Assembly (NCBI GenBank): GCA_028282585.1 | Contig: JANQHR010000149.1 | Location: 1-64,000, forward strand | DNA: 64,000 bases | Direction of reading: 5' to 3' | From: Bacteroidales bacterium | GTDB taxonomy: Bacteria; Bacteroidota; Bacteroidia; Bacteroidales; UBA12077 | The notes under the pieces: generated by a model | What the model was told of the DNA's origin: nothing | Seen by the model: the letters and a program-made list of their open reading frames with translations, nothing else | Database searches by the model: none | Shown: one piece after another, positions 1-64,000 of the stretch | How the letters are laid out: each line of letters opens with the position of its first letter | How positions within the stretch are numbered: the stretch's first letter is position 1 | Position numbers and translations under genes: made by a program

Positions 1-140
1 GTGTTCTTTGTGCCTGCTTTGTGAAACTTTGTGGTATAATTATAAAAGGCTGTTAAACAGAGAACCACAAAGAAAACATAAAGTTACTCAAAGTAAAAAA
101 TACGAACAAAATTTAATTATTGTACTTTTTGGACACCCCC
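1..140 (-). mobile_element. MITE/REP-like element, partial copy cut by the window start
   Basis: Reverse complement of 23363-23502 with scattered mismatches; ends in ACTTTTTGGACACCCCC (124-140). Confidence 0.8.
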
Positions 141-147
141 TTTTTTA

Positions 148-1506
148 TTAGAACCTGAGGGTAAATATAGTTTCTTCTCCTTTTTTCGACAATACCTTAA
201 TACTACCATTATGAAGATTCATAATTTGCCGGGCAAAACTTAAACCGATTCCCGATCCTTTTTCTTTGGTAGTATAAAAAGGAATGAAAATATCATTTAT
301 TTTGTTCTTGGGAATTCCAATTCCATTATCCGCAACCTGAATAATTATATTATCTTCATTTTTAAAAGATGTAAGCTTAATTACAGGATTTTCTTTACCT
401 ACTAAAGCAGTAATACTATTTTTTACCAGGTTAATTATAACTTGCTGAATTAGTGCCTGATCAACCAATATTTTCAATTTTGAATCCTCGATATTAGTTT
501 TAAATTCAAGACCTGATGTTTCGGCTTTCATTATATTACGAACTGAACCAAAAAGATCTTTCACCAAGACGGCTTCTTTCTTTAATTTTTCAGGTAGCTT
601 GGTTAAGGTTCTAAAATTATTCACAAAGTGATCCAAACCCTCGCCTCTTTCTTTAATTGCTAAAACCGATTCTCTTACATCGCTATAATTTTTATTTGAG
701 AATTCTTCGAAAGGTTTTTCCCGTTCTTCCTCATCGCTCATTAGCATAGTAATTGTTTCGGCAAGTGAATTTATAGGGGTTAAAGAGTTCATAATCTCGT
801 GGGTTAAAACCCTCATTAATCGTTGAATTGCGTCCAGTTCCCCGGCATCAATTTCTTTACTAACATCTTGAATCGAAATTAATTTTTGTTTTTGATCAAA
901 CAGGTTTATAGTTTTTACAGAAATAGACAATTTTTTATTTTCGTTATCAGTAGAGGATTCAAAAAGAAAGCTTCCTGTATTTTTGATCTCTTTCAGTTTA
1001 ATTCCAAGTTCTTTTATCTCCTCACTGATCTGACCCAATGAATAAACCTTTTCAAACCCCAGAAGCTCTTCTCCTAATTTATTTTTAAAACTAACCTTGT
1101 CGGATTCGTTAAAAACCAAAATTCCTGCCGGAATCGCTTCAATTATATGCTGTGTTAAAAAGTATTGTTTTTGCTTATCCCGGGAAACTTCCTGATACTG
1201 CCTCAAAATTTTATTAAAAGCTTTATTCAGGCTTTTATAAGGTGTTTGTGTATAATGTTCTCCAAATTTCGAAATAAAATCCATATTGGATATAGCTAAA
1301 ATAAACTTGGTAAATAGCTTATTGGTTTTTTTAATATAGTTAAATAAGAGTGCAACCTGTAAAACCAGAATAGATGAAATAATCATAAAAGTAAACACCA
1401 ATTGATTTTGAAACAGATCCCTTGCAATAATTGCTAAAACAATCATATTAAGAAGAATAAATATTATTCTGATAACAAGATTGGTATAAAACTGCCGTAG
1501 TATCAT
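148..1506 (-). CDS. Sensor histidine kinase (NtrY-like)
   Basis: Two N-terminal TM segments, H-box LTHEIMNSLTPI, N-box QVIINLVKNS, DNGIGI, FYTTK, GSGIGL. Confidence 0.93.
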   Translation of the reverse strand: MILRQFYTNLVIRIIFILLNMIVLAIIARDLFQNQLVFTFMIISSILVLQVALLFNYIKKTNKLFTKFILAISNMDFISKFGEHYTQTPYKSLNKAFNKILRQYQEVSRDKQKQYFLTQHIIEAIPAGILVFNESDKVSFKNKLGEELLGFEKVYSLGQISEEIKELGIKLKEIKNTGSFLFESSTDNENKKLSISVKTINLFDQKQKLISIQDVSKEIDAGELDAIQRLMRVLTHEIMNSLTPINSLAETITMLMSDEEEREKPFEEFSNKNYSDVRESVLAIKERGEGLDHFVNNFRTLTKLPEKLKKEAVLVKDLFGSVRNIMKAETSGLEFKTNIEDSKLKILVDQALIQQVIINLVKNSITALVGKENPVIKLTSFKNEDNIIIQVADNGIGIPKNKINDIFIPFYTTKEKGSGIGLSFARQIMNLHNGSIKVLSKKGEETIFTLRF

Positions 1507-1508
1507 TT

Positions 1509-2882
1509 TTACAGTCCGTATTTTTTCATTCTTCTGTAAAGAGCTGTTCTCTCCAGTCCTAAATCTTTTGCTGTTTTTGTCATATTTCCTTTGTTTTTCT
1601 GAATTACTTCCAATATAAGTTGCTTTTCATTTTCAATTAAGTTAAACGTTTTTGTTTTTGCAGATTTAAAAACAGTATGGTGAATTGGAAAAATAGATTC
1701 GGCTGAAATTTGATTTCTCGATTCCAATATGACCGCTCTTTCTATTGAGTTTCTTAATTCGCGAATGTTTCCCGGCCAATCATAACGTTTTAGTTTTTCT
1801 GTTGTGGTATAGGAAATCTTAATATTTTTCTTTTGATACTTATTTTTAAATCTTTCCAAATAGTAATTAGTTAAAACTGTTATATCATCTAATCTATCGC
1901 GCAATGGTGGCAATGTTAACTCAAACATATTTATCCGATAATATAAATCTTCTCGAAAAGTTCCCTGCTTTACCATTTCTGATAAATCCCGGTTTGTTGC
2001 ACATATTAAACGAATATCAATAGGAATGGTTTTTGTCCCACCCACTCTGAAAATCTCTCTACTTTGCAATACACTTAATAACTTCGCTTGTAACTTGAGA
2101 CTCAAATTTCCAATTTCATCTATAAACAATGTACCTCCGGATGCCAACTCAAATCTTCCCAGTTTTTTTTCTTTCGCATCAGTGAATGATCCTTTTTCAT
2201 GACCAAAAAGTTCGCTTTCAAATAAATTTTCTTGAATTGAAGCCACATCGACTTTTAAAAATATTTCATCCGCCCTATGCGATTTTGCGTAAATCTGACG
2301 CGCAACCATCTCCTTGCCTGTTCCATTCTCTCCGGTTATCAGAATATCTGCATCTGTAATAGCCACTCTTTCAATTAAATCATAGATACGCTTCATAGCA
2401 AGCGACTTAAAAATAAAATCTTTGTAATCCGATTTATTGTCGCTTTCTAACTGGTTAGCTGTTTCTTTATACCTGTTTAAATTACGCCTTGACTCTCGGA
2501 ATTTTAAAGCTGATAAAATGCTTGCGTACAACTTTTGGTTTTTCCATGGTTTTACAATAAAATCATAGGCGCCTGACTTAATAGCATTAACAGCCAAGTC
2601 AAAATCACCGTAAGCTGTAATAAAAACTACCGGCAGATCAGGATCCATCTTAAGAATTTGTTGTAATAACCCAATTCCTTCTTTCCCATCAATTTCACCT
2701 TTGGTAAAGTTCATGTCGAGTAAAACCACATCAATATTTGATTCTTTTAGTTTTTGAAGCATTTTTTCAGGTTTTTCAATAGTATCTACGTTCTCGAAAA
2801 CTTGCTTTAAAAACATTTTTGCGCTTTGAAGAACTCCTAAGTCATCATCAACTACAAGAATATTAGCTTTTTCTAAACTCAT
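1509..2882 (-). CDS. Sigma54-dependent response regulator (NtrC/Fis family)
   Basis: REC domain (VVDDD, LLDMN), Walker A GENGTGKE, ESELFGHEKGSFTDA, WPGNIREL, C-terminal Fis HTH. Confidence 0.95.
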   Translation of the reverse strand: MSLEKANILVVDDDLGVLQSAKMFLKQVFENVDTIEKPEKMLQKLKESNIDVVLLDMNFTKGEIDGKEGIGLLQQILKMDPDLPVVFITAYGDFDLAVNAIKSGAYDFIVKPWKNQKLYASILSALKFRESRRNLNRYKETANQLESDNKSDYKDFIFKSLAMKRIYDLIERVAITDADILITGENGTGKEMVARQIYAKSHRADEIFLKVDVASIQENLFESELFGHEKGSFTDAKEKKLGRFELASGGTLFIDEIGNLSLKLQAKLLSVLQSREIFRVGGTKTIPIDIRLICATNRDLSEMVKQGTFREDLYYRINMFELTLPPLRDRLDDITVLTNYYLERFKNKYQKKNIKISYTTTEKLKRYDWPGNIRELRNSIERAVILESRNQISAESIFPIHHTVFKSAKTKTFNLIENEKQLILEVIQKNKGNMTKTAKDLGLERTALYRRMKKYGL

Positions 2883-2935
2883 ATTGATTATTTAATAATC
2901 AAATGTAATCAATTGTTTTAATATCGCACAATGAT

Positions 2936-2953
2936 TGTTGCAAAAATGCAACA
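2936..2953. promoter_or_regulatory. Palindromic enhancer, candidate site for the adjacent bEBP
   Basis: TGTTGCA-AAAA-TGCAACA inverted repeat between the divergent regulator and permease genes. Confidence 0.55.
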
Positions 2954-3018
2954 CTCAATTATTATAGTGCCTACGAGAAGTAATCTTTAATAGCTAATAT
3001 ACTGATAGTTATTAACAG

Positions 3019-3034
3019 TGGCACATTTTTAGGT
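3019..3034 (+). promoter_or_regulatory. Putative sigma54 -24/-12 promoter
   Basis: TGGCAC-N5-TAGG; the -24 element is perfect and the -12 element degenerate. Confidence 0.45.
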
Positions 3035-3064
3035 TTGATATCTCAAAACTAATATCTTTATATC

Positions 3065-5425
3065 ATGTTTAAAATAAATTTAAAGCTAATACTTAGAAAT
3101 ATCTGGAAATATAAAGGATTTTCGGCCATAAATATTTTAGGTTTATCGGTAGGAATGGCTTGTTCCATTCTCATTTTGCTTTGGGTAAAGCATCATACCA
3201 GTTTTGATAAATTTCATGAAAAGGGAGATATTATATTTCGGGTAATTCAACATATTAAATTTGAGGATTATGTTACATGGAGCATAACGCAGGGACCACT
3301 AGGACCTAGTTTAAAAGAAGAAGTGCCTGAAATAAAAGATTACTGTCGATTTACGGGCTCAGGTTTGCAATTTAAAAAAAATGAAGATGTTTTTCGGGAA
3401 AGGGGAACATATGCCGATCCTTCATTCTTTAATATGTTTACCATAAATATAATTAGTAAGTTAAAAAACGAACCTATCTCTGAACCTAACAATATAGCTA
3501 TTTCTGAAAGCTTTGCTAGAAAATACTTTGGAGATGAAGATCCCATTGGAAAAACCATAAGTGCTTTACCAGACCGAGAATTTCTTGTAACGGCTGTATT
3601 TGAAGATTATCCCAAAGAAACCCACTGGTGGTTCGATTATATGATTCCTTTTGAACATTTGGGAGTTAATCTGGGATATACCATTAATAGTTGGAACAAT
3701 AGCGGGTATTATACTTATGTAACACTAGAAGAAAATGCTAATAGAGAAGATGTGGCGGATAAAATCAAAGATTTTCTGAAAGAAAAACCTACTCTTGAAG
3801 AATTTTCAAAATTAGATTTACAACCAATTAAGAACATACATTTAACAACAGGTATTGATTTTGATATCTGGTCTAATCTTGATGAAAAATATATCAAGAT
3901 CTTTTTTTCAGTAGCCATTTTTTTAATCCTTATTGCTTGTATTAATTTTATGAATCTTTCTACTGCAAGAGCTTCCAGAAGAGTTCGAGAAATTGGTATG
4001 AAGAAAGTTTCAGGTGCGCATAAAACAAATTTAATAGCTCAATTTATTGGTGAAGCTATATTAATATCCTTTATTTCCGTTCTCTTCGCAATGATGCTGG
4101 TTGAACTTATGCGTCCAACTTTTAATAATATAACACAAATTGGATTAAGTATTGACTATACCGATTTTAGATTTTATATTTTTTTAATTGGGATAGTAAT
4201 CCTGACAGGATTATTTTCCGGCAGTTATCCTGCCTTTTATTTGTCATCTTTTAAACCGGTAATTGCACTAAAAAGCTCAGCTACGGACAAGAAAGGAAAA
4301 CAGTATATGAGAACAGTTCTTGTTATTTTTCAATTTATTATCTCAATTGTACTTCTTTCTTCAACTTTATTTATTACAAAACAAATAAATTTCATGCTAA
4401 ATAAGAATCTGGGATATGAAAAGGAAGGAATAATATATTTTGGAATGTCAGAAGGATTTCACAAACATTTTGAATCAATAAAATCAGATATGTTAAATAC
4501 CCCGGGTGTTTATAATATGACAAGAATGGGAAGTTTACCAACTTATGGATATAATTTTTCAAACAGCAGGTTTCGTTGGGAAGGACAAGACCTTTCAAAA
4601 GAAACCTTATTTAGAGCTTTATTTGCAGATTACGATTATATCGAAACTTTTGGAATAGAAATAGTTAATGGAAGATCCTTTTCTAAAGAATTTGCTTCTG
4701 ACTCAGTTGCCTATATATTAAACGAAGCGGCTGCTGATGCTATAGGATTTGAGAATCCTATAGGAAAACAAATGTGGTCGGAAGGTAGAGAAGGAAAAAG
4801 CACTATTGTCGGGGTTGCAAAAAATTATCACTTCAGATCATTACACACGGATATAGAACCTCAAATTATTATTTTCCAACCCGATTATTGCAATAATGTT
4901 ATATTAAAAATTGAACTTAAGCAATTCGATGCTATAAAGTCTAAACTGGAAGAACGCTGGAGAAGATATGATAACCAAAATCCTATTGATATAGGTTTTT
5001 TAGATAATAGAATCGAGAATCTATATGCCCAGGACAAAGAAATTCGCAAAATAGTACTTTTCTTTACTTCAATTGGTATTTTTATTTCAATTCTTGGGCT
5101 AATTGGTATGACCAGTTTTACTGTAGAGCAAAAAACCAAAGAAATTGGTATTCGAAAAGCTCTAGGGGCAAAATATAAAGATGTTTTGTATTTAATATCA
5201 TCGAGTTTTTTAAAGTGGATACTTATTTCTTTTATTTTATCAACTCCTTTAACTTTCTATTTTATTTCAAAATGGCTTAACAGTTTTGCTTACAGAATAA
5301 ATATTCAGTGGTGGATATTCTTGTTTGGTGGGTTATTGGCTTTAATCCTCGCAATTTTTACAATAATTATACAAACCAATAAGGCAGCAAGAGCAAATCC
5401 TGCGGATAGCTTAAGATATGAGTGA
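3065..5425 (+). CDS. ABC transporter permease, MacB/FtsX family (duplicated)
   Basis: INILGLSVG, LIACINFMNLSTARA..REIGMKK, KEIGIRKALGA, NPADSLRYE. Confidence 0.93.
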   Translation: MFKINLKLILRNIWKYKGFSAINILGLSVGMACSILILLWVKHHTSFDKFHEKGDIIFRVIQHIKFEDYVTWSITQGPLGPSLKEEVPEIKDYCRFTGSGLQFKKNEDVFRERGTYADPSFFNMFTINIISKLKNEPISEPNNIAISESFARKYFGDEDPIGKTISALPDREFLVTAVFEDYPKETHWWFDYMIPFEHLGVNLGYTINSWNNSGYYTYVTLEENANREDVADKIKDFLKEKPTLEEFSKLDLQPIKNIHLTTGIDFDIWSNLDEKYIKIFFSVAIFLILIACINFMNLSTARASRRVREIGMKKVSGAHKTNLIAQFIGEAILISFISVLFAMMLVELMRPTFNNITQIGLSIDYTDFRFYIFLIGIVILTGLFSGSYPAFYLSSFKPVIALKSSATDKKGKQYMRTVLVIFQFIISIVLLSSTLFITKQINFMLNKNLGYEKEGIIYFGMSEGFHKHFESIKSDMLNTPGVYNMTRMGSLPTYGYNFSNSRFRWEGQDLSKETLFRALFADYDYIETFGIEIVNGRSFSKEFASDSVAYILNEAAADAIGFENPIGKQMWSEGREGKSTIVGVAKNYHFRSLHTDIEPQIIIFQPDYCNNVILKIELKQFDAIKSKLEERWRRYDNQNPIDIGFLDNRIENLYAQDKEIRKIVLFFTSIGIFISILGLIGMTSFTVEQKTKEIGIRKALGAKYKDVLYLISSSFLKWILISFILSTPLTFYFISKWLNSFAYRINIQWWIFLFGGLLALILAIFTIIIQTNKAARANPADSLRYE

Positions 5426-5437
5426 TGCGATAAATGT

Positions 5438-5480
5438 AAAAGCCTTCCTCCTGATGGTTATCAGGATTAGAGGGCTTTTT
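5438..5480. terminator. Bidirectional terminator hairpin
   Basis: AAAAGCC..TCCTGAT/ATCAGGA..GGCTTTT between convergent genes. Confidence 0.6.
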
Positions 5481-5483
5481 ATT

Positions 5484-6788
5484 TTATTCGTTCTGTTCCA
5501 GAAAACCACCGGTCAATCTGGTTAAAGTTGTATTTGAATATATCAGGTTATAAATGGATTGCAATTGATTAATTGACGAATTCAGGTAATATAATTGTAT
5601 ATCTCGGTAATTAAATGAGTTTATGGCACCGGTCTTAAATCTCTCTTCCGCAATTTGCAGGTTCAGTTTTGCCGCCTCTAAGCTTTCATTTGCAACATTT
5701 AACAGTACCTTTCTTAGATTATAGGTCTCAAATTCATTATAAAGCTGATTAGTTAAACTGTGCTTTATCTCTTCCGTTTCTATCTGTGTAATTTGCTCAT
5801 TAATTTTGGCTATTTCAACCGCACTTTGTCTGTTACCTCCTTGATAAATATCATAAGATATGGTTACATTACCATAAGGAGTTAAAGTTTCGGTATAAGT
5901 TTCACCTGAACCAGAATTTATCCATAAATACGAATTATCGATTCCTGCAGATAAACTTACTTTTGGGTAATATGATCCTTTCTGATACTTAATCTCGTCT
6001 TGTTGTAACAACAAATTGGTATATTGATTTTTCAACGTTTGATTATTTGTCATCATCTTATCCATCAAATCTCCGAGAATAAATTCAGTTGTATCGGAAC
6101 TAAATTCATCAGTAAAATTCCATAATACTGTTGGTTGCTCTCCTAAAAGAAAGTTAAGGTTTCTAACAGCATTTCGCACAACTACTTCCTGATTTAAAAA
6201 TGAGGCTTTATCATCCAAAAAAATGTTCTTTGCTAACAAAACATCGTACGTAAGCGAGCTTCCTAATTCAAGTTTGGTTTGCTCATAATCATATCTATCC
6301 TCAGATAATTTCATTACTTCACGCAGTACCTCCAGTCTTTCCTTTTGCAATAGAGTATTATAATAAGCCATCACTACATCCTGAATCATATTCTCGACAG
6401 TTACACCATAACCACCTTTTGCAATTTCTTCCAGTTTTTCCAGTTTATCTTTAGTGATGTTAACTTTAAAACCATTGAATATAGTCCAATTAAGACCTAC
6501 ACCACCTAATATACGATTAGTTGTTGTATTATCTATTAATTCCTCGCTGTTTAAAGATGTAACATCAAAACCTATGGTAGGATACCGTCCTGCATTACCC
6601 CAAGTATTATTTATTTCAGCAATTTCAACATCCGATTTCGAAATGATAATACCATAATTATTTTCTAATGCTTTTTCTAAAGCATCGGACAAGGACAAAG
6701 ATTCTTGCGCAATACTTGCACTAGCAAGCGATAAAAAGCTTGTTAAAAAAACTAATTTTAAACTTAATCTTAGCCTATTCATCTTCAT
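5484..6788 (-). CDS. TolC family outer membrane efflux protein (start uncertain, 6782-6806)
   Basis: Signal peptide, LSLSDALEKALENN, OEP repeats, downstream of the RND gene. Confidence 0.9.
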   Translation of the reverse strand: MKMNRLRLSLKLVFLTSFLSLASASIAQESLSLSDALEKALENNYGIIISKSDVEIAEINNTWGNAGRYPTIGFDVTSLNSEELIDNTTTNRILGGVGLNWTIFNGFKVNITKDKLEKLEEIAKGGYGVTVENMIQDVVMAYYNTLLQKERLEVLREVMKLSEDRYDYEQTKLELGSSLTYDVLLAKNIFLDDKASFLNQEVVVRNAVRNLNFLLGEQPTVLWNFTDEFSSDTTEFILGDLMDKMMTNNQTLKNQYTNLLLQQDEIKYQKGSYYPKVSLSAGIDNSYLWINSGSGETYTETLTPYGNVTISYDIYQGGNRQSAVEIAKINEQITQIETEEIKHSLTNQLYNEFETYNLRKVLLNVANESLEAAKLNLQIAEERFKTGAINSFNYRDIQLYYLNSSINQLQSIYNLIYSNTTLTRLTGGFLEQNE

Positions 6789-9700
6789 CACGTATGTTTT
6801 GTTCATATTTTAATTTTCTATTTCGTAACATTATTGCTACTTCAACTTCTTCTCTTTCCGGTTTAACACCAGTCCATAAGTATTTTAAATATACACGCAT
6901 GTCATTCAAGAGCATAATTAACACCGGGAAAAAAATGAGAATAAATATGGTACCAATAAAAACACCATATGCTAAGCTTATGGCCATTGGAATCAGAAAC
7001 TGTGCCTGAACACTTTTCTCTAAAATAATTGGAAATAACCCAATGGTTGTCGTAATACTTGTTAAGATAATCGGACGTAAGCGAAGTTTACCAGCTTCCA
7101 CAATGGCATCATGAACTTTTTTTCCTGCCAGTAAATTTCCATCATATTTTGAAAGGAAAACAATAGCATCATTAATAATTACCCCTGTAAGTGCCACCAT
7201 ACCCCACAAACTAATAATAGAAAGTGGTTTACCATGAATTCCATGCCCCCAAAACACACCTAGCAATGATAACGGAATCATAGCAATAATAATAATCGTT
7301 TGATTAAAACTCTTAAAGTGAATAATCATTACAAAAATGATAACTATAAATGCGATTAGAAAATAACTTGATACTTTAGACATGGCTTCACGGCCATATT
7401 TCTGTTGACCTTGATATTCATAACGAATCCCAGCATATTGTCCTTCTACATCTGGCATAATCTCGGTACTAATTTGTGCAAGAATTTCCGGAACAGGATA
7501 TAATGGATCAACCAGGTCGGCTTCAACACGAATTTCGCGCGAACCGTTATATCTTTGGATTGCTACAGGGCCTCTTTCCAGATGATAATCCGCTAATTCT
7601 GTTAGTGGGAAATCTCCAACGGAAGTTTTGATCTTCATATTTTCCATCTGCCCAATGGTTAATCGATCGGTTTTAGGATACCTCACCCAAACACGTAACT
7701 CATCTCTACCTTCTTGTAATCGCTGTGCCTGCCCTCCATAAAAACCCTGACGAACCTGTTGTGCAATAGTGTTTTCATCCAATCCTAAAAAGTATGCTTT
7801 GGGTTTCAGCTTTAAACGAACCTCTTGTTTTCCAAGTGCTATATTTTCATTGATGTCTTTTAACTGAGGTAATCCTGTTAATCTATTCATTAAATAATCT
7901 TTGGCTTCTTCTAATTCTTGCAGGTTCTTCGACATTAAGCTAATTGATACAGGTGAACCCCATCGATTACGACCACCTACTGTAAATTTTCGGGCTTCAG
8001 GTACTTTGCCAATTCTTTGCCTAACTAAATTCGAGATCTCATAGCCGCTGATATCAATTCCTTCCAAATCAACCGGAAAAACTCTAAGATTTCCTGCGTG
8101 GGCACCAACTTCCTGTCCACTGAATGAGCTACCAACAGATCTTATTACCCGATCAATAATAGGTTCTTCCAGATTGAATTTTTCCGTTAGTTCATTACTT
8201 ACTTCCCAAACTGCAGTTTCAAATTCTTTTAAATATTCTTCTGTTTGCTTTTCACCATCACCAGGAGTAAATGCCAGGTTTACATTAAAACTATCAAAAT
8301 CAACCATGGGAAAAAAAGTAGTTCGAATATGCCCTCCAGATACTAATCCGGTCGTAATTAAAAATAAGGCAATCGGAATACCAATTACAACATGACGCCA
8401 CTTTAGCAACCATAGTAAAATATAATGGTAAATATCATCACGCAACCAAACAATGAATCGCTCAAAATATTTTTTTACTCCTTTTCTTTTTCTTTGTAAA
8501 CTTTTTCTACTTAATATATGATGATTACTTAAGTGAGCTGGTAAAACCAGAAAAGCTTCGAATAAAGAAAAGAATAAACTAAATATTACAACAATAGCCA
8601 TATGAAACATCATTTCCATACGGGTTCCAGCCAAAAATAACAAGGGCGCAAAAGCAATAATGGTTGTAGTAACTGAAGTCAATACGGCTGGGTAAACTTC
8701 CATTGTGCCATCCACAGCAGCTTTCATGGGTGTTTTGCCTTTTTCAAAATGCAAATAGATATTTTCTGCGATCACAATTCCATCATCAACCAGAATACCT
8801 ATAACCAGTATCATCCCAAACAAAGAAATCATGTTAATAGTTATTCCTATGATATTAGCCATGATAAACATAGCTAGAAAACTGAAAGGAATTCCCCATG
8901 AAACCCATAATGATAGTTTTACATTTAAGAACATCGATAACACAACGATCACCAGAATAAGTCCTATGATACCATTCTTGGTTAGCAAATCCAGTCTGCT
9001 CTGAAGTATCTCCAAAAATGCAAAAGATATATCCAATTTAACACCATGATCTTCTTCATTGAATTCTTTTCTGTATTTATTAGCATACTTTGTGATTGCG
9101 GCTAAATCCTCTTCAGGTAATTTGTCAATACTTAAAAAGACAGTTTGTTTACCATTTACCCATGATTTATTCGAAGTATCTGCAAATTTCTTTTTAACCT
9201 CGGCAACATCACTTATTCTTATATAGCTTCCATCATCCTGGCCTCGCAAAATAATATTACCTATTTTGTTCGGATCTGTGCTTCTGGAACGAAGACGAAT
9301 CAATAATTCTTCCTCATCGGATTTGATCTGACCTCCTGATATATCTTGGTTATTGGCTTGTATAGCTTGAATAATTTCGCTTATGGTAAGGTTATATCGA
9401 AGAAGTGCTTCTTCTTTAACTTCAACTGAAATTTCAGGAGAAGGAAAGCCAGAAATATTTACCTGGCTCATAACTCCTGAATTAATTAAATCTTCCTGAA
9501 TTCTTTGTGCATGTTCCTTTAATGTCATTAGATCTGGTTCCGCATTATCATCAGGAACCAGCGACATATATAATGCTCCTGATCTGGATCTCTGTTTTGA
9601 TACGATCGGCCTCTCTGCAGCGGTAGGTAATGATGAAATTCCATCCACAGCATTTTTTACCTCCATTAAGACTTCATCAATTGGAAACTCTCCTGTTGTT

Positions 9701-9984
9701 TCAATTCTAACACGAGAACTATTTTCGACCGAAGTTGAGGTTATCTCTTTAATACCAACCAATCCGCGAATTGCTTCCTCGATTCTTGAGGTTACACCTT
9801 CTTCCATTTCTACAGGCGAAGCTCCGGGATAAAAAACAGAAACAATAATAATCCGGCTTTCTGTTTCGGGGAAGAAAGCCTTTTTCATATTTAACAAACT
9901 GATAACACCTGCTAGCACAACAAAAGCAATAATCAGGTTGGCATATATTGGATATTCTACGAAACGTTCAACAATTTTTTTCAT
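6775..9984 (-). CDS. RND efflux permease (AcrB/AcrD/AcrF family)
   Basis: 1069 aa, YPGASPVEME, GILVDDGIVIAENI, RLRPIILTSITT. Confidence 0.95.
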   Translation of the reverse strand: MKKIVERFVEYPIYANLIIAFVVLAGVISLLNMKKAFFPETESRIIIVSVFYPGASPVEMEEGVTSRIEEAIRGLVGIKEITSTSVENSSRVRIETTGEFPIDEVLMEVKNAVDGISSLPTAAERPIVSKQRSRSGALYMSLVPDDNAEPDLMTLKEHAQRIQEDLINSGVMSQVNISGFPSPEISVEVKEEALLRYNLTISEIIQAIQANNQDISGGQIKSDEEELLIRLRSRSTDPNKIGNIILRGQDDGSYIRISDVAEVKKKFADTSNKSWVNGKQTVFLSIDKLPEEDLAAITKYANKYRKEFNEEDHGVKLDISFAFLEILQSRLDLLTKNGIIGLILVIVVLSMFLNVKLSLWVSWGIPFSFLAMFIMANIIGITINMISLFGMILVIGILVDDGIVIAENIYLHFEKGKTPMKAAVDGTMEVYPAVLTSVTTTIIAFAPLLFLAGTRMEMMFHMAIVVIFSLFFSLFEAFLVLPAHLSNHHILSRKSLQRKRKGVKKYFERFIVWLRDDIYHYILLWLLKWRHVVIGIPIALFLITTGLVSGGHIRTTFFPMVDFDSFNVNLAFTPGDGEKQTEEYLKEFETAVWEVSNELTEKFNLEEPIIDRVIRSVGSSFSGQEVGAHAGNLRVFPVDLEGIDISGYEISNLVRQRIGKVPEARKFTVGGRNRWGSPVSISLMSKNLQELEEAKDYLMNRLTGLPQLKDINENIALGKQEVRLKLKPKAYFLGLDENTIAQQVRQGFYGGQAQRLQEGRDELRVWVRYPKTDRLTIGQMENMKIKTSVGDFPLTELADYHLERGPVAIQRYNGSREIRVEADLVDPLYPVPEILAQISTEIMPDVEGQYAGIRYEYQGQQKYGREAMSKVSSYFLIAFIVIIFVMIIHFKSFNQTIIIIAMIPLSLLGVFWGHGIHGKPLSIISLWGMVALTGVIINDAIVFLSKYDGNLLAGKKVHDAIVEAGKLRLRPIILTSITTTIGLFPIILEKSVQAQFLIPMAISLAYGVFIGTIFILIFFPVLIMLLNDMRVYLKYLWTGVKPEREEVEVAIMLRNRKLKYEQNIRDEDE

Positions 9985-10013
9985 AACACTGAAATTAGCT
10001 GGTGCAAACTAGT

Positions 10014-11204
10014 TTAACTTTTTCCTTCCACATCATTATCTTTCTTCTTTGCGGGTTTTTGTTTTTGATCATCACTATTATGAATCTCCACCAAAGTACC
10101 CTCAAGCACATTGATCAACGGTTGCATCACCAGCATTTGACCTTCTTCCAAACCATTGAATATTAACGTTTTTTCATTTAATTTAATGATGTTGATTTGT
10201 CTTTTATGCAATCTTCCTTCGTTTACAATAAATACTTCGTTGGTATTAAATACCACATTTCTGGGAATTTCCATTACATTTTCAACCGGATGACCTGGAA
10301 AAGTAGCTTTTAAAAACTCTCCAGCCAATAATGGTTTACTCTTATTATTCTTAACCTGAATAAAGATATTTTGAGATTGAGTAGCAGGATCAACAAATTG
10401 ACTTTTGCGAGCAACTCTACCTTCCCAGTCTAATGATCGAGTATCAGAATGAACTATAACTTTATCTCCAATTTTTACCCACTCTGCATCGAAACGATCT
10501 AATGGAACTTCCAATTCCAAAATATCAGTTTTGATAGCATGAGCAACTTTTCCTCCTGCATTTGTATAAGCTCCAGCTTCTAAATAAACTTCGGAATACG
10601 TTCCATTAAACGGAGCATAAATCGTACGACGGTTCAATTGAAGTTCATCTTTTAAAATTTCGAAATACTCACTTAAAACATTTTTACTTGCCAAAAATAT
10701 TTCCAGTTTTTCATTCTCTACTATCGGGAATTTTGGCAGTTTCTTTTCTACATTTATCGTATTAAAGAAATTTCTAAACTGAGATTCATACTCGGGATAA
10801 TCAATCCTAATATCCGGTAATAAATTAGCTATAGTATTTAAATATTGACTTTTTCTTGACTGAAGAGCTAATTTTGCTTCATCAGGATATATAGTAAATA
10901 AAATGTCTCCTTTTAAAAATTCACTACCTAACTTTAATGGAACTTGCGAAACCAAAATTTTACCTGATGCTTCAGCCATAATATCAACCTGAGCAGTCGA
11001 TACAACTCTTCCCGGTGCCTTTACCGGTGCCATTACGGTTTTGTATTTGATCTCTTCAGCTTTAACAAATCTTTTTGCAACAACAGGTGGACGACGAAAC
11101 GGTTCATCTTTTAGTGCTTTTAGGTATTCCATTAGACCATATGCTAAACCCACAATAAAAATAAAGGCAGCTACAATGACTATTCTTCTGTCAATTTTTT
11201 TCAT
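10014..11204 (-). CDS. RND periplasmic adaptor subunit
   Basis: N-terminal anchor, IYAPFNG hairpin/lipoyl motif, position in the operon. Confidence 0.88.
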   Translation of the reverse strand: MKKIDRRIVIVAAFIFIVGLAYGLMEYLKALKDEPFRRPPVVAKRFVKAEEIKYKTVMAPVKAPGRVVSTAQVDIMAEASGKILVSQVPLKLGSEFLKGDILFTIYPDEAKLALQSRKSQYLNTIANLLPDIRIDYPEYESQFRNFFNTINVEKKLPKFPIVENEKLEIFLASKNVLSEYFEILKDELQLNRRTIYAPFNGTYSEVYLEAGAYTNAGGKVAHAIKTDILELEVPLDRFDAEWVKIGDKVIVHSDTRSLDWEGRVARKSQFVDPATQSQNIFIQVKNNKSKPLLAGEFLKATFPGHPVENVMEIPRNVVFNTNEVFIVNEGRLHKRQINIIKLNEKTLIFNGLEEGQMLVMQPLINVLEGTLVEIHNSDDQKQKPAKKKDNDVEGKS

Positions 11205-11337
11205 TATTTTAATATCTTGTTTATATGTTAAATCCCTAATCCCTAACCTAAGACAATTGTTTGGAAATAAAGTTTAAAGAATACTTTGTTTTATAACAAA
11301 GTTTAAAAAAAGAATCCTGGAATTAATGATTGTATAC

Positions 11338-11367
11338 AAAAAAAGGAAGGCTATGAAACCTTCCTTT
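11338..11367 (-). terminator. Intrinsic terminator of the TBDR-M16 operon
   Basis: AAAGGAAGG-N8-CCTTCCTTT stem with a U-tract on the minus strand. Confidence 0.7.
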
Positions 11368-11383
11368 AACCCTAAAAAATTAT

Positions 11384-12841
11384 CTATTTCTTAAAAACTA
11401 ACGCTTTCCCTTCTTCATCCAAATAAGTTACTTCGCCAAATCGTTCCAAAGTGCCCTCCAGTTCACTTGCTTTTCCTTCTACAACAATTATACACTCAAA
11501 AGGATTTACATATTTCTCTGCCATTTCACGAATATCCTTTTTTGTAATTTCGTAATATTTCGAAACTTTGTTTTGCAAATAATCGTCTGGTAAATCATAT
11601 AATTCCTTTATCATTGCAAATGAAATATATGGAACTGGAGCTATTCCGCTAAGAGAGCGCGTAAACTCACCAATTAAACTACTTTTAGCAATTTTTAGGT
11701 CCTGATCTGAAACGTCGTAATTTCTGATTCGAAGCATCTCCAAAATAACATTTTCGATTGCGTATGCGGTTTGATCTGTACGTACCTGTGTCATTATGGA
11801 AGCTCTACCTCCATTATCATCAGGCGTGATACTTGATCTTATGAAATAGCATAAACCTTTATCTACTCGAACATTTTTATATAAGTATGACAACTGGCTT
11901 TCTCCTAATATCTCATTTAAAACCTCAATCTTTACACTATTTTCATCGTATGTATGTGCATCTTTTAAAACCCATTGCAAACTTAATTTAGATTGAACGG
12001 CGTTAGGTTTATCCAGAACTATAATTTTACGATTTTTAATAGCTGGCTCTCGCGTTTTAATATCTCTCTTTCTTGCAAAAGGTTCTCCTTGCTGCCAATT
12101 ACCGAAATATTTATCCATTAGCTTTTTGGTTTCCTTTTCAGTAAAGTCACCAATTATAACTACAACAGAATTGTTGGCTACTATTCTTTTTTGAATAAAA
12201 TCTTCTACTTCATCAATTCCAATATTATCATAGTTTAGAATTATTTCTTCCTTTTTCTCTTGTTCCTGTCTTTTACCATACAATAGCGAATCTATTAATC
12301 TCTCTTTAGCAAATGATTTGTTACTAAAAACACTATTCGTTGATGTTTTCTTTTTTTCCAAAGACTTTTCGTAATCTTCCGCCTTTTCCTTTATGTATTC
12401 TTTCTTTAATACAGGGTTTTGAAGTAAATCATAATACATATCCAGCAAAGTTTCAATATCCCTGTTCATACCTTTTATTGTACCTCCATGAGCAGTTACA
12501 GACATCATTGCACCTTTTAGTTTTACCAGGGAATCTATCTCACCGTTTGGGTATTTTTCGGATAACTTTGAATAATATGCTTTTTCCAAAATTCCTTTTT
12601 CCTCTTGTCTTTCATCCTCATCAAAGCCTAACTGTTCTATGTTTATAGAAATTGTAAATTTTGGATATTTTTTTATTGGAGCCAGGTAAACCTGCAAATT
12701 ATTATCCATTTTAATCGGAATTAATACCCCAACATTTAATTTTTCAGGATTATTTGGGGCAGGTGCTTGTGTTCTATCAACTTGTGCATTCACCTTGGCA
12801 ACCGTGAACAATATAATTAATGATAATATAATATTTCTCAT
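11384..12841 (-). CDS. M16 peptidase, non-catalytic subunit (exported)
   Basis: Signal peptide, no HXXEH, RVDKGLCY R/Y motif, adjacent to a catalytic M16. Confidence 0.85.
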   Translation of the reverse strand: MRNIILSLIILFTVAKVNAQVDRTQAPAPNNPEKLNVGVLIPIKMDNNLQVYLAPIKKYPKFTISINIEQLGFDEDERQEEKGILEKAYYSKLSEKYPNGEIDSLVKLKGAMMSVTAHGGTIKGMNRDIETLLDMYYDLLQNPVLKKEYIKEKAEDYEKSLEKKKTSTNSVFSNKSFAKERLIDSLLYGKRQEQEKKEEIILNYDNIGIDEVEDFIQKRIVANNSVVVIIGDFTEKETKKLMDKYFGNWQQGEPFARKRDIKTREPAIKNRKIIVLDKPNAVQSKLSLQWVLKDAHTYDENSVKIEVLNEILGESQLSYLYKNVRVDKGLCYFIRSSITPDDNGGRASIMTQVRTDQTAYAIENVILEMLRIRNYDVSDQDLKIAKSSLIGEFTRSLSGIAPVPYISFAMIKELYDLPDDYLQNKVSKYYEITKKDIREMAEKYVNPFECIIVVEGKASELEGTLERFGEVTYLDEEGKALVFKK

Positions 12842-12847
12842 GACAAT

Positions 12848-14167
12848 CTATTTTTCAGGATGATAAATAATAGTTACCCGATTATCTTTATTAAAGTATT
12901 TTTTTGCAACGCGTTGAATATCTTCGCTAGTTACACTGGTATAGTGCTCAATTACATTATTAAATTCGCTTGCATCTCCCCAGAAGTGGTAAAATTTGGT
13001 AACTTGATCGGCTAAAGATTCAGCATGAAAATAAAAATCGGTATAATTCACTTCAAAAGCATTTAAAACTTGCTGCAATACATAATCGTCTACAGGTTCA
13101 TTTTTTAATCGTTCCAATTGTTCTTCCACTTTTGAGATTAAATGTTGCTCCTGATTTTCAACGTTGAGTTTTCCTTTTATTCTAAAAGCTCCAACTTTTT
13201 CCCAGAGTTCGGTTGTTGCCGAAACATGATTAATTATTGTATCGCTATCGACTAAAACATCCTTGTCAAAATAAGAATATGAATTATCTCCCGATAAAAT
13301 TGCTGCAATTACATTCATTACGTAAGAATCTTCATGTGTTTCAGGCATTGCATAGTAACATAACGCAACAGCGGTTTCTTTTAATCCTTTTTCTGTTTTC
13401 TCTATAATTTTTTCTTTTCCGGATGGTGTTCCAAAATTGGTTGGTCTTTTAATTTCTTTACCTTTAGGAATATCTTTAAAATAATAATCAATCCACTTTT
13501 TAGTTTCAGGAATATTTACGTTACCAGCTACAACTAAACATGCGTTATTAGGTACATAATATTTTTTAAAGAAGGCATCAAAATCTTTTATTGATGAAGC
13601 ATCTAAGTCGGCCATAGAACCAATCATATTATGTCCGTATGTTTCGTATGTAAACATGGCGCCCATCATATCATAATATGCATTACCCAGAGGTTTATTA
13701 TCGTAACGCATACGTTTTTCTTCTTTTACAATTTCTCGTTCGCGATCTATGCCTTCCTCCGTAATTACCGGGTGCAACATTCTTTCCGATTCAACCCATA
13801 AGCCTAATTTAAACTCATGAGCCGGTAAAAGCTGATAGTAGTAAGTCACATCATAATTTGTATATGCGTTGCAATATCCACCTGCATTCATTACTGTATT
13901 TTCGAATTCACCTTGTGGTATATTTTTAGTACCGTGAAAAAGTAAATGCTCGTAAAAATGTGCAAATCCTGTCCGATCTGCTTCTTCGTTTTTGGAACCA
14001 ACATGATATTTAGTTCCGACAACAACATTAGGTTCATTTACATCGTGATAAATAATTACGTGTAAACCATTGTCTAGATAGTACTCCACGAATTCTGCCA
14101 TTGGCTTCTTCCTAGCAAACAGAATTGATGGAACTATTAATAAAATCATCAATATAAACTTCTTCAT
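12848..14167 (-). CDS. M16 zinc peptidase, catalytic subunit (exported)
   Basis: YHVGSKNE..TGFAHFYEHLLF (HXXEH), NAYT; signal peptide from ATG 14167. Confidence 0.93.
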   Translation of the reverse strand: MKKFILMILLIVPSILFARKKPMAEFVEYYLDNGLHVIIYHDVNEPNVVVGTKYHVGSKNEEADRTGFAHFYEHLLFHGTKNIPQGEFENTVMNAGGYCNAYTNYDVTYYYQLLPAHEFKLGLWVESERMLHPVITEEGIDREREIVKEEKRMRYDNKPLGNAYYDMMGAMFTYETYGHNMIGSMADLDASSIKDFDAFFKKYYVPNNACLVVAGNVNIPETKKWIDYYFKDIPKGKEIKRPTNFGTPSGKEKIIEKTEKGLKETAVALCYYAMPETHEDSYVMNVIAAILSGDNSYSYFDKDVLVDSDTIINHVSATTELWEKVGAFRIKGKLNVENQEQHLISKVEEQLERLKNEPVDDYVLQQVLNAFEVNYTDFYFHAESLADQVTKFYHFWGDASEFNNVIEHYTSVTSEDIQRVAKKYFNKDNRVTIIYHPEK

Positions 14168-14287
14168 ACTCCTTATTTTTAATAAAGCTATCACTCTAAA
14201 ACACATTTTATCCTTAATTTCAACCCATCATCAAACCAAAGAAAGCAATAACTAATTTTATAAACTTAATTATACTATAATCTATTA

Positions 14288-15244
14288 TTAATCATATGTT
14301 GTAGGCATTGTTTGTGGAATCATAATGTTAAAATCGGCTGCATTTTCTTCTTCAGGTAGTTCTAAATTATTTTCAACATCCCAGGTATGAATTGTAACAA
14401 TGTTAACTTCCGGGTTATAGTATTTCAAATAATAATAGATACTATCGTAGAATTTCGAATGGTACGTACCATTGTAGTGTAAAAAATATTGACCTTTTTC
14501 CCAATTTTGTAAAATTCTATATGCCATAGTTGCATCCTTTATTGCCTGTGCTTTTACCAGATTTGAACCTTTGTAAGCCATCATAGCTGATGCAGCCCCT
14601 GCATTTTTATTATGAGCAGTATCGTCCGGGCCAAAAACGCTTAGCATATTAGCGTAAGCAGGCTGAGTTAGATCAAAATGTACCGGCATAGGAGGTAAGT
14701 ACTGGTATGCTGCTTCAGGTAAACTATCTAAATATTCAACACCCTTTTTATAAACAACTTTTGCATAACGACGAGGTATATTGGTACAAACAAATTTTAG
14801 ATCGTTACGAAGTGCAATTCCCAACAAAGGTTTATAATCTCTGAAGTTTGGCCAATTTTTTGCACTTTCGACATAAGCCTTTTTATCAACAAGTTTATGG
14901 ATCATAAATTCATCCATTAGCAACTGCTGATCCGCTTCCCACATTTCACCACCCAACACAAGATTTGATCCTTTCTCCTTTAACATCTGCTCAGTAACCA
15001 TCTTCTTTAACCAGTGCGAAATAGGATCATCATGCATTTCACCGAATAAGCAAATATCATGCTTATAAAGTTCTTCCATCATTTCTGAGAAAGTAACTTT
15101 CTCTCCTTCAGAATTATAAATTACGTATGCAGGTAAATCGCTTGTGTATGTTTTCTGTTCATCTTTATTCTTTTTTCTTTTTTGTGCAAAAGATGTATTA
15201 ACTAATAATAATGATATAAGAATTATACTTGTTAGTTTTTTCAT
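14288..15244 (-). CDS. ChaN family heme/iron-associated exported protein
   Basis: LFGEMHDDPISH, EMWE, DYKPL, TNIPRRYA, AQAIKDATMA, HYNGTYHS. Confidence 0.85.
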   Translation of the reverse strand: MKKLTSIILISLLLVNTSFAQKRKKNKDEQKTYTSDLPAYVIYNSEGEKVTFSEMMEELYKHDICLFGEMHDDPISHWLKKMVTEQMLKEKGSNLVLGGEMWEADQQLLMDEFMIHKLVDKKAYVESAKNWPNFRDYKPLLGIALRNDLKFVCTNIPRRYAKVVYKKGVEYLDSLPEAAYQYLPPMPVHFDLTQPAYANMLSVFGPDDTAHNKNAGAASAMMAYKGSNLVKAQAIKDATMAYRILQNWEKGQYFLHYNGTYHSKFYDSIYYYLKYYNPEVNIVTIHTWDVENNLELPEEENAADFNIMIPQTMPTTYD

Positions 15245-15256
15245 TTTATATAATTT

Positions 15257-16831
15257 TTAAAAGTAAAAGTTTAGACTTGCTTCCCAGAAATATCGGTACT
15301 TCTTATCGGTAATTATCGAATATTGATTTATAAATTTTACATCGGTCGGAGTTAAGTAACGGTATTTAACAAGCAGCTCGGTTCCCAGTTTCTGTGATTG
15401 CTTAAACCATTTTATTTCGCCCCCGATTGTATAATAGTTTGTCGCGTGATATGCAACTTCATTATGTGCAAAAATTTCCGTGTATCTTCTTTGAGCTGCC
15501 GCTACAACATCGTGCTTGTAGGACAGATTATACTTATAGCTTCCTTCAATATTGAAAGCTAATTTGTTACTGGTATTCAATTTAAAAGAATAACCGGTTC
15601 TAATATTTGTTGTTAAGTTAGTATAGTCAATTTGATTGGCATACAACATTCCTTTTTTGCTCACATTTTCATAATCCAATGTCAGTTTGCTTAAATTAAA
15701 GAATTTCAAATTTGGCCTCAACAGTTGAGAAGATGCCTTTATATTTATACCATCGTATATATAAGTTTTTTCGTAAAACCCTCTATATCTATAACCTGTT
15801 CCACTTATATATTTTACACTTAGAAAATTAAATATTTTATAATTTGATTTATCAATTAAATAAGAACTTAATATATCATGGCTTAAATATTCGTATTTAT
15901 ATAGTTCTTTATGAGTTTTATATATAGAATCGACTGGTTCTTTATGGATTTTATTTTCCCATGATTCATCGCCAATATAAGCAGAATAAGAAATAGAAAG
16001 TTTATTTTTATTCCCCGTAAAATAACTAATATAATATTTTGGATTTTGATTTTTTAAAATATATACCTTACTTAAGTCTTCAATTTGATTAAAATCGCCT
16101 AATCCTTCATTAAAATATAAATTATATTTTTCCGAATCAGGACCGGTTGAATAAAATTCGTTCGTAAATTGTGGAGACCCTTTCTTATAAAAATAGGATA
16201 CTCCTATAGCTATATAATTATTTTGTCCAAATAAATAACTTATAGCTCCTGTTAATTCTGTAGTTATATTATAAAACTCATTACGTGTATCGCGCATACG
16301 GAAATATAAATCTCCCCGATATCTTACCCCTGCAGCTAAAGAAATTTTATCTCCAATACGTTTATTCATTAAACCATTTAAGCCATAATGCTTAACATTA
16401 AAGTCTCCCGTTCTTTCTGTTATTAATCGGAACGGATTTCCTATTTCAGATTTTTGATACCCTAAATTCCAATCAGCTTTTTCATGATCGGATATATTAA
16501 AAGTAAAATTCCCGTAAAATCTCCATCCTGTTTCTTCAAAAGATTGAACTGATTCGCTTTTAAAAGAAAATTGCTCATTTTTATCAAATTCATCGATCAA
16601 CTTAAAACTGCCCTCGTCTATTCCTCCTTTTACAAATATTGCCGAATAATCGCCATTATCCCATAATCCGATATTAGAAGGTAAGAATTTGTATACATCA
16701 AGTTGTTCTTTCAAATAAAACTCTCTGTTTGGATTATGAACTAATGATAATCTAACGTTTGTTGTATCTGAAGCCTTATTTAAACCAACAATACTCTGTA
16801 CAAAAAATAATATGAGCAAAAATCTTTTCAT
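15257..16831 (-). CDS. Outer membrane beta-barrel (DUF6850-like)
   Basis: Signal peptide, alternating aromatic strands, C-terminal F, follows a DUF4876-like gene. Confidence 0.65.
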   Translation of the reverse strand: MKRFLLILFFVQSIVGLNKASDTTNVRLSLVHNPNREFYLKEQLDVYKFLPSNIGLWDNGDYSAIFVKGGIDEGSFKLIDEFDKNEQFSFKSESVQSFEETGWRFYGNFTFNISDHEKADWNLGYQKSEIGNPFRLITERTGDFNVKHYGLNGLMNKRIGDKISLAAGVRYRGDLYFRMRDTRNEFYNITTELTGAISYLFGQNNYIAIGVSYFYKKGSPQFTNEFYSTGPDSEKYNLYFNEGLGDFNQIEDLSKVYILKNQNPKYYISYFTGNKNKLSISYSAYIGDESWENKIHKEPVDSIYKTHKELYKYEYLSHDILSSYLIDKSNYKIFNFLSVKYISGTGYRYRGFYEKTYIYDGINIKASSQLLRPNLKFFNLSKLTLDYENVSKKGMLYANQIDYTNLTTNIRTGYSFKLNTSNKLAFNIEGSYKYNLSYKHDVVAAAQRRYTEIFAHNEVAYHATNYYTIGGEIKWFKQSQKLGTELLVKYRYLTPTDVKFINQYSIITDKKYRYFWEASLNFYF

Positions 16832-16848
16832 ATTTAAAAATTTAAGGA

Positions 16849-16873
16849 AGGTTGCCTTTCAATAAGGCAACCT
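16849..16873. terminator. Intra-operon stem-loop
   Basis: AGGTTGCCTT-TCAAT-AAGGCAACCT perfect 10-bp stem. Confidence 0.6.
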
Positions 16874-16882
16874 AATTTAATT

Positions 16883-18115
16883 TTATAATTCACCTGGAGT
16901 AGGTACATCTATAATTTCAAGATCATTTGTACTATTGTTAGTATCTTTTAGAATTACTCTTCCATCTCCTAATGTCTTTTCAGCTTTTCTTTTTACACTT
17001 TTACCGGTAAAAAAACCACCTACATAATTAAATCCAGCATCTACAGAGTTTGGTAGTCTTTTAAAATCGCCCGATTCTGCATTTAACATCAAATCAACAC
17101 CATCTAAAATATCATCTACATCAATTTCTGCATACATATCATATATCTCAACCGGAGTTTCTGCCGCAGGATCTGTAATTTCTGTTATGGTAAAAGCATC
17201 GTTTCTGAAAATAACGATAGTGGGAGCACTTGGATCAATTATATACCATCCAAATTCTTGATTTAAATATATACATTCCATATTTGGAACATCAATGTTA
17301 TTAACATCATCAAAACTTCCTTGTCTTCCTAAAGATTCCATCCAGGCAGTAGCATAAGTCTCTAGTTCTGCTACAGAAAGGTCAGGATTTGTAGATGTTC
17401 CTCCATTACTGTAATCAACAGCATTTAATGCAATTAAGATTGTTTCTCCGGGTTGAACAGGGAATTCACTACCGCTTCCAGGAACTTTCATAATCTTTTG
17501 TGCATAAACCGTCTCAGTTAAGTCTAAAGCCAAAGGCACATCACTAACATCTGCACCGTGTCTTTGCGGCGCTAACATAGCTACATACAAACCATCGGCA
17601 TAAACAACTTCAGATGAGTTATTGTAAAGTTCAATAAACTGACTTTTGTAAATTAAGAAATCCACCATTGTGCCATTGAAGTACAGCTCACTGATTACTA
17701 AACTACTTGATGGTTTACCATCAAGAACAATATCAACATCATGGTCAAAACCACCTAATAATTCTACATTATTTTCAACCGCATTTAAGGTCATTTCTTC
17801 GTAATAACCTGAGGCTGCTCCTGCTTCTTCTGCAGTTAGTGCCATAGTAGCAGATACATTATAAGTACCCGGAGCTACATCTAAAAACGTAGCTATGCCA
17901 CTTGCATCAGTTAATGCAGAATCAACACCTTCATCAATAGTATTCGTAATGTAAACATACATATCAACAACCGACAATCCGGTAAATGTACTGGCAGTTT
18001 TTACTGTTACGCTAAGATTTGCTAGTTCAACTTCATCATCGTCGCATGCAACAAAACTTATTGTCATAATTGCAGCTAATGCTAATGTAAAAATTAATTT
18101 AAATTTGTTTTTCAT
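16883..18115 (-). CDS. Surface lipoprotein (DUF4876-like)
   Basis: Lipobox FVAC-DDDE with acidic export signal, LVISELYF, QFIELYNNS..YADGL, DTNNSTND. Confidence 0.8.
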   Translation of the reverse strand: MKNKFKLIFTLALAAIMTISFVACDDDEVELANLSVTVKTASTFTGLSVVDMYVYITNTIDEGVDSALTDASGIATFLDVAPGTYNVSATMALTAEEAGAASGYYEEMTLNAVENNVELLGGFDHDVDIVLDGKPSSSLVISELYFNGTMVDFLIYKSQFIELYNNSSEVVYADGLYVAMLAPQRHGADVSDVPLALDLTETVYAQKIMKVPGSGSEFPVQPGETILIALNAVDYSNGGTSTNPDLSVAELETYATAWMESLGRQGSFDDVNNIDVPNMECIYLNQEFGWYIIDPSAPTIVIFRNDAFTITEITDPAAETPVEIYDMYAEIDVDDILDGVDLMLNAESGDFKRLPNSVDAGFNYVGGFFTGKSVKRKAEKTLGDGRVILKDTNNSTNDLEIIDVPTPGEL

Positions 18116-18151
18116 AGTAATTGGGTTTAGTTAAACTTTATTTAGTTATTG

Positions 18152-20779
18152 TTATAATTTAAAATTGAATCCAATCCCAAAAGTTACTCTGGAGTTTAAA
18201 TAACCTATAGATCTTCTTCCGCTACTATCTTCTAAGCCCTCATAAGTTGGGTTATACCATAAAAAATTGTTGGCATAAAAAGAAAAATTGTGTCCTTGCT
18301 TGGTCTCTTTTCTTATTTGTATATGAAAATTAAAATATGTTGGAGGTATTGATCTTTTATAATAATCACTTGATCGTTCCATATTGGCGTATTCTTCGGA
18401 TCTTTTTTCGTCTTCAGAAAGTTCAATAAATGTTCCATCGACGTTATAGTAACCTATTGGATAAGGACTTGGATAAGAAACGATCTCTTCTTTTTGCAAC
18501 CAGTTTATTTCGGTACGCAACGTTACCATCAGTTTAATTTGTGGAATATGCTGAGCAATGGTTATATTTGACCGACAAATATATTTTTCATAAGCTGGTC
18601 GCTCGTACAAACCATACCTCAGTGCCCGACTAGATTTCCATAAATCATGCCGTTCATTTTTCTCATAGGTTTTTAAATAACTTCCTGATAAACTTATTGT
18701 CGTATTTGTAGCTTTTATTTTTGGAAACTGTGCTGATAATTCCACACCTGTAGTTCTTAATCGTACCGCATTTTCATAATTACTAAATTCTTTGTTTACT
18801 TTAACTATGCTATCTGTTGGAATCGCTATTAATTCATTTGTACCCGCAATCCCTAAAGTATCCCAAACTTGTTTATCAAAAGTCATCAGTTTACCAATAC
18901 TTGTAATACCATTTTCAATTTCTTTATAGAAACCTGTTACTCTAAGATTAAAACCTTTGTTTTCCCAGTCAAATCCCCCTTCCAGTGTAGTTCCTTTTGA
19001 TGGTTTCAGGTCCTCATGAGTTGGCTGATATATGTGCGTTGTAACAACAGCTAAGCGTCTTAAGTCATCCTCAGCATAAGCATCCAAATTTATCAAATCA
19101 AAATATTTTGGCCCAGGGTAAAGCTGCAACATAGAAGGGGTTCTGTGCGAAACACCATAAGCCAATCTTAATCTTAGCTTCTCAAAATATTTAACAGATA
19201 AAGAAACACGGGGAGATAATAAATGATACCTCTTAAGCATATAATCATACCTTAAGCCAAGCCTAAACAAGTAGTTTGCACTTTCTTTGTCAAGATTTAT
19301 GTCATCCTGCACATACAATGAATAAACTTCGGAAGCAGGTACATTATAAAAGTTTAGATCCCTTGTACCAGCTCCAGCTGCCACTACATTAGTACCTTCT
19401 TCGAGAACCCTGCCTTTCCCAAAATTTTTATCGTATGAAAACTCAAAACCAGAACTGGTATTATGCCTGAAACCAAATGTATTAAATGTCTGTTGTGCTT
19501 CTATTCTACCATTAATATTTACTGGTTCACCAAATGATTCCGATGTTTTATAAAAAACTACCGGGGAATAATCGGTCAAGTAAGTACCTTCTTCAAGCGA
19601 CTCCATTACAATAAAGGGACCGCTATTTATACTACTTTGGTAACCGTACTGATGAGAGTAATTTCCACTTAAAGAATAACTTGTTGTTCCTAATACCTTT
19701 AAACTACCATTGGTGCTAAAACTAACGTTGTGTGTCCTATTTTCAAACTCGCCTTGTACAACTACTTCATCAGGGTCTCTTCTTTGTCCATCAAAACCTA
19801 AACCATACCTTAATGACAAATTATTGTTCCAACTCAAGGATTTTAAGAGTTCTTTTGTCCATCTTAATCCTGAATTGATTCGCTGGTAATAAGTTTTCCT
19901 GGAAACTAATGAAGAATTTGAATAAGTATAATCACCATCTACATTTAAAAAGCTTCCATCTTTTAATTTAAATCCTTTATTAACTCCTAACTGATAAGAA
20001 TTTGGCGTACTATTAAAGCTAAAACTATACGGAGTGTAACCTGCTTTACGATTAATTATAATAGCCCCAGAAGTTATATTTCCATATTTAGCACTTGGAA
20101 CACCTGAGATTACCTCGACCGATTCAATATTCGATGCTGATATTTCTCTTAAATCAATTCCTTTATTTGCTGTTTCAATATTGCCATCAGCCTGCATGTT
20201 GCCATCATTACTTAACTGGTTACCGTCAACAATTACTGCAGTTCCAAATGCATTTAAATCAGTATAATCACCTGCATTTCTTAAATTTGCCTGTGCCATA
20301 CTGTTTAAATTCGACCCTGTAACCTCATTACCTGGTATTAACTGAAGTATATCGCTAACACTTATTGGTTGAACCTGTTGTATAGCGTCACTACCAATTT
20401 TATAAGTTGTACTACCTTCTTTACTTTGGCCAACTTTAGCTGTAACAACAACCTCATCCAACGCCAACGAGGATTCCTCTAAATAAAAATTCCAGTCAAT
20501 TACATCTTGAGTTATCTCAATTTCCTTTTCTATAGGTTGGTATCCTAAAATAGTTACATACAAGGTATATTTTCCAGGTACTATATCTTGTAATATATAT
20601 TGTCCATCTTCGTCAGTAAGATCATATATGGCAGTTCCTTTTAAATTAACTACGGCATAGTATAGAGGATTTTTTTCAGCATCAAAAACCTTTCCGCTAA
20701 ATTGGTATTTTTGAGCATTAGCCGTTAAAGAAAAGATAGTTGTAAAAAATAGTAATAATAAATATTTATAACTTTTCAT
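18152..20779 (-). CDS. TonB-dependent receptor with N-terminal CarboxypepD-like domain
   Basis: LDEVVVTA, GIDLREISASNIESVEVISGVPSAKYG plug, C-terminal FNFKL; start ATG 20779. Confidence 0.92.
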   Translation of the reverse strand: MKSYKYLLLLFFTTIFSLTANAQKYQFSGKVFDAEKNPLYYAVVNLKGTAIYDLTDEDGQYILQDIVPGKYTLYVTILGYQPIEKEIEITQDVIDWNFYLEESSLALDEVVVTAKVGQSKEGSTTYKIGSDAIQQVQPISVSDILQLIPGNEVTGSNLNSMAQANLRNAGDYTDLNAFGTAVIVDGNQLSNDGNMQADGNIETANKGIDLREISASNIESVEVISGVPSAKYGNITSGAIIINRKAGYTPYSFSFNSTPNSYQLGVNKGFKLKDGSFLNVDGDYTYSNSSLVSRKTYYQRINSGLRWTKELLKSLSWNNNLSLRYGLGFDGQRRDPDEVVVQGEFENRTHNVSFSTNGSLKVLGTTSYSLSGNYSHQYGYQSSINSGPFIVMESLEEGTYLTDYSPVVFYKTSESFGEPVNINGRIEAQQTFNTFGFRHNTSSGFEFSYDKNFGKGRVLEEGTNVVAAGAGTRDLNFYNVPASEVYSLYVQDDINLDKESANYLFRLGLRYDYMLKRYHLLSPRVSLSVKYFEKLRLRLAYGVSHRTPSMLQLYPGPKYFDLINLDAYAEDDLRRLAVVTTHIYQPTHEDLKPSKGTTLEGGFDWENKGFNLRVTGFYKEIENGITSIGKLMTFDKQVWDTLGIAGTNELIAIPTDSIVKVNKEFSNYENAVRLRTTGVELSAQFPKIKATNTTISLSGSYLKTYEKNERHDLWKSSRALRYGLYERPAYEKYICRSNITIAQHIPQIKLMVTLRTEINWLQKEEIVSYPSPYPIGYYNVDGTFIELSEDEKRSEEYANMERSSDYYKRSIPPTYFNFHIQIRKETKQGHNFSFYANNFLWYNPTYEGLEDSSGRRSIGYLNSRVTFGIGFNFKL

Positions 20780-20796
20780 TTTTGTTAATTTTGTAT

Positions 20797-20804
20797 CAAA
20801 TCTA
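20797..20804 (-). promoter_or_regulatory. Bacteroidetes -7 promoter element
   Basis: TAGATTTG (TAnnTTTG) 17 nt upstream of the TBDR ATG. Confidence 0.6.
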
Positions 20805-21207
20805 TAGGTTGTGCTAATTGTTTGCAATAGTTGAAGAAACACATATGATGTAATTTTTGGTTCAGTTTTTTTAATTCTTTTCTGATTATCTTTGTTTTAT
20901 ATAATCTTCTGTGAGAAAGTACTTTTTTAAAATGCTGTAATCTTGTTGAGTTTATTTTTTTTCAAAATTTTTATACTCAATTAGATAGAATTTTCAAGTT
21001 TTTATTGATTTGCAAGTTTCCATTACATAAATAGTACATCTTTTATATTTTTCTTCTTTCACATGTTTTTAATTCTAACAAACTATTTTCCAGTTAATTA
21101 TATTGATTCATCCTATATTATAATACTTCATTTCAACAAACACTAGCTTGATGTAATTATTTTACTGTATTAGTTTTGAAATGTTTGTAAATTTTTAACT
21201 TAACGTT

Positions 21208-23340
21208 ATGAAACAGGTCATATATTTAACATTCACTTTAATAACATTAATAAAATTCTGTACCGCTAATACTGAAAGTGTGTATAACCAACATAATTTA
21301 AAGGTAAAGCTAAACATCCAGGAATCGTTTATTGATGTGGTAGATTCAATAAAATTATCCCATTCAGAAATGAATGTTTTCTATCTTAATTCTAATTTGT
21401 CTATTTATGAGTCAAGTTGTGAATTAAAAGTCATTGGTTCCGAATACAATTATAACAAATATAAACTTCCGGCTAATCTGAATAGCGATTATATCGTATT
21501 AAAATATAAAGGGATTATTGCAGATAACAGAGATGGAATCCAGCATATGACACATGCAACTATGTATGAAAGTACAAATGGAATTATCTTCGAAAAAGGA
21601 ATTTATTTAGCCGGTCAAACATACTGGGTTCCTGATTTTGAGTTAGCTGATCTAAAAACCTTTACCATAGATATTGAAATAGCTAAAGGCTGGTTATTAA
21701 CGTCACAAGGAAACATTATTTCAGAAGAAATTAAGGATAGTACCATATATTACTCTTTCCGTATGGATCAACCTACTAATCAGGTATGTTTAATTGGGAA
21801 TAGATGGACCAAGTATACTGAGACAATAAATAATATTGATATAAACGTTTATTTAATCAATGAAGATAAAGTGCTAGCCCAAAGATATCTGGATGCTAGC
21901 AGCGATTATTTGAATCTTTATAACAATTTGATTGGAGAATTTCCTTATCTTAAATTTGATGTAATTGAGAACTTTTGGGAAACAGGGTATGGTATGCCTT
22001 CTTTTACACTACTTGGTAAAAGGGTAATGCGGTTCCCCTGGATAATTGATACATCTTATCCACATGAGTTATTACATAATTATTGGGGAAATAGTGTTTA
22101 TGTTGATTACAACAAAGGAAACTGGTGTGAAGGAATTACAACCTATATGGCGGATCATTTGCTGAAAGAAAAAGATGGTGACGGTCATGTTTTCCGAAGA
22201 GCACAATTAAAAAAATATACTGATTACGTAAATTCTGAGAATGATTTTCCTCCTAGCCAATTTAAATCAAAACATGATGCTGCCAGCGAAGCGATTGGCT
22301 ACAGTAAAGTATTAATGGCTAATCATATGCTTAGAATAAAATACGGAACAGATATTTTTTTAAAATCATACGCCAATTTTTATCAAAATCATAAATTTAA
22401 AATTGCGTCTTTTAATGATATTGAAAACTCCTTTGAAAAAGCCACCGGAGAAAATCTGGATAATTTCTTTAATCAATGGATCAACTCTGAAGGTGCTCCT
22501 ACCATTAATTTAAATAGAGTAAAAGTTAAAAGGAAAAAAGAAATTTACACCTTAAATTTCGAGATAGCTCAATCTTACCAGAATAAGCCATATGAATTAG
22601 ACATTCCTGTGTATGTATACTTAAAAAACAACATGACGGTTGAGCGCAAAGCATTGAGCTTATCAGAACCTGATCATTCATATTCTTTTAATTTTACCGA
22701 CAAACCCGTAAGAATAGATATTGACCCTTTGTTTGATGTGATGAGAAAACTAAACCGGGATGAAGTGCCTCCAACGCTTTCTCAAATTTTGGGGTCAAAT
22801 AAATGGACAATTATTTTACCTAAATCGAGTAAGGCTTATTTTCATTATAAAAACCTGGCAATTTCCTGGTCGAGAATTTACTCTGAAAGAGGGATAGAAA
22901 TTAAAATGGTGAATGATAATAAGATTGAAAAAATTCCAACTGATTGTTCTGTATGGATATTAGGTGCTGAAAATAATTTTGCAAGGTATTTAAACGTGCG
23001 AGAAAAGTATAATTCGGTTGAAAGCGAAGAGATTTTATCTAAAATTGATAGTTTAAATAAAAATGAGCTTATCGTTTTTACGATTCCTAATCCTGAAAAC
23101 GAGGATGAAACTATTGGCTATATCAATAGCAATAATCCTTCCATAATTGGCCAATTAAACATGAAGCTAATGCACTATAGTAATTTCAGTTATGTTGGAT
23201 TTGAAGGTAAATCACTTAAAAATACTTTAAAAGGAAATTTCCCTGTTTTAAATTCCTCATTAAAATATATTATTGACGACAAGGAGTCAATTAACTGGAG
23301 CGAATACAATTTTCCAATAAATGATATAATGTATAAATAA
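21208..23340 (+). CDS. M1 family aminopeptidase (exported)
   Basis: HELLH-x18-E zinc motif (HELLHNYWGN..WCEG); GYGMPS in place of GAMEN. Confidence 0.88.
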   Translation: MKQVIYLTFTLITLIKFCTANTESVYNQHNLKVKLNIQESFIDVVDSIKLSHSEMNVFYLNSNLSIYESSCELKVIGSEYNYNKYKLPANLNSDYIVLKYKGIIADNRDGIQHMTHATMYESTNGIIFEKGIYLAGQTYWVPDFELADLKTFTIDIEIAKGWLLTSQGNIISEEIKDSTIYYSFRMDQPTNQVCLIGNRWTKYTETINNIDINVYLINEDKVLAQRYLDASSDYLNLYNNLIGEFPYLKFDVIENFWETGYGMPSFTLLGKRVMRFPWIIDTSYPHELLHNYWGNSVYVDYNKGNWCEGITTYMADHLLKEKDGDGHVFRRAQLKKYTDYVNSENDFPPSQFKSKHDAASEAIGYSKVLMANHMLRIKYGTDIFLKSYANFYQNHKFKIASFNDIENSFEKATGENLDNFFNQWINSEGAPTINLNRVKVKRKKEIYTLNFEIAQSYQNKPYELDIPVYVYLKNNMTVERKALSLSEPDHSYSFNFTDKPVRIDIDPLFDVMRKLNRDEVPPTLSQILGSNKWTIILPKSSKAYFHYKNLAISWSRIYSERGIEIKMVNDNKIEKIPTDCSVWILGAENNFARYLNVREKYNSVESEEILSKIDSLNKNELIVFTIPNPENEDETIGYINSNNPSIIGQLNMKLMHYSNFSYVGFEGKSLKNTLKGNFPVLNSSLKYIIDDKESINWSEYNFPINDIMYK

Positions 23341-23362
23341 AGTTTGATTAGGTTTGTTTTTT

Positions 23363-23523
23363 GGGGGCGTTCAAAAAGTACAATAGTTAAATTTTATTCG
23401 TATTTTTTACTTTGAGTAACATTGTGTCTTCTTTGTGGTTCTCTGTGTAACAGCCTTTTATAATTATACCAAAACGTTTCACAAACCAGGCACAAAGAAC
23501 ACTAAGACTTTTTGGACACCCCC
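23363..23523 (+). mobile_element. 161-bp MITE-like element with 17-bp terminal inverted repeats
   Basis: GGGGGCGTTCAAAAAGT ... ACTTTTTGGACACCCCC; second copy at 1-140; no ORF. Confidence 0.85.
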
Positions 23524-23526
23524 TTT

Positions 23527-26385
23527 TTAAAATTGAAGAAGAAATTCGTTCAAATTATCATTTCTGTCAATTTCCAACTTCTTTCTAAGGCGGTATCTGC
23601 TAATTTCAACTCCACGAACAGTAATATTCATTAACGGAGCAATCTCTTTGGTCGATAAATTCATTCTAAGATAAGCAGATAAACGTAAATCTTTAGAAGT
23701 TAGAATAGGATATTTTGCCTTTAACCGTTTCAAAAATTTCTCATGCACCCGATCAAAATAATCTTCGAAAACTTTCCAGTTTTCTTCATTATCGATATCT
23801 CTATCAATCTTTCTGATTACATCTTTTACATCTCCGGTTACCAATTTATTTTTCTCTGCATAAGCCTTAATTTTCTCTAGCTCTTCCTTTAGTTCCGTTA
23901 AAAACTGATTCTTTTTAATAACTCCCATCGTTGAGTTAGCTAATTCCTTAGATTTGTATAAATTGTCGATTCTTAGCTTTTCGTTTCTAAGTTTTACAAT
24001 TTCCTGCTGCTTTTTTAGGTTTTCCTGTATTTGAGTTTGCTCTTTTCTATAAAGAATTTCCTCTTGCTCCTTTTGTAATTTTTGTTTTAAATTCTTCGTA
24101 TGATGGCTTATTCTTTTTCTGATGAAAATAATTATCATGACAAATAATAAAACGTATGTAATTTTAGAGTATATAGTTAAATACCACGGGGGAAGCACAG
24201 TAAAACTATATATTGCAGGTGTACTTTCTTCACCTGATTTATTAATTGACCTTACGATAAATTTATATTCTCCCTTTGTTAGGTTGGTATATTCTTTTAC
24301 GGTTTCATTATTCCATTGTGGCCACTTTTCATCAAAACCATGTAAAAAAGTTGCATATTTTACTGAATTATGTTTACTACACCCTGCAGAATAATAAAAT
24401 TTGATTGAAGTGCCATATTTTATTCCTTTATCAATGTCTCCATACTGTACCCAATTAACTGTTTTCTCATTACCCGTTAACGTTTTTACTTTACCCTTAG
24501 GAGATGTAATAATAATCCTTCTAACCCTGTTGGCAGAATAAGTTCCGTTATATTTCATCCCTAAATTATATCCCAGAAAACCTTCTTCCTGGCCTATAAT
24601 AAGAAAAGTACTATCCAGACTAAAAATATTCTCATAATCAATTGGATATTTATCGTTTGCAAACTCGGTTAAACTATAATGTAATCTTTTAGCTCCTTTA
24701 TCAGAAATGGTATAACAATGCATTTCTCCATTTCCAAACATCCACCACCGATTAAATCTGTCAATAATTATATTTGATGGTATTCTTTTCTCCTTATATA
24801 TGGATTTAAATTTTGCCGTATCTTTATAAAAACCTTGAGCCTTATTATATAAGTAGATACCGCTATCCGCGACAAAATAAACTTCACCTTTATACTTTAT
24901 TACCTGTTTTAGTTTATTATTAAATTCTATTCGATCAAAAGTTCTTAGATTTTCAATTTCGGTTAAATCATTATTAATACCAAACCTGTACAAACCATTT
25001 TCAAATTCTGCCCAAAAATTATTTTGCTCATCTTTTATAATATTTCTGGTATTCCCATTTATACCTTTTAATAACCTAACATACTCAAGTTGTTTATCAT
25101 GCTTTAACAAAAGTAATCCGACAGGAGATCCTGATATATAGTAATTATTGTTGTCATTAATTTTAGCTAAGTTCCATCCTCCGGGATAAAATGTTACTTG
25201 TTTAATCTGTTTATTATCCCACGAATATATCCCACCGGGACTTCCAAAATATAAAATATCATTTATTAAGTGTAGTCCCCACACGTGCCCATCAAATAAT
25301 TTAATAAACTCAAGGTTATCTTTAGAATTTTTTTGGGAATAATATAATCCCTGGCTTGTTGCAAAATATAATGTGTTTTTATAAAATGTTGAAGCATATC
25401 CTGTTCCAATACCATGATGGTTGTTAAATTTTGTAAAAGGAAAGTTTAGTCTTATGGATGAGATTCCTGAAGCTGTTCCAATCCACAAGTTATTCCAATA
25501 ATCCTTAAAAACAGAAAATACGGTATTATTTACAAGTCCTTCTTCATAGCTATATTTCTTAAAAATATCGCCCTTACTATTAAAAAGTAAAACACCACTA
25601 TAGTAAGTTTTTAAAGCGTATGTGGTATCATCAATTTGATCTATACCGTGTAATTTAATTTGATTTAATTTTGATATAATCTGTTCGCTTAAACTTAATT
25701 TATTTAGCTCCAAATTATATATTCCAACCTCCTCCATTAAAACATGCAGTTGATTTTTGTAATTTAAAAATCCTACAACCCTTTTGTTCTTGATTTGCTC
25801 ATTATTATTGATCAATTTAAGTTTATTTTCAACCAATTGATAAACTCCTTCTTCTTCAGAATAAAAATATAGCTCATCATCCAACTTTTGATAGTAAATA
25901 AAATCGTGCGAGGTTTCTAAAATGCGTATATTTTCCGGTGTATTAATAATTATTTCTTTACCGAGAACATAAATGATTCGATCTTTAATATTAAAAACTT
26001 TTGCAAACCTAAATTTTTTTAAGTCTTTCTCGGTGGTAATAATCTGGTTTAATGATTTATAAGTAATCGTATTTGTAGAATCGGGCACTAGTTTTCCTAT
26101 TCCTTTGCTTCCTGCCACGTAAACTACGTCATTAGAATCAGCAGCCAAAGATGTTATTGCAAATCCGCTATATATCTTGTTCCAGTTTTCTCCATCAAAC
26201 TCAATTATTCCTGTTTTATCACCGGCATATAACAACCCATCTTTTGTTGTAACAAGAGAATAAATTCTGCTGCCCCCTTCGTAAGCTTCTGCTTTAAAGT
26301 TTCTAATAATAGGCATTCCCTCATTTATGGCAAAAGCGTAAGTTGTTCCAATTAAAAAAATGAAAAAACTTATAATAACGCGCAT
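23527..26385 (-). CDS. Membrane-spanning regulator: beta-propeller + Y_Y_Y + TM + LuxR-type HTH
   Basis: NLWIGTASG, KEYTNLTKGEYKFIVRS, PPWYLT, LSTKEIAPLMNITVRGVEISRYRLRKKL. Confidence 0.9.
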   Translation of the reverse strand: MRVIISFFIFLIGTTYAFAINEGMPIIRNFKAEAYEGGSRIYSLVTTKDGLLYAGDKTGIIEFDGENWNKIYSGFAITSLAADSNDVVYVAGSKGIGKLVPDSTNTITYKSLNQIITTEKDLKKFRFAKVFNIKDRIIYVLGKEIIINTPENIRILETSHDFIYYQKLDDELYFYSEEEGVYQLVENKLKLINNNEQIKNKRVVGFLNYKNQLHVLMEEVGIYNLELNKLSLSEQIISKLNQIKLHGIDQIDDTTYALKTYYSGVLLFNSKGDIFKKYSYEEGLVNNTVFSVFKDYWNNLWIGTASGISSIRLNFPFTKFNNHHGIGTGYASTFYKNTLYFATSQGLYYSQKNSKDNLEFIKLFDGHVWGLHLINDILYFGSPGGIYSWDNKQIKQVTFYPGGWNLAKINDNNNYYISGSPVGLLLLKHDKQLEYVRLLKGINGNTRNIIKDEQNNFWAEFENGLYRFGINNDLTEIENLRTFDRIEFNNKLKQVIKYKGEVYFVADSGIYLYNKAQGFYKDTAKFKSIYKEKRIPSNIIIDRFNRWWMFGNGEMHCYTISDKGAKRLHYSLTEFANDKYPIDYENIFSLDSTFLIIGQEEGFLGYNLGMKYNGTYSANRVRRIIITSPKGKVKTLTGNEKTVNWVQYGDIDKGIKYGTSIKFYYSAGCSKHNSVKYATFLHGFDEKWPQWNNETVKEYTNLTKGEYKFIVRSINKSGEESTPAIYSFTVLPPWYLTIYSKITYVLLFVMIIIFIRKRISHHTKNLKQKLQKEQEEILYRKEQTQIQENLKKQQEIVKLRNEKLRIDNLYKSKELANSTMGVIKKNQFLTELKEELEKIKAYAEKNKLVTGDVKDVIRKIDRDIDNEENWKVFEDYFDRVHEKFLKRLKAKYPILTSKDLRLSAYLRMNLSTKEIAPLMNITVRGVEISRYRLRKKLEIDRNDNLNEFLLQF

Positions 26386-26564
26386 AATGTTAGTTCTTAA
26401 AGTGCCACTAATATAATCATTTTAATTTTTGAAATCATTTTTCATATTTTATTACGCTGAAAGCACGAAAAAGGTTAAACAGAACTTAACTAACTGCTTC
26501 TTGTTAATTTTCAATAATGAAGAACAATTTTTCCTACTCTCCAAGTTTTATTAATTTCAAAATA

Positions 26565-26615
26565 AAAATACCAACAATTAGGTATTGTCCGTCCGAAATA
26601 GAATTTGAACATTTG
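26565..26615 (+). promoter_or_regulatory. 23-bp box 1 plus -7 element
   Basis: AAAATACCAACAATTAGGTATTG, 20-nt spacer, AACATTTG. Confidence 0.7.
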
Positions 26616-26619
26616 TATC

Positions 26620-26982
26620 ATGAAAATCTCATTAAGAGACATATTTAAAAAGGCAGGGTTTATTATCATGATATGTTTTGTTGGTCTAATGATAGCCAAC
26701 AAAGTTATGTATACGCATATTCATAAACTTGAAGATGGCAGCGTTGTGGTCCATGCCCACCCTTATGATAAGTCCGAGAATGAGAATTCAGGAGAAACAC
26801 ACCATCATGTTAAAGCAGAACTATTCTTTTTACAAAGTTTAGAACTTCTGTTTTATATGGCAATCTTATCTGGTATTTTATACCTGGGATTTTTAGTTTT
26901 AGAAATACTTTCTTACTCTTTTGTTTTATATAAGAGCAATAATTTATCGTTATCATTAGGCAGGGCCCCTCCTTGTAACTAA
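26620..26982 (+). CDS. His-cluster membrane-anchored leader ORF with C-terminal RAPP motif
   Basis: TM segment, HIH-x4-G-x4-HAHPY-x10-THHH, GRAPPCN; paralog of 59904-60275. Confidence 0.8.
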   Translation: MKISLRDIFKKAGFIIMICFVGLMIANKVMYTHIHKLEDGSVVVHAHPYDKSENENSGETHHHVKAELFFLQSLELLFYMAILSGILYLGFLVLEILSYSFVLYKSNNLSLSLGRAPPCN

Positions 26983-27119
26983 TTCCTTACAATTTTATAG
27001 GTTTTAATTTTAATTGATGCATGAAAAGCTACTCGCATGTGCATCAGTCTTTTACTCAGCTGTAATCATTATAAATGATTATGCTAAAATTAATATCTCA
27101 TTATAAATAACGATTAGTT

Positions 27120-27464
27120 ATGAGTAATTACTTAAGCCAAACAAAAAACGGACGTATTTTTCGATGTGCCTCATGCGATAAAATCCACATTGAATTTAAT
27201 AATATAAACTTCAATTTCAATGATAAGGAGTTTGAGCGTTTTGCAAGTTATTTTGATGATTTGGACGGTGAGTATTGGGAAAACATGAACTTTCAAATTA
27301 ACTACCGCAGAAAAATTATTATTCCGGTAGGCCACAAAAACATTAATTTCTTATTAAATAAAGAAGAATTGAATGAGCTAAAAAGCCTTTTAGCCAATGC
27401 AAATATTTATAACAAACCATTAAAACTCGTTAAGAATTTTAAGTACTCATTTTGTAATAACTAA
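27120..27464 (+). CDS. DUF6686-like protein
   Basis: CxxC..IHIEFNNINFNF, LNKEELNELKSLL. Confidence 0.65.
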   Translation: MSNYLSQTKNGRIFRCASCDKIHIEFNNINFNFNDKEFERFASYFDDLDGEYWENMNFQINYRRKIIIPVGHKNINFLLNKEELNELKSLLANANIYNKPLKLVKNFKYSFCNN

Positions 27465-27470
27465 ATTAAA

Positions 27471-27977
27471 ATGAAAAAAGTAGGAATATTTTACGGTTCA
27501 TCAACCGGTAACACAGAAACAGCAGCCAATCAAATACAACAAGAACTAGGAACTGATATGGCTGATGTTAAAGAAGTAATAGACGCAGGTGCAGGCGACC
27601 TTGAAGTATATGCAAATATTATTTTGGGGGCCTCGACCTGGGGCATTGGAGATATGCAGGATGATTTTGACGTTTTTCTAACAGAATTAGAAAATGCAAA
27701 TCTTGAAGGGAAAAAAGTTGCCATTTTTGGATTAGGCGATCAGGATACTTATCCTGACTCCTTTGTTGATGCAATTGGAATAATATATGAAACAATAGAA
27801 GGTAAAGGTTGCGAAGTTATCGGAAAAATATCAAAAGATGGTTATAGCTATGATGTATCGAAAGCCGAAATCAACGGTGAGTTGGTTGGTTTACCATTAG
27901 ACGAAGAGAACCAGGGAAATTTAACAAATGAAAGAATCAAGAACTGGATTCAGCAAATAAAAGGACAGTTTAATTAG
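27471..27977 (+). CDS. fldA: Long-chain flavodoxin
   Basis: IFYGSSTGNTE, GASTWG, FGLGDQ..YPDSFVDA, GLPLDEEN. Confidence 0.95.
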   Translation: MKKVGIFYGSSTGNTETAANQIQQELGTDMADVKEVIDAGAGDLEVYANIILGASTWGIGDMQDDFDVFLTELENANLEGKKVAIFGLGDQDTYPDSFVDAIGIIYETIEGKGCEVIGKISKDGYSYDVSKAEINGELVGLPLDEENQGNLTNERIKNWIQQIKGQFN

Positions 27978-28038
27978 ATAGTTTAATATAGTACTCAACA
28001 CTTTGATTTCTGGCAATTTTGAAGCATGAGTAATTCTT

Positions 28039-28092
28039 AAAAAGCAGGGGGCGATTGACCCGTAAGCCATTATAAATCTCCCCCCTCTTTTT
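28039..28092 (+). terminator. Stem-loop/terminator after fldA
   Basis: AGGGGGCGATT...AATCTCCCCCCT followed by a T-run. Confidence 0.55.
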
Positions 28093-28106
28093 AAAAAATG
28101 TAACGT

Positions 28107-28502
28107 ATGAAAATTTCATGTACAGATTATAAATCCGGTGATATGCAGATTTTAATGCATCATATTTACGAATTTAAAAAGGGCCTAAGAAACCTGGTGT
28201 TGCATACAATGAATAAAAGTGAGCAATACCTAGCCGAAGATTTATTGATGCGCAAAGGTATCTGCTATAAAATTCAAGAAGTTAATGCATCCAAAATCAA
28301 TGTGTTTTTTGGTAAAATTCAATGTGTAAGGATTGTCGAATCTTTTGGTAATAAATCATTGGCCAATATCTCTGATGAGCAAGATTTCATATTGGGAGTC
28401 ATGCTTGGATATGATAGAACACAGCAATGTGATAGATATATAAAACGGAAAAATTTAAACGCGGAGTTTATTAACAGTCAGGATCTTGCCGTGGCAATTT
28501 AA
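28107..28502 (+). CDS. DUF2023 family protein
   Basis: HHIYEFKKGLRNLVL, NVFFG, EQDFILGVMLGYD..QCDRY; usual neighbour of fldA. Confidence 0.85.
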   Translation: MKISCTDYKSGDMQILMHHIYEFKKGLRNLVLHTMNKSEQYLAEDLLMRKGICYKIQEVNASKINVFFGKIQCVRIVESFGNKSLANISDEQDFILGVMLGYDRTQQCDRYIKRKNLNAEFINSQDLAVAI

Positions 28503-28679
28503 TTAGTACTGGGTTTATTTAAATTCAATGTATAAATGATTAAGAATATTTGGCAGATACCAATCAAAATATACTTATAGTTAGTCAAATATGAACTCTA
28601 TATATAACACCTCTTTAGTAGCTGCAAACAGCAACTAGTCTATAAACCTGAAATTACATTAAACCTAAAAACAATCATT

Positions 28680-28820
28680 ATGAGCCAGATCATCCAAATT
28701 AAGCAAACAACTAAAAATGTAAGAGTATTTAGCGTTGGAACCCAAAACTTTTTTATTGAAGACTGGAATAAAAACCAAACTGAAACCAATTTAAAAACTC
28801 TCAAAAAGAATATAAAATGA
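28680..28820 (+). CDS. Putative 46-aa small ORF overlapping the TBDR start (ATGA)
   Basis: MSQIIQIKQTTKNVRVFSVGTQNFFIEDWNKNQTETNLKTLKKNIK; A-rich upstream region; TGA 28818-20 overlaps ATG 28817. Confidence 0.4.
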   Translation: MSQIIQIKQTTKNVRVFSVGTQNFFIEDWNKNQTETNLKTLKKNIK

Positions 28821-30982
28821 AAAAACTTGCATTATTGGTATTCATGTTGATTTTTGGGACGGTTTACGCTAATAATCCAGAAATATTAGTATTAGATAAA
28901 GAAAATAAAGAACCCATTCCTTATGCCAATATTTGCTTTGAAGAAATTAATACTCAAGCAAAATTCCATACAATAACAACTGTACATGGAATTGCAAAAA
29001 ATCCGGTTCAGAATCAGTCCATTGTAGCCATATCCTTTGTTGGTTACAAAACAATTATCGATACAATAAAACAAGATGAGTCTAGAGAATATCTAATGGA
29101 ACAAGATTTATTCAACATGGAGCAGGTTGTTGTTACCGGTACCAGGACCAGAAAAACTCTAGGTAAAAGCCCAATTTTAACAAAAATTGTTACAGGGGTA
29201 GAATTACAGGAAGCCGGAGCAGTTACTGCCCTTGATGCTTTAGAATATTCAATGCCGGGAGTACAGTTCTCACCTGATGGGCATGGCGATAATCTTCAAA
29301 TACAAGGGCTGGATAACGACTATATACTTGTTCTGGTAAATGGTGAAAGAATGGTTGGCGAAACCAGGGGTAATGTAAACTTCAGCAGACTTAATGCAGA
29401 AAACATAAAACAAATAGAAATTGTAAATGGAGCTTCTTCAGTTTTATATGGATCTAATGCAATAGGTGCTGTAATTAATATCATAACTAACGATAACAAT
29501 TTTACAAAATCTTTTTCTGCTACAGTGAGTTCCAGGTATACGAAAAATAATACCTTACTTATATCATCAAATGTAGGTATATCGTTAAATAAGTTAAATA
29601 TACATTTAAATGGATTTAGAAGCAGTACAGATGGATATGACCTGACACCCCAAACTCCCGCTTCATACACTGTTGATAAATATACAGACTATTCTGGCAA
29701 GCTTAAATTAGGTTATAAGTTTAACGATAAAATTACCTTATCTACACAAGGGGTTTACTTTCGGCATGAGATAAATAATCCTGAAAAAAGTACTAAATCA
29801 ACACATAATTTAAATAAAAACTATACCCTCGGCGGAAAATTATCCATACAGGTAAATGAAAAGCAATCTATTGAATTTAGAGCAAATACGGACATTTATA
29901 ACTCATATACCGTTTACGAACGACGAAACGATGAAAAAGAATTAAAGTCGGACTATCAGTTTTCATCATTCTTTTTAATGGATACTTATACGCCCTTAAG
30001 TAATCTTGAAATTATAATCGGGACAGAATTAAACTTAGAAAATATCTATTCAATTCAACTATTTGGAGAAACAGGAGACAAGGATAAAGATTCATATGAT
30101 TACAATGCATTTTTACAATTAGACTATGAACTAATTGAAGATATTGTATTAGTTGGGGGATTGAGATATACATACCATACAAATTATGGTAATCATATTA
30201 CTCCAAAATTATCATTAATGTATTCTCCCAAAAGATTTAAGTTCAGAGGGAATATAGCAAAGGGTTATAAGGCCCCTACTTTAAAAGAACTTCACTATAA
30301 TTTCGATCACAGCGGGATGTTTATGATTTATGGAAATCCTGATTTAAAACCCGAAAATGCATTCTACACTTCTGTTTCGGCCGAATATACCAGAAATTTA
30401 TTCAATATCTCCATAAATGCTTATAACAATTCAATAAATGATAAAATAGAGTCTGTCGACCGTGTTAACAGCGAAACAGATATGCTTGAAAAACACTATA
30501 TGAATGTAAATGAAGCAGTGTTAAGAGGCATAGAAAGCTATGTTTCAATTAGCCCTTTAAAAAATACGATGTTAAAAACCGGTTATGCTTATTCTGATAC
30601 AGAAGAAAAATCAACTGGTTTGCAGCTTTATGGAAATAGTGTTCATACCGGAACAGTTGCTCTTTCGTATAAAATTTCTAAAATAAAATTTCCTTTAAGC
30701 GTAAATATTAGCGGGCGAATTTCGTCTGGCAGATTATTTCAATATCAGGAAACAGAAGAAAATTCTGATACAGGGGTCGAAGAAACTACCATTTATAAGG
30801 ATGAAAGCGATGCTTATTCTATGTGGAAATTTACTTATAACCAACAATTTAAATTAAGAAATAAATTAACTATTCAGGCTTTAGCCGGAGTTAATAATAT
30901 ATTCGATTATGTAGACACCAAAGACCTGGCTGTAATTGACCCAGGTAGGAGGCTCTTTTTTGGAGTTAAATTTATTTTATAA
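28817..30982 (+). CDS. hmuR: TonB-dependent heme receptor (HmuR-like)
   Basis: VVVTGTRT, IEIVNGASSVLYGSNAIGAVINIIT, YKAP, HSG..GNPDLKPE; adjacent to hmuY/hmuS. Confidence 0.8.
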   Translation: MKKLALLVFMLIFGTVYANNPEILVLDKENKEPIPYANICFEEINTQAKFHTITTVHGIAKNPVQNQSIVAISFVGYKTIIDTIKQDESREYLMEQDLFNMEQVVVTGTRTRKTLGKSPILTKIVTGVELQEAGAVTALDALEYSMPGVQFSPDGHGDNLQIQGLDNDYILVLVNGERMVGETRGNVNFSRLNAENIKQIEIVNGASSVLYGSNAIGAVINIITNDNNFTKSFSATVSSRYTKNNTLLISSNVGISLNKLNIHLNGFRSSTDGYDLTPQTPASYTVDKYTDYSGKLKLGYKFNDKITLSTQGVYFRHEINNPEKSTKSTHNLNKNYTLGGKLSIQVNEKQSIEFRANTDIYNSYTVYERRNDEKELKSDYQFSSFFLMDTYTPLSNLEIIIGTELNLENIYSIQLFGETGDKDKDSYDYNAFLQLDYELIEDIVLVGGLRYTYHTNYGNHITPKLSLMYSPKRFKFRGNIAKGYKAPTLKELHYNFDHSGMFMIYGNPDLKPENAFYTSVSAEYTRNLFNISINAYNNSINDKIESVDRVNSETDMLEKHYMNVNEAVLRGIESYVSISPLKNTMLKTGYAYSDTEEKSTGLQLYGNSVHTGTVALSYKISKIKFPLSVNISGRISSGRLFQYQETEENSDTGVEETTIYKDESDAYSMWKFTYNQQFKLRNKLTIQALAGVNNIFDYVDTKDLAVIDPGRRLFFGVKFIL

Positions 30983-31000
30983 CAATTAAATACTAACCAA

Positions 31001-31630
31001 ATGAAAAAAACAACATTATTATTAAAGGTACTGTTAATCGTATTAACAACCTCGTTATTTGTAGCATGCGACGAGGATGATGATCCCAAACCTGCAGAAA
31101 ATGATACACTTAGTCTTTATACGAAAGATTATACTATCTGGCACTATTTTTCTTTTGAAAATGGAGTTATAGGCACCGGCTCGGCCGATCCAACTGAATC
31201 GGATGATGCAGACTGGAAAGCCAGAACAGATTGGGATCTTGCATTTCATTACAAGGACGTAAGAACAAACAGTGGTAAATCCGGAGATGGACAAGGTGGT
31301 ATGCTGGAAGCCACTCAAACAGATTTTGCCCTTGTAACTGAAGCTCCAACATCAGGTTATACAGTAGATGATGATCTTGATATAAGATTAACTCCGGCAA
31401 TGCCACCTGTTTATGTTACATCAACAGCAAATTCTGTTTGCGATGATTGGGCCTCTTATGATCATGCTGAAGGTGCTTGGGTATTTGTAGAAAAAGTTTT
31501 TATTGTTAGAACTGCGGATGGGAAATATGCCAAAATATGGTTAAAAAGCTTCCTTGATGATGAAGATAATTCTGGAACTATCACCATGGACTATGCATAC
31601 CAATCAGATGGAAGTACAAATCTAGAATAG
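31001..31630 (+). CDS. hmuY: HmuY family hemophore-like lipoprotein
   Basis: Lipobox FVAC-DEDDD, WHYFSF, WDLAFH..VRTNSGKSG, VRTADGKYAKI. Confidence 0.9.
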   Translation: MKKTTLLLKVLLIVLTTSLFVACDEDDDPKPAENDTLSLYTKDYTIWHYFSFENGVIGTGSADPTESDDADWKARTDWDLAFHYKDVRTNSGKSGDGQGGMLEATQTDFALVTEAPTSGYTVDDDLDIRLTPAMPPVYVTSTANSVCDDWASYDHAEGAWVFVEKVFIVRTADGKYAKIWLKSFLDDEDNSGTITMDYAYQSDGSTNLE

Positions 31631-31652
31631 GTTTCATTCAATTTTAACAAGT

Positions 31653-31710
31653 GTGGTTTCCATTAGATTCGGCTTTTGGTAGCTAGATAATTCTGGAAAT
31701 CACCTTTTTA
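31653..31710 (+). terminator. Stem-loop between hmuY and hmuS
   Basis: GTGGTTTCCA...TGGAAATCAC followed by CTTTTT. Confidence 0.5.
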
Positions 31711-31721
31711 TATTTAAAAAA

Positions 31722-34700
31722 ATGAAAAAAAGATTTTTAACAACAGTAAGTATTTGTTTCTTAATCATAATATTGTTCTTTTTATATAAAAGTAACATAG
31801 CTCCAACAAAAATTGCAGTCGTCTCATTTCCGGATTTTACCATGGAGAAAATGGAACGTTCAAACGATAACAAGTGGATTAAACTGCAAAATATTGAATT
31901 AGGCGAATTAGATAAGATTCATAAATATGATTTGGTTCTGGTAAGGGGTCATGGAGTTCGCATATCGCCCGAACAACTTGATTTATTAAGAAAAGCATCA
32001 GCTAAAGGAACCAAGATCTATGTAACGGATATAACAAATCCCGAATACGATGTTACAAATATCAGGGGTAAAGAACTCGATTACATTACCGATTTACTGG
32101 ATAACAAATGTGCTATAAATTTTAAAAATCTTTTTAATTATACCCGAAAAAATATTGATGGGAAAAGATGGTTTAATAAACCCTATGGTGAAGCATTTAT
32201 TCTACCGGAAGATTTTTATTTTCATGGAGAAGATGATCAAATTTTTGCAACCATTGAAGAGTATGAAATATTTTACAAACAAAAGGGGTATTATAAAGAA
32301 AATGCTCCAAGGGTAGCATTACTTGCAGGAAATATAAACATACAAAACTCAAACAGGGAACATACCCTTAAATTAATTCAAGGATTAGAGGAACAAGGAT
32401 TAAACGTTTATCCTATCCGATCCTTTGGTAAAAAGAAATTAGAGCTTTTACAAAATTGTGATCCCGATCTTGTAATACTTCGCCCACACGGCCGCCTGGC
32501 GATGGGGCAACAAAATAAGGCCATTGATTGGCTTAAAGAAAAAAATATTCCTGTACTTGCTCCGCTTACGGTTTTCGATGAATATGACAAATGGCTTACC
32601 AACCAACAAGGAATGTACGGCGGAATGCTTTCCATGAGTATTGTTATGCCTGAATTAGATGGAGCAGTAGTTCCATATGCAATTGTTTCCAAATTTAAAG
32701 GAGAATCGGGTAACCTGATCTTTGATGCTATTCCAAACCGCGTTGATAATTTTTGTAAGATAACTGCTAACTGGCTCAAACTTCAAACAAAAAATAATGC
32801 AGATAAAAAAATAGCTATTTATTACTTCAAGGGACCTGGTAATAATGCACTTGTTGCTGCCAATATGGAAGTAATACCATCGCTTTATAATGTTTTAAAA
32901 TCTTTACAGAAACAAGGATATAACCTAAATGGGCTACCTACAACCAAAGAAGCATTCCAGGAAATAATGATGAAAAAAGGTCCCGTTTTAGGAACTTATG
33001 CGCTTGGTGCATTTGATGAATATTTAAAAACCGGTAATCCTGCTTTAGTTGAAGCGACAGAATATGAAAATTGGTGTAAAGAAGAATTACCGGAAGATTT
33101 ATATCAACAAGTAGTAGATAAATATGGAAAAGCTCCCGGGAAATATATGAACGTTGAAAAAGATAGTAAGCAATATATTGCCATTACAAGGGTACAATTT
33201 GGTAATGTTTGTCTGTTACCACAACCCCTGCCAGGAATTGGCGATGATACTCAACAATTAGTACATGGTGCAAACGTAGCACCTCCTCATACCTATATAG
33301 CTTCTTATTTATGGACAAGTAAAGATTTTGGGGCCGATGCTATTTTTCATTTCGGTACACACGGAAGCTTAGAGTTTACTCCTGGAAAACAAGTTGCTTT
33401 ATCAGACTATGATTGGTCAGACCGTTTAATTGGCAATACACCTCACTTTTATATTTATACGATAAGCAATATAGGAGAAGGAATAATTGCTAAACGTAGA
33501 AGTTATGCTACTTTATTAACTTATCTTACTCCACCATTCATGAAAAGTGGATTACATGATGATCTAGAAGAATTATACCAAAAATTAGATAAATATAATA
33601 GCTTGCCTGATGGCCCTGTAAAAGAACAGTACGCTAAATCAGCTAAATTATTAGCTGAAAAACAAAATATCCATAGAGCTATTGGCTTAGATTCTTTAAA
33701 ACCATATGGTTCTGAAGAAATGTATAAAATACACGAATATCTTGAAGAAATTGAGGAGGAAAAGGTTACTGCTGGCCTTTATACTATGGGTATCGCATAC
33801 AAACCGGAAAAATTAAAAGAAACTGTAACTCTTATGGCCCAAGATCCTATTGCCTTTGGGTTGGCCGAACTTGATGGAATGCGCGGAAAAATTGATGCAA
33901 ATAAATACCAGGATAATTTTTATGTGTCCAAATATTACCGCCCTAAAGCAAAGAGAATAATTCAAAACATTCTTAACGAATATGATATTAATAAAACTCT
34001 GGGATCTTTACTTACGAATGAAGAACAAGCTAAGGCGCATCAGTGGAAAGAAAAAAATACTTCCCCGGATTTTATATCAGTAATGATGTCTTCTTCATCG
34101 TCTAAAGGATCCGAACAAACATTGCTTAAAGAAAATCTTCCAACACTTATCATAGATTTATGTAAGGACGAAAAGAATAAAAACTACATTCTGAACCTTA
34201 AATCAGAGAAAGTATTTAATAAATCATCTCAAATGCTGGATGCTTCATACAGAGCCAAAGCCCTAAAAATGGCTGAAAAAATGAAAAAAATGGCTCCTGA
34301 GATGTATGAGACCGTTTCTATCGCTAATCAAAAAAAGATGTTGCAGTTGCTTGATGCAATGCAGGATAGCTTAATTAAAACAGAAGTATTTAAACTTTTA
34401 GAGGATAAAACCCTTGCCGAAAAAATAGAAAAGCAAAAAATAGAAATACTTAAAGAAAAGGCAGCATTAATATCTACTCCGGAATATCTTTCAATTATCC
34501 AGAAGTTGTTTAATACCAGTGATTCTGAATTAATTTCAAACAAAAGTAAAGAAGAGCTTAAAACGACATTCGAAATTTTAACTTTCTACAAGAATAATAA
34601 GGCATCCATTAAATATTGTGATTATGACATTGCTCAAACACTTACAAACCTAATCAAAAGATCAGATTGGGATAGTAAAATACAAAGTTCTTTAGCAAGT

Positions 34701-36416
34701 ATAAATAATCAAATAGATAAAATTAATAAAGAGGAAGCCCGGTTCGCTATAACTGTTCTGCAAGTTGAAAGAAGTATTCGGTCAGTAAAAAAATATTATA
34801 ACAACTTAAGCAATAGCCCAAACTCTGAATTGTTTTCAATTGATAATGCATTGCATGGCGGTTATACGGAGCCATCATCCGGCGGAGATCCAATCGTAAA
34901 TCCGGAGTCTTTACCAACAGGGCGTAATATGTATTCTGTTGATGCAGAACGCACACCTTCTGATGAAGCATGGACCGTAGGAGTGCGGTTAGCCAAATCA
35001 TTACTTGACAATGAATATAAAGCAAAGGGTCATTATCCGCATAAGGTTAGTTTCACTTTGTGGGCAACAAATTTTATATCAACAGAAGGTGCTACCATAG
35101 CACAAATCTTGTATCTTTTAGGTGTTGAACCTGTACGAGACGGATTTGGTTCTGTACGAAACCTGCGTTTAATCCCAATAGAAGAGTTAGGAAGACCACG
35201 AATCGATGTTGTAGTTCAAACATCAGGACAACTAAGAGATTTAGCCGCTTCGCGTTTAAACCTAATTCGTAAAGCGGTATTGATGGCTTCACAATCGAAA
35301 GATGTAGATTCCATGAACTACGTGCAAAAGGGAATACATGATGCTGAAAAATTCATGCTTGATAAAGGTTTCTCTCCCCTTGATGCAAGGAAATATGCAT
35401 CAAAAAGAGTCTTTGGCGGAGTAAACGGAAATTATGGAACAGGTATCATGGGATTAGTTGAAAAAGGAGATGCCTGGGATGATGAAAGTCAGGTTGCACG
35501 AAACTATTTAAATAATATGGGGGCAGTTTATGACGAAGGTGAAGATTGGGGAACTTTCCGAGCAGGAATTTTCGAAGCTGCTTTACAAAACACCGAAACC
35601 GTTGTTCAGCCAAGAGCAAGTAATAACTGGGGCCCTCTCAGTTTAGATCATGTTTACGAATTTATGGGTGGTTTAAACATGACCGTAAGAAATGTAACAG
35701 GCAATGATCCAACTGCTTACTTCAATGATTTTAGAAATATCAGTAATCCCAGAATGCAAGGATTAAACGAAGCTATAGGAGTTGAAACCAACTCTACGGT
35801 ATTTAATCCAAAGTTTATTGAGGAATTGCTAAATGGCGAAGCCAGTTCAATGGAAACTTTCGCTGAAACATTCAGGAACACATATGGCTGGAATGTTATG
35901 AAACCAACAGCAATTGACGATCATATATGGAATACTTATCATGAAGTTTATGTAAAAGATAAATATAACCTAAATGTTCAGGATCGGTTTGAAGAAGAAA
36001 ATCCTTATGCGCTACAGGAAATGACGTCTGTAATGATGGAAACTGCGCGTAAGGGATATTGGAAAGCAAACGAACAACAGTTAAAAGAAATAGCCCGGTT
36101 ACACGCAGAGCTGATTAAAGAGCATAAAGCGGGTTGCAGCGGATTTGTCTGTGACAATGCCAAATTAAAAGACTTTATTGCCAGTAAACTTGATCCTCAG
36201 CAAGCAGAACAGTACAATAATGATATAAAAGATGTAAGAGAAGTAAAAATTGAAGAGAATAAAGAAAGCCTAGTTCTTAAAAAAGAAGAGCAAAAGCAAA
36301 AACCCGATAAGGGGCAAAATAAACAAGAACCAAAAAAAGATAACGGAATAGTTATTATTTCTTTAATCATAATAATTTTTATGGTCATGTTTTTTATCAG
36401 AAAAAGAAAGAAATAA
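31722..36416 (+). CDS. hmuS: CobN/Mg-chelatase family protein (HmuS-type)
   Basis: MPELDG, HFGTHGSLEF.PGK, LPTGRN, RPRIDVVVQTSG, DHVYEFMGG; N- and C-terminal TM segments. Confidence 0.9.
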   Translation: MKKRFLTTVSICFLIIILFFLYKSNIAPTKIAVVSFPDFTMEKMERSNDNKWIKLQNIELGELDKIHKYDLVLVRGHGVRISPEQLDLLRKASAKGTKIYVTDITNPEYDVTNIRGKELDYITDLLDNKCAINFKNLFNYTRKNIDGKRWFNKPYGEAFILPEDFYFHGEDDQIFATIEEYEIFYKQKGYYKENAPRVALLAGNINIQNSNREHTLKLIQGLEEQGLNVYPIRSFGKKKLELLQNCDPDLVILRPHGRLAMGQQNKAIDWLKEKNIPVLAPLTVFDEYDKWLTNQQGMYGGMLSMSIVMPELDGAVVPYAIVSKFKGESGNLIFDAIPNRVDNFCKITANWLKLQTKNNADKKIAIYYFKGPGNNALVAANMEVIPSLYNVLKSLQKQGYNLNGLPTTKEAFQEIMMKKGPVLGTYALGAFDEYLKTGNPALVEATEYENWCKEELPEDLYQQVVDKYGKAPGKYMNVEKDSKQYIAITRVQFGNVCLLPQPLPGIGDDTQQLVHGANVAPPHTYIASYLWTSKDFGADAIFHFGTHGSLEFTPGKQVALSDYDWSDRLIGNTPHFYIYTISNIGEGIIAKRRSYATLLTYLTPPFMKSGLHDDLEELYQKLDKYNSLPDGPVKEQYAKSAKLLAEKQNIHRAIGLDSLKPYGSEEMYKIHEYLEEIEEEKVTAGLYTMGIAYKPEKLKETVTLMAQDPIAFGLAELDGMRGKIDANKYQDNFYVSKYYRPKAKRIIQNILNEYDINKTLGSLLTNEEQAKAHQWKEKNTSPDFISVMMSSSSSKGSEQTLLKENLPTLIIDLCKDEKNKNYILNLKSEKVFNKSSQMLDASYRAKALKMAEKMKKMAPEMYETVSIANQKKMLQLLDAMQDSLIKTEVFKLLEDKTLAEKIEKQKIEILKEKAALISTPEYLSIIQKLFNTSDSELISNKSKEELKTTFEILTFYKNNKASIKYCDYDIAQTLTNLIKRSDWDSKIQSSLASINNQIDKINKEEARFAITVLQVERSIRSVKKYYNNLSNSPNSELFSIDNALHGGYTEPSSGGDPIVNPESLPTGRNMYSVDAERTPSDEAWTVGVRLAKSLLDNEYKAKGHYPHKVSFTLWATNFISTEGATIAQILYLLGVEPVRDGFGSVRNLRLIPIEELGRPRIDVVVQTSGQLRDLAASRLNLIRKAVLMASQSKDVDSMNYVQKGIHDAEKFMLDKGFSPLDARKYASKRVFGGVNGNYGTGIMGLVEKGDAWDDESQVARNYLNNMGAVYDEGEDWGTFRAGIFEAALQNTETVVQPRASNNWGPLSLDHVYEFMGGLNMTVRNVTGNDPTAYFNDFRNISNPRMQGLNEAIGVETNSTVFNPKFIEELLNGEASSMETFAETFRNTYGWNVMKPTAIDDHIWNTYHEVYVKDKYNLNVQDRFEEENPYALQEMTSVMMETARKGYWKANEQQLKEIARLHAELIKEHKAGCSGFVCDNAKLKDFIASKLDPQQAEQYNNDIKDVREVKIEENKESLVLKKEEQKQKPDKGQNKQEPKKDNGIVIISLIIIIFMVMFFIRKRKK

Positions 36417-36824
36417 ATGAATAACGAAAGTATAAAACAACGCATAAACCTGCATTGGGTTATTATTCTTATTGGATTAATGTTTCATATTATTCTTCAT
36501 CTCGTTCCAATTTTTTATGGAATTAACGTTGAAAAAAATGGAGCCAATGGAATAATCCCAATTGGTATGGTTTTTATATTTGGACTTAGTTTTTGTATTC
36601 CGGTTTTAGCTATTTTAAACACTAACTATCTAAAAGGAAATACTGGTAAATTAATAAACATGTTATTGTCATTTGCTGCTTTATTAGTAAACACAGGACA
36701 TTTACATGAAATTTATTCTACCGGGGCAAAAAGCCCTGTTCAGCTATTTGTTTTAATACCTCTATTTTTTGTTTCAATTTTTTTGGTTAGAGATTCAATT
36801 AAATGGTTTAAAACAAAATTATAA
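36417..36824 (+). CDS. Small 4-TM membrane protein
   Basis: Hydrophobic, directly abuts hmuS and the next gene; His residues in TM segments. Confidence 0.65.
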   Translation: MNNESIKQRINLHWVIILIGLMFHIILHLVPIFYGINVEKNGANGIIPIGMVFIFGLSFCIPVLAILNTNYLKGNTGKLINMLLSFAALLVNTGHLHEIYSTGAKSPVQLFVLIPLFFVSIFLVRDSIKWFKTKL

Positions 36825-37528
36825 TGGAAAATGTATTACAAGTCATTCTTATTCTTTCTGTTATAAAGTTTGCCTGTAAGGCTACTTTTTATAAAAGTTA
36901 TTCGGGAGTATTACTTTTTGCAGGTCTTGCAGGCATTTTTACTTATATTATTCATCCTTTCGTTATTAAACAAAATGGAGATATCTATACAGTATTATTT
37001 TCTGAAAGTCGCAGAGTAACTAATTTAGCTTTAGTAATTACATTGGAAGCAATCTCCGGAATTCTTATTAGTATTGGAATGTTACAGAATCTATTTTCGG
37101 TTAAAAAAAGAAAGTGGATAAAACTTCTAAAGCTAGTACCTGGTGTATTGATTGCCGGAGCAATTTTTTATATTGAACTGAAAGTTTTTTATTTGTTCCC
37201 CGGTTTGAACTTTAAGTTAACATCTTTAATTACTGCAATAAGTTTATTTTTGTTAATTACTCTTTTATCATTTTTTATTAAATACTTTTTTCCCCAAGAT
37301 AGCATACGCTATGAACTTAAGTTCTTAATTAACTCTATTTTATTTATTATAGCAATTATAATAAATGCAGGATTGGCTAGCTATAATCATAGTGAATACA
37401 ATTCCGGAATAAATTTTACTAACCTTCTGGTTTTTATTTTAATTGTAATTGCATTGGGAACTTCGGGATACTATTTAAACAAAATCAAAAACAAAAAACA
37501 ATTTAAATTTTTACAAAAATGGATATAA
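36824..37528 (+). CDS. HmuT-like membrane protein
   Basis: Multi-TM protein, LAL.ITLEA and RYEL motifs, lies before the ExbB-like gene. Confidence 0.65.
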   Translation: MENVLQVILILSVIKFACKATFYKSYSGVLLFAGLAGIFTYIIHPFVIKQNGDIYTVLFSESRRVTNLALVITLEAISGILISIGMLQNLFSVKKRKWIKLLKLVPGVLIAGAIFYIELKVFYLFPGLNFKLTSLITAISLFLLITLLSFFIKYFFPQDSIRYELKFLINSILFIIAIIINAGLASYNHSEYNSGINFTNLLVFILIVIALGTSGYYLNKIKNKKQFKFLQKWI

Positions 37529-38163
37529 TAACAAATTGGCTCTATTGGCTTACTACGGGTCTTTTAGTTCCTGTTGTCGTTTTTCTTTTAATTCTCTTTG
37601 TCAGATCATTGTTGTTGGCTGGCAGTTTTTACGGAACTTATATAAATCGTACAAAAAATAAGCAAAAAATAAAAGAAGCTATTGAAAACAGAAATGTTCT
37701 CGATTTTATACAGAATTTTCATTTACCTGAATTTCCTAATAATCAATTGGCTATTTATATTGATAAAATAAAGAAGAAAAGTACTTCAAAGGCTAACTTA
37801 AATAAGCTGTTAGGCGATTATGAAATTCTGGCTGATACTGATTTAGGAAAATCAAAGAGTTTAACAAAATTAGGCCCAATGTTAGGCTTAATGGGAACTT
37901 TAATTCCAATGGGGCCAGCTCTTGTCGGTTTGGCAAGTGGTGATGTTGCAACTATGGCACACAACATGCAAGTAGCCTTTGCCACAACCGTAATTGGTGT
38001 TTTTATAGGTGCCATAGGATTTATAACTTTACAAATAAAGCAAAGATGGTATGCTGACGATATGAATACCTTAGAATATCTTACAGAAGCAATTTTGGAA
38101 TATTTTTCCGAAGAAAAAGTAAAAAATATAGATTATGAAAAAGAGACGATTGTTGCAAGCTAA
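37519..38163 (+). CDS. MotA/TolQ/ExbB family (HmuU-like)
   Basis: GPMLGLMGTLIPMGPALVGL..NMQVAFATTVIG. Confidence 0.9.
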   Translation: MDIITNWLYWLTTGLLVPVVVFLLILFVRSLLLAGSFYGTYINRTKNKQKIKEAIENRNVLDFIQNFHLPEFPNNQLAIYIDKIKKKSTSKANLNKLLGDYEILADTDLGKSKSLTKLGPMLGLMGTLIPMGPALVGLASGDVATMAHNMQVAFATTVIGVFIGAIGFITLQIKQRWYADDMNTLEYLTEAILEYFSEEKVKNIDYEKETIVAS

Positions 38164-38461
38164 TGATGATCAGGATCCATTATCAGTACTAACAAATTTG
38201 TTTGATGTCGCAATGGTTTTTGCTGTTGCACTTATGGTTGCACTGGTTACAAGATATCAGATGAACGAAGTTTTTTCCAAAGAAGATTTTACCATGGTTA
38301 AAAATCCAGGAAAAGAAAACATGGAGATCATTACTAAAAAGGGAGAAACTATTGAAAAATATAAGCCTTCCGAAGATACGCAAAACTCAGGAACCAGAGG
38401 TAAACGGGTTGGAGTTGCTTACCAGCTTGAAAATGGGGAAATAATTTATATTCCTGAATAA
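38135..38461 (+). CDS. DUF2149 family (HmuV-like)
   Basis: DPLSVLTNLFDVAMVFAVAL, VKNPG, GVAYQLENGEIIYIPE. Confidence 0.88.
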   Translation: MKKRRLLQANDDQDPLSVLTNLFDVAMVFAVALMVALVTRYQMNEVFSKEDFTMVKNPGKENMEIITKKGETIEKYKPSEDTQNSGTRGKRVGVAYQLENGEIIYIPE

Positions 38462-38479
38462 AATAAATTTGAACTTAAT

Positions 38480-39235
38480 ATGAAAAAGAAGTTGCTGTTT
38501 AATCCTAAATCCAGGTTGGCTGATATTATTCATTTAGATTATCGATTAATTCCTGTCATAGGAAGGTTTGGGATCGAATTTGGATTTGGAAACAAAACGA
38601 TTAAGGAAGTTTGCAACAACAAAGGAATAAACGTTTGGTTTGCACTTGAGATAATCAACTCATATCACGATAGCAACTATTTTCCAAAAAAAAGCCTTCA
38701 AAATTTTCCGGCAAAACTTATCATTGAATATTTATCAAGTACTCACAATTATTACCTAAAGGTTAAAATACCTGAAATACAAGAGTATATTGATAAAATG
38801 GAACAAAATGTAAAACCTGAAAACCATAAGAACATTACGCTTTTAAATGGTTTTTTTAACGAGTATAAAGAAGAATTAAGGTTACATCTTGAAAATGAGG
38901 ATCAACATGTTTTTCCATATATCTTGGATATTGATAATGCCATGATTCGTGGTGAGATAGATGATGAGCTATATAAAAAGATTTTAACCGACTCAATAGA
39001 AAATTACGAAAGAAGCCATGACGATGCAGAGGTTAAGCTAAATGACTTAAAGAACCTGATCATAAAATTTTTACCACCAGTTTTATGTAAGGAATTATGC
39101 CAAAATCTATTAATTGAAATATTTCGCTTAGAAGCGGATATAAAAAATCATACAAATATTGAGGATAAAGTACTTATTCCAAAAGTTAAATTAATGGAAA
39201 AAAAATTATTAGAAATTCGTGAAAACAAACTATAG
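38480..39235 (+). CDS. Hemerythrin/RIC-like domain protein
   Basis: RFGIEFGFG, LIIEYLSSTHNYY, HLENEDQHVFPY, HDDAE, HTNIEDKVLIP. Confidence 0.85.
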   Translation: MKKKLLFNPKSRLADIIHLDYRLIPVIGRFGIEFGFGNKTIKEVCNNKGINVWFALEIINSYHDSNYFPKKSLQNFPAKLIIEYLSSTHNYYLKVKIPEIQEYIDKMEQNVKPENHKNITLLNGFFNEYKEELRLHLENEDQHVFPYILDIDNAMIRGEIDDELYKKILTDSIENYERSHDDAEVKLNDLKNLIIKFLPPVLCKELCQNLLIEIFRLEADIKNHTNIEDKVLIPKVKLMEKKLLEIRENKL

Positions 39236-39824
39236 AATAAGGAAAGTTGTAATTGCTTCAAATAATTATATATATACCCTTGGAATAAAAACCATTCTGA
39301 GCGTAATAGGCATAAAACCTGAATTATTTGATGTTGAGTCTATTGATGAATTAAAAGAGCTATTAAAAGAGCAAGCTCTTCCTTTATTCTTAATTCTGAA
39401 CGAAGATATTCTTAACAATAACGTAGAACAAACCATTTCTGAAATCAAAAAGATTTCCCCTGATTGTCCCCTGATTCTTTTAAAAAACAGTCAAACTTCT
39501 ATTAAAGCCAACATAAAATGTATCAATCATAATGAAAATCAATCGGAAATTTTAAAAAAACTCACTAACTTTTTTAAGGAAAAGAATCAAAAAGACTCTA
39601 AAAAAAATCAACCTATTTTAAGTGATCGGGAAAAAGATGTTTTAAAAGAAGTTGCTTTGGGTTTGGCTAATAAAGAAATTGCAGATAAACTATTTATTAG
39701 CATTAATACTGTTATAACACACCGAAAAAACATTACCGAAAAATTAGGCATAAAAACGATTGCCGGCCTTACAGTTTATGCTATGCTAAATAACTACATC
39801 GATCCTGAGAAAGGAAATCTTTGA
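39219..39824 (+). CDS. LuxR/NarL-type HTH regulator with a degenerate receiver domain
   Basis: LSDREKDVL..GLANKEIADKLFISINTVITHRKNITEKLG; GTG start overlaps the upstream gene. Confidence 0.9.
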   Translation: MKTNYRIRKVVIASNNYIYTLGIKTILSVIGIKPELFDVESIDELKELLKEQALPLFLILNEDILNNNVEQTISEIKKISPDCPLILLKNSQTSIKANIKCINHNENQSEILKKLTNFFKEKNQKDSKKNQPILSDREKDVLKEVALGLANKEIADKLFISINTVITHRKNITEKLGIKTIAGLTVYAMLNNYIDPEKGNL

Positions 39825-39987
39825 CTACTTTTTAATTAAAAAATGCATAATTGTTTCTGAAGATAAATTACAATTAGGCGGTATTTTCTCTTAACAGTTA
39901 TTATTAGAAAAAAGCGATTCTTTTCAGATGTAGGATTTAACCTTCTTTACAATATTAAAGATTTCTAAGATTGGTTTTAGTCTTTAC

Positions 39988-40038
39988 AAAATCATAACAT
40001 TTAGGGATTGTTATTAAATTTTATAATATATTACTTTG
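39988..40038 (+). promoter_or_regulatory. 23-bp box 2 plus -7 element
   Basis: AAAATCATAACATTTAGGGATTG, 20-nt spacer, TTACTTTG. Confidence 0.7.
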
Positions 40039-40045
40039 CATTAAC

Positions 40046-40056
40046 GAACAATGTTC
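40046..40056. promoter_or_regulatory. Putative TetR operator GAACAnTGTTC
   Basis: GAACAATGTTC; further copies at 40690, 49745 and 50414. Confidence 0.7.
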
Positions 40057-40060
40057 TTTT

Positions 40061-40672
40061 ATGCAAGTACAAAAAAATAACATACGCGAAAAAGTGCTAA
40101 AAGAAGCACGAAAAGAATTTATTGCTAAAGGTTTCAAGGATTCCAATATGCGTACTATTGCTAAAAAATCAAAAGTTGGATTAAGCAACATCTATAATTA
40201 TTTTAAAGACAAAAATGAAATCTTTATTGAAGTACTAGCACCTTTGTTAAGCGAATTGGATAAAATGATGCAAGAACATAATAACCCGGAATACATTACT
40301 GTCGATTATTTTACTTCCGAACAGCACCAGTTATATCATATAAATCAATATTTGGGCCTTATTATTAATTTTAAAGATGAATTAAATCTTTTGTTATTTA
40401 AATCATATGGTTCAAGTTTTGAGAATTTCAGGGATGAATACACCGACCGCCATACCAAATCCGGTGTAGAATACATTAAAAAAATGAAAGAAAAATATCC
40501 TTACATCAATTCGGATATATCTGAATTCTTCCTCCATACTATGAGCTCATGGTGGTTTAGTATTATAGGCGAGATTGTATCTCACAACTTAAGTAATGAA
40601 GTAATTAAAAGATTTATTTCGGAATTTATGGAATTTGGTACTGCCGGTTGGAAAAAGATAATGAAAGTATAA
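40061..40672 (+). CDS. TetR/AcrR family regulator
   Basis: KGFKDSNMRTIAKKSKVGLSNIYNYFKDKNEIF. Confidence 0.93.
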   Translation: MQVQKNNIREKVLKEARKEFIAKGFKDSNMRTIAKKSKVGLSNIYNYFKDKNEIFIEVLAPLLSELDKMMQEHNNPEYITVDYFTSEQHQLYHINQYLGLIINFKDELNLLLFKSYGSSFENFRDEYTDRHTKSGVEYIKKMKEKYPYINSDISEFFLHTMSSWWFSIIGEIVSHNLSNEVIKRFISEFMEFGTAGWKKIMKV

Positions 40673-40689
40673 TTTTTTTGAACAAAAAT

Positions 40690-40700
40690 GAACATTGTTC
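40690..40700. promoter_or_regulatory. Putative TetR operator
   Basis: GAACATTGTTC between tetR and the MATE gene. Confidence 0.65.
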
Positions 40701-40720
40701 TTTTTTAAAATATATTGATA

Positions 40721-42118
40721 ATGAAAGATTCAGAACACAAAAATAGAGCAGAAACTGCAACAATAAAGGACCAGCAAAAGCAACTTATACTTCATGGCAA
40801 CTTAAAACAAGTTATGTGGAAACTTTCCCTGCCTGCCATAATAGCTATGGTGTTGTATGGGTTAAATGCTTTTCTCGATACTGTTTTTGTCGGCCAGCTT
40901 TTGAACGAAATAGCCTTGGCTGGAGTAGCAATGGCATACCCGTTAACAAGTATTATGCTTGGACTTGGCTCCCTTGCAGGAACCGGAGCAGCTTCTGCAT
41001 TAAGTATTGCCATAGGAGCTAACGACACGGATACCCAACGAAAATTATTAAGCAATACAACTGTCTTAATGCTTATTAGCACGATAATATTTGCAGTGCC
41101 AGCTTATATTTTTGCCGAACCGCTCATAAAAATGATGGGGGGACGTGGTCAAATCCTTCAGGAAGGGACAGCATATTTTAAAGTTACTCTTATAGGTTCC
41201 ATATTCTGGGTGTATGGATTGGGACTTAACCTTGTTATACGGGGTGAAGGTAAAATGAAAGAAGCAGCCATTATGATGAGTTATGGCCTTATTGTTAATG
41301 TTATGCTCACCCCCTTGTTTATTGCTGTATTCAACATGGGAATTTCCGGTGCAGCTTGGGCAACAAACATTGGTATGCTGATTTACAGCGTAGTTGGTTA
41401 TCGTTATTTTAAACGTGGGAAAGCCTCTTTTCTCGCCAATATCAACCAGTTGAAATTCAATAAAGAAGTTTTTAAATCAATTCTATCACTCGGGATGCCC
41501 GGTTTTATAATGAGTATCATGGCTCTTTTGCAGGCTATTGTAGTTTTTAATGCTTTAAACAGTTATGGTACTGATAAGGATCTTGCTTTTTTTGCTGCTG
41601 CCAACCGCATATTATTGTTCCTTATGACACCTTTATTTGGTCTCATGCGTGCCTTGCAGCCCATTGCAGGCATTAATTTCGGAGCTAAGCAATACGATAA
41701 AGTAAAACAAAGTTTTATACTGTTTTCCAAAACAGGCTTTTATATTGTTTTTCCCTTTTGGGTGCTCATGACCATCTTCCCAGAAGCATCACTTCGGATG
41801 GCTTTACCAGAAATGAACCTCGTGGCTAACGATTTATTGAATTTCAGGATATACATGTTGATACTGCCATTGCTCCCGATCATATTTATGGCTCTTACAT
41901 TTTTTCCCGCTATTAATGAAGGCAAATACGGAACCATAATTGGAATAGCTCGTCAGGTCATTTTTTACATTCCTGTAATGCTTTTATTGCCTCGATTCTT
42001 TGGTACTAACTGGGTATACTATGGTTCCACTTTAATCGACATAACGCTGACAATTTGGATAGTACTTATAGTGAGAAAGTTGTTTGGGAAAATAACCGTA
42101 AACCAAGCTAATAGTTAA
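40721..42118 (+). CDS. MATE family transporter
   Basis: LSLPAIIAM..DTVFVGQ, RGEG, MGISGAAWAT, GINFGA. Confidence 0.92.
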   Translation: MKDSEHKNRAETATIKDQQKQLILHGNLKQVMWKLSLPAIIAMVLYGLNAFLDTVFVGQLLNEIALAGVAMAYPLTSIMLGLGSLAGTGAASALSIAIGANDTDTQRKLLSNTTVLMLISTIIFAVPAYIFAEPLIKMMGGRGQILQEGTAYFKVTLIGSIFWVYGLGLNLVIRGEGKMKEAAIMMSYGLIVNVMLTPLFIAVFNMGISGAAWATNIGMLIYSVVGYRYFKRGKASFLANINQLKFNKEVFKSILSLGMPGFIMSIMALLQAIVVFNALNSYGTDKDLAFFAAANRILLFLMTPLFGLMRALQPIAGINFGAKQYDKVKQSFILFSKTGFYIVFPFWVLMTIFPEASLRMALPEMNLVANDLLNFRIYMLILPLLPIIFMALTFFPAINEGKYGTIIGIARQVIFYIPVMLLLPRFFGTNWVYYGSTLIDITLTIWIVLIVRKLFGKITVNQANS

Positions 42119-42151
42119 AATAAGATGTTAATTAAATAACAATATAATTCA

Positions 42152-43915
42152 ATGAAAAAACAGAAACAAAAATCCGGGATAGCCCGTTTGCTTGTAATTG
42201 CAGGCAAGCGTAAAGGTTTACTGTTCCTGTCGGGGCTTCTCGCAATCGTTCATGCAGTGTTAACGCTAGTACCTTATGCTTTAGTATATTACATTTTGAA
42301 AGAATTACTAACCATAGGTATTTCTGCCGGAGAAATTAGTAAGTGGCTGGTTTGGGCTTTCTTAGCCATATCAGGCTCTTTTATACTAATGTATGCTTCC
42401 GGTATGGCATCGCATATTGCTGCCTTCAATATTCTATACGAATTGCGTTGTAAAATTGCTGATAAGTTGGGTAAAATGCCCATGGGATATGTAGGGAAGC
42501 GAAGTTCCGGCTCGTTAAAAAAAATACTTGCTGATGATGTTGAACGAATCGAAACCTTTATTGCCCACGGTATTCCTGATTCGGTAAAAGCCATTACTCT
42601 TCCAACCCTGGTACTCATCTTTTTATTTACCATCGACTGGCGTTTATCTTTAATCACTTTCGCCCCATTGGTGATAGTTATAGTTCTGGTTTTTTCTGCC
42701 TTTGCCACACCAAAAGCCAAAGCAACCATGAAAAAATACCATAGCTCACTCGAAGACATGAATGCAGGGATTGTGGAATTTGTAAGAGCTATGCCTGTAA
42801 TGAAAATTTTTGGGCAATCGGCCAGAGCTTTCAAAAAATACAGTTCAACAGTTGATGATTACAATACATTTGTTGAAAAATGGACAAAAATATCTGCCAG
42901 TGTTTGGGGCATGCTTATTAGTTTTTTGAACAATGCCTTGTTGCCATTGCTGGTAGTAGGTTTGCTATTCTACTTCAATAATGATTTAACACTTCCCGTG
43001 TTCTTCCTGTTCCTGATATTAGGCGTAGGCTTTGTAAGACCGGTATTTGCACTTATGAGCCTGGGCCCACAAATAAGTATTATCAATCACGGAGTTAAAC
43101 GCATCGATGAAATCTTGTTTGAAGTGGAGGAACAAGAATACGGTAAAGAAGAAGAATCCGATGATTTTTCTGTTGAATTCAAAAATGTGGACTTTTCGTA
43201 TGTTGAAGGTACAGAAGTACTGAAAGACATTAGTTTTAAAGTACCACAAGGAAGCATAACAGCGCTCGTTGGGCCTTCAGGTTCAGGAAAATCAACAGCC
43301 GGCCAGCTCATCGCACGTTTTTATGATGTAAAAAATGGTAGTATCAGCCTGGGAGGTATCAATATTAACGATTTTAAAGCTGAACAGTTGATGGAAAATA
43401 TTGGCTTTGTTTTCCAGGACAACATGATGTTTTTCCAAAGTTTTTATGACAATATCCGTATGGGAAGCAACAAAAGCCTGGAAGAAGTAAAAGCCGCCGC
43501 AAAAATTGCACGCTGTCACGACTTCATTATGAAATTACCCAACGGATACGACACTAAATTCGGTGATAAAGGCATACACCTGAGCGGAGGGGAACAACAA
43601 CGCATCCAATTAGCCCGGGTAGTGCTAAAAGACCCAAAAGTATTAGTACTTGATGAAGCAACAGCATTCAGCGATCCTGAAAACGAACACCTTATCATGC
43701 AGGCCTTCAGCGAAATAATACAGGATAAAACTGTTGTTGTTATTGCCCATCGCCTGTCAACTATTGCCGAAGTCGACCAGATAGTTGTGCTAGATAATGG
43801 AAAAGCGGATGCCATTGGTACGCATGAAGAGTTAATTAAAACAAGCAAGTTATATATGAAAATGTGGAATGCGCACAAAAGGGCTAAAGAATTCGAAATA
43901 ATTAACAATGGATAA
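42152..43915 (+). CDS. ABC ATP-binding/permease (IrtA/YbtP-like)
   Basis: SHIAAFNILYELR, DDVERIETFIAH, GPSGSGKST, LSGGEQQR, LDEATAFSDPENE. Confidence 0.9.
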   Translation: MKKQKQKSGIARLLVIAGKRKGLLFLSGLLAIVHAVLTLVPYALVYYILKELLTIGISAGEISKWLVWAFLAISGSFILMYASGMASHIAAFNILYELRCKIADKLGKMPMGYVGKRSSGSLKKILADDVERIETFIAHGIPDSVKAITLPTLVLIFLFTIDWRLSLITFAPLVIVIVLVFSAFATPKAKATMKKYHSSLEDMNAGIVEFVRAMPVMKIFGQSARAFKKYSSTVDDYNTFVEKWTKISASVWGMLISFLNNALLPLLVVGLLFYFNNDLTLPVFFLFLILGVGFVRPVFALMSLGPQISIINHGVKRIDEILFEVEEQEYGKEEESDDFSVEFKNVDFSYVEGTEVLKDISFKVPQGSITALVGPSGSGKSTAGQLIARFYDVKNGSISLGGININDFKAEQLMENIGFVFQDNMMFFQSFYDNIRMGSNKSLEEVKAAAKIARCHDFIMKLPNGYDTKFGDKGIHLSGGEQQRIQLARVVLKDPKVLVLDEATAFSDPENEHLIMQAFSEIIQDKTVVVIAHRLSTIAEVDQIVVLDNGKADAIGTHEELIKTSKLYMKMWNAHKRAKEFEIINNG

Positions 43916-43983
43916 TGGACAATTAATAATTATCAATTTTCTACTATCCATTCTCCATTATTAACTATTAATTAAAAAATATT

Positions 43984-45726
43984 ATGTTAAAAAATACTTT
44001 ATACCTTTTTAAATTAACAAAAATAAGGTTAAACAAAGTTGTAGCCGGAGAGTTCCTGCATGGACTTTTACTGGCAGCTCCAATAGGAATATTGCTATTG
44101 ATAATCTGGGAACTGTTCAAAGAAACCCCAGGCAAAACCTACATCTGGCAGTTAGTAGTCTTTCTGGTTTTTATGTTTATCCTGCAAATGTGGATAGCCA
44201 GAAAAATCTTTGTCAGCAACAACCTTGCCATTTACAACATGACATCACGATTACGCATTAAGTTAGGTAATCAGCTGCAAAAACTATCGCTTGGATTTTA
44301 TAAAAGACGTGAACCCGGCGATTTAGCTTCAGTTGTTTTGCAGGATGTTACCAATATAGAAACCATTCTGGGTCACTCCCTGCCTAATATTATCGGAGCC
44401 ATTCTCGGTACATTTTTTCTTTCTATATTCCTCTTGATTACCGACTGGAAACTAGCCCTGGTATTGTTAGCTGCCATACCATTGGCGTACCTGTTTGTAA
44501 TTCTGGCCACCATGTTAATGAAAAAAATCAGCCATGAGCATATCCAATCTCGCAACCGTACGGGTAGTCGTTTTATAGAATATGTAATCGGCATCAGACA
44601 CCTTAAAGCATTTAATCAAACAGGAGAACGTTTTTCTACTTTAAAACAAACATTTGAAAAGCTGCGCAAAGACAGTATTCGTGTAGAAGCTGTTCCCGGT
44701 CCGTTTGTGATGTTGAGTTTTATGATTTTTGAGCTTTTTTTCCTGTTAATGATCTACCACGGACTACTTCGCCTTTCAGGAGATACACTTGATATACCAG
44801 CACTGATTGCATTTCTGGTAATAGGTTACAAACTCTACGAACCGCTCAAATTACTGATGATTGATTATGCTATTTTACGTTATATGAATGTAAGCCTCAA
44901 ACGGGTTATAGATTTACTACAATCACCATTACAAGATAAAGGCAAGGATGAAATTCCCGATAACTGGCACGTCGAATTTAAAGATGTAACCTTTTCTTAC
45001 CTCGACCGGGAAATATTGAAAAATGTAAGTTTCAACATTCCCGAAAAAGGATTAACAGCACTGGTAGGGGCTTCCGGATCAGGAAAAACCACCATTGCCA
45101 ACCTGATAGCCCGTTTTTGGGATGTTCAGCAAGGTAGTGTTCGTATTGGCGGCGTTAATGTAAAAGACATGTCGCCGCAAAACGTTTACAAACTTATCAG
45201 TCAGGTATTTCAGGATGTTTACCTTTTTGACGACACGGTTTACAACAACATTAAAATTGGCAACCCAGATGCATCCCGCGAAGAAATAATGCGAGTTGCA
45301 GAAAAAGCACAGGTTACCGAATTCTTAAACATTCTGCCTAAAGGCATTGAAACAATGGTTGGTGAAGGAGGCTCTCATCTTTCCGGCGGGCAAAAGCAAC
45401 GTATTTCCATAGCACGTGCCATGCTTAAAAATGCACCGATAATCCTTCTTGATGAGGCGACGGCATCGCTTGATCCAGAAAATGAAATATACATTCAACA
45501 AGCTATACAGGAACTGGTAAAAGAAAAAACCGTGGTAGTAATTGCCCATAAGCTGCAAACAATTCGTAATGCCGATAATATAATTGTATTAGAAAATGGA
45601 AATATTGCAGAACAGGGTAAACATAAGGAATTATTGAACAACAAAGGACTATATGCGAATTACTGGAACACACAGCAAAAAACAACAGGCTGGAAGCTGA
45701 AAAAACAAGTTGTAATTGATAATTGA
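43984..45726 (+). CDS. ABC ATP-binding/permease (IrtB/YbtQ-like)
   Basis: GASGSGKTT, LIARFWDV, LSGGQKQRISIARA, LDEATASLDPENE. Confidence 0.9.
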   Translation: MLKNTLYLFKLTKIRLNKVVAGEFLHGLLLAAPIGILLLIIWELFKETPGKTYIWQLVVFLVFMFILQMWIARKIFVSNNLAIYNMTSRLRIKLGNQLQKLSLGFYKRREPGDLASVVLQDVTNIETILGHSLPNIIGAILGTFFLSIFLLITDWKLALVLLAAIPLAYLFVILATMLMKKISHEHIQSRNRTGSRFIEYVIGIRHLKAFNQTGERFSTLKQTFEKLRKDSIRVEAVPGPFVMLSFMIFELFFLLMIYHGLLRLSGDTLDIPALIAFLVIGYKLYEPLKLLMIDYAILRYMNVSLKRVIDLLQSPLQDKGKDEIPDNWHVEFKDVTFSYLDREILKNVSFNIPEKGLTALVGASGSGKTTIANLIARFWDVQQGSVRIGGVNVKDMSPQNVYKLISQVFQDVYLFDDTVYNNIKIGNPDASREEIMRVAEKAQVTEFLNILPKGIETMVGEGGSHLSGGQKQRISIARAMLKNAPIILLDEATASLDPENEIYIQQAIQELVKEKTVVVIAHKLQTIRNADNIIVLENGNIAEQGKHKELLNNKGLYANYWNTQQKTTGWKLKKQVVIDN

Positions 45727-45778
45727 CAAAGTGGATAATAGTTAATAGATTGAAAATTGATTGTATATAAAGTTAAAG

Positions 45779-46408
45779 ATGCAAAAGGAAACATATTGGT
45801 CGCGTTTTGCAAGCGATTTTGAAGAACGTAACAAGTACGTTGTTGGTAAAAAAGATATGCATCTGATATTAAATAAAATCTCAGAGCAAAAAAACCTGAA
45901 AAATACATTGGAGTTAGGTTGTGGTAACGGAACTTATTCAAAGGTGCTTGCCTCAAACACAGATAATCTTTTAGCTACAGATCTTTCTGATAAGATGGTT
46001 GAAGCGAGTAAAGCTCGTCTTAAATCATTTTCAAATATTGAAGTTGAAAAGGCTAATTGTTTTGATTTACAATATGATAATAATTCATTCGACACAGTTT
46101 TTATGGCTAATTTGCTTCATATTATTCCGGAACCCGAAAAAGCTATTCCTCAAATAAACAAAGTGTTAAAAAAGGATGGAAAGCTAATTATATTGAGCTT
46201 TACGGCAGAAGGAATGAAACTCATAAACAAGTTAAGGATGTTTTACCGTTACCTTAAAACTTATGGGAAACCATCTCCTCATGCTCAAACGTTGTATTTA
46301 GAAAATGTAGAAAATATGCTTATAGAAAAGGGTTTTGAAATAAAAGGTTCAGAATTGTTGGGTAAAAGAATGAAAGCGATTTTTATAATAGCAGTTAAAA
46401 GAACTTAA
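45779..46408 (+). CDS. Class I SAM-dependent methyltransferase
   Basis: LELGCGNG, TDLS, FDTVFMANLLH. Confidence 0.9.
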   Translation: MQKETYWSRFASDFEERNKYVVGKKDMHLILNKISEQKNLKNTLELGCGNGTYSKVLASNTDNLLATDLSDKMVEASKARLKSFSNIEVEKANCFDLQYDNNSFDTVFMANLLHIIPEPEKAIPQINKVLKKDGKLIILSFTAEGMKLINKLRMFYRYLKTYGKPSPHAQTLYLENVENMLIEKGFEIKGSELLGKRMKAIFIIAVKRT

Positions 46409-46418
46409 TACTTTTTAA

Positions 46419-47054
46419 ATGAAAACTAGGGCAGAGCAAGAACAAAAATTCTGGGACTCATTTGCGATTAAGTATGATGATCTTATCAATAATAGGGCAT
46501 TTAAAACCTATAAAGTACTTTATAAATTCTTACTTGCAGATACAATGGAAACAAAGCATTTATTAGAAATCGCTACAGGTACAGGAATACATTCAATTGA
46601 CCTCTGCAAGCAAATACCAAAAATTACTGCAACCGACCTTTCACCTGAAATGTTAAAAATTGCAATAAAAAAAAGCAAAGAAAATAATATTACCAATATA
46701 AATTTTCTGGCTGAAGATTCATGTAATCTGTCTTTTCCTGATAAATCTTTTGATACCATTTTAGCTTCTAATGTTTTGCATTTACTTTACAAGCCTGATT
46801 GGGCAATGATGGAGATGAAGCGCGTTTTAAAAGATAATGGTAAAATTATCATTCCTACTTATTGCCATGGGCAAAACCTCTTTACTCATATTATCTCCAG
46901 GTTAATGAGTTTATCGGGTTTTAGGGCTAGATCAAGGTGGTCAGTAAAAGGTTTTAAGAAGTTTTTAAATAAAAATGGTTTTGAACTAATCAAATTCGAA
47001 AAGATAAAAGATACCATTCCTTTAGTTTATGCGGTTGTTCAGTTAAAAAATTAA
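46419..47054 (+). CDS. Class I SAM-dependent methyltransferase
   Basis: LEIATGTG, TDLSPEML, SFDTILASNVLH. Confidence 0.9.
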   Translation: MKTRAEQEQKFWDSFAIKYDDLINNRAFKTYKVLYKFLLADTMETKHLLEIATGTGIHSIDLCKQIPKITATDLSPEMLKIAIKKSKENNITNINFLAEDSCNLSFPDKSFDTILASNVLHLLYKPDWAMMEMKRVLKDNGKIIIPTYCHGQNLFTHIISRLMSLSGFRARSRWSVKGFKKFLNKNGFELIKFEKIKDTIPLVYAVVQLKN

Positions 47055-47057
47055 ATT

Positions 47058-48086
47058 ATGAGATATATCCTAATTGCCTTTTTATCCGCTATCCTTTTCG
47101 GGGCATCTACTCCTGCAGCCAAGGTCCTGCTGGAGAATACTCCTCCGTTTACCCTTGCCGGATTATTGTATTTAGGGGCAGCATTAGGAGTTTTGCCTTT
47201 TTCAAAAAAGAAAAATAATGCACTCGAAGTAAAAAAAATTGGTAAGAAGAATATGTTATACCTTCTTGGAGCAATAATTTTCGGGGGATTAGTTGGTCCC
47301 GTAATGCTCCTATTTGGATTAGATCAAGCATCTGCTTCTTCTGTTTCAATGTGGCTCAATCTGGAGCTTGTAGCTACAGCATTATTGGGATTTTTTATTT
47401 TTAAAGACCATCTGGGTAAATTCGGATGGATCGGTGTTGTTGGAACAGTGATTGCGTCAGTACTTTTATCACAATACGAACAAGGTATAGGAATTTATTC
47501 TTTACTCCTGGTATTTGCTGCCTGCGTTTGTTGGGGCCTTGATAATCACTTTACAGCATTAATTGACCGTATAACACCCAGCCAAACTACTTTTTGGAAA
47601 GGTTTAGTTGCAGGAAGTACAAATTTAATAATTGGCTTGCTTGTAGAATCAAATCAGCTTTCGGCACTGGTAATATCTTTAGCTTTAATAGTAGGTATTT
47701 TTGCTTATGGTTTTAGTATAACTTTATACATTCTTGCTGCACAAAATTTGGGAGCAACAAGAAGTCAAATGATTTTTGCCAGCGCTCCCTTTTTTGGTGT
47801 AATTCTTTCAATTTTATTATTGGGAGAAAGCATTACCATAATTACAATTGCTGCAATTATATTATTAGTTATTTCACTAATTATACTATTCCGCGACCAG
47901 CACATGCATACTCATTCACACAATATGCTTGAACATAAACATTTGCACTATCACCACGATAAACATCATAATCATGGACATTCTGATGATGAAAAAGCAA
48001 TTTATCATAATCACTGGCACACTCATGAGCCAGTCGAACACAGGCATCCACACTGGCCGGATATTCATCACAGGCATAAACATTGA
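47058..48086 (+). CDS. DMT/EamA transporter with His-rich C-terminal tail
   Basis: FGASTP.AK, LAGLLYLGA, WGLDN, HEPVEHRHPHWPDIHHRHKH. Confidence 0.9.
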   Translation: MRYILIAFLSAILFGASTPAAKVLLENTPPFTLAGLLYLGAALGVLPFSKKKNNALEVKKIGKKNMLYLLGAIIFGGLVGPVMLLFGLDQASASSVSMWLNLELVATALLGFFIFKDHLGKFGWIGVVGTVIASVLLSQYEQGIGIYSLLLVFAACVCWGLDNHFTALIDRITPSQTTFWKGLVAGSTNLIIGLLVESNQLSALVISLALIVGIFAYGFSITLYILAAQNLGATRSQMIFASAPFFGVILSILLLGESITIITIAAIILLVISLIILFRDQHMHTHSHNMLEHKHLHYHHDKHHNHGHSDDEKAIYHNHWHTHEPVEHRHPHWPDIHHRHKH

Positions 48087-48091
48087 AAATC

Positions 48092-49017
48092 ATGACAAGC
48101 CATAATCATCATCACCATCATCGGGAGCACACAGAAAATCTAAAAGGGAAAAAGTTACTTTGGGTTACTTTGCTCAATTTTTCAATTACATTGGTGCAAA
48201 TTGCCGGCGGGATAATATCCAACAGTCTTTCGTTATTATCTGATGCTATTCATAATCTTGGCGACTCATCTGCCATTTTTATCGCATGGTTAGCGGGCAA
48301 AAAGGGCAAAAAAAACCAGACAAACATAGAACATTCGGTTATAAAAGACTTGAAATATTGGCAGCTCTTTTCAATGGGATTGTATTAATAGCCATCTGTA
48401 TTTTTCTGTTGTACGAGGCTTATAAAAGATTTATAAATCCTGAACCGATAAAAGGAAAAATAATGCTTGTGATAGCTGTTTTTGGTTTACTGGCTAATTT
48501 GATTTCAGTTTTAGTTTTAAACAAAGACAAGAATCACAACTTAAATATTAAAGCAGCATATTTACATTTATTGGGCGATACGCTTTCTTCAGTAGCTGTA
48601 ATCTTGAGTGGTATTGCAATTTGGTTGTTTCAAATTTACTGGCTCGACCCATTAATTACGGTTTTTATAAGTCTTTATATTATCTATCACACCTGGGGAA
48701 TGGTAAAAGAAACCGTCGATATTTTAATGCAATCGACACCACAGAATATAGATGTTGATGATTTGAAAAAAGAAGTTGAAAAAATAAGTGAGATAAAGAA
48801 CTTACATCACGTGCATATTTGGAAATTAGATGATAAACAGGTACACTTTGAATCACATATCGACCTTAAAAATAATATAAGCATGGTTGAAATGATGGGA
48901 GTAAAACAAGAAGTCGAAGATGTTTTAAGAAATAAATTTAAAGTAAGCCACGTGACTTTGCAAATGGGTTATGAATGCTGTACTGATAATAATCATTTAA
49001 TAGCAGAAAAACACTAA
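48092..49017 (+). pseudogene. CDF metal transporter (CzcD/ZitB-like) split by a -1 frameshift in an A8 run
   Basis: Frame 1 has SLSLLSDAIHNLGD; frame 2 has PDKHRTFGYKR and AAYLHLLGD; A8 at 48308-48315. Confidence 0.85.
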
Positions 49018-49037
49018 TTAAAACAAACAGTTTAGCC

Positions 49038-49634
49038 ATGAAAACAAGCGATAAATTAATGGGTAAAAACCGGGAAAATATTCCCAACTGGGCTTTCAAA
49101 TTAATGGCCTTTGTAATGAAAATAATGGATGTATTCTGGAATTATTCCAATAATAATTTTAAAACCCTTGGAATTCAAAAAGGTCAAACTATAATTGACT
49201 ACGGCTGCGGACCTGCAAGGTATATACGAAGTATTTCTTTAGCTATTGGAAATGAAGGAAAATTAATTGCTACTGATATTCATCCTCTTGCTATCAAAAA
49301 AGTAAAAGAAAAAATTAAAAGGTTTAAACTACAAAATACCGAAGCAGCTTTATCTAAAGGTTATAACTCACCAATCAATAATGATACTGCGGATGTTGTT
49401 TTAGCGCTTGATATGTTTCATATGATTCAAAACCCGGACGCTTTATTAAATGAGTTCAAACGTATTTTAAAGCCTGATGGCATAGCAATTATCGAAGATG
49501 GACATCAACCTCGAGAAGAAACAAAATTAAAAATTTTATCTAACAGAAACTTTGAGATAATTGAAGAAAATAAAAATCACATGAAAATTCAAAAATCAAC
49601 AACTTTTTCAAAAAGATGGGTAAGTTCCGGATAA
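49038..49634 (+). CDS. Class I SAM-dependent methyltransferase
   Basis: IIDYGCGPA, TDIHP, DMFH, RILKPDG. Confidence 0.88.
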   Translation: MKTSDKLMGKNRENIPNWAFKLMAFVMKIMDVFWNYSNNNFKTLGIQKGQTIIDYGCGPARYIRSISLAIGNEGKLIATDIHPLAIKKVKEKIKRFKLQNTEAALSKGYNSPINNDTADVVLALDMFHMIQNPDALLNEFKRILKPDGIAIIEDGHQPREETKLKILSNRNFEIIEENKNHMKIQKSTTFSKRWVSSG

Positions 49635-49712
49635 GATACAAGTTTCCTCGTATAAGATTATGATGAGATTGGGAAAGATGACGATAAATGCTTTATCTCC
49701 CCTCTCTGTATG

Positions 49713-49763
49713 AAAATCATAACAAATTGGGATTGATTTTTTCTGAACAGTGTTCTTTATTTG
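49713..49763 (+). promoter_or_regulatory. 23-bp box 3 plus -7 element with a TetR operator in the spacer
   Basis: AAAATCATAACAAATTGGGATTG; the 20-nt spacer contains GAACAGTGTTC (49745-55); then TTTATTTG. Confidence 0.7.
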
Positions 49764-49781
49764 TATATTAACTTCTTTTAA

Positions 49782-50395
49782 ATGCAGAAATTAAAAAAGG
49801 ATATTCGCAAACAAGCAATTATTCACGCTAAAAATAAATTTACTGCAAAAGGATTTAAAGATGCTTCGATGCGAACTATTGCTAAAAATGCAAAGGTTGG
49901 GTTAAGCAATATTTACAACTACTTTAAAAACAAAGACGAAATATTTAAGGAAGTGGTGTCTCCGGTATTGGAAGCACTAAAGAAACGGATGGAAGACCAT
50001 AATAACACACATTATATTACAACTGATGTATTTACATCTGAGCAATACCTATAAGTGAAATGATAGATTATTTCGTTGATCTGGTAAAGCATTATAAAAC
50101 CGAATTGAAACTGCTTTTATTACAGTCGCATGGTTCTGAACTTGAAAACTTTAAAGATGAATATATAGACCGAAGTACGGAAACAGGTATAGAATATATA
50201 AAGCTTATGAAAGAAAAGTACCCGAAAATAAATGGAGAATTATCAAAGTTTTTTATCCATACCATGAGTTCATGGTGGATTAGCATTATAAGCGAACTCG
50301 TTTCGCACGATTTAAGCGATAAAGAAATGGAAACTTTTGTCTCAGAGTTTATAATATTTGGTACAGCAGGATGGAAGAAAATTATGAATGCATAA
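49782..50395 (+). pseudogene. TetR paralog with a 1-nt frameshift near 50050
   Basis: Two ORFs (49782-50054, 50060-50395) are collinear with the two halves of 40061-40672 (HTMSSWW, FGTAGWKKIM). Confidence 0.85.
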
Positions 50396-50413
50396 TTTTT
50401 TCAGAACAAGCCT

Positions 50414-50424
50414 GAACACTGTTC
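50414..50424. promoter_or_regulatory. Putative TetR operator
   Basis: GAACACTGTTC just after the tetR2 stop. Confidence 0.65.
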
Positions 50425-50492
50425 TTTATTGAAAATAGTCACAACAAATAACGATACTACAAACTTCGGTCTTCCTATTAAATAATAAAAAA

Positions 50493-51320
50493 ATGAATGA
50501 AACATCTTACATCAAAGCGTTGGATAGTACAGCTAAACAAACAGAGCCAGCCATACGCAAAGCCTTAGAGTGGTTGAAATTATCCGAAGGCAGCAAAGTT
50601 CTCGATGCGCCATGTGGTACAGGAAATCATATGAAATGGATGCTGGAGGCATATCCTGATACTCATATTACTGGGGTGGATATTGCTCAGGAACACGTGC
50701 AGTATGCCAGAAGCAAGCTTAATCAGTCTGGCAAAGGTGGTTCCTGCCATTTTACGGTGGGCGATATGAACAACCTGGAATTTGACGATAATACTTTCGA
50801 CCTGGTTTGGTGTTGCGACGGCCTTTGGCCCGGCCCTAAAGAAGTGGGTTGCCCTGCCGAACAACCTTACGATATTCTGAACCATATGGTCAGGGTCACC
50901 AAACCCGGTGGCAAGATTGCCATTTTATTTTGGTCATCGCAAAGATTGTTGCCCGGTTATCCGAAAATTGAGGCTACACTTAATAATTCAGACTATGCCC
51001 TTCGTCCCTGGTCCGAAAAACAGTCTCCAGAAATGCACTTTACGTATACACCAGTATGGTTAAAGAAAGTTGGGCTAAGCAACATTCAGGTAAAAACATT
51101 TGCAGCCGATATTAAAGCTCCTGAAAACCAATCGGAAAAAGAAGGGTTACAAATACTCTTTGATCTGTTTTGGGGTGAATCCGAAGCGCAAGTTTCCAAA
51201 GAAATTTGGAAAAAATTCAAAAGCCTTACAAATTCTAAATCGGATGAATTTATCCTAAACAATGAAAGCTATGCAGGGATATTGACTTACACCATGTACA
51301 CGGGTATTTTACCCGAATAA
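50493..51320 (+). CDS. Class I SAM-dependent methyltransferase
   Basis: VLDAPCGTG, TGVDI, FDLVW, RVTKPGG. Confidence 0.9.
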   Translation: MNETSYIKALDSTAKQTEPAIRKALEWLKLSEGSKVLDAPCGTGNHMKWMLEAYPDTHITGVDIAQEHVQYARSKLNQSGKGGSCHFTVGDMNNLEFDDNTFDLVWCCDGLWPGPKEVGCPAEQPYDILNHMVRVTKPGGKIAILFWSSQRLLPGYPKIEATLNNSDYALRPWSEKQSPEMHFTYTPVWLKKVGLSNIQVKTFAADIKAPENQSEKEGLQILFDLFWGESEAQVSKEIWKKFKSLTNSKSDEFILNNESYAGILTYTMYTGILPE

Positions 51321-51369
51321 AACATAAATAATAGAAAAACAAACAGAGTCTGTAACAAAAAATGATATA

Positions 51370-52090
51370 ATGAAAATAAAAAAAATAAACACCTTTTTTA
51401 GAAAAATGGGTAAATTTCAAATAAGGTACAGATGGCCTCTGATTATTCTTGCCCTATTACTTACCGTTTTTGGTATTACCGGGTTAAAGCATATTGAAAT
51501 AGCAAATACCCGTGATGACTGGTTCGATGACAAGGAAGCTATTGAAATAGCAACCGAGGAATTTGGTTCTTTCTCGCCAGGCTTTGGTTGGAAAAATAGT
51601 TTCAAAAGACTGTAAGGAAACATGGCTTACACTTTCATTACTTGAATTTCCGGAACAAGAGGAATCGGAAAAAGAAACGAATATTGACCCTTTGTTCCAA
51701 ACCGGGGAAGCTGCCGTACGCATAGTAACCGACCCCAAAGGGCAAAGCGAAATAATGGGAACAATTGTGAATGTGGAATATATTGAAAATGGTACGCTTT
51801 ATGCCAATGTCATAATACCCACCTTATATAGCACACCTCCTGATTTGCTAAATGACTACTCGGTAACATCTGTGGAATTGAATTTAATTAACAAAACTGC
51901 TAAGTCACTAGGTTTCGATAACGCCGCAACGAATAATACCATTGCCACTTACGATGATATAGTATTGTTTGGATTAAACACAGCAAATGGTAGTGGATTA
52001 TTTACTTATGACCCGTCAACAGATACTGCCAACAAAGAAGTCCTGATTGAGCTTGATGGAATCTCTTACGGGGCACATCAATTCAAATAA
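51370..52090 (+). pseudogene. Chimeric remnant: MMPL/RND N-terminal fragments fused to a lipoprotein C-terminus
   Basis: RYRWPLII..GLKHI..DDWF is MMPL-like; the C-terminal part resembles the end of 57678-58901 (NGTLYA..STPP, VLFGLNT..GLF). Confidence 0.7.
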
Positions 52091-52102
52091 CTGAGGTTAC
52101 TA

Positions 52103-52152
52103 CAAAGAATAAGGTTGGAAGTAGTTATGAACTCACCCAACTTTGTTCTTTG
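52103..52152 (+). terminator. Long stem-loop
   Basis: CAAAGAATAAGGTTGG...CCAACTTTGTTCTTTG. Confidence 0.6.
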
Positions 52153-52229
52153 ACAACTATTTGTTATAAATATAATAAAATACCAAAAGTTTTTTAGACA
52201 ATGCTATCTTTATAAAGAAACCTAAAATA

Positions 52230-52883
52230 ATGGATGATAAGATAAGAACCAAAAAAGAAAAGACTTATTGGAATAAGTTAAGTGTTAACTACGATAGATT
52301 TATCCAGAAACATTGGAATATTTATAATACAGTATTGCTTGAGAAGATTGAAAATAATGTAAAATCAGGTGCAGTTGTTTTAGATGTTGCGTGCGGAACC
52401 GGATTGGTTTCGGAAAAAATTGCAGGAAAATCGAAAGAAGTTATTAGTGTTGACATGAGCGAAAACATGATAGCGCAAGCAAACATTAAAAAAGAACAAA
52501 ATCAACCGAATAACATAAGCTTTAATGTAGAAGATGCCTACAAATTGTCTCTCGATGAAAACTCATGCGACACGGTAGTATGTATTAATGCCCTACACAA
52601 TACGAAACACCCTGAAAAAGCTTTTTCAGAGATTAAACGGGTACTAAAACCCGAAGGTAAACTAATTGTTTCCATTGTTGGCTTAGGTACATCTTTTAAA
52701 ATTAAGGTAATGTTTTCGATTGTTAACCTTTTACAAAAAACGCCTCTCCCTGTCTTTCATAATCTCAACCTAAAGCAAGCCGTAAACCTGGTAAAAGATG
52801 CCGGGTTTAAAGTAGAAAATAGTGAACTGCTTAAAGACAAAAATGATATGATGCCACTGTTGTTTATTGTCGCCAACCATTAA
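52230..52883 (+). CDS. Class I SAM-dependent methyltransferase
   Basis: VLDVACGTG, VDMSENM, RVLKPEG. Confidence 0.9.
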   Translation: MDDKIRTKKEKTYWNKLSVNYDRFIQKHWNIYNTVLLEKIENNVKSGAVVLDVACGTGLVSEKIAGKSKEVISVDMSENMIAQANIKKEQNQPNNISFNVEDAYKLSLDENSCDTVVCINALHNTKHPEKAFSEIKRVLKPEGKLIVSIVGLGTSFKIKVMFSIVNLLQKTPLPVFHNLNLKQAVNLVKDAGFKVENSELLKDKNDMMPLLFIVANH

Positions 52884-53110
52884 GTAATAGTAAGGATGAG
52901 AATTACGTCCTGTTCCATTCAGCTAAACAGTGAACAAAAAATCGTGTGCTATCATCATAACGGGTATTTGGGAAAAACAATTTTTTAGAAGCTTAGGAGC
53001 AGGTGCTTGCTCTGCTTGTTTATCAAAGAAAAAGTTACAATTTGATACTTGATTTTAGGGGATCTTTGTTTATTCTCAAAACTTTTGAAATAGATGAGAT
53101 TGTAACCTTC

Positions 53111-54121
53111 TTAGACAAGTTGTAGACTATGCCTTTTTCTAAAATCCTGCGGCGTAACACTAAATTTACGCCTGAAAGCAGTTGTAAAATGCGAAGCATA
53201 CTCATAGCCACATTGGTCTGCTATGTCAACTATGTTCTTTTTGGTATCCAGCAACAGCTTACAGGCTAAGTCCATTTTGTAATCGAACAGGTAACCGAAT
53301 ATGGTATGATTATAAACTTCTTTAAAACCATATTTCAACTTATTCTCATTTATACCCACTTGTCTCGATAACTGTCTTATGGTTAATGATTGGTTTAAAT
53401 CGGCAACAAGCAGTCTTTTTGCCTCATGAATCTTTTCTATATCCTGAGCATTCTTGCAATATGTATTACTATTCCCACCCTTACTTTCACTGCCCTGTTG
53501 CAATTGAAGAGCCAAAAGTTCCATTATCTTGGCTTCAGTATATATTTGGCTTGTCTTTCCCATCAATTTGGCATTTCGAATCTGGGAAATAGTTTGCATC
53601 ATTTCCATTGAAGTAAATCGGTATTGAGGATTCAAACTAAACGATTTTCCAGAAATAAATTTTATGTAAATTTCATCTAAAAGTTCAGGATATTTGTTTG
53701 TAATCTCTTTCATGAAACCATCATAAAAATAGATAGCAAACCCCGATGTTTTTACATCTTTCTTGTAAGTTGAATATCCAAAATACCCACTGTTTAATGA
53801 CCAGATATTATTTGTTCCGCCGTTAGAAATTACTCTCTTATTGTTGCCTGTCTCGTATTCTACAGTCCCTTGTGACACAAAATCCATTGAGAACACCGGT
53901 TCTGAATTATAGCCGGATATTCGCACGTCCTCATAAAACATATTATTTGCTTCAATAATGCTAAAACCAGGAGTATTCTCCAGTTTAAAATTAAAAAACC
54001 CCAACTCATCTAACTTCTTACCATTACTGCTCCCTTCAAAAAGATTGTTACCTGATACAAGTTTTCCTTCGTATTCAAGTTCAGAAATATTATATTCTTT
54101 TATGTTTAAACAATACTTCAT
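53111..54121 (-). CDS. AraC family regulator (PchR/YbtA-like)
   Basis: EAKIMELL, LSRQVGINENKLKYGFKEVY, GYEYASHFTTAFRRKF. Confidence 0.92.
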   Translation of the reverse strand: MKYCLNIKEYNISELEYEGKLVSGNNLFEGSSNGKKLDELGFFNFKLENTPGFSIIEANNMFYEDVRISGYNSEPVFSMDFVSQGTVEYETGNNKRVISNGGTNNIWSLNSGYFGYSTYKKDVKTSGFAIYFYDGFMKEITNKYPELLDEIYIKFISGKSFSLNPQYRFTSMEMMQTISQIRNAKLMGKTSQIYTEAKIMELLALQLQQGSESKGGNSNTYCKNAQDIEKIHEAKRLLVADLNQSLTIRQLSRQVGINENKLKYGFKEVYNHTIFGYLFDYKMDLACKLLLDTKKNIVDIADQCGYEYASHFTTAFRRKFSVTPQDFRKRHSLQLV

Positions 54122-54193
54122 ATTCTTATAGTCAAAAGTTATTAGATAAAATATGAAGCTCTCATAGTTTATGTACGAACTCCCAGCTTCTTC

Positions 54194-54224
54194 TTTTCTC
54201 CTTTAGATTAAATTTTTTCTCCTT
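54194..54224 (+). promoter_or_regulatory. Direct repeat TTTTCTCCTT x2 with 21-bp period (candidate AraC site)
   Basis: Copies at 54194-54203 and 54215-54224, upstream of TACTTTTG at 54256-54263. Confidence 0.55.
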
Positions 54225-54289
54225 CTTGTTTAAGCACCTGCTAAACGCTACTAAATACTTTTGCATTGTTTTTATTTAGTTTAAATATC

Positions 54290-54340
54290 CAAAAGTAGGA
54301 TTGTAATGGGTTTCATGCAATAACCAAATGTTATGATTTT
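54290..54340 (-). promoter_or_regulatory. 23-bp box 4 plus -7 element (araC promoter)
   Basis: Minus strand AAAATCATAACATTTGGTTATTG, 20-nt spacer, TACTTTTG. Confidence 0.75.
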
Positions 54341-54456
54341 TAAATCCACTAACATACAGTCTTTTGCGGGATATATTTAAACATTAAATAGATGAGAAAT
54401 TGATAGGGTTTCACATAATATAAGTAACGTCTAATTGATAGTAAGTTTCACAGCAT

Positions 54457-56793
54457 ATGCAGTCTAAAATCTGTTTTTTATCTTTTTTAATATTACTGAT
54501 AACCATATCGACAAATATATCAGCACATACCCTAATCACAGGTACTGTAATAGATGCAGAAACCAATGAACCAATGGTTGGCGTAAGCGTCGCCATTAAA
54601 GAAACTCAGCAAGGAACTATTACCGACGAAGAAGGTAAATACAGTATTTCAGTACATCACGGAAAATATACGGTAGTATTCTCTTATATTGGTCGCGAAA
54701 GTTCTGAAAAACAAATCAATTGTTATAAACCAGAGCTGGTACTCAACATAATACTTAAACCATCGGCACTGAAATTAGATGAAGTAACGGTAACAGCTAA
54801 GTCCAAGGCCCGGCAAGTAAGAGAGCAAGCAATTCCTGTTTCTGTAATTTCTCTTGATAAGATTCAAGGAAGCGTTAGTAATGTTAGCGAGTTATTAAGT
54901 AAAACAGCCGGAGTAAAAATTCGTAGTACGGGTGGCGTGGGAAGCGCTTCACGTATTTCGGTCAGAGGGCTTGAAGGCAAACGTGTAGGTTTCTTTGTCG
55001 ATGAAACACCACTAAGCGAACAGTCCGACCATATAGGCTTTAATGAGGTTCCGCTTGATATCATTGAACGCATTGAAATTTACAAAGGTATTGTACCTGC
55101 AAAATTTGGGGGCTCAGCAATCGGGGGAGCGGTTAATATAGTGCTGAAAGAATATCCTCCAAAATACATAGACTTTTCGTATGGCTTGCAAACATACAAC
55201 ACACATAATGCCAATATTCTATTTAAACGGAATAACCAAAATTCAGGAATAGAATATGGAGTTGCAGGCTTTTATACTTATTCTGATAATAACTACACAT
55301 TTAAAGCACCCAATAATAGCGAACTGAAAATAACAAGAGACCACGACTCCTACGATAAAAAACTGTTCGGGGGCGTTTTTACGGCAAAAAAATGGTGGTT
55401 CGATGAAGTCAGTTTTGACTTTGCCTTCATATCAACGAAAAAGGAAATACAAGGAATTACTCATAATATACAAGAAGCCGAAAATAGTTCAAACGCTTTC
55501 TTCATAGCCAATGAAACAGAAAAAGATAATTTTTTGATTGAAGGCCTGGATTTAGACTTCAAGTTATCTTATGCTTACACTATTTACAAATTCCGTGACA
55601 AAGCCATGCAACGATACAATTGGGATAAAACCACTTATTTGCCAGTTACAGAATTTGGCGGAGAAATAGGCAATGACGCCAATGATGCATACAATCAAAA
55701 ACATACAATTTTACAAAAAACAAACCTGAACTACATCTTAAACGAATTTAGCTCCTTGAATCTGAATACAGTCTATAGTCATGCTTATGGAATCCCAAAA
55801 GATACCTTAAAAGATAAATCATTAGGATATAAAACGAATTATAACAGTCGAATGAACAGTTTTATATCGGGACTGAATTACGAGATTAACTTGTTCAGGA
55901 AAAAGCTTACAAACTCTGCAACAATCAAATATTATTATTACGACATAAATACAACACTGGTTGAGATGTTTTCTAAAGATGTGAAAGCACACGATTACCA
56001 TAAAAATGATTTTGGCTTTAGTAATGCCCTCAGATACAAGTTTACACCAAGATTTTTGATAAAAGCATCGTACGGTTACGATGTACGCCTTCCTTCTGAA
56101 CACGAATTATTGGGCGATGGGTTTATGACCATGCCGGCAGGTGATTTGGAACCAGAAAGGAACAGTAGTTTCAACTTCGGGTTTATGTACGACCATACAA
56201 ATAAACGAAGCAACAGATTCCAGTTTGAGATGAATTTCTTCTATATGAAATTAGAAAATATGATACGTTATGTAGGGAGTTTCCTGCAATCGAATTACGA
56301 AAACTTTGGGGAAATGAGAACAATAGGTGGAGATATAGATGTAAAATATGACCTTACCTCATTCATTTATATTTATGGCAATGCAACCTATCAGGATCTA
56401 AGAGATACACGAAAATATGAGGCTGGTTCAGCAACTAAAAAGAATCCATTTGAAGGAGACCGGATGCCAAATATCCCCTATTTATTTTCTAATGTCGGGG
56501 TCGAATTGCACAAAAAGAATCTCTTTGGCGGAAAAGAACAGGAAAGCAAGTTCTATTTCGAAAACTCTTTTGTAGAAGAATATTTCTATGATTTTGAGCA
56601 AACAGAATTAGACAAAAGACGTATTCCCCGTTCTTCAATCTTTAATATGGGCCTGGAACATAGCTTTAAAAATAAAAACATAATGATTGGCCTTCAGGCC
56701 AACAATATTTTCGACTCAGAACAAATAACAATTTTCAACCGCCCCATGCCGGGGCGAACGGGGGGAATCAGGCTTCGATATATCATAAAATAA
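54457..56793 (+). CDS. TonB-dependent receptor (siderophore-type)
   Basis: LDEVTVTA, GVKIRSTGGVGS, IERIEIYKGIVPAKFGGSAIGGAVNIV, PMPGR. Confidence 0.92.
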   Translation: MQSKICFLSFLILLITISTNISAHTLITGTVIDAETNEPMVGVSVAIKETQQGTITDEEGKYSISVHHGKYTVVFSYIGRESSEKQINCYKPELVLNIILKPSALKLDEVTVTAKSKARQVREQAIPVSVISLDKIQGSVSNVSELLSKTAGVKIRSTGGVGSASRISVRGLEGKRVGFFVDETPLSEQSDHIGFNEVPLDIIERIEIYKGIVPAKFGGSAIGGAVNIVLKEYPPKYIDFSYGLQTYNTHNANILFKRNNQNSGIEYGVAGFYTYSDNNYTFKAPNNSELKITRDHDSYDKKLFGGVFTAKKWWFDEVSFDFAFISTKKEIQGITHNIQEAENSSNAFFIANETEKDNFLIEGLDLDFKLSYAYTIYKFRDKAMQRYNWDKTTYLPVTEFGGEIGNDANDAYNQKHTILQKTNLNYILNEFSSLNLNTVYSHAYGIPKDTLKDKSLGYKTNYNSRMNSFISGLNYEINLFRKKLTNSATIKYYYYDINTTLVEMFSKDVKAHDYHKNDFGFSNALRYKFTPRFLIKASYGYDVRLPSEHELLGDGFMTMPAGDLEPERNSSFNFGFMYDHTNKRSNRFQFEMNFFYMKLENMIRYVGSFLQSNYENFGEMRTIGGDIDVKYDLTSFIYIYGNATYQDLRDTRKYEAGSATKKNPFEGDRMPNIPYLFSNVGVELHKKNLFGGKEQESKFYFENSFVEEYFYDFEQTELDKRRIPRSSIFNMGLEHSFKNKNIMIGLQANNIFDSEQITIFNRPMPGRTGGIRLRYIIK

Positions 56794-56807
56794 GAAAGGA
56801 GATATAA

Positions 56808-57629
56808 ATGAAAAATAATAAACAGGGAATCAAATCAAACCTGAAAGAAGTTCCTGAAACAATGCTTATCACATTAAGGGCAAAATATCAGGAAACTAAA
56901 AGCCCGAACAGAATAATCAACGACTCAAAATCTGTAGAGATATTAGAGCAAATCGATTACGACTTTTCGGGTAAGAAAAAAGTTAAAAAAGCCACTCAAA
57001 AAGGGATTGTTATACGAACAGAGATCCTGGATGAGTTAACCAGTATTTTTCTATCCACCAATAAAAATGCAGTGGTCGTAAACCTGGGGTGTGGGCTTGA
57101 CTCTCGTTTTCAGAGGATCAGCAAAGAAGAGATAATCCGCTTCGATTTGGACCTGCCTGATGCCATTGAATTACGCAAACACTTCTTTAAAGAAAACGAA
57201 CAGCTCACATTCATTCCCAAATCCATTCTCGATTTTTCATGGACAGATCTTATTCCAAAGAACCAACCCACTCTCTTTATAGCAGAAGGTTTATTAATGT
57301 ATTTTACAGAGAAAGAAGTAAAATCAATAATTAAAACAATTGGAGATGAATTTCCCGGTTCTGAAATGATTTTTGATGCCATGCCAACTTTTGCTGTAAA
57401 CAAAAAAAACATGCACCCCGATGTAAAAAATTACGAAGCGCAATTCAAATGGGGGATTAAAACAGGAAAAGAAATAGACCAATGGAATATGAGGGCTAAA
57501 TTTCTAAATGAATATTTCATTTTTGACCGGTATAAAAATCATTGGCCTTTTATTCTAAAGGTTTTAATGCTTATCCCTGCATTTAGAAAATCGGGCAAAA
57601 TTATTCATTTAAAATTTACTGCCATATAA
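56808..57629 (+). CDS. SAM-dependent O-methyltransferase (LCM/TcmP-like)
   Basis: VPETMLITL, VVNLGCGLDSRF, DLDLPDAIELR, IAEGLLMY. Confidence 0.9.
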   Translation: MKNNKQGIKSNLKEVPETMLITLRAKYQETKSPNRIINDSKSVEILEQIDYDFSGKKKVKKATQKGIVIRTEILDELTSIFLSTNKNAVVVNLGCGLDSRFQRISKEEIIRFDLDLPDAIELRKHFFKENEQLTFIPKSILDFSWTDLIPKNQPTLFIAEGLLMYFTEKEVKSIIKTIGDEFPGSEMIFDAMPTFAVNKKNMHPDVKNYEAQFKWGIKTGKEIDQWNMRAKFLNEYFIFDRYKNHWPFILKVLMLIPAFRKSGKIIHLKFTAI

Positions 57630-57677
57630 TACACTCACATCAAATAAGCTTAATATCAATTTTTAAACAGAAATAAT

Positions 57678-58901
57678 ATGAATACAAATCTTTTAAAATC
57701 AGGAATACTTTTTTTTGTATTAGGCATAGCCTTTATTTCTTGCGAAAAAGACGAAGACACACCTGAAGTATCAAAAGGCGAAATTTTAATGGTAACGGGC
57801 TTGATAAACCCTGACGGGCAGTCGGGAAGTAATTACCTGCAGTTGATAGATGATATAAGTTCTAAAAGCTATGACAATAGTTCGGCTTTTCAATTTGACC
57901 TTTACGACCAGTTTGTTATGCGAGGTGAAGATGTTTTTGTGTTGCCTTTATCCTCGAGCGACATAATAACCAAATATACCCGTGGTGCCAATAAAAAATT
58001 GAGTAAAACAGGTCAATTAGCTTTAGATGCCAATTCAATGCCAACATCAATAGTTATTAAAAATACTACGAAAGGGTATGTAGCCTTAATGGGAAGACCG
58101 ACCATTGTAATCATTAATCCCGAAACCATGCAAAAAACAGGCGAAATTGACATTACAGAGTATGGCGTTACTGATGGAAACCCCGATGCAACGCAGATGC
58201 TTATAAGGGATAACAAACTATACGTTGCACTCAACCAAATGGTGGGTGGATTTTTTCCTTCTGCTGACAGACCTAAAACAGATGTACTGATTATCAATAC
58301 CGAAACCGATGAAGTTGAAAAAATGATTACTGAAGAAAATACAGGAATGTCTCAGCCTGCCCGTCCACAGGAAAGCAAGCAAATTTTTATGGACGAGAAT
58401 CAGGATATTTATATTGTATGTCAGGCAGGGTTTGGTTTAGTTGATTTACCCGGTCATAAATTTGGAATCTTACGTATTAAAAACGGGGAAACAGATTTCG
58501 ACAATAGCTACAGCTTTAACCTAACAGATGCGACTATCGAAGGAGAAAGCAATAAAGCATCTTCCCTGCAATTTGTGCAGTATGCAGGCAATGGCAGATT
58601 ATATGCAATGGCTACAATACCTGCATATTGGAGCAATCCTCCTGCTCCTCTTACCGACAGGATTTGTATAGCAACAGAAATAGATTTGAAATCCAAAACC
58701 ATAAAAAAACTCGACCTGCCAAGAAGCAATGGTTATTGTTCAATTGGCTTATATAAGGATAAAGTAATGTTTGGTTTATCAACAAATTCCGAAGATGGCT
58801 TCTTTAGCCTGGATTTGAATACGGGAGAAGTCAGCTCAAATGCAGTAATCAAAACTACAGGGGCACCTTACTTGTTCAGGCATTTTGGAGAGACATATTA
58901 A
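57678..58901 (+). CDS. Surface beta-propeller lipoprotein (DUF4374/XusB-like)
   Basis: Lipobox FISC-EKDED, KGYV..IINPETMQKTGEID, GILRIKNGETDFD.SY.FNL. Confidence 0.7.
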   Translation: MNTNLLKSGILFFVLGIAFISCEKDEDTPEVSKGEILMVTGLINPDGQSGSNYLQLIDDISSKSYDNSSAFQFDLYDQFVMRGEDVFVLPLSSSDIITKYTRGANKKLSKTGQLALDANSMPTSIVIKNTTKGYVALMGRPTIVIINPETMQKTGEIDITEYGVTDGNPDATQMLIRDNKLYVALNQMVGGFFPSADRPKTDVLIINTETDEVEKMITEENTGMSQPARPQESKQIFMDENQDIYIVCQAGFGLVDLPGHKFGILRIKNGETDFDNSYSFNLTDATIEGESNKASSLQFVQYAGNGRLYAMATIPAYWSNPPAPLTDRICIATEIDLKSKTIKKLDLPRSNGYCSIGLYKDKVMFGLSTNSEDGFFSLDLNTGEVSSNAVIKTTGAPYLFRHFGETY

Positions 58902-59161
58902 AAAGCTCGAAGTAGGGAGTAATTTAGGATCAGAAGGAAATGGCAATATTCAACACTACTGTTTTGTTACTTTTCCCACTACAGCACTTCTGACTTCTTT
59001 TAATAACACAATTCAGAAGTTTAGATAAAAGCCAGGTTTTATTAATCTACTTTTAATTATTCTTTCATACAAATACGTTTTGTTGTTAAATTTTTAAATT
59101 GATGAAAGAAGAGATTTTATTAATAGAGTGCTTTTAATAATATTTGCCAGTACCATTTTAT

Positions 59162-59431
59162 AACCAAATTGCATTTGATGATGCTGTTAAAGTTGCAATT
59201 AAATTTGCTGAAAGCTGACAAGATACTTTGTTTATCATTATAACTGACCTCAGAAATGCAAACTCTGACTTAATAAAATCCAAAAAAGTAAATAAAATGT
59301 TTGACACCATTCAAAAAGCTAAGCATAGAAACGAATGTATATTTAACGGAATTAAACAAAGCGATAGTCCTTCTTAAGTAATTGAACGAATTAACTACGC
59401 ACAAGGAATTACCATAAGTAATAAAGAGGCT
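59162..59431 (+). pseudogene. Alkaline phosphatase (PhoA-like) internal remnant
   Basis: NQIAFDDAVKVAIKFAES*QDTLFIIITDLRNANS...VIERINYAQG with two in-frame stops. Confidence 0.65.
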
Positions 59432-59456
59432 GTCCAAAAAGTAAAAGGACAGCCTC
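59426..59456. repeat. Short inverted repeat related to the MITE ends
   Basis: GAGGCTGTCC-AAAAAGTAAAA-GGACAGCCTC; shares TGTCCAAAAAGT with the MITE TIR. Confidence 0.55.
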
Positions 59457-59516
59457 ATTTAAATATTTTTTATCCTTATAAAAACTGTATCGTTTTTTTA
59501 GGGCTAGTCATTCGAT

Positions 59517-59567
59517 AAAATACCAACATTTTGGTATTGATTCAAATTAATACTTTTCTAAAATTTG
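59517..59567 (+). promoter_or_regulatory. 23-bp box 5 plus -7 element
   Basis: AAAATACCAACATTTTGGTATTG, 20-nt spacer, AAAATTTG. Confidence 0.7.
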
Positions 59568-59569
59568 TA

Positions 59570-59686
59570 ATGTAAATTATTTCGAAAAGATATTTTATAA
59601 AAGTGTTAGGTTTTTTATTGTAATCTTTAAAAGTAGGGAGTTATAGCGTAGGTCATAGAATTAATTTTCTCTCTACTTTTTCTTTG
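59570..59686 (+). ncRNA. Candidate small RNA or leader RNA
   Basis: Lies between the box-5 promoter and the hairpin AAAAGTAGGGAG/CTCTCTACTTTT+TCTTT; no convincing ORF. Confidence 0.35.
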
Positions 59687-59903
59687 TAAAATTTAGTAAT
59701 TTTTAATACGGTTTAATTACCAACCTTTGTATTACTTCCTCAAGAAGTTAACAAAAAACAGATTACCTTAAACTAATTTGATTTAACAGTATTAATATTC
59801 TATAAGAAATAGAAAATAATAATCATTTAAATTAAACTAATCATAATAATTTTAGTCTTACAACATTAATTAACGCAAATTATATCTAAGATTTGTCGCC
59901 AAA

Positions 59904-60275
59904 ATGAAGAGGAATTTTTTAAACAAAATAAATCGCTTTATTTTATGTCTGTTTATCGGATTGATAACCGGATATATTTTCAATTCTATATTTTTTCTTC
60001 ATAGCCATACGGATCTTAATGGTAAGAAAATTCAGCACGCCCACCCCTATAAAAAAAGTTCGGATAACAACTCCTTACCAACTCACCATCATACTTCAGA
60101 TGAAATCGTTTTTTTAGAATTTAGTTCAATACTATTTGAATTTACAAATGAAATTGTGTTAGAACACTTTTCTAGTTTCGTTAGCACAATTTCTTCTTAT
60201 GAATATTCGTTTAGCAAGAATTCGTATTTCTTCACTAAAAGTGCACGTGGTCCGCCAAATTTAATTTCAGCATAG
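59904..60275 (+). CDS. His-cluster membrane-anchored leader ORF with C-terminal RGPP motif
   Basis: TM segment, HSH-x4-G-x4-HAHPY-x10-THHH, ARGPP; paralog of 26620-26982. Confidence 0.8.
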   Translation: MKRNFLNKINRFILCLFIGLITGYIFNSIFFLHSHTDLNGKKIQHAHPYKKSSDNNSLPTHHHTSDEIVFLEFSSILFEFTNEIVLEHFSSFVSTISSYEYSFSKNSYFFTKSARGPPNLISA

Positions 60276-60419
60276 AATATTAATTTCATTGCTAATTTAT
60301 TAATGTCAAATTCATTGCTTTTGATAAAGCATTGTATCGTATTATTTTATATAATCTATTTTAAATTAATCCGAAAACTTAACCAGTATTCATGTGAATA
60401 GTACTAATTAATATAGAAA

Positions 60420-62810
60420 ATGAAAACAATTAAATTATACTTATCCCAATTAATTTTATTTATTATCATCACAACCAACGCTTTTGCGCAGCATACAGAC
60501 GCTAATATTGTTGGGCACGTTACGGATAAAAATGGCGAACATATTCCATTTGCCACGATTGTGCTTCAAAATACAACTGTTGGAACAGCCACAGACGAAA
60601 CCGGTCATTACAGTTTAATTAATATGCCCATAGGAAAATTTGTTATTAGAGCAACAGCAGTTGGTTACAAACCTCAAGAAAAAGAGGTAGAGCTAAAAGA
60701 AGATCTAACTATTGAAGTAAAATTTGAATTGGAAGAAGATATACTTGGCATTGAACAGGTTGTTGTTACAGCTGACAGGAACGATAAAAGAAGAACCGAA
60801 GCTTCGGTAATTGTAAATACCATAACTCCAAGAATATTTTCAGTAGCGCAAACAGCAACAATCAGTGACGGATTAAATTTCTGTCCGGGGCTTAGAATGG
60901 AAAGTAATTGTCAGAATTGTGGTTTTTCCCAAGTAAGAATGAACGGAATGGAGGGCCCTTATTCACAAATTCTAATTAATAGTCGTCCAATCTTTAGTGG
61001 TTTAGCCGGTGTTTATGGGTTGGAACTTATCCCATCAAGTATGATTGAAAGAATGGAAGTTATTCGTGGTGGAGGTTCTGCACTGTACGGAAGTAACGCG
61101 ATTGCAGGAACAATAAATCTGATCTTAAAAGATCCGATAAACAACTCTTACGAAGCTGGTATAACCTCGGGTTATACAGGTATTGGTGTTGACGGTGGTG
61201 GCAACCCGGCTTTTGATTATAATGTTAATTTTAATACTTCGTTAGTTTCGTCAGATAGTAAAACCGGTATGGCTTTATATGGTTATCATAGAAATCATGA
61301 CGCATATGATGCAAACGATGATAGTTTTTCGGAAATTACCCAGAAAAATAATATAACCGTTGGAACAAGAGTTTTTCATCGGTTTGGCCATCGTAATAAA
61401 ATAGCACTCGATTTTTTTACTATTAACGAAGACCGCAGAGGCGGTGATAGTTTAGGTTTACCTGAACATCGGGCAAATATAGCAGAATCCTTAGGTCATA
61501 AAATAACGACAGGAGCTCTATCATTTGATCAATTTTTCAGAGAAAGCGACAAATTATCATTATATACGTCCGGACAAAAAGTAAATCGCGATTCTTATTA
61601 TGGTGCTGAGCAATCTTTAAAAGATTACGGTAAAACAGTCGGCTTTACGTATATATTTGGAGCTCAATACTCTGCTAATTTTTTAAATTCTAATTTAACA
61701 GGAGGTTTTGAATATAAGGGGGAAACATTAAAAGATGAAAAGCTAGGCTATATAGATTTGGAAAATGCTCAAATTATTAATGATAACTTAGTAGCTCCAA
61801 ATGTTGGAAATAGTTTAGTGGCAGATCAAGATCTTTCAATATGGGGAGCTTTTGCTCAATATGAACGTGCTTTTAATAAATTAAGTGTTTCCGTTGGAGC
61901 CAGGTTTGATCATTATATGATTGAAGATAATGACCATAATTCAAAAAAAGAAGGAAATGTTTTAAGTCCCAGATTAACATTAAAATACGACATTCTCAAT
62001 TCACTTCAGGCTCGTTTCAGCTATTCTCAAGGATACCGTGCACCACAAATCTTCGATGAAGACCTGCATATTGAAGCATCTGCTTACAGAACTGTCATCC
62101 ATGAAAACGATCCTAACTTAAAGCAAGAAACCAGTCAGAGTTATATGGCATCATTAGACTTTAATAAATTGATCGGAAACGTAAATCTTGGATTTTTAGC
62201 AGAAGGATTTTACACGAAATTAAATGATGCTTTTGCAAGTGCACCGGAGGATCACCCAACTGAAGAAGGTGTAGTTATATATACAAGGGTAAATTCAGAA
62301 GATGGCGCTGTTGTTCAAGGAATAAATATGGAGCTAAACCTTGTTCCTGTCGGAACAGAATTCTCATTAACCGGGGGATTTACAATCCAAAAAAGCGAAT
62401 ACGAGAACCCTCAGGAAGAATTTAATGAAAAAAGCTTTTTTAGAACACCTAATAACTATGGTTATTTAACCCTGGATTGGGATTTATACAAAGGTTTTCG
62501 CTTTTCGGCAACCGGAAATTATACCGGAAGTATGTTAGTTCCGTATTACGGTACTGAACTTCCTGCCGGAGATGTAAGAGATACTGGTGAATTAAGAGAA
62601 TCAGATCCATTTTTTGATATTGGAACAAAGTTAAGCTATCAGTTTAAATTAAATGGTGCCAGTATGCAAATGTTTGCTGGAATGAAAAATATATTTAATT
62701 CTTACCAGAACGATTTTGATGTTACAAAGGACAGAGATCCTGGTTATCTATATGGTCCGTCATTACCAAGAACAGTATATTTTGGAGTTAAAATAGGTAA
62801 TCTTTTATAA
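60420..62810 (+). CDS. TonB-dependent receptor with plug CxxC motif
   Basis: GLRMESNCQNCGF, EVIRGGGSALYGSNAIAG, YRAPQIFDEDLH, YLYGP..PRTVYFG. Confidence 0.92.
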   Translation: MKTIKLYLSQLILFIIITTNAFAQHTDANIVGHVTDKNGEHIPFATIVLQNTTVGTATDETGHYSLINMPIGKFVIRATAVGYKPQEKEVELKEDLTIEVKFELEEDILGIEQVVVTADRNDKRRTEASVIVNTITPRIFSVAQTATISDGLNFCPGLRMESNCQNCGFSQVRMNGMEGPYSQILINSRPIFSGLAGVYGLELIPSSMIERMEVIRGGGSALYGSNAIAGTINLILKDPINNSYEAGITSGYTGIGVDGGGNPAFDYNVNFNTSLVSSDSKTGMALYGYHRNHDAYDANDDSFSEITQKNNITVGTRVFHRFGHRNKIALDFFTINEDRRGGDSLGLPEHRANIAESLGHKITTGALSFDQFFRESDKLSLYTSGQKVNRDSYYGAEQSLKDYGKTVGFTYIFGAQYSANFLNSNLTGGFEYKGETLKDEKLGYIDLENAQIINDNLVAPNVGNSLVADQDLSIWGAFAQYERAFNKLSVSVGARFDHYMIEDNDHNSKKEGNVLSPRLTLKYDILNSLQARFSYSQGYRAPQIFDEDLHIEASAYRTVIHENDPNLKQETSQSYMASLDFNKLIGNVNLGFLAEGFYTKLNDAFASAPEDHPTEEGVVIYTRVNSEDGAVVQGINMELNLVPVGTEFSLTGGFTIQKSEYENPQEEFNEKSFFRTPNNYGYLTLDWDLYKGFRFSATGNYTGSMLVPYYGTELPAGDVRDTGELRESDPFFDIGTKLSYQFKLNGASMQMFAGMKNIFNSYQNDFDVTKDRDPGYLYGPSLPRTVYFGVKIGNLL

Positions 62811-62871
62811 AAATTAAATTACTCAAAAACATAGTTAATATTTAAATATTTTGATCTTAAACTTAATGTGG

Positions 62872-62914
62872 AAAAGAGAGGCTTTCTAATAAAAATAGAA
62901 AGCCTCTCTTTTTT
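62872..62914 (+). terminator. Intrinsic terminator
   Basis: AAAAGAGAGGCTTTCTA-N7-TAGAAAGCCTCTCTTTT followed by T-run. Confidence 0.8.
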
Positions 62915-62970
62915 ATTTAAAATATCGCATTTTAGGTATTAAGTTGCTTAAATTCTTTTTTGATATTTGT

Positions 62971-63075
62971 AAAATAAAAATTGAAGATGATGTTTTAGTT
63001 ACCTCAAATGGATACGAAGTTCTTTCCAAGGAATTAACCAAAACTATTGAGGAAATTGAAAAACTGATGGAATAA
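62971..63075 (+). pseudogene. C-terminal remnant of an Xaa-Pro aminopeptidase (M24B, PepP-like)
   Basis: KIKIEDDVLVTSNGYEVLSKELTKTIEEIEKLME*; no start or catalytic N-terminal part. Confidence 0.65.
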
Positions 63076-63084
63076 ATAAGTTAA

Positions 63085-63110
63085 TAAAGCCGCCAAATTT
63101 AGCGGCTTTA
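63085..63110. terminator. Bidirectional terminator
   Basis: TAAAGCCGC-N8-GCGGCTTTA. Confidence 0.7.
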
Positions 63111-63126
63111 CTTACTTTATAGCCTA

Positions 63127-64000
63127 TTATTGTTTAATAAATCGCTTTGTAAAAGATCCGTTATTACTTTCAATTAATAAAATATAAATGCCACTTTTTA
63201 AATCAGCAATATTAATATTTTCTTCTTTTTCAAAGATTTGCATTTCTTTTACAACTACACCAGATAATGCAATAAACTTTACTTTAACATTTTCATATGG
63301 TACCATTATGTTTAGCTCATTTTTAGCCGGATTTGGATAAAGCTTAATTTCTTCCTCTTCCATAAACAATTCTTTTACTGTTAAAGTCTTTGCTTTAACA
63401 GCTGGTTGAGCTAAAGCAGCGGTCCGGGTAGTTTTCCCTGTAATTCTTATATTATCAATATAAACGTCATCTTTATTACCACTCGCATCACACATAAAGC
63501 GAACTTTCATTCCCGTTGGGAAATTATAGTCCAATTCATCAATTGAAACTGTTGTTGAGTAAAATACATCATTTTCAAAATCAATTGAACGAGCATAAGT
63601 TGCAACAGTATGCCAAGTCGATCCATCGTAATATTGTACCCAAAAATCTTCGCTCGAGTTATCCATACTATAAGCATAGTAATGAAATTCAACATCGATT
63701 TGAACAAATCCCGGATTATGGACATCAATTCCATTTGTTAGATAAAATGACGATGCTACTCCCGAATTATCCTGAATTCCTGCAGAATTATTTCCTTCAT
63801 AGGAATAAGTCCCGGAAGTATAAAGAAAACAATCTGCGCCTCCATCTGTCCAAACTCCCCAGCCATCTTCAAAGGTCGAATATGCAAGTTCCACATCACC
63901 TCCCGGATTATCGGCTACAATGGTTGCAGTAGTTTGGGTGCTGTTTGTAGCATTATCATTATCAGTAACTGTTAAACTAACATTGTAAACATTTGCTGTA
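63127..64000 (-). CDS. T9SS-secreted protein, 3' part (PKD domain + type A CTD); continues beyond the window
   Basis: Frame open to the window edge: YNVSLTVTDNDNAT (PKD); KLYPNPAK..LKSGIYIL..TKRFIKQ (CTD). Confidence 0.88.
   Translation of the reverse strand, partial: TANVYNVSLTVTDNDNATNSTQTTATIVADNPGGDVELAYSTFEDGWGVWTDGGADCFLYTSGTYSYEGNNSAGIQDNSGVASSFYLTNGIDVHNPGFVQIDVEFHYYAYSMDNSSEDFWVQYYDGSTWHTVATYARSIDFENDVFYSTTVSIDELDYNFPTGMKVRFMCDASGNKDDVYIDNIRITGKTTRTAALAQPAVKAKTLTVKELFMEEEEIKLYPNPAKNELNIMVPYENVKVKFIALSGVVVKEMQIFEKEENINIADLKSGIYILLIESNNGSFTKRFIKQ

Follow-up and report, generated by a model that had tools for sequence, protein, structure and literature searches.

In the SecM-secA, MifM-yidC2 and VemP-secDF2 systems, the ribosome-binding region of the next gene is concealed in a stem until a ribosome stalls and opens it. 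SecM is also mentioned in PMC9426467, whose sections on CruR (Bp2923, DUF2946) of Bordetella pertussis describe a copper-responsive upstream open reading frame (uORF) that lies before the gene for the TonB-dependent transporter BfrG/CrtA. According to these sections, 45 residues separate the CXXC motif of CruR from its RAPP motif, a distance conserved within 1 to 2 residues; RAPP lies 3 residues before the end of the peptide, and a spacer of 162 bp leads to the downstream TonB-dependent receptor (TBDR) gene. The passages of PMC12992588 on arrest biochemistry report that CruR arrest was demonstrated in the PURE system, that RAPP and RGPP cause robust arrest and RSPP and RDPP are partly permissive, and that arrest of the known peptides also depends on the sequence immediately before RxPP. 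Genome mining has further yielded TonB-related small RAPP/RGPP uORFs across Gram-negative phyla (Fujiwara et al. 2025, PMC12992588), a class defined by motif and downstream annotation only. The RAPP arrest peptides ApdA, ApdP and those of the RQH family precede sec or yidC genes (PMC7897499, PMC10987492, PMC10951233), and CutF of Rhodobacter capsulatus, encoded 5' of cutO, is an exported peptide that senses copper while nascent (PMC9973294).

Layout of the His-cluster uORFs

The window analysed here, a stretch of 64,000 nucleotides from a Bacteroidales bacterium, contains two small ORFs with a His cluster and a RAPP-type motif, P0001 at 26620 and its paralog P0002 at 59904, and a third copy of the layout lies on another contig (C92) of the same genome. 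The elements of P0001 are as follows.

26599..26607, + strand, TAGAATTTG, -7-like element with one extra spacer base, ending 12 nt before the ATG of P0001
26608..26615, + strand, AACATTTG, -7-like element agreeing with TAnnTTTG at 7/8 positions, its last G 4 nt before the ATG of P0001
26620..26982, + strand, uORF P0001, a 120-aa His-cluster protein with R-A-P-P (ATG at 26620, stop codon 26980-26982)
26653..26712, + strand, first transmembrane segment (TM1, residues 12-31), hydrophobic and preceded by a K/R-rich N-terminus
26716..26808, + strand, His cluster (residues 33-63), with conservation assessed over 150 representatives
26821..26931, + strand, second hydrophobic helix (TM2), covering residues ~68-91 family-wide and reaching ~104 in P0001
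26962..26973, + strand, codons AGG GCC CCT CCT of R115-A-P117-P118, candidate arrest motif

The earlier note had described a 120-aa ORF with a transmembrane (TM) segment, HxH-x4-G-x4-HAHPY-x10-THHH, 51 residues and RAPP, and this layout could be read directly from the sequence. By residue, the motif runs H33-I-H35, KLED, G40, SVVV, H45-A-H47-P-Y, DKSENENSGE and T60-H61-H62-H63; residues 64-114 make up the 51 residues from H63 to R115-A-P-P118, and P118 is followed by Cys, Asn and the stop codon, RAPP thus lying two codons 5' of the stop. The supposed linker kept its length on inspection and lost its plainness, as in P0001 it includes a strongly hydrophobic helix (KD19 2.36). By analogy with the ApdA, ApdP and CruR toeprints given in part of PMC12992588, the ribosome on P0001 is predicted to stall with its P site at Pro117 and its A site at Pro118.

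Measured against the -7 consensus TAnnTTTG, as it appears in part of PMC7366714, the proposed start 4 nt after a -7 element was right about the distance (26615 to 26620), the element AACATTTG being inexact and agreeing at 7/8 positions. In 11/31 loci of relatives there is an exact TAnnTTTG whose end lies 7-8 nt 5' of the start codon. The uORF starts used for L007, L010, L011, L013 and the Parabacteroides loci lie upstream of those given by ATG-only calling, and L012 runs to the contig edge. A sigma-70 promoter scan gave 19 sites versus 14.2 +/- 4.1 in shuffles and is uninformative for this phylum, and the search for terminator-like sites found one, inside fldA, with 1.0 expected by chance.

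The paralog P0002 and its surroundings comprise the following elements.

59887..59895, + strand, TAAGATTTG, -7-like element containing one extra base; 8 nt lie between its G and the ATG of P0002
59904..60275, + strand, paralog P0002, 123 aa, with every motif at P0001 residue numbering and a weakly hydrophobic second segment (KD19 1.48)
60246..60257, + strand, codons CGT GGT CCG CCA of R115-G-P-P118 in P0002, five residues before the stop
60420..62810, + strand, TonB-dependent receptor (CarboxypepD_reg, Plug, barrel), 144 nt 3' of P0002

P0002 is 32% identical to P0001 (37/116), and the equality of motif spacing and of the 51-aa length claimed for this pair was confirmed, the numbering being identical at each motif. 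The three paralogs share pairwise identities of only 29-33%, yet their motif positions are identical. P0007, which among the representatives comes nearest to the C92 copy, has a second segment with a KD19 of 0.84, and both P0002 and the C92 copy are without a convincing second TM.

Conservation of the family and its relation to known leaders

Relatives were gathered by profile search, a word-index search having given 5 close relatives only. At E<=1e-3 the profile search returned 1510 cluster representatives, 571 of which also passed E<=1e-10, and their lengths are close to 120 aa. Public records label these proteins "hypothetical protein"; neither P0001 nor P0002 had a Pfam match at E<=0.1, the family has no NCBIfam model, and a search of PDB sequences for family relatives found none (best E = 0.53). 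The family is large, unnamed and Bacteroidota-centred.

Conservation figures refer to the best 150 of the 1510 representatives and spacing figures to 148. Among the best 150, H33, H35, H45, H47, P48, H61 and H63 were 100% conserved, R115 was conserved at 97%, P117 and P118 at 99%, G40 at 99% and N27 at 96%, and D39 and D54 were also conserved. RxPP, including KxPP, was present in 148/150 (x = A in 106, S in 20, G in 15, D in 2, E in 1 and P in 1, plus 3 KxPP), so counted as R[AG]PP in 121, RSPP in 20 and RDPP in 2; the motif was missing in 2/150, one being truncated. The distance from HxHP to R was 70 residues in 120/148 and 69-71 in 141/148, and the alignment gap fraction was 0.01 at each position 74-118. 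Residues 79-113 were unconserved in sequence, the 35 residues before RxPP drifting without indels, and the tail after PP measured 1-7 aa in 138/148, with a full range of 1-20 residues. Conservation of R[AG]PP and of linker length in homologs had been named as checks on the arrest-peptide idea, which survived both. In the same 150 representatives, the residues immediately N-terminal of RxPP were unconserved except for G114 (65%), and no conserved Cys or CXXC was found. The spectrum at x (A, S, G, D) fits the arrest permissiveness published in the cited part of PMC12992588. Because the Arg codons (AGG/AGA/CGT/CGC/CGG) and Pro codons (CCT/CCC/CCG/CCA) vary synonymously between loci, selection acts on the peptide, not on the RNA.

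The motif is also excluded from the long ORFs of the genome. RAPP, RGPP and RSPP each occurred 0 times in the 3214 ATG-ORFs of at least 150 aa in this genome (1.35 M residues), against composition-expected counts of 2.5, 2.8 and 3.0, or 8.3 in total; in the same long ORFs, RAGP likewise occurred 0 times, and AGPP 4 times versus 4.4 expected. R[AGS]PP lay within 20 aa of the C-terminus in 5/3461 small ORFs, three of the five being the paralogs. The layout therefore goes beyond chance, since R[AGS]PP is absent from long ORFs and near-absent from small ones.

In the N-terminal region, the best KD19 was at least 1.6 in 97% of members (2.12 for TM1 of P0001). The K/R fraction was 0.43-0.60 at family positions 2, 6, 10 and 11, and this K/R-rich stretch before TM1 predicts an N-in orientation. 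TM2 had a KD19 of at least 1.6 in 91% of 150, its first half was moderately conserved (E67 0.68, L77 0.77, F78 0.69), and beyond it the family shows K/R enrichment at positions 92-96; from the end of this hydrophobic segment to the last Pro the distance is about 24-32 residues. The AF2 model of P0001 (overall pLDDT 76.5) is a two-helix hairpin with helices at 5-31 (pLDDT 86-91) and 65-106 (pLDDT 88-93) and, in the His region, a beta hairpin (33-36 / 42-45) whose loop has low confidence.

Like CruR, the family consists of small exported or membrane-anchored leader peptides with an invariant ligand motif and RAPP a few residues before the stop; the distance from ligand to RAPP is fixed in both (45 +/-1-2 in CruR, 51 +/-1 in the His family), and in both a long spacer and then a TonB-dependent receptor follow. 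Unlike CruR, none of 70 members matched DUF2946 at E<=0.01, the ligands are six His instead of CXXC, most members have a second hydrophobic segment between sensor and arrest motif, and the family is found in Bacteroidota, whereas CruR occurs mostly in Proteobacteria. The likeness to CruR is one of design, not of sequence, and the metal of the His family is probably not copper.

With the peptides preceding sec and yidC genes (ApdA, ApdP, RQH), the family shares an R-[AG]-P-P core near the C-terminus, an N-terminal localisation signal and variable sequence before the core; it differs in having metal-uptake genes downstream in place of protein-localisation genes, and a conserved ligand-binding motif. 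The metal motif of CutF is Cys-based. CutF resembles the family in being an exported leader peptide that has a metal motif and, at its C-terminus, a proline-rich sequence for stalling, and differs in its downstream multicopper oxidase gene and its phylum. The TonB-related class of PMC12992588 likewise comprises ORFs of <300 aa with a C-terminal RAPP/RGPP and a localisation signal upstream of TonB-dependent receptors; almost all of its uORFs have signal peptides, whereas the His family has TM segments. The main text of PMC12992588 contains no His-cluster family, fixed ruler or RNA helix, and a literature search for a Bacteroidota His-type RAPP uORF returned general papers only; such ORFs may be among those in the supplementary tables of PMC12992588 and PMC9426467. 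The novelty is smaller than first supposed, RAPP/RGPP uORFs upstream of TonB receptors already being in PMC12992588, and the His type is a new variant within this published class.

Downstream genes and spacer RNA

The genes that follow P0001 are listed here.

27120..27464, + strand, DUF6686 gene, first after uORF P0001 (profile match 1.3e-31; ATG 27120-27122)
27471..27977, + strand, flavodoxin FldA (profile match)
28107..28502, + strand, DUF2023 protein (profile match)
28817..30982, + strand, TonB-dependent receptor of the hmu-like cluster (profile match)
31001..31630, + strand, HmuY-family protein (profile match)
31722..36416, + strand, CobN/Mg-chelatase family protein (profile match 2.2e-300), which we take to be HmuS-like

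P0001 had been placed at the head of a fldA-hmu region; it does precede DUF6686-fldA-DUF2023 and does not lie directly before a TBDR. The position of DUF6686 after the uORF recurs in L005 and L006, the two closest relatives of P0001. Over the contig loci, a TBDR lay directly 3' of the uORF in 26/33, with spacers of 44-298 nt, and a phylum sample had a TBDR downstream in 12/13 loci and [RK]xPP near the end in 12/13; downstream receptors in relatives had been one of the proposed checks. The receptor after most family members belongs to the subfamily of 60420..62810, with 43-74% identity among most partners. In PDB sequence searches it resembled CirA, heme receptors and BtuB in the plug domain only, so that its substrate is not assignable. 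Two loci are outliers: L030 heads a ZnuA plus ABC-3 operon and L027 an OEP-HlyD_D23-ACR_tran efflux operon. Sec or YidC components were sought downstream and none was found, the genes being TonB receptors and other metal-homeostasis genes. The family is present in the gut commensal Parabacteroides distasonis, where RNA-library contigs (Logan) bridge the uORF, spacer and receptor start of a homolog, contigs of this kind not proving a single transcript. In L033, positions 5853-5903 had no cover among four RNA runs, a gap that is not interpretable because Logan contigs yield neither expression levels nor transcript ends nor pauses.

Three RNA elements lie between P0001 and the DUF6686 gene.

26972..26984, + strand, 5' arm of a 13-bp long-range helix, comprising the 3' part of the Pro118 codon, the codons for Cys and Asn, the stop codon and the next 2 nt
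26983..27119, + strand, spacer of 137 nt with two internal hairpins (z = -2.9 versus shuffles, of which 1/200 folded as well)
27112..27124, + strand, 3' arm of the helix, containing ATG 27120-27122 of the DUF6686 gene

The 137-nt spacer with hairpins was as the earlier note had it, and it folds better than shuffles. It contains no TTTG and hence no TAnnTTTG. The spacer after 59904 showed no excess structure (z = +0.33).

The helix at 26620 (13 bp, -12.6 kcal/mol) ranked 1 of 31 uORF ends against the DUF6686 start region. MAFFT misaligned the 3' arms of eight Parabacteroides spacers, and a permutation test of cognate versus non-cognate pairs was used instead. Over 31 loci, which are not independent of one another and include 8 from Parabacteroides, uORF ends paired with their own downstream starts at a mean of -7.42 kcal/mol, as compared to -4.96 for non-cognate pairs; 0/20000 permutations were as low (p = 5e-5), and p was 0.60 for a control window taken within the uORF. 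The cognate uORF end ranked first in 8/31 loci and in the top 3 in 13/31 (about 40%), and the best partner of the start region lay -3 to +15 nt from the first Pro codon in 9/31 loci, where chance gives 1.3. The arms differ between species but remain complementary (L031 versus L036). By cognate-end ranking, the helix was absent or non-specific in 18/31 loci, including P0002 (rank 21), the C92 copy (rank 10), L005 (rank 13) and L006 (rank 28), each of 31.

In ensemble modelling of the 31 loci, masking the stall footprint did not raise start accessibility overall (Wilcoxon p = 0.29), and the start region opened clearly (a rise of at least 0.15) in 6/31 loci only, on which grounds a universal unmasking mechanism was rejected. 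For P0001, accessibility went from 0.22 to 0.25, with no clear opening, because a spacer segment can substitute. In the loci with the helix, the predicted stall site of the His family is, as in SecM, MifM and VemP, no more than ~20 nt away from an RNA arm complementary to the start region downstream. The family differs from these systems in that this pairing is found in 13/31 loci only, that the proposed signal is a metal, not secretion activity, and that the monitored machinery (Sec/YidC) is encoded downstream there and not here. Bacteroidota make little use of Shine-Dalgarno pairing, so the hidden element would be the start codon and its flanks. The output of CruR is Rho-dependent termination, in contrast to the start-sequestering helix in ~40% of His-family loci, which suggests a translational output.

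Proposed mechanism, alternatives and implications

We consider it probable that P0001, P0002 and the C92 copy are cis-acting leader (uORF) peptides of the RAPP-arrest type that sense a transition metal. Judging from the position of the -7 box, the mRNA would have little or no 5' leader. TM1 would insert with the N-terminus in the cytoplasm and leave the His loop exposed, as its predicted topology suggests, and the ribosome would stall at R115-A-P117 / P118 with the Pro codons in its P and A sites, as motif conservation and published RAPP biochemistry suggest. During the stall, the 51 residues after H63 would occupy the exit tunnel and the stretch from there to the membrane, a tunnel-plus-membrane ruler being one possible reading of the constant spacing. 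By analogy with CruR, the His loop, by binding metal or by folding, may exert a pull that frees the chain from the stall, and membrane entry of the second hydrophobic segment possibly adds to the pull. The stalled ribosome would cover the last codons of the uORF, which in ~40% of loci, including 26620, are complementary to the start region of the following gene, so that this start would stay open during the stall and close after release; loci without a helix (59904, C92) may use Rho-dependent polarity, as CruR does. For uptake genes, the net logic would be that scarce metal lets the stall persist and keeps the receptor on. In the efflux operon of L027, this logic would give the wrong sign. Zn is the favoured ligand because of the all-His ligand set and the two outlier operons, and the fldA-hmu context of 26620 suggests Fe or heme.

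The same peptides could be read as small two-helix inner-membrane metal-binding proteins that work in trans with the receptor, for instance handing over or sensing imported metal, with the R-x-P-P tail as a structural or binding motif and TBDR co-occurrence as operon membership. The presence of TM2 in 91% of members and the moderate conservation of its first half make a stable membrane protein of two helices with an independent function conceivable, and the positive-inside pattern around the two hydrophobic segments, the fairly confident AF2 hairpin (pLDDT 76.5), the 96% conservation of N27 and the association with one receptor subfamily (43-74% identity among most partners) suit it. It fits poorly, however, with the exclusion of R[AGS]PP from all 3214 long ORFs, with an RxPP that keeps its distance from the His motif even as the preceding 35 residues drift and the tail varies from 1 to 20 residues, and with substitutions at x that are those keeping arrest in the published biochemistry. 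The uORF 3' end also co-varies with the start region of the next gene, and P0002 and the C92 copy have no convincing second TM (KD19 1.48, and 0.84 for P0007). We regard this reading as quite unlikely.

A further alternative, to which we give a somewhat smaller chance still, keeps the arrest or coupling leader and has it report membrane insertion or translation itself, not metal, either as a substrate for Sec/YidC-type monitoring or through plain translational coupling, in which the stall or translation to the stop opens the start. Any terminating ribosome would also melt the helix between uORF end and start region, and the last Pro comes about 24-32 residues after the end of the hydrophobic segment. 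At about 24-32 residues, membrane entry has been reported in force-profile work to pull on nascent chains. The six invariant His and the conserved N27, D39 and D54, however, have no role in such a device, and the genes downstream are TonB receptors, ZnuA-ABC, metal-type RND efflux and fldA-hmu, with no Sec/YidC components. That the ORF is spurious, a chance product or annotation artefact of an AT-rich intergenic region, as the "hypothetical protein" label and the absence of a Pfam/NCBIfam model might suggest, has a negligible probability: it is refuted by the 1510 representatives and the invariant residues of the best 150, and three paralogs at 29-33% identity keep identical motif positions and a homolog is covered by RNA-library contigs.

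Within the preferred reading of a metal-sensing arrest leader, we advance only tentatively, as rather improbable in its entirety, a Bacteroidota-wide, near-leaderless nascent-chain sensor in which the His loop would read periplasmic Zn or another divalent metal in the course of co-translational translocation, the 51 residues would act as a timing ruler, and the stalled ribosome would uncover the start codon of the TonB receptor, making a translational switch with a marginal TM2 as force sensor. If true, this metal switch would work purely through translation, unlike the Rho-based CruR, and would be a natural force sensor; the three paralogs, which differ in second-segment hydrophobicity and share the 51-residue ruler, would form a natural series for nascent-chain pulling force. 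The principle of CruR would be extended to another ligand chemistry, possibly to another mode of output, and to another phylum, one whose metal uptake is poorly understood and whose translation initiation is unusual. About 1500 "hypothetical" sequence clusters would gain a name and a predicted role, and the regulation of a whole TonB receptor subfamily, including that of the gut commensal P. distasonis, would be explained.

Small ORFs with a His cluster and a terminal RxPP motif

The window encodes a small upstream ORF (uORF), P0001, and a paralog, P0002; a third paralog (the C92 copy) lies on another contig of the same genome. The features concerned and their surroundings are as follows.

26620-26982, + strand: uORF P0001, 120-aa translation
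59904-60275: paralog P0002, every motif numbered as in P0001, C-terminal RGPP plus five residues
23527-26385, - strand: 952-aa protein, divergent and 234 nt upstream of P0001, with Reg_prop and Y_Y_Y repeats and a weak GerE-type HTH
28817-36416, past fldA and DUF2023 and co-oriented with them: hmu-like heme cluster of a TonB-dependent receptor (TBDR), HmuY and a CobN/Mg-chelatase-family protein (1564 aa)
54457-58901, upstream of P0002 on the same strand: CarboxypepD_reg-Plug receptor (778 aa), LCM-family methyltransferase and a 407-aa ORF without a Pfam match

P0001 has a K/R-rich N-terminus and, as read from its sequence, a hydrophobic stretch at residues 12-31. Its His motif consists of H33-x-H35, four residues, G40, four residues, H45-A-H47-P-Y, ten residues and T-H61-H62-H63. 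A further 51 residues separate H63 from R115-A-P-P118 (codons 26962-26973), followed by Cys-Asn-stop and a 137-nt spacer to the next gene (start 27120). P0002 is 32% identical to P0001, and the C92 copy ends in RGPP plus six residues; a TBDR gene lies 144-146 nt past two of the three paralogs. The positions, motif spacing and spacer length given for P0001 and its paralog in the earlier note were all correct; the exception was a -7 element ending 4 nt before the P0001 ATG, where the actual 8-mer, AACATTTG, matches TAnnTTTG inexactly.

Neither P0001 nor P0002 was assigned to a Pfam or NCBIfam family, and a Pfam scan of 70 family members gave no meaningful match. When a profile of seven sequences was searched against 1.84 billion cluster representatives, 1510 matched at E<=1e-3, of which 571 at E<=1e-10; almost all measured ~120 aa. 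Public records label members as hypothetical proteins, and one P. distasonis sequence is present on 526 contigs. Among the 150 best of the 1510 representatives, H33, H35, H45, H47, P48, H61 and H63 were invariant, and G40 (99%), N27 (96%), R115 (97%) and both P117 and P118 (99%) were conserved. Position 116 was A in 106, S in 20, G in 15, D in 2, and E and P in one each; K replaced R115 in 3 of the 150, and the motif was missing in 2, one of them a truncated sequence. The conservation of R[AG]PP, a check set beforehand, was thus borne out. RAPP and RGPP are reported to cause robust arrest, and RSPP and RDPP to be partly permissive and also depleted from proteomes (available text of PMC12992588); given this permissiveness, the natural spectrum at position 116 agrees with the mutational one. 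The Arg and Pro codons of the motif vary synonymously from locus to locus. The spacing from HxHP to R was 70 residues in 120 of 148 representatives and 69-71 in 141, in keeping with the predicted fixed linker length. Residues 79-113 were nearly unconstrained in sequence among the 150 best, with a gap fraction of just 0.01, and the tail past PP ranged from 1 to 20 residues (1-7 in 138 of 148). Locus L040 (G141:C22), from another genome, has the His motifs and lacks RxPP, with R-A-S-P at the equivalent place and an open frame that continues to overlap the receptor gene start; decay or a frameshift may account for this copy.

We also counted the motif over the whole 4.89-Mb genome. RAPP, RGPP, RSPP and RAGP each occurred 0 times in 3214 ATG-initiated ORFs of at least 150 aa, against 2.5, 2.8, 3.0 and 4.7 expected by composition, while the control AGPP was observed 4 times against 4.4 expected. 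R[AGS]PP within 20 residues of the C-terminal end was present in 5 of 3461 small ORFs: the three paralogs, one other small membrane ORF before another TBDR (contig C16) and one apparently spurious ORF. Absent from the long ORFs and found in so few small ones, the motif is therefore restricted in this genome to small ORFs near TonB receptor genes.

The C16 ORF (98306-98698; L053:1807-2199, +), outside the window, is a fourth RAPP-ending small ORF, unrelated to the family. Its 130 aa, read from a TTG start, have no Pfam match; the N-terminus is hydrophobic, a stretch rich in His and Cys and a CPVC motif are present, and RAPP lies six residues ahead of the stop. It overlaps the 3' end of a FUR-family regulator gene and lies 47 nt upstream of a CarboxypepD_reg-Plug TBDR gene, which is followed by two DUF4625 genes.

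Partner genes and the possible metal

A degenerate-pattern scan of species-representative genomes yielded 33 loci, in Bacteroidales, Prolixibacteraceae, Lentimicrobiaceae, Saprospiraceae, Cytophagales, several Parabacteroides including P. distasonis, and one KSB1 MAG. RxPP stood near the C-terminal end in 32 of them (L037 being the remaining locus), and the next same-strand gene encoded a CarboxypepD_reg-Plug-barrel TBDR in 26 of 33, with spacers of 44-298 nt; in L025 a small ORF comes between the uORF and such a TBDR. L012 is cut off by the contig edge. In an even draw of 400 other Bacteroidota species genomes, 13 had a match; [RK]xPP lay 2-8 residues before the stop in 12 of these 13 loci, and a homolog of the window receptor at 60420 began ~60-270 nt downstream in 12. 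Both samples therefore bore out the downstream TBDRs that the earlier note had proposed checking. The distribution, with three copies in the present genome, is patchy, as is also reported for other arrest peptides (available text of PMC10987492). The partner receptors form one subfamily, most of them 43-74% identical to the 60420 receptor, and because the genes beyond the uORF-receptor pair are unrelated or on the opposite strand, the unit is a two-gene module. The window receptor (60420-62810) and the partner receptors share a plug-region consensus with two Cys (N-N-C-Q-N-C-G-F), C164 being conserved in at least 90%, and this motif possibly forms a metal site.

The ligands conserved in the 150 best representatives are His throughout, accompanied by conserved Asn and Asp; Cys and Met are absent from the set. 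At L027 (5935-12095) a family member heads an efflux operon of OEP, a CusB-like HlyD_D23 protein and an ACR_tran RND pump, and at L030 (the KSB1 MAG, 5995-10711) one is followed by a 440-aa ORF without known identity, then ZnuA and two ABC-3 permeases. The ZnuA/ABC-3 uptake operon and the CusB/Czc-like RND efflux operon both suggest Zn or a divalent metal adjacent to it; the efflux locus would require the opposite regulatory sign. P0001 has its closest relatives in L005 and L006, where DUF6686 is the next gene; these loci and the 26620 copy head the same DUF6686-FldA-DUF2023 order, with TBDR-HmuY-CobN-like genes further on. The known functions of flavodoxin and Hmu proteins suggest that this is a context of iron and heme starvation. 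The partner receptor subfamily is nearest to a heme-receptor model, far under its cut-off (110.8 vs 316.85 bits), and solved structures included no close relative.

Short leaders and pairing at the downstream start

TAnnTTTG is the reported Bacteroidota -7 box, and 5' UTRs under 10 nt make up only ~3.7% in B. thetaiotaomicron (available text of PMC7366714). In 11 of 31 loci, among them that of the C92 copy, an exact box ended 7-8 nt upstream of the start codon that fits the family; the -7-like boxes at 26620 and 59904 are inexact. GTG or TTG is the family-consistent start in several loci (among L007, L010, L011, L013 and the Parabacteroides loci), and in L007, L011 and L013 the exact box ends 7 nt upstream of it. 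With ATG starts, the box lies 6 and 9 nt upstream in two further loci; in the Parabacteroides loci it is 24-27 nt upstream. With the box so near the start, against ~3.7% of short UTRs, very short leaders seem to be a family trait, and it would be unusual for near-leaderless mRNAs to begin translation at non-AUG codons. The P. distasonis homolog (L033) was covered by contigs of four RNA-labelled metatranscriptome runs from two studies, and contigs at 5944-6574 and 5983-6423 of this locus span the uORF, spacer and receptor start, which is compatible with co-transcription but not proof of it.

The spacer after P0001 folds with z = -2.9, and its minimum-energy structure pairs 26972-26984 (the last two Pro118 codon bases, Cys, Asn, stop and 2 nt) with 27112-27124, which contains the ATG of the DUF6686 gene. 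For 31 loci, which include related, non-independent ones, we asked how well the 30 nt from the first Pro codon pair with positions -22 to +12 around the downstream start. In 11 of 31 loci this pairing was stronger than for 95% of the remaining windows in that uORF, and in 13 it was stronger than for 95% of shuffles. With the whole uORF plus spacer as candidates, the start region had its best partner -3 to +15 nt from the first Pro codon in 9 loci, against 1.3 by chance. When each uORF end was paired with every start region, the cognate mean was -7.42 kcal/mol vs -4.96 for non-cognate pairs (0 of 20000 permutations as low). In 8 loci the cognate end outranked all others of the 31, and in 13 it placed among the best three; for a control window taken within the uORF there was no cognate specificity (p = 0.60). 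Duplexes are 10-20 bp long, the 5' arm mostly at +3 to +20 from the P-site codon and the 3' arm, in 13 loci, over the start codon in 8 and at -25 to -1 in the other 5. Arm sequences vary between species with complementarity kept; L031 and L036 differ at two compensating positions per arm.

A stalled ribosome covers ~15 nt past the P-site codon and would thus keep most of the 5' arm single-stranded. No such pairing was found in 18 of the 31 loci, including 59904 (rank 21), C92 (rank 10), L005 (rank 13) and L006 (rank 28). Partition-function modelling gave clear opening in just 6 of 31 loci and no significant overall difference (p = 0.29), and control masking opened 0 of 31. No opening was modelled for P0001 (0.22 to 0.25), since its spacer has a segment able to stand in for the 5' arm. 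A near-palindrome at 27098-27113 (TCATTAT-AA-ATAACGA), 7-22 nt before the DUF6686 start, is perfect (TCATTAT/ATAATGA) in L005 and L006 and is kept in all three loci as the rest of the spacer drifts. It resembles Fur-box half sites, and could be an operator or part of an RNA switch.

A second hydrophobic segment and comparison with CruR

The 51 residues after H63 had been described as a linker; their constant length stood, but they are not a plain linker. Of 150 members, 91% have a Kyte-Doolittle mean of 1.6 or more in a 19-residue window near residues 68-91, indicating a second hydrophobic helix, followed by K/R-enriched positions 92-96. Its hydrophobicity is strong in P0001 (2.36), marginal in P0002 (1.48) and polar in P0007 (0.84), the family representative closest to the C92 copy. 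An AlphaFold2 model of P0001 built with 70 sequences (mean pLDDT 76.5) has helices at 5-31 and 65-106, an unstructured tail, and a short beta hairpin (33-36/42-45) that bears four of the His and precedes a low-confidence loop. The mature topology is likely N-in, C-in, with the His loop outside. The ribosome exit tunnel accommodates ~30-40 residues; at the stall, residues ~85-118 would lie inside it, and the second segment would have reached the exit or the translocon, with the His loop further out. The earlier idea of a ruler is compatible with the second helix.

The closest known system is CruR, in which, according to the available text, a CXXC is followed by 45 residues (conserved within 1-2) and then by RAPP, at three residues from the C-terminus; a 162-bp spacer leads to a TBDR. 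The stall is relieved by Cu, upon which Rho terminates, and five residues added to the spacing impair regulation (PMC9426467). CruR arrest was demonstrated in vitro, and small RAPP/RGPP ORFs are enriched 5' of TonB receptors throughout Gram-negative phyla (PMC12992588). The present family has the same design; unlike CruR, it has no DUF2946 profile match and no CXXC, and it adds the His ligand set, the second hydrophobic segment, short leaders and, in part, a start-site helix. The output of a stall in this family could be translational or Rho-dependent, or a combination of the two. A literature search, with supplementary tables of papers outside its scope, returned no description of this His-type family, which may thus be new; the wider class of RAPP/RGPP uORFs before TonB receptors is published (PMC12992588). 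The His-cluster/RAPP leader ORF of the earlier note was confirmed, and its reading as a candidate metal-sensing arrest leader held in every computational test that the note had proposed. Because the design is common to both and the family lacks the DUF2946 profile match and the CXXC, we rate the His-type family as one that would work like CruR and other RAPP arrest peptides while standing outside DUF2946.

Follow-up and report, generated by a model that had tools for sequence, protein, structure and literature searches.

We propose that a small open reading frame (ORF) of 123 codons at 59904-60275, located on the + strand directly before a gene for a TonB-dependent receptor, is a candidate metal-sensing arrest peptide of the CruR/CutF type that controls the receptor in cis, a reading that its sequence features make probable in our estimation. 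The window analysed here comprises 64,000 nucleotides of a contig from a Bacteroidales bacterium. Metal-sensing and RAPP-type arrest leaders are already known from earlier work (Roy 2022; Öztürk 2023; Fujiwara 2025), and the His-cluster family described below is a new variant.

Inspection of the sequence bore out the layout given in a preliminary description of this DNA, from the length of the ORF and its transmembrane helix to the positions of its motifs. The N-terminal hydrophobic helix (residues about 12-32; 59937-59999), called from hydropathy and an AF2 model only, has a best 19-residue Kyte-Doolittle window of 2.13 and is preceded by a K/R-rich N-terminus. The His cluster (H33-x-H35, G40, H45-A-H47-P-Y, H61-x-H63; 60000-60092) begins with HSH at residues 33-35 (60000-60008), which is followed after four residues by G40, then by HAHPY at residues 45-49 (60036-60050) and, 10 residues further on, by THHH at residues 60-63 (60081-60092). 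A 51-residue linker (residues 64-114) separates THHH from RGPP (residues 115-118; 60246-60257), the putative ribosome-arrest motif, which lies five codons ahead of the stop codon at 60273-60275. The linker region contains a second predicted helix (residues 65-112; 60096-60239) that includes five acidic residues and is only marginally hydrophobic, with a Kyte-Doolittle value of 1.48. In the AF2 model (mean pLDDT 79.5, pTM 0.39) helices span residues 2-31 and 65-112, with a beta-hairpin formed by residues 32-36 and 42-46, and a Foldseek search with this model against the PDB returned no match at E ≤ 0.001. The single Cys of the ORF, C15, is in helix 1, and the conserved ligands are the six His. 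No Pfam match was found at E ≤ 1, and no NCBIfam model matched.

A full HMMER search among 1.84 billion representatives identified 1261 representative clusters matching the ORF at E ≤ 0.001, 358 of them at E ≤ 1e-10 (a word-index protein search gave 2 only), with lengths of about 84-168 aa among the matches listed. Judged by these matches, the ORF is not a chance reading frame and belongs to a large, unnamed family of Bacteroidota proteins for which there is no Pfam or NCBIfam model. Genera that carry the family include the culturable Parabacteroides, Bacteroides, Dysgonomonas, Draconibacterium and Marinilabilia. In the protein atlas the clusters nearest to the ORF are all unnamed Bacteroidota "hypothetical protein" entries, the nearest named cluster being DUF6769 (score 0.94); within the family itself cluster names are likewise "hypothetical protein", apart from one evidently mislabelled "NRAMP" entry. 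The family is characterised by six invariant His, two hydrophobic helices and R-x-P-P located 1-16 residues from the C-terminus. In the alignment H33, H35, H45, H47, H61 and H63 show no variation, R115, P117 and P118 almost none. Of 152 relatives, 143 have R-x-PP no more than 12 aa from the C-terminus (RAPP 98, RSPP 24, RGPP 17). The N-terminus carries a net charge of +2.5 on average, and the second helix reaches a Kyte-Doolittle value of at least 1.6 in 135 of 151 relatives, where K/R residues follow the segment. Over the His loop, 48 of 60 relatives match the HypB N-terminal nickel-binding prefix model (NF053668) at E ≤ 0.1. The cut-off of 35 bits was not reached (among eight relatives scanned singly, three scored 20-21 bits and one 13.8 bits) and the ORF itself gave no match to this model; we read these matches as pointing towards a Ni/Zn-type His motif and do not infer membership from them.

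The distance between the last His pair and the arginine of the motif is 51 residues in 131 of 150 relatives in the top-150 sample, a constancy that is inflated because the ranking profile penalises indels. In a receptor-anchored sample, loci were picked through the receptor and not through the small ORF. Here [RK]xPP is present in 67 of 70 small ORFs, the remaining three ending in RAPT, and the distance from the last His pair to the motif is 50-56 residues in 66 of 67, whereas the H4-H5 loop on the periplasmic side can be anything between 5 and 24. In alignment columns 92-113 the commonest residue occurs in at most 44 of 152 sequences, yet there are at most four gaps. This suggests, at the level of sequence, that the linker behaves as a ruler whose length is fixed and whose sequence drifts. 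With a ribosome stalled on the motif, the last His pair would be about 54 residues from the catalytic centre, roughly the exit tunnel plus one membrane span, and a distance set by this geometry may account for a linker that is constant in length and free to drift in sequence. The topology on which this argument depends is least certain in the copy at 59904-60275, since its second helix is only marginally hydrophobic.

The receptor gene (60420-62810, + strand) encodes a protein of 796 aa with CarboxypepD_reg-like, Plug and barrel domains according to Pfam (PF07715 at 67 bits and PF00593 at 110.9 bits, both above their cut-offs, with PF13715 at the N-terminus); its best NCBIfam match, TIGR01785 (TonB-dependent heme/hemoglobin receptor), scores 110.8 bits against a cut-off of 316.85. 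As proposed initially, it is a single TonB-dependent receptor with a CxxC plug, in which N-C-Q-N-C-G is encoded at 60906-60923 (C164, C167); C155, C164 and C167, the only Cys of the receptor, all fall within the Plug match at residues 127-231. In linked receptors the first Cys of the plug NCxNC is present in 14 of 14 and the second in 13 of 14. The two-gene unit is closed by a terminator-like hairpin at 63085-63110, which is shared with the convergent gene (9 pairs on the + strand, 13 on the - strand) and corresponds to the terminator noted earlier. The small ORF lies directly before a receptor of the same subfamily in 14 of 16 copies from 14 genomes and, viewed from the receptor, is found upstream on the same strand at 70 of 80 loci; four of the ten loci without it have no upstream DNA, hence 70 of 76 assessable loci. 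No conserved gene was detected downstream of the receptor in the 12 loci examined, and the unit includes no other inner-membrane component.

The preliminary description took a second occurrence in the window as independent support for a reusable cis-regulatory module. A second occurrence is indeed present: a paralogous unit at 26567-26982 (+ strand) consists of an operator-like site (26567-26587) and a small ORF that ends in GRAPPCN (mechanical TTG start at 26605, probable ATG at 26620) and that shares 32% identity with the ORF at 59904-60275 (E 1e-18). Since the two are paralogs of one family, they are not independent inventions, and the copy at 26605-26982 heads a DUF6686-flavodoxin-DUF2023-TBDR cluster with no TonB-dependent receptor directly behind it. 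RAPP, RGPP and RSPP are absent from the 2774 ORFs of at least 200 aa in this genome, against 7.9 expected from composition, and of the 8592 mechanical ORFs with 50-300 aa just 6 end in R[AGS]PP, five of which are membrane His/Cys ORFs preceding metal-related genes. Two further RAPP/RGPP small ORFs before metal genes are unrelated in sequence to the His-cluster family; in hhalign comparisons with them the motif alone aligns (probability 3.3% and 0.3%). These unrelated ORFs are better evidence for a reusable module than the paralogs in the window.

The arrangement of the small ORF and receptor looks like an operon with its promoter ahead of the small ORF. A palindromic operator-like site, AATACC-N8-GGTATTG, is located at 59519-59539, and its last TTG doubles as the -33 element of a promoter-like sequence, P1 (59537-59567), in which this TTG is followed after 19 nt by TAAAATTTG. 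Next comes ATG-TAA at 59570; the leader predicted from P1 is about 335 nt long and folds no better than shuffled sequence (z = 0.01). The palindrome has five perfect matches in the 4.9-Mb genome, three before the three family ORFs and one before feoAB, and the P1/operator layout is the same at the two paralogs of the small ORF; for the copy at 59904-60275 the operator-plus-promoter match at 59519-59567 is the only one found. The published Riemerella Fur consensus differs from this palindrome (PMC5609570), and we therefore leave its regulator unnamed. Bacteroidota initiate translation without Shine-Dalgarno pairing. The ORF had been described as near-leaderless, which holds for the family: a TAnnTTTG box lies 5-12 nt before the small-ORF ATG at 20 of 65 relative loci, compared with 34 of 2711 long ORFs of the genome, and within 150 nt upstream of the small ORF at 42 of 65 loci, against 6 of 65 with such a box in the spacer. 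For the copy at 59904-60275 the assignment is uncertain, since an imperfect Bacteroidota -7-like box, TAAGATTTG (59887-59895), 8 nt before the ATG, provides a candidate near-leaderless promoter P2 to set against P1 about 335 nt upstream.

The untranslated spacer between the two genes (60276-60419) has the 144 nt reported previously and is 81% A+T, whereas the small hairpins noted in it are no more stable than those of shuffled sequences (z = 0.16). Scans of the spacer revealed no terminator-like site on the + strand and no TAnnTTTG box; with C at 10.4% and G at 9.0%, it also lacks a rut-like surplus of C. Within the small ORF C exceeds G, but His and Pro codons cause this imbalance, which is not independent evidence. 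When the spacer of the 59904-60275 copy was aligned with those of the C92 paralog and G391, no conserved block emerged; the C92 paralog spacer folds with z = -1.39. A search of the complete window against Rfam at gathering thresholds found nothing, nor did a search of 59400-60500 with the limit relaxed to E ≤ 1. A metagenome scan for close relatives yielded 12 loci, all at most 45% identical, and the spacers of relatives are between 8 and 750 nt long. Neither a conserved sequence nor a conserved structure was seen in the spacer.

Comparative evidence on motif, spacing, linkage, promoter position and motif avoidance strongly favours the proposed likeness to a cruR-receptor unit in which His replaces CxxC. 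CruR (DUF2946; Bordetella pertussis bp2923) is a copper-responsive upstream ORF of the TonB-dependent transporter BfrG/CrtA (PMC9426467; PMC12914433), in which CXXC is followed after 45 residues by RAPP with conserved spacing, and a long intergenic region is subject to Rho-dependent termination (PMC9426467). In both systems the first gene is small and its product has an export or membrane signal at the N-terminus, followed by a ligand motif whose distance to a RAPP-type motif, itself only a few residues ahead of the stop, is constant; then come a long untranslated spacer (162 nt for CruR, 144 nt here) and a TonB-dependent receptor. Unlike CruR, the family has six His and a distance of 50-56 residues, a second hydrophobic helix is present in most relatives, the host belongs to the Bacteroidota and not to the Proteobacteria, and the receptor is of a different subfamily with an N-C-x-N-C plug. 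There is also no sequence relationship to PF11162, which gave no match in the ORF (E ≤ 1) and none in the whole genome, control genomes responding; in 60 relatives it is absent among the 25 listed of 29 matched Pfam families (E ≤ 0.1). With regard to CutF, the ORF conforms to the rule used for CutF-like proteins in being shorter than 150 aa, with PP within its 15 C-terminal residues and a same-strand gene within 1000 nt, and hydropathy and the AF2 model indicate the N-terminal hydrophobic signal. In the published description of CutF-like proteins, 19-40% are from Bacteroidota, TonB-like neighbours are common and some clusters have His motifs only (PMC9973294); the two His-only clusters described there (14 and 17) neighbour HupE/UreJ genes, unlike the small ORF with its TonB receptor.

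Arrest activity of RAPP/RGPP and enrichment of small ORFs with these motifs upstream of TonB-dependent receptors in Gram-negative bacteria have been reported in a study that also used a PURE translation system for CruR (PMC12992588). The small ORF has the sequence of a RAPP/RGPP-type regulatory arrest peptide, arrest itself being predicted, and resembles ApcA, ApdA and ApdP in that it lies upstream of another gene and its small product, a membrane or secretory protein, has an RGPP core near the C-terminus; our genome count also reproduces the reported exclusion of the motif from the rest of the proteome. ApcA, ApdA and ApdP monitor Sec/YidC activity, not metal, and the TonB-linked small ORFs of that survey are nearly all signal-peptide proteins, no His-cluster family being given as far as its main text extends (PMC12992588). 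More generally, a literature search over main texts turned up no description of the His-cluster family.

Taken as an arrest peptide, the ORF may work as follows. The promoter boxes in relatives suggest that small ORF and receptor would be co-transcribed from a promoter ahead of the small ORF, with the separate operator overlapping the promoter adding transcriptional control. The K/R-rich N-terminus and first helix would place the His cluster on the periplasmic side, and the ribosome would stall with R-G-P-P at the peptidyl-transferase centre, as shown for RAPP/RGPP in other bacteria. A stalled ribosome would keep the downstream RNA productive and the receptor would be made. Binding of metal by the His cluster would promote folding or insertion that pulls on the chain, releasing the stall so that translation ends, the 144-nt spacer is exposed and receptor expression drops. 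The small inner-membrane protein would thus act mainly while still on the ribosome. The drop might involve Rho-type polarity as in CruR, and rho is encoded in the genome; counting against this reading are a spacer that has no conserved sequence, significant fold or C excess, and spacers in relatives that go down to 8 nt, the shortest leaving little room for Rho loading. The genomic context hints at iron as the sensed metal, which is our leading guess.

A more ambitious version, that of a nascent-chain sensor of periplasmic metal with a design unlike CruR and CutF, we consider doubtful. In this scheme, the pioneer ribosome on a leaderless or near-leaderless message would stall at R-x-P-P; the chain would be stretched through tunnel and membrane, with the six-His site at the periplasmic face and the 50-56-residue linker as ruler; metal, possibly Fe(II), would free the stall and shut off a receptor whose plug Cys pair is redox-sensitive; the cell, with the feoAB-type operator, would read cytoplasmic and periplasmic metal separately; and in one genome at least three metal-binding heads of unrelated sequence would have acquired the R-x-P-P ending.

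The main competing explanation, which we regard as unlikely, is that the ORF encodes a stable two-helix inner-membrane metal-binding protein that works with the receptor in trans. Such a protein could accept or hand on imported metal, or otherwise belong to the uptake path, and R-x-P-P could be a self-serving pause until the co-translational insertion of helix 2, which ends only about 25 residues short of the C-terminus, is complete, an insertion checkpoint that the ruler between helix 2 and the motif would fit too. The clearly hydrophobic second segment of most relatives with K/R behind it, the well-defined His hairpin and a unit with neither another inner-membrane component nor a conserved gene after the receptor all accord with such a protein, as do the conserved polar residues in or beside the helices (N27, E67); N27, K51, D54, P57, K59 and E67, all strongly conserved in the family, fit a stable protein with its own function equally well and count against the arrest reading. 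On the other hand, the copy at 59904-60275 and the C92 paralog have a second segment of weak or no hydrophobicity, the few residues after PP vary and columns 92-113 are poorly conserved, both as in known regulatory arrest peptides, and the motif is missing from all long ORFs and recurs on unrelated small ORFs before other metal genes. A protein acting in trans would also be compatible with cis-regulation.

Arrest could alternatively act as in SecM or CutF, the stalled ribosome melting a hairpin that hides the receptor start and stalling turning on translation, not transcription; such control is known for CutF, in which metal binding lengthens the stall and opens an mRNA stem-loop (PMC9973294). 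Masking the predicted footprint of a stalled ribosome raised the unpaired probability of the receptor start by more than 0.1 at 11 of 62 loci, against 1 of 62 with a control mask, a contrast that overstates the support because the loci share ancestry. Taken over all loci, the median change was +0.005, and the change at the 59904-60275 locus was +0.003; the arrest site there is 165 nt from the receptor ATG, and the spacer has the unremarkable fold noted above. This locus thus offers no support for an mRNA-hairpin mechanism, which we judge improbable for the unit. Attenuation, with an intrinsic terminator in the spacer whose formation the stalled ribosome prevents, is very improbable, since there is no terminator-like site on the + strand at 60276-60419 and none in 59 of 63 relative spacers, the four that have one comparing with 1.1 expected from shuffles.

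To our knowledge, metal-sensing arrest peptides have so far been proven only for copper, with cysteine ligands, and in Proteobacteria. If the arrest-peptide reading is correct, this mode of metal sensing would extend to histidine ligands and probably to another metal, to the Bacteroidota and to sensors with the geometry of a membrane hairpin, whose ruler can be measured. With only two genes, the unit lends itself by its small size to direct reporter assays and to stalling assays in vitro. The small-ORF family also marks an uncharacterised receptor subfamily with a plug Cys pair, and genome annotation should call such "hypothetical proteins" and treat them as leaders of receptor genes.

The small ORF at 59904-60275 on the forward strand encodes 123 residues with three histidine motifs, HSH (residues 33-35), HAHPY (45-49) and THHH (60-63), together with a glycine at position 40, and, after a 51-residue stretch, RGPP (residues 115-118, 60246-60257) five codons ahead of the stop. 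A 144-nt spacer (60276-60419) leads to a forward-strand gene for a TonB-dependent receptor (60420-62810, 796 aa) with CarboxypepD_reg-like, Plug and barrel domains in Pfam. The receptor has no cysteines other than C155, C164 and C167; each is located in the plug, and two belong to N-C-Q-N-C-G. The unit ends at a terminator-like hairpin (63085-63110) that is common to the convergent gene. These results bear out the preliminary description: the histidine motifs, the 51-residue linker and the position of RGPP were each correct on recheck, and the 144-nt spacer, the receptor with its CxxC plug and the terminator behind it are all present.

No family was recognised for the small ORF in Pfam or NCBIfam. 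The window paralog (26605-26982) is 32% identical to it (E 1e-18), and a third copy, on a different contig of this genome, is followed after 146 nt by a receptor paralog that is 77% identical to the window receptor. A profile search of 1.84 billion representative proteins returned 1261 matches at E≤0.001 and 358 at ≤1e-10; among those listed, the proteins are 84-168 aa long and their alignments reach the very C-terminus. Members carry no source name other than "hypothetical protein", and the protein-atlas clusters closest to the small ORF are unnamed Bacteroidota proteins. On these sequence comparisons, the small ORF is a member of a gene family and not a chance ORF. Across the 152 best sequences, six histidines (33, 35, 45, 47, 61 and 63) vary little or not at all, and the same is true of N27, G40, P48, K51, R115, P117 and P118. 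Members have two hydrophobic segments, the first at about residues 12-32 and preceded by a K/R-rich N-terminus, the second at about 68-91 with a Kyte-Doolittle value of ≥1.6 in 135 of 151 relatives; the second segment of the window copy reaches only 1.48 and contains five acidic residues. In an AlphaFold2 model of the small ORF (mean pLDDT 79.5, pTM 0.39), residues 2-31 and 65-112 are helical, and between them a beta-hairpin that bears histidines (32-36 and 42-46) is followed by a loop; no structure resembling the model was found in the PDB.

The C-terminal motif and its distance from the histidines were analysed in two samples, the first (the 152 best sequences) ranked by profile and the second gathered through the receptor as a counter-check. 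In the first sample, 143 of 152 sequences have R-x-P-P no more than 12 residues from their C-terminus (RAPP 98, RSPP 24, RGPP 17, others 4), the nine exceptions having mostly K-x-PP or a motif placed slightly further in. Among the receptor-anchored small ORFs, 67 of 70 have [RK]xPP (RAPP 43, RGPP 14, RSPP 4, RPPP 3, KAPP 2, KSPP 1) and the remaining three finish in RAPT. The last His pair is 51 residues from the arginine in 131 of 150 sequences of the first sample (range 49-54) and 50-56 in 66 of 67 of the second; in the latter the loop joining the second and third His pairs is 5-24 residues long and the tail behind PP 1-16. Since the commonest residue in columns 92-113 occurs in at most 44 of 152 sequences, yet gaps are almost never seen and the distance is narrowly fixed, it is the length of the linker that is conserved and not its sequence. 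CruR, the DUF2946 (PF11162) copper-responsive leader of Bordetella, has the same property of a preserved ligand-to-motif length. One relative (L007, G141:C22, 1501-1971), a 156-aa ORF overlapping the receptor start, has RASP in place of R-x-PP and may be a decayed copy.

RAPP and RGPP are described as the most robust arrest cores known; they are excluded from bacterial proteomes, and their enrichment is at the C-terminal ends of small proteins, secretory or membrane-bound, whose genes precede, among others, those of TonB-dependent receptors (PMC12992588). The present genome reproduces both the exclusion and the enrichment. Its 2774 ORFs of ≥200 aa (1.29 million residues) contain no RAPP, RGPP or RSPP, against 7.9 expected, and RAPP, RGPP, RSPP, RPPP and RAGP are each absent where composition predicts about 2-4.5 occurrences apiece. 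Among 8592 ORFs of 50-300 aa, only 6 have the motif at their end. Five of these six are membrane, His/Cys-rich proteins: the three family members and two small ORFs (C16:98306-98698, forward strand; C92:35909-36316, reverse strand) which share nothing with the family but the motif and match no Pfam or NCBIfam model. One of the two carries HYNHSCC and lies 47 nt before another TonB-dependent receptor. The other, very rich in histidine, is followed after 88 nt by a CusB/HlyD-type efflux adaptor whose N-terminus is also His-rich. These occurrences suggest a reusable ending joined to different metal-binding heads.

The family profile matched 14 of 401 sampled Bacteroidota genomes, including this one, a lower bound as the first-look filter scored only part of its candidates. 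Fourteen of the 16 family copies directly precede a receptor with an N-C-x-N-C plug motif, the first cysteine being present in 14/14 and the second in 13/14. The exceptions are a locus with an unidentified 367-aa ORF after the small ORF, and the window paralog, which heads a cluster (26605-30982) of DUF6686, flavodoxin, DUF2023 and a different TonB-dependent receptor that has no plug Cys pair; this cluster resembles a low-iron gene set. A reverse scan with one genome per species gave 583 relatives of the N-terminal half of the receptor, and 70 of the best 80 of these loci have a family member upstream on the same strand; four of the ten loci without one offer <160 nt of sequence before the receptor, which brings the figure to 70 of 76 assessable loci. 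Among the hosts are Marinilabilia, Marinifilum, Draconibacterium, Dysgonomonas, Parabacteroides, Bacteroides, Lutibacter and many MAGs; no small ORF was found at two Chlorobi-labelled receptor loci. Directly behind the signal peptide, many receptors of this subfamily (L021-L100) bear Cys pairs (e.g. GHVVCCGKH, GHVTCNCDH) or stretches rich in His/Gln, which speaks circumstantially for a metal-related substrate. Nothing is conserved downstream of the receptor in the 12 loci examined. In two of them (L117, 5429-5893, reverse strand; L124, 4951-5424, forward strand) the end of the receptor gene is overlapped by a gene for a secreted thioredoxin-like protein with an HTDWC-x-YCK motif, a hint at some importance of the redox state of the plug Cys pair. 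The third copy and its receptor are immediately preceded by genes for a sigma-54-dependent response regulator and a histidine kinase (7766-10493, reverse strand, in L020, C92:40000-50500).

Of 65 loci, 42 have the Bacteroidota -7 box TAnnTTTG in the 150 nt ahead of the small ORF and only 6 have it in the spacer, similar total lengths being compared. A gap of 5-12 nt between the end of the box and the ATG is seen in 20 of 65 loci, compared with 34 of 2711 long ORFs of this genome, for which 15-40 nt is usual; a very short or absent leader is thus a family trait. The small ORF had been described as near-leaderless, which holds for the family; the picture for the window copy is mixed, with an imperfect box (TAAGATTTG, 59887-59895, forward strand) 8 nt before its ATG and a candidate promoter about 335 nt upstream (59537-59567) that appears the better supported of the two. 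The latter is associated with a forward-strand palindrome, AATACC-N8-GGTATTG (59519-59539), whose final TTG overlaps the -33 element, with TAAAATTTG 19 nt on. Five perfect matches to the palindrome occur in the whole genome, where a rough hand estimate from base composition predicts about 0.2; three are upstream of the three family ORFs and one precedes a fused feoAB gene (window 59519-59539 and 26567-26587, C92:47626-47646 and C135:30473-30493). In other genomes a relaxed palindrome is present in 10 of 65 loci and a half-site in 22 of 65. The placement of the perfect matches suggests a shared metal-responsive repressor, perhaps responding to iron. The palindrome is unlike the Riemerella Fur box in the literature (PMC5609570). 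In the 335-nt stretch before the small ORF there is neither an ORF nor an Rfam match, and its folding does not exceed that of shuffles. An ATG-TAA start-stop pair (59570-59575) lies 2 nt past the -7 box of the upstream promoter, about where both paralogs have the small ORF's own ATG; the window ORF begins 335 nt later, behind the second box-like sequence, and the intervening region may have been rearranged or carry an insertion. At 59415-59511 lies a repeat of about 55-65 nt with the hairpin GAGGCTGTCC...GGACAGCCTC inside it; the genome has 15 further copies, several of them at contig ends.

Taken with the motif, spacing and receptor linkage, the small ORF probably encodes a cis-acting metal-sensing arrest peptide; the cruR-like interpretation of the preliminary description is partly supported, the support being comparative and, as such, strong. 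The main rival reading, that the product is a stable membrane protein with a pause that serves its own insertion, we regard as rather unlikely. For the arrest peptide we favour a CruR-like logic, in which the stall would switch the receptor on and metal binding would free the stall and switch it off; CruR would be a working analogue, and the small ORF also fits the rule-based definition of CutF-like peptides. At the stall, the last His pair would be about 54 residues from the catalytic centre, roughly the tunnel plus one membrane span, so that a fixed ruler would hold the His cluster at the periplasmic face. This placement depends on the predicted N-in topology and is weakest for the window copy, with its marginally hydrophobic second helix. 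Three routes from stall to receptor were compared. Rho-type polarity, known from CruR and the step we infer here, would need no specific RNA element, which agrees with a spacer that is untranslated, unstructured and not conserved in sequence between paralogs, and rho is present in the genome; this route is weakened by a spacer that is not rich in C and by the very short spacers of some relatives. An mRNA hairpin of the SecM/CutF type is unsupported at the window locus, where footprint masking shifts receptor-start accessibility by only +0.003, and possible in a minority of loci (a shift >0.1 in 11 of 62, versus 1 of 62 with a control mask). An intrinsic terminator is unsupported, with none in the window spacer and 4 in 63 relatives against 1.1 expected.

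Pointers to the metal are divided and none is decisive. Iron is indicated by the palindrome shared with feoAB, by the flavodoxin/DUF2023/receptor cluster behind the paralog, and by the best resemblances of the receptor, which are to heme, colicin I and B12 receptors, far below threshold. Nickel or zinc is indicated by the His loop, which in 48 of 60 relatives resembles an N-terminal motif of HypB below threshold (E≤0.1); a few relatives scored singly gave 14-21 bits against a cut-off of 35, and the window small ORF gave no match.

The small ORF does not belong to DUF2946: PF11162 matched neither the small ORF nor the genome, nor any of 60 relatives among the matches listed (25 of 29 matched Pfam families). 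In published work, His-only clusters adjoin HupE/UreJ genes and many Bacteroidota members adjoin TonB-like genes (Öztürk et al., PMC9973294), and TonB-linked RAPP/RGPP small ORFs occur across Gram-negative bacteria (Fujiwara et al., PMC12992588). A full-text literature search gave no description of the His-leader family, which may already stand uncommented in the supplementary lists of these studies. The principle is the same as that published; what differs is that the sequence family is unrelated, the ligands are His, the predicted membrane part is a hairpin, the layout is leaderless, and the receptors form a dedicated subfamily marked by a plug Cys pair. The concept is already published; the family, which is large, unnamed and easy to test, would carry it into a phylum and a ligand chemistry that are new to it.
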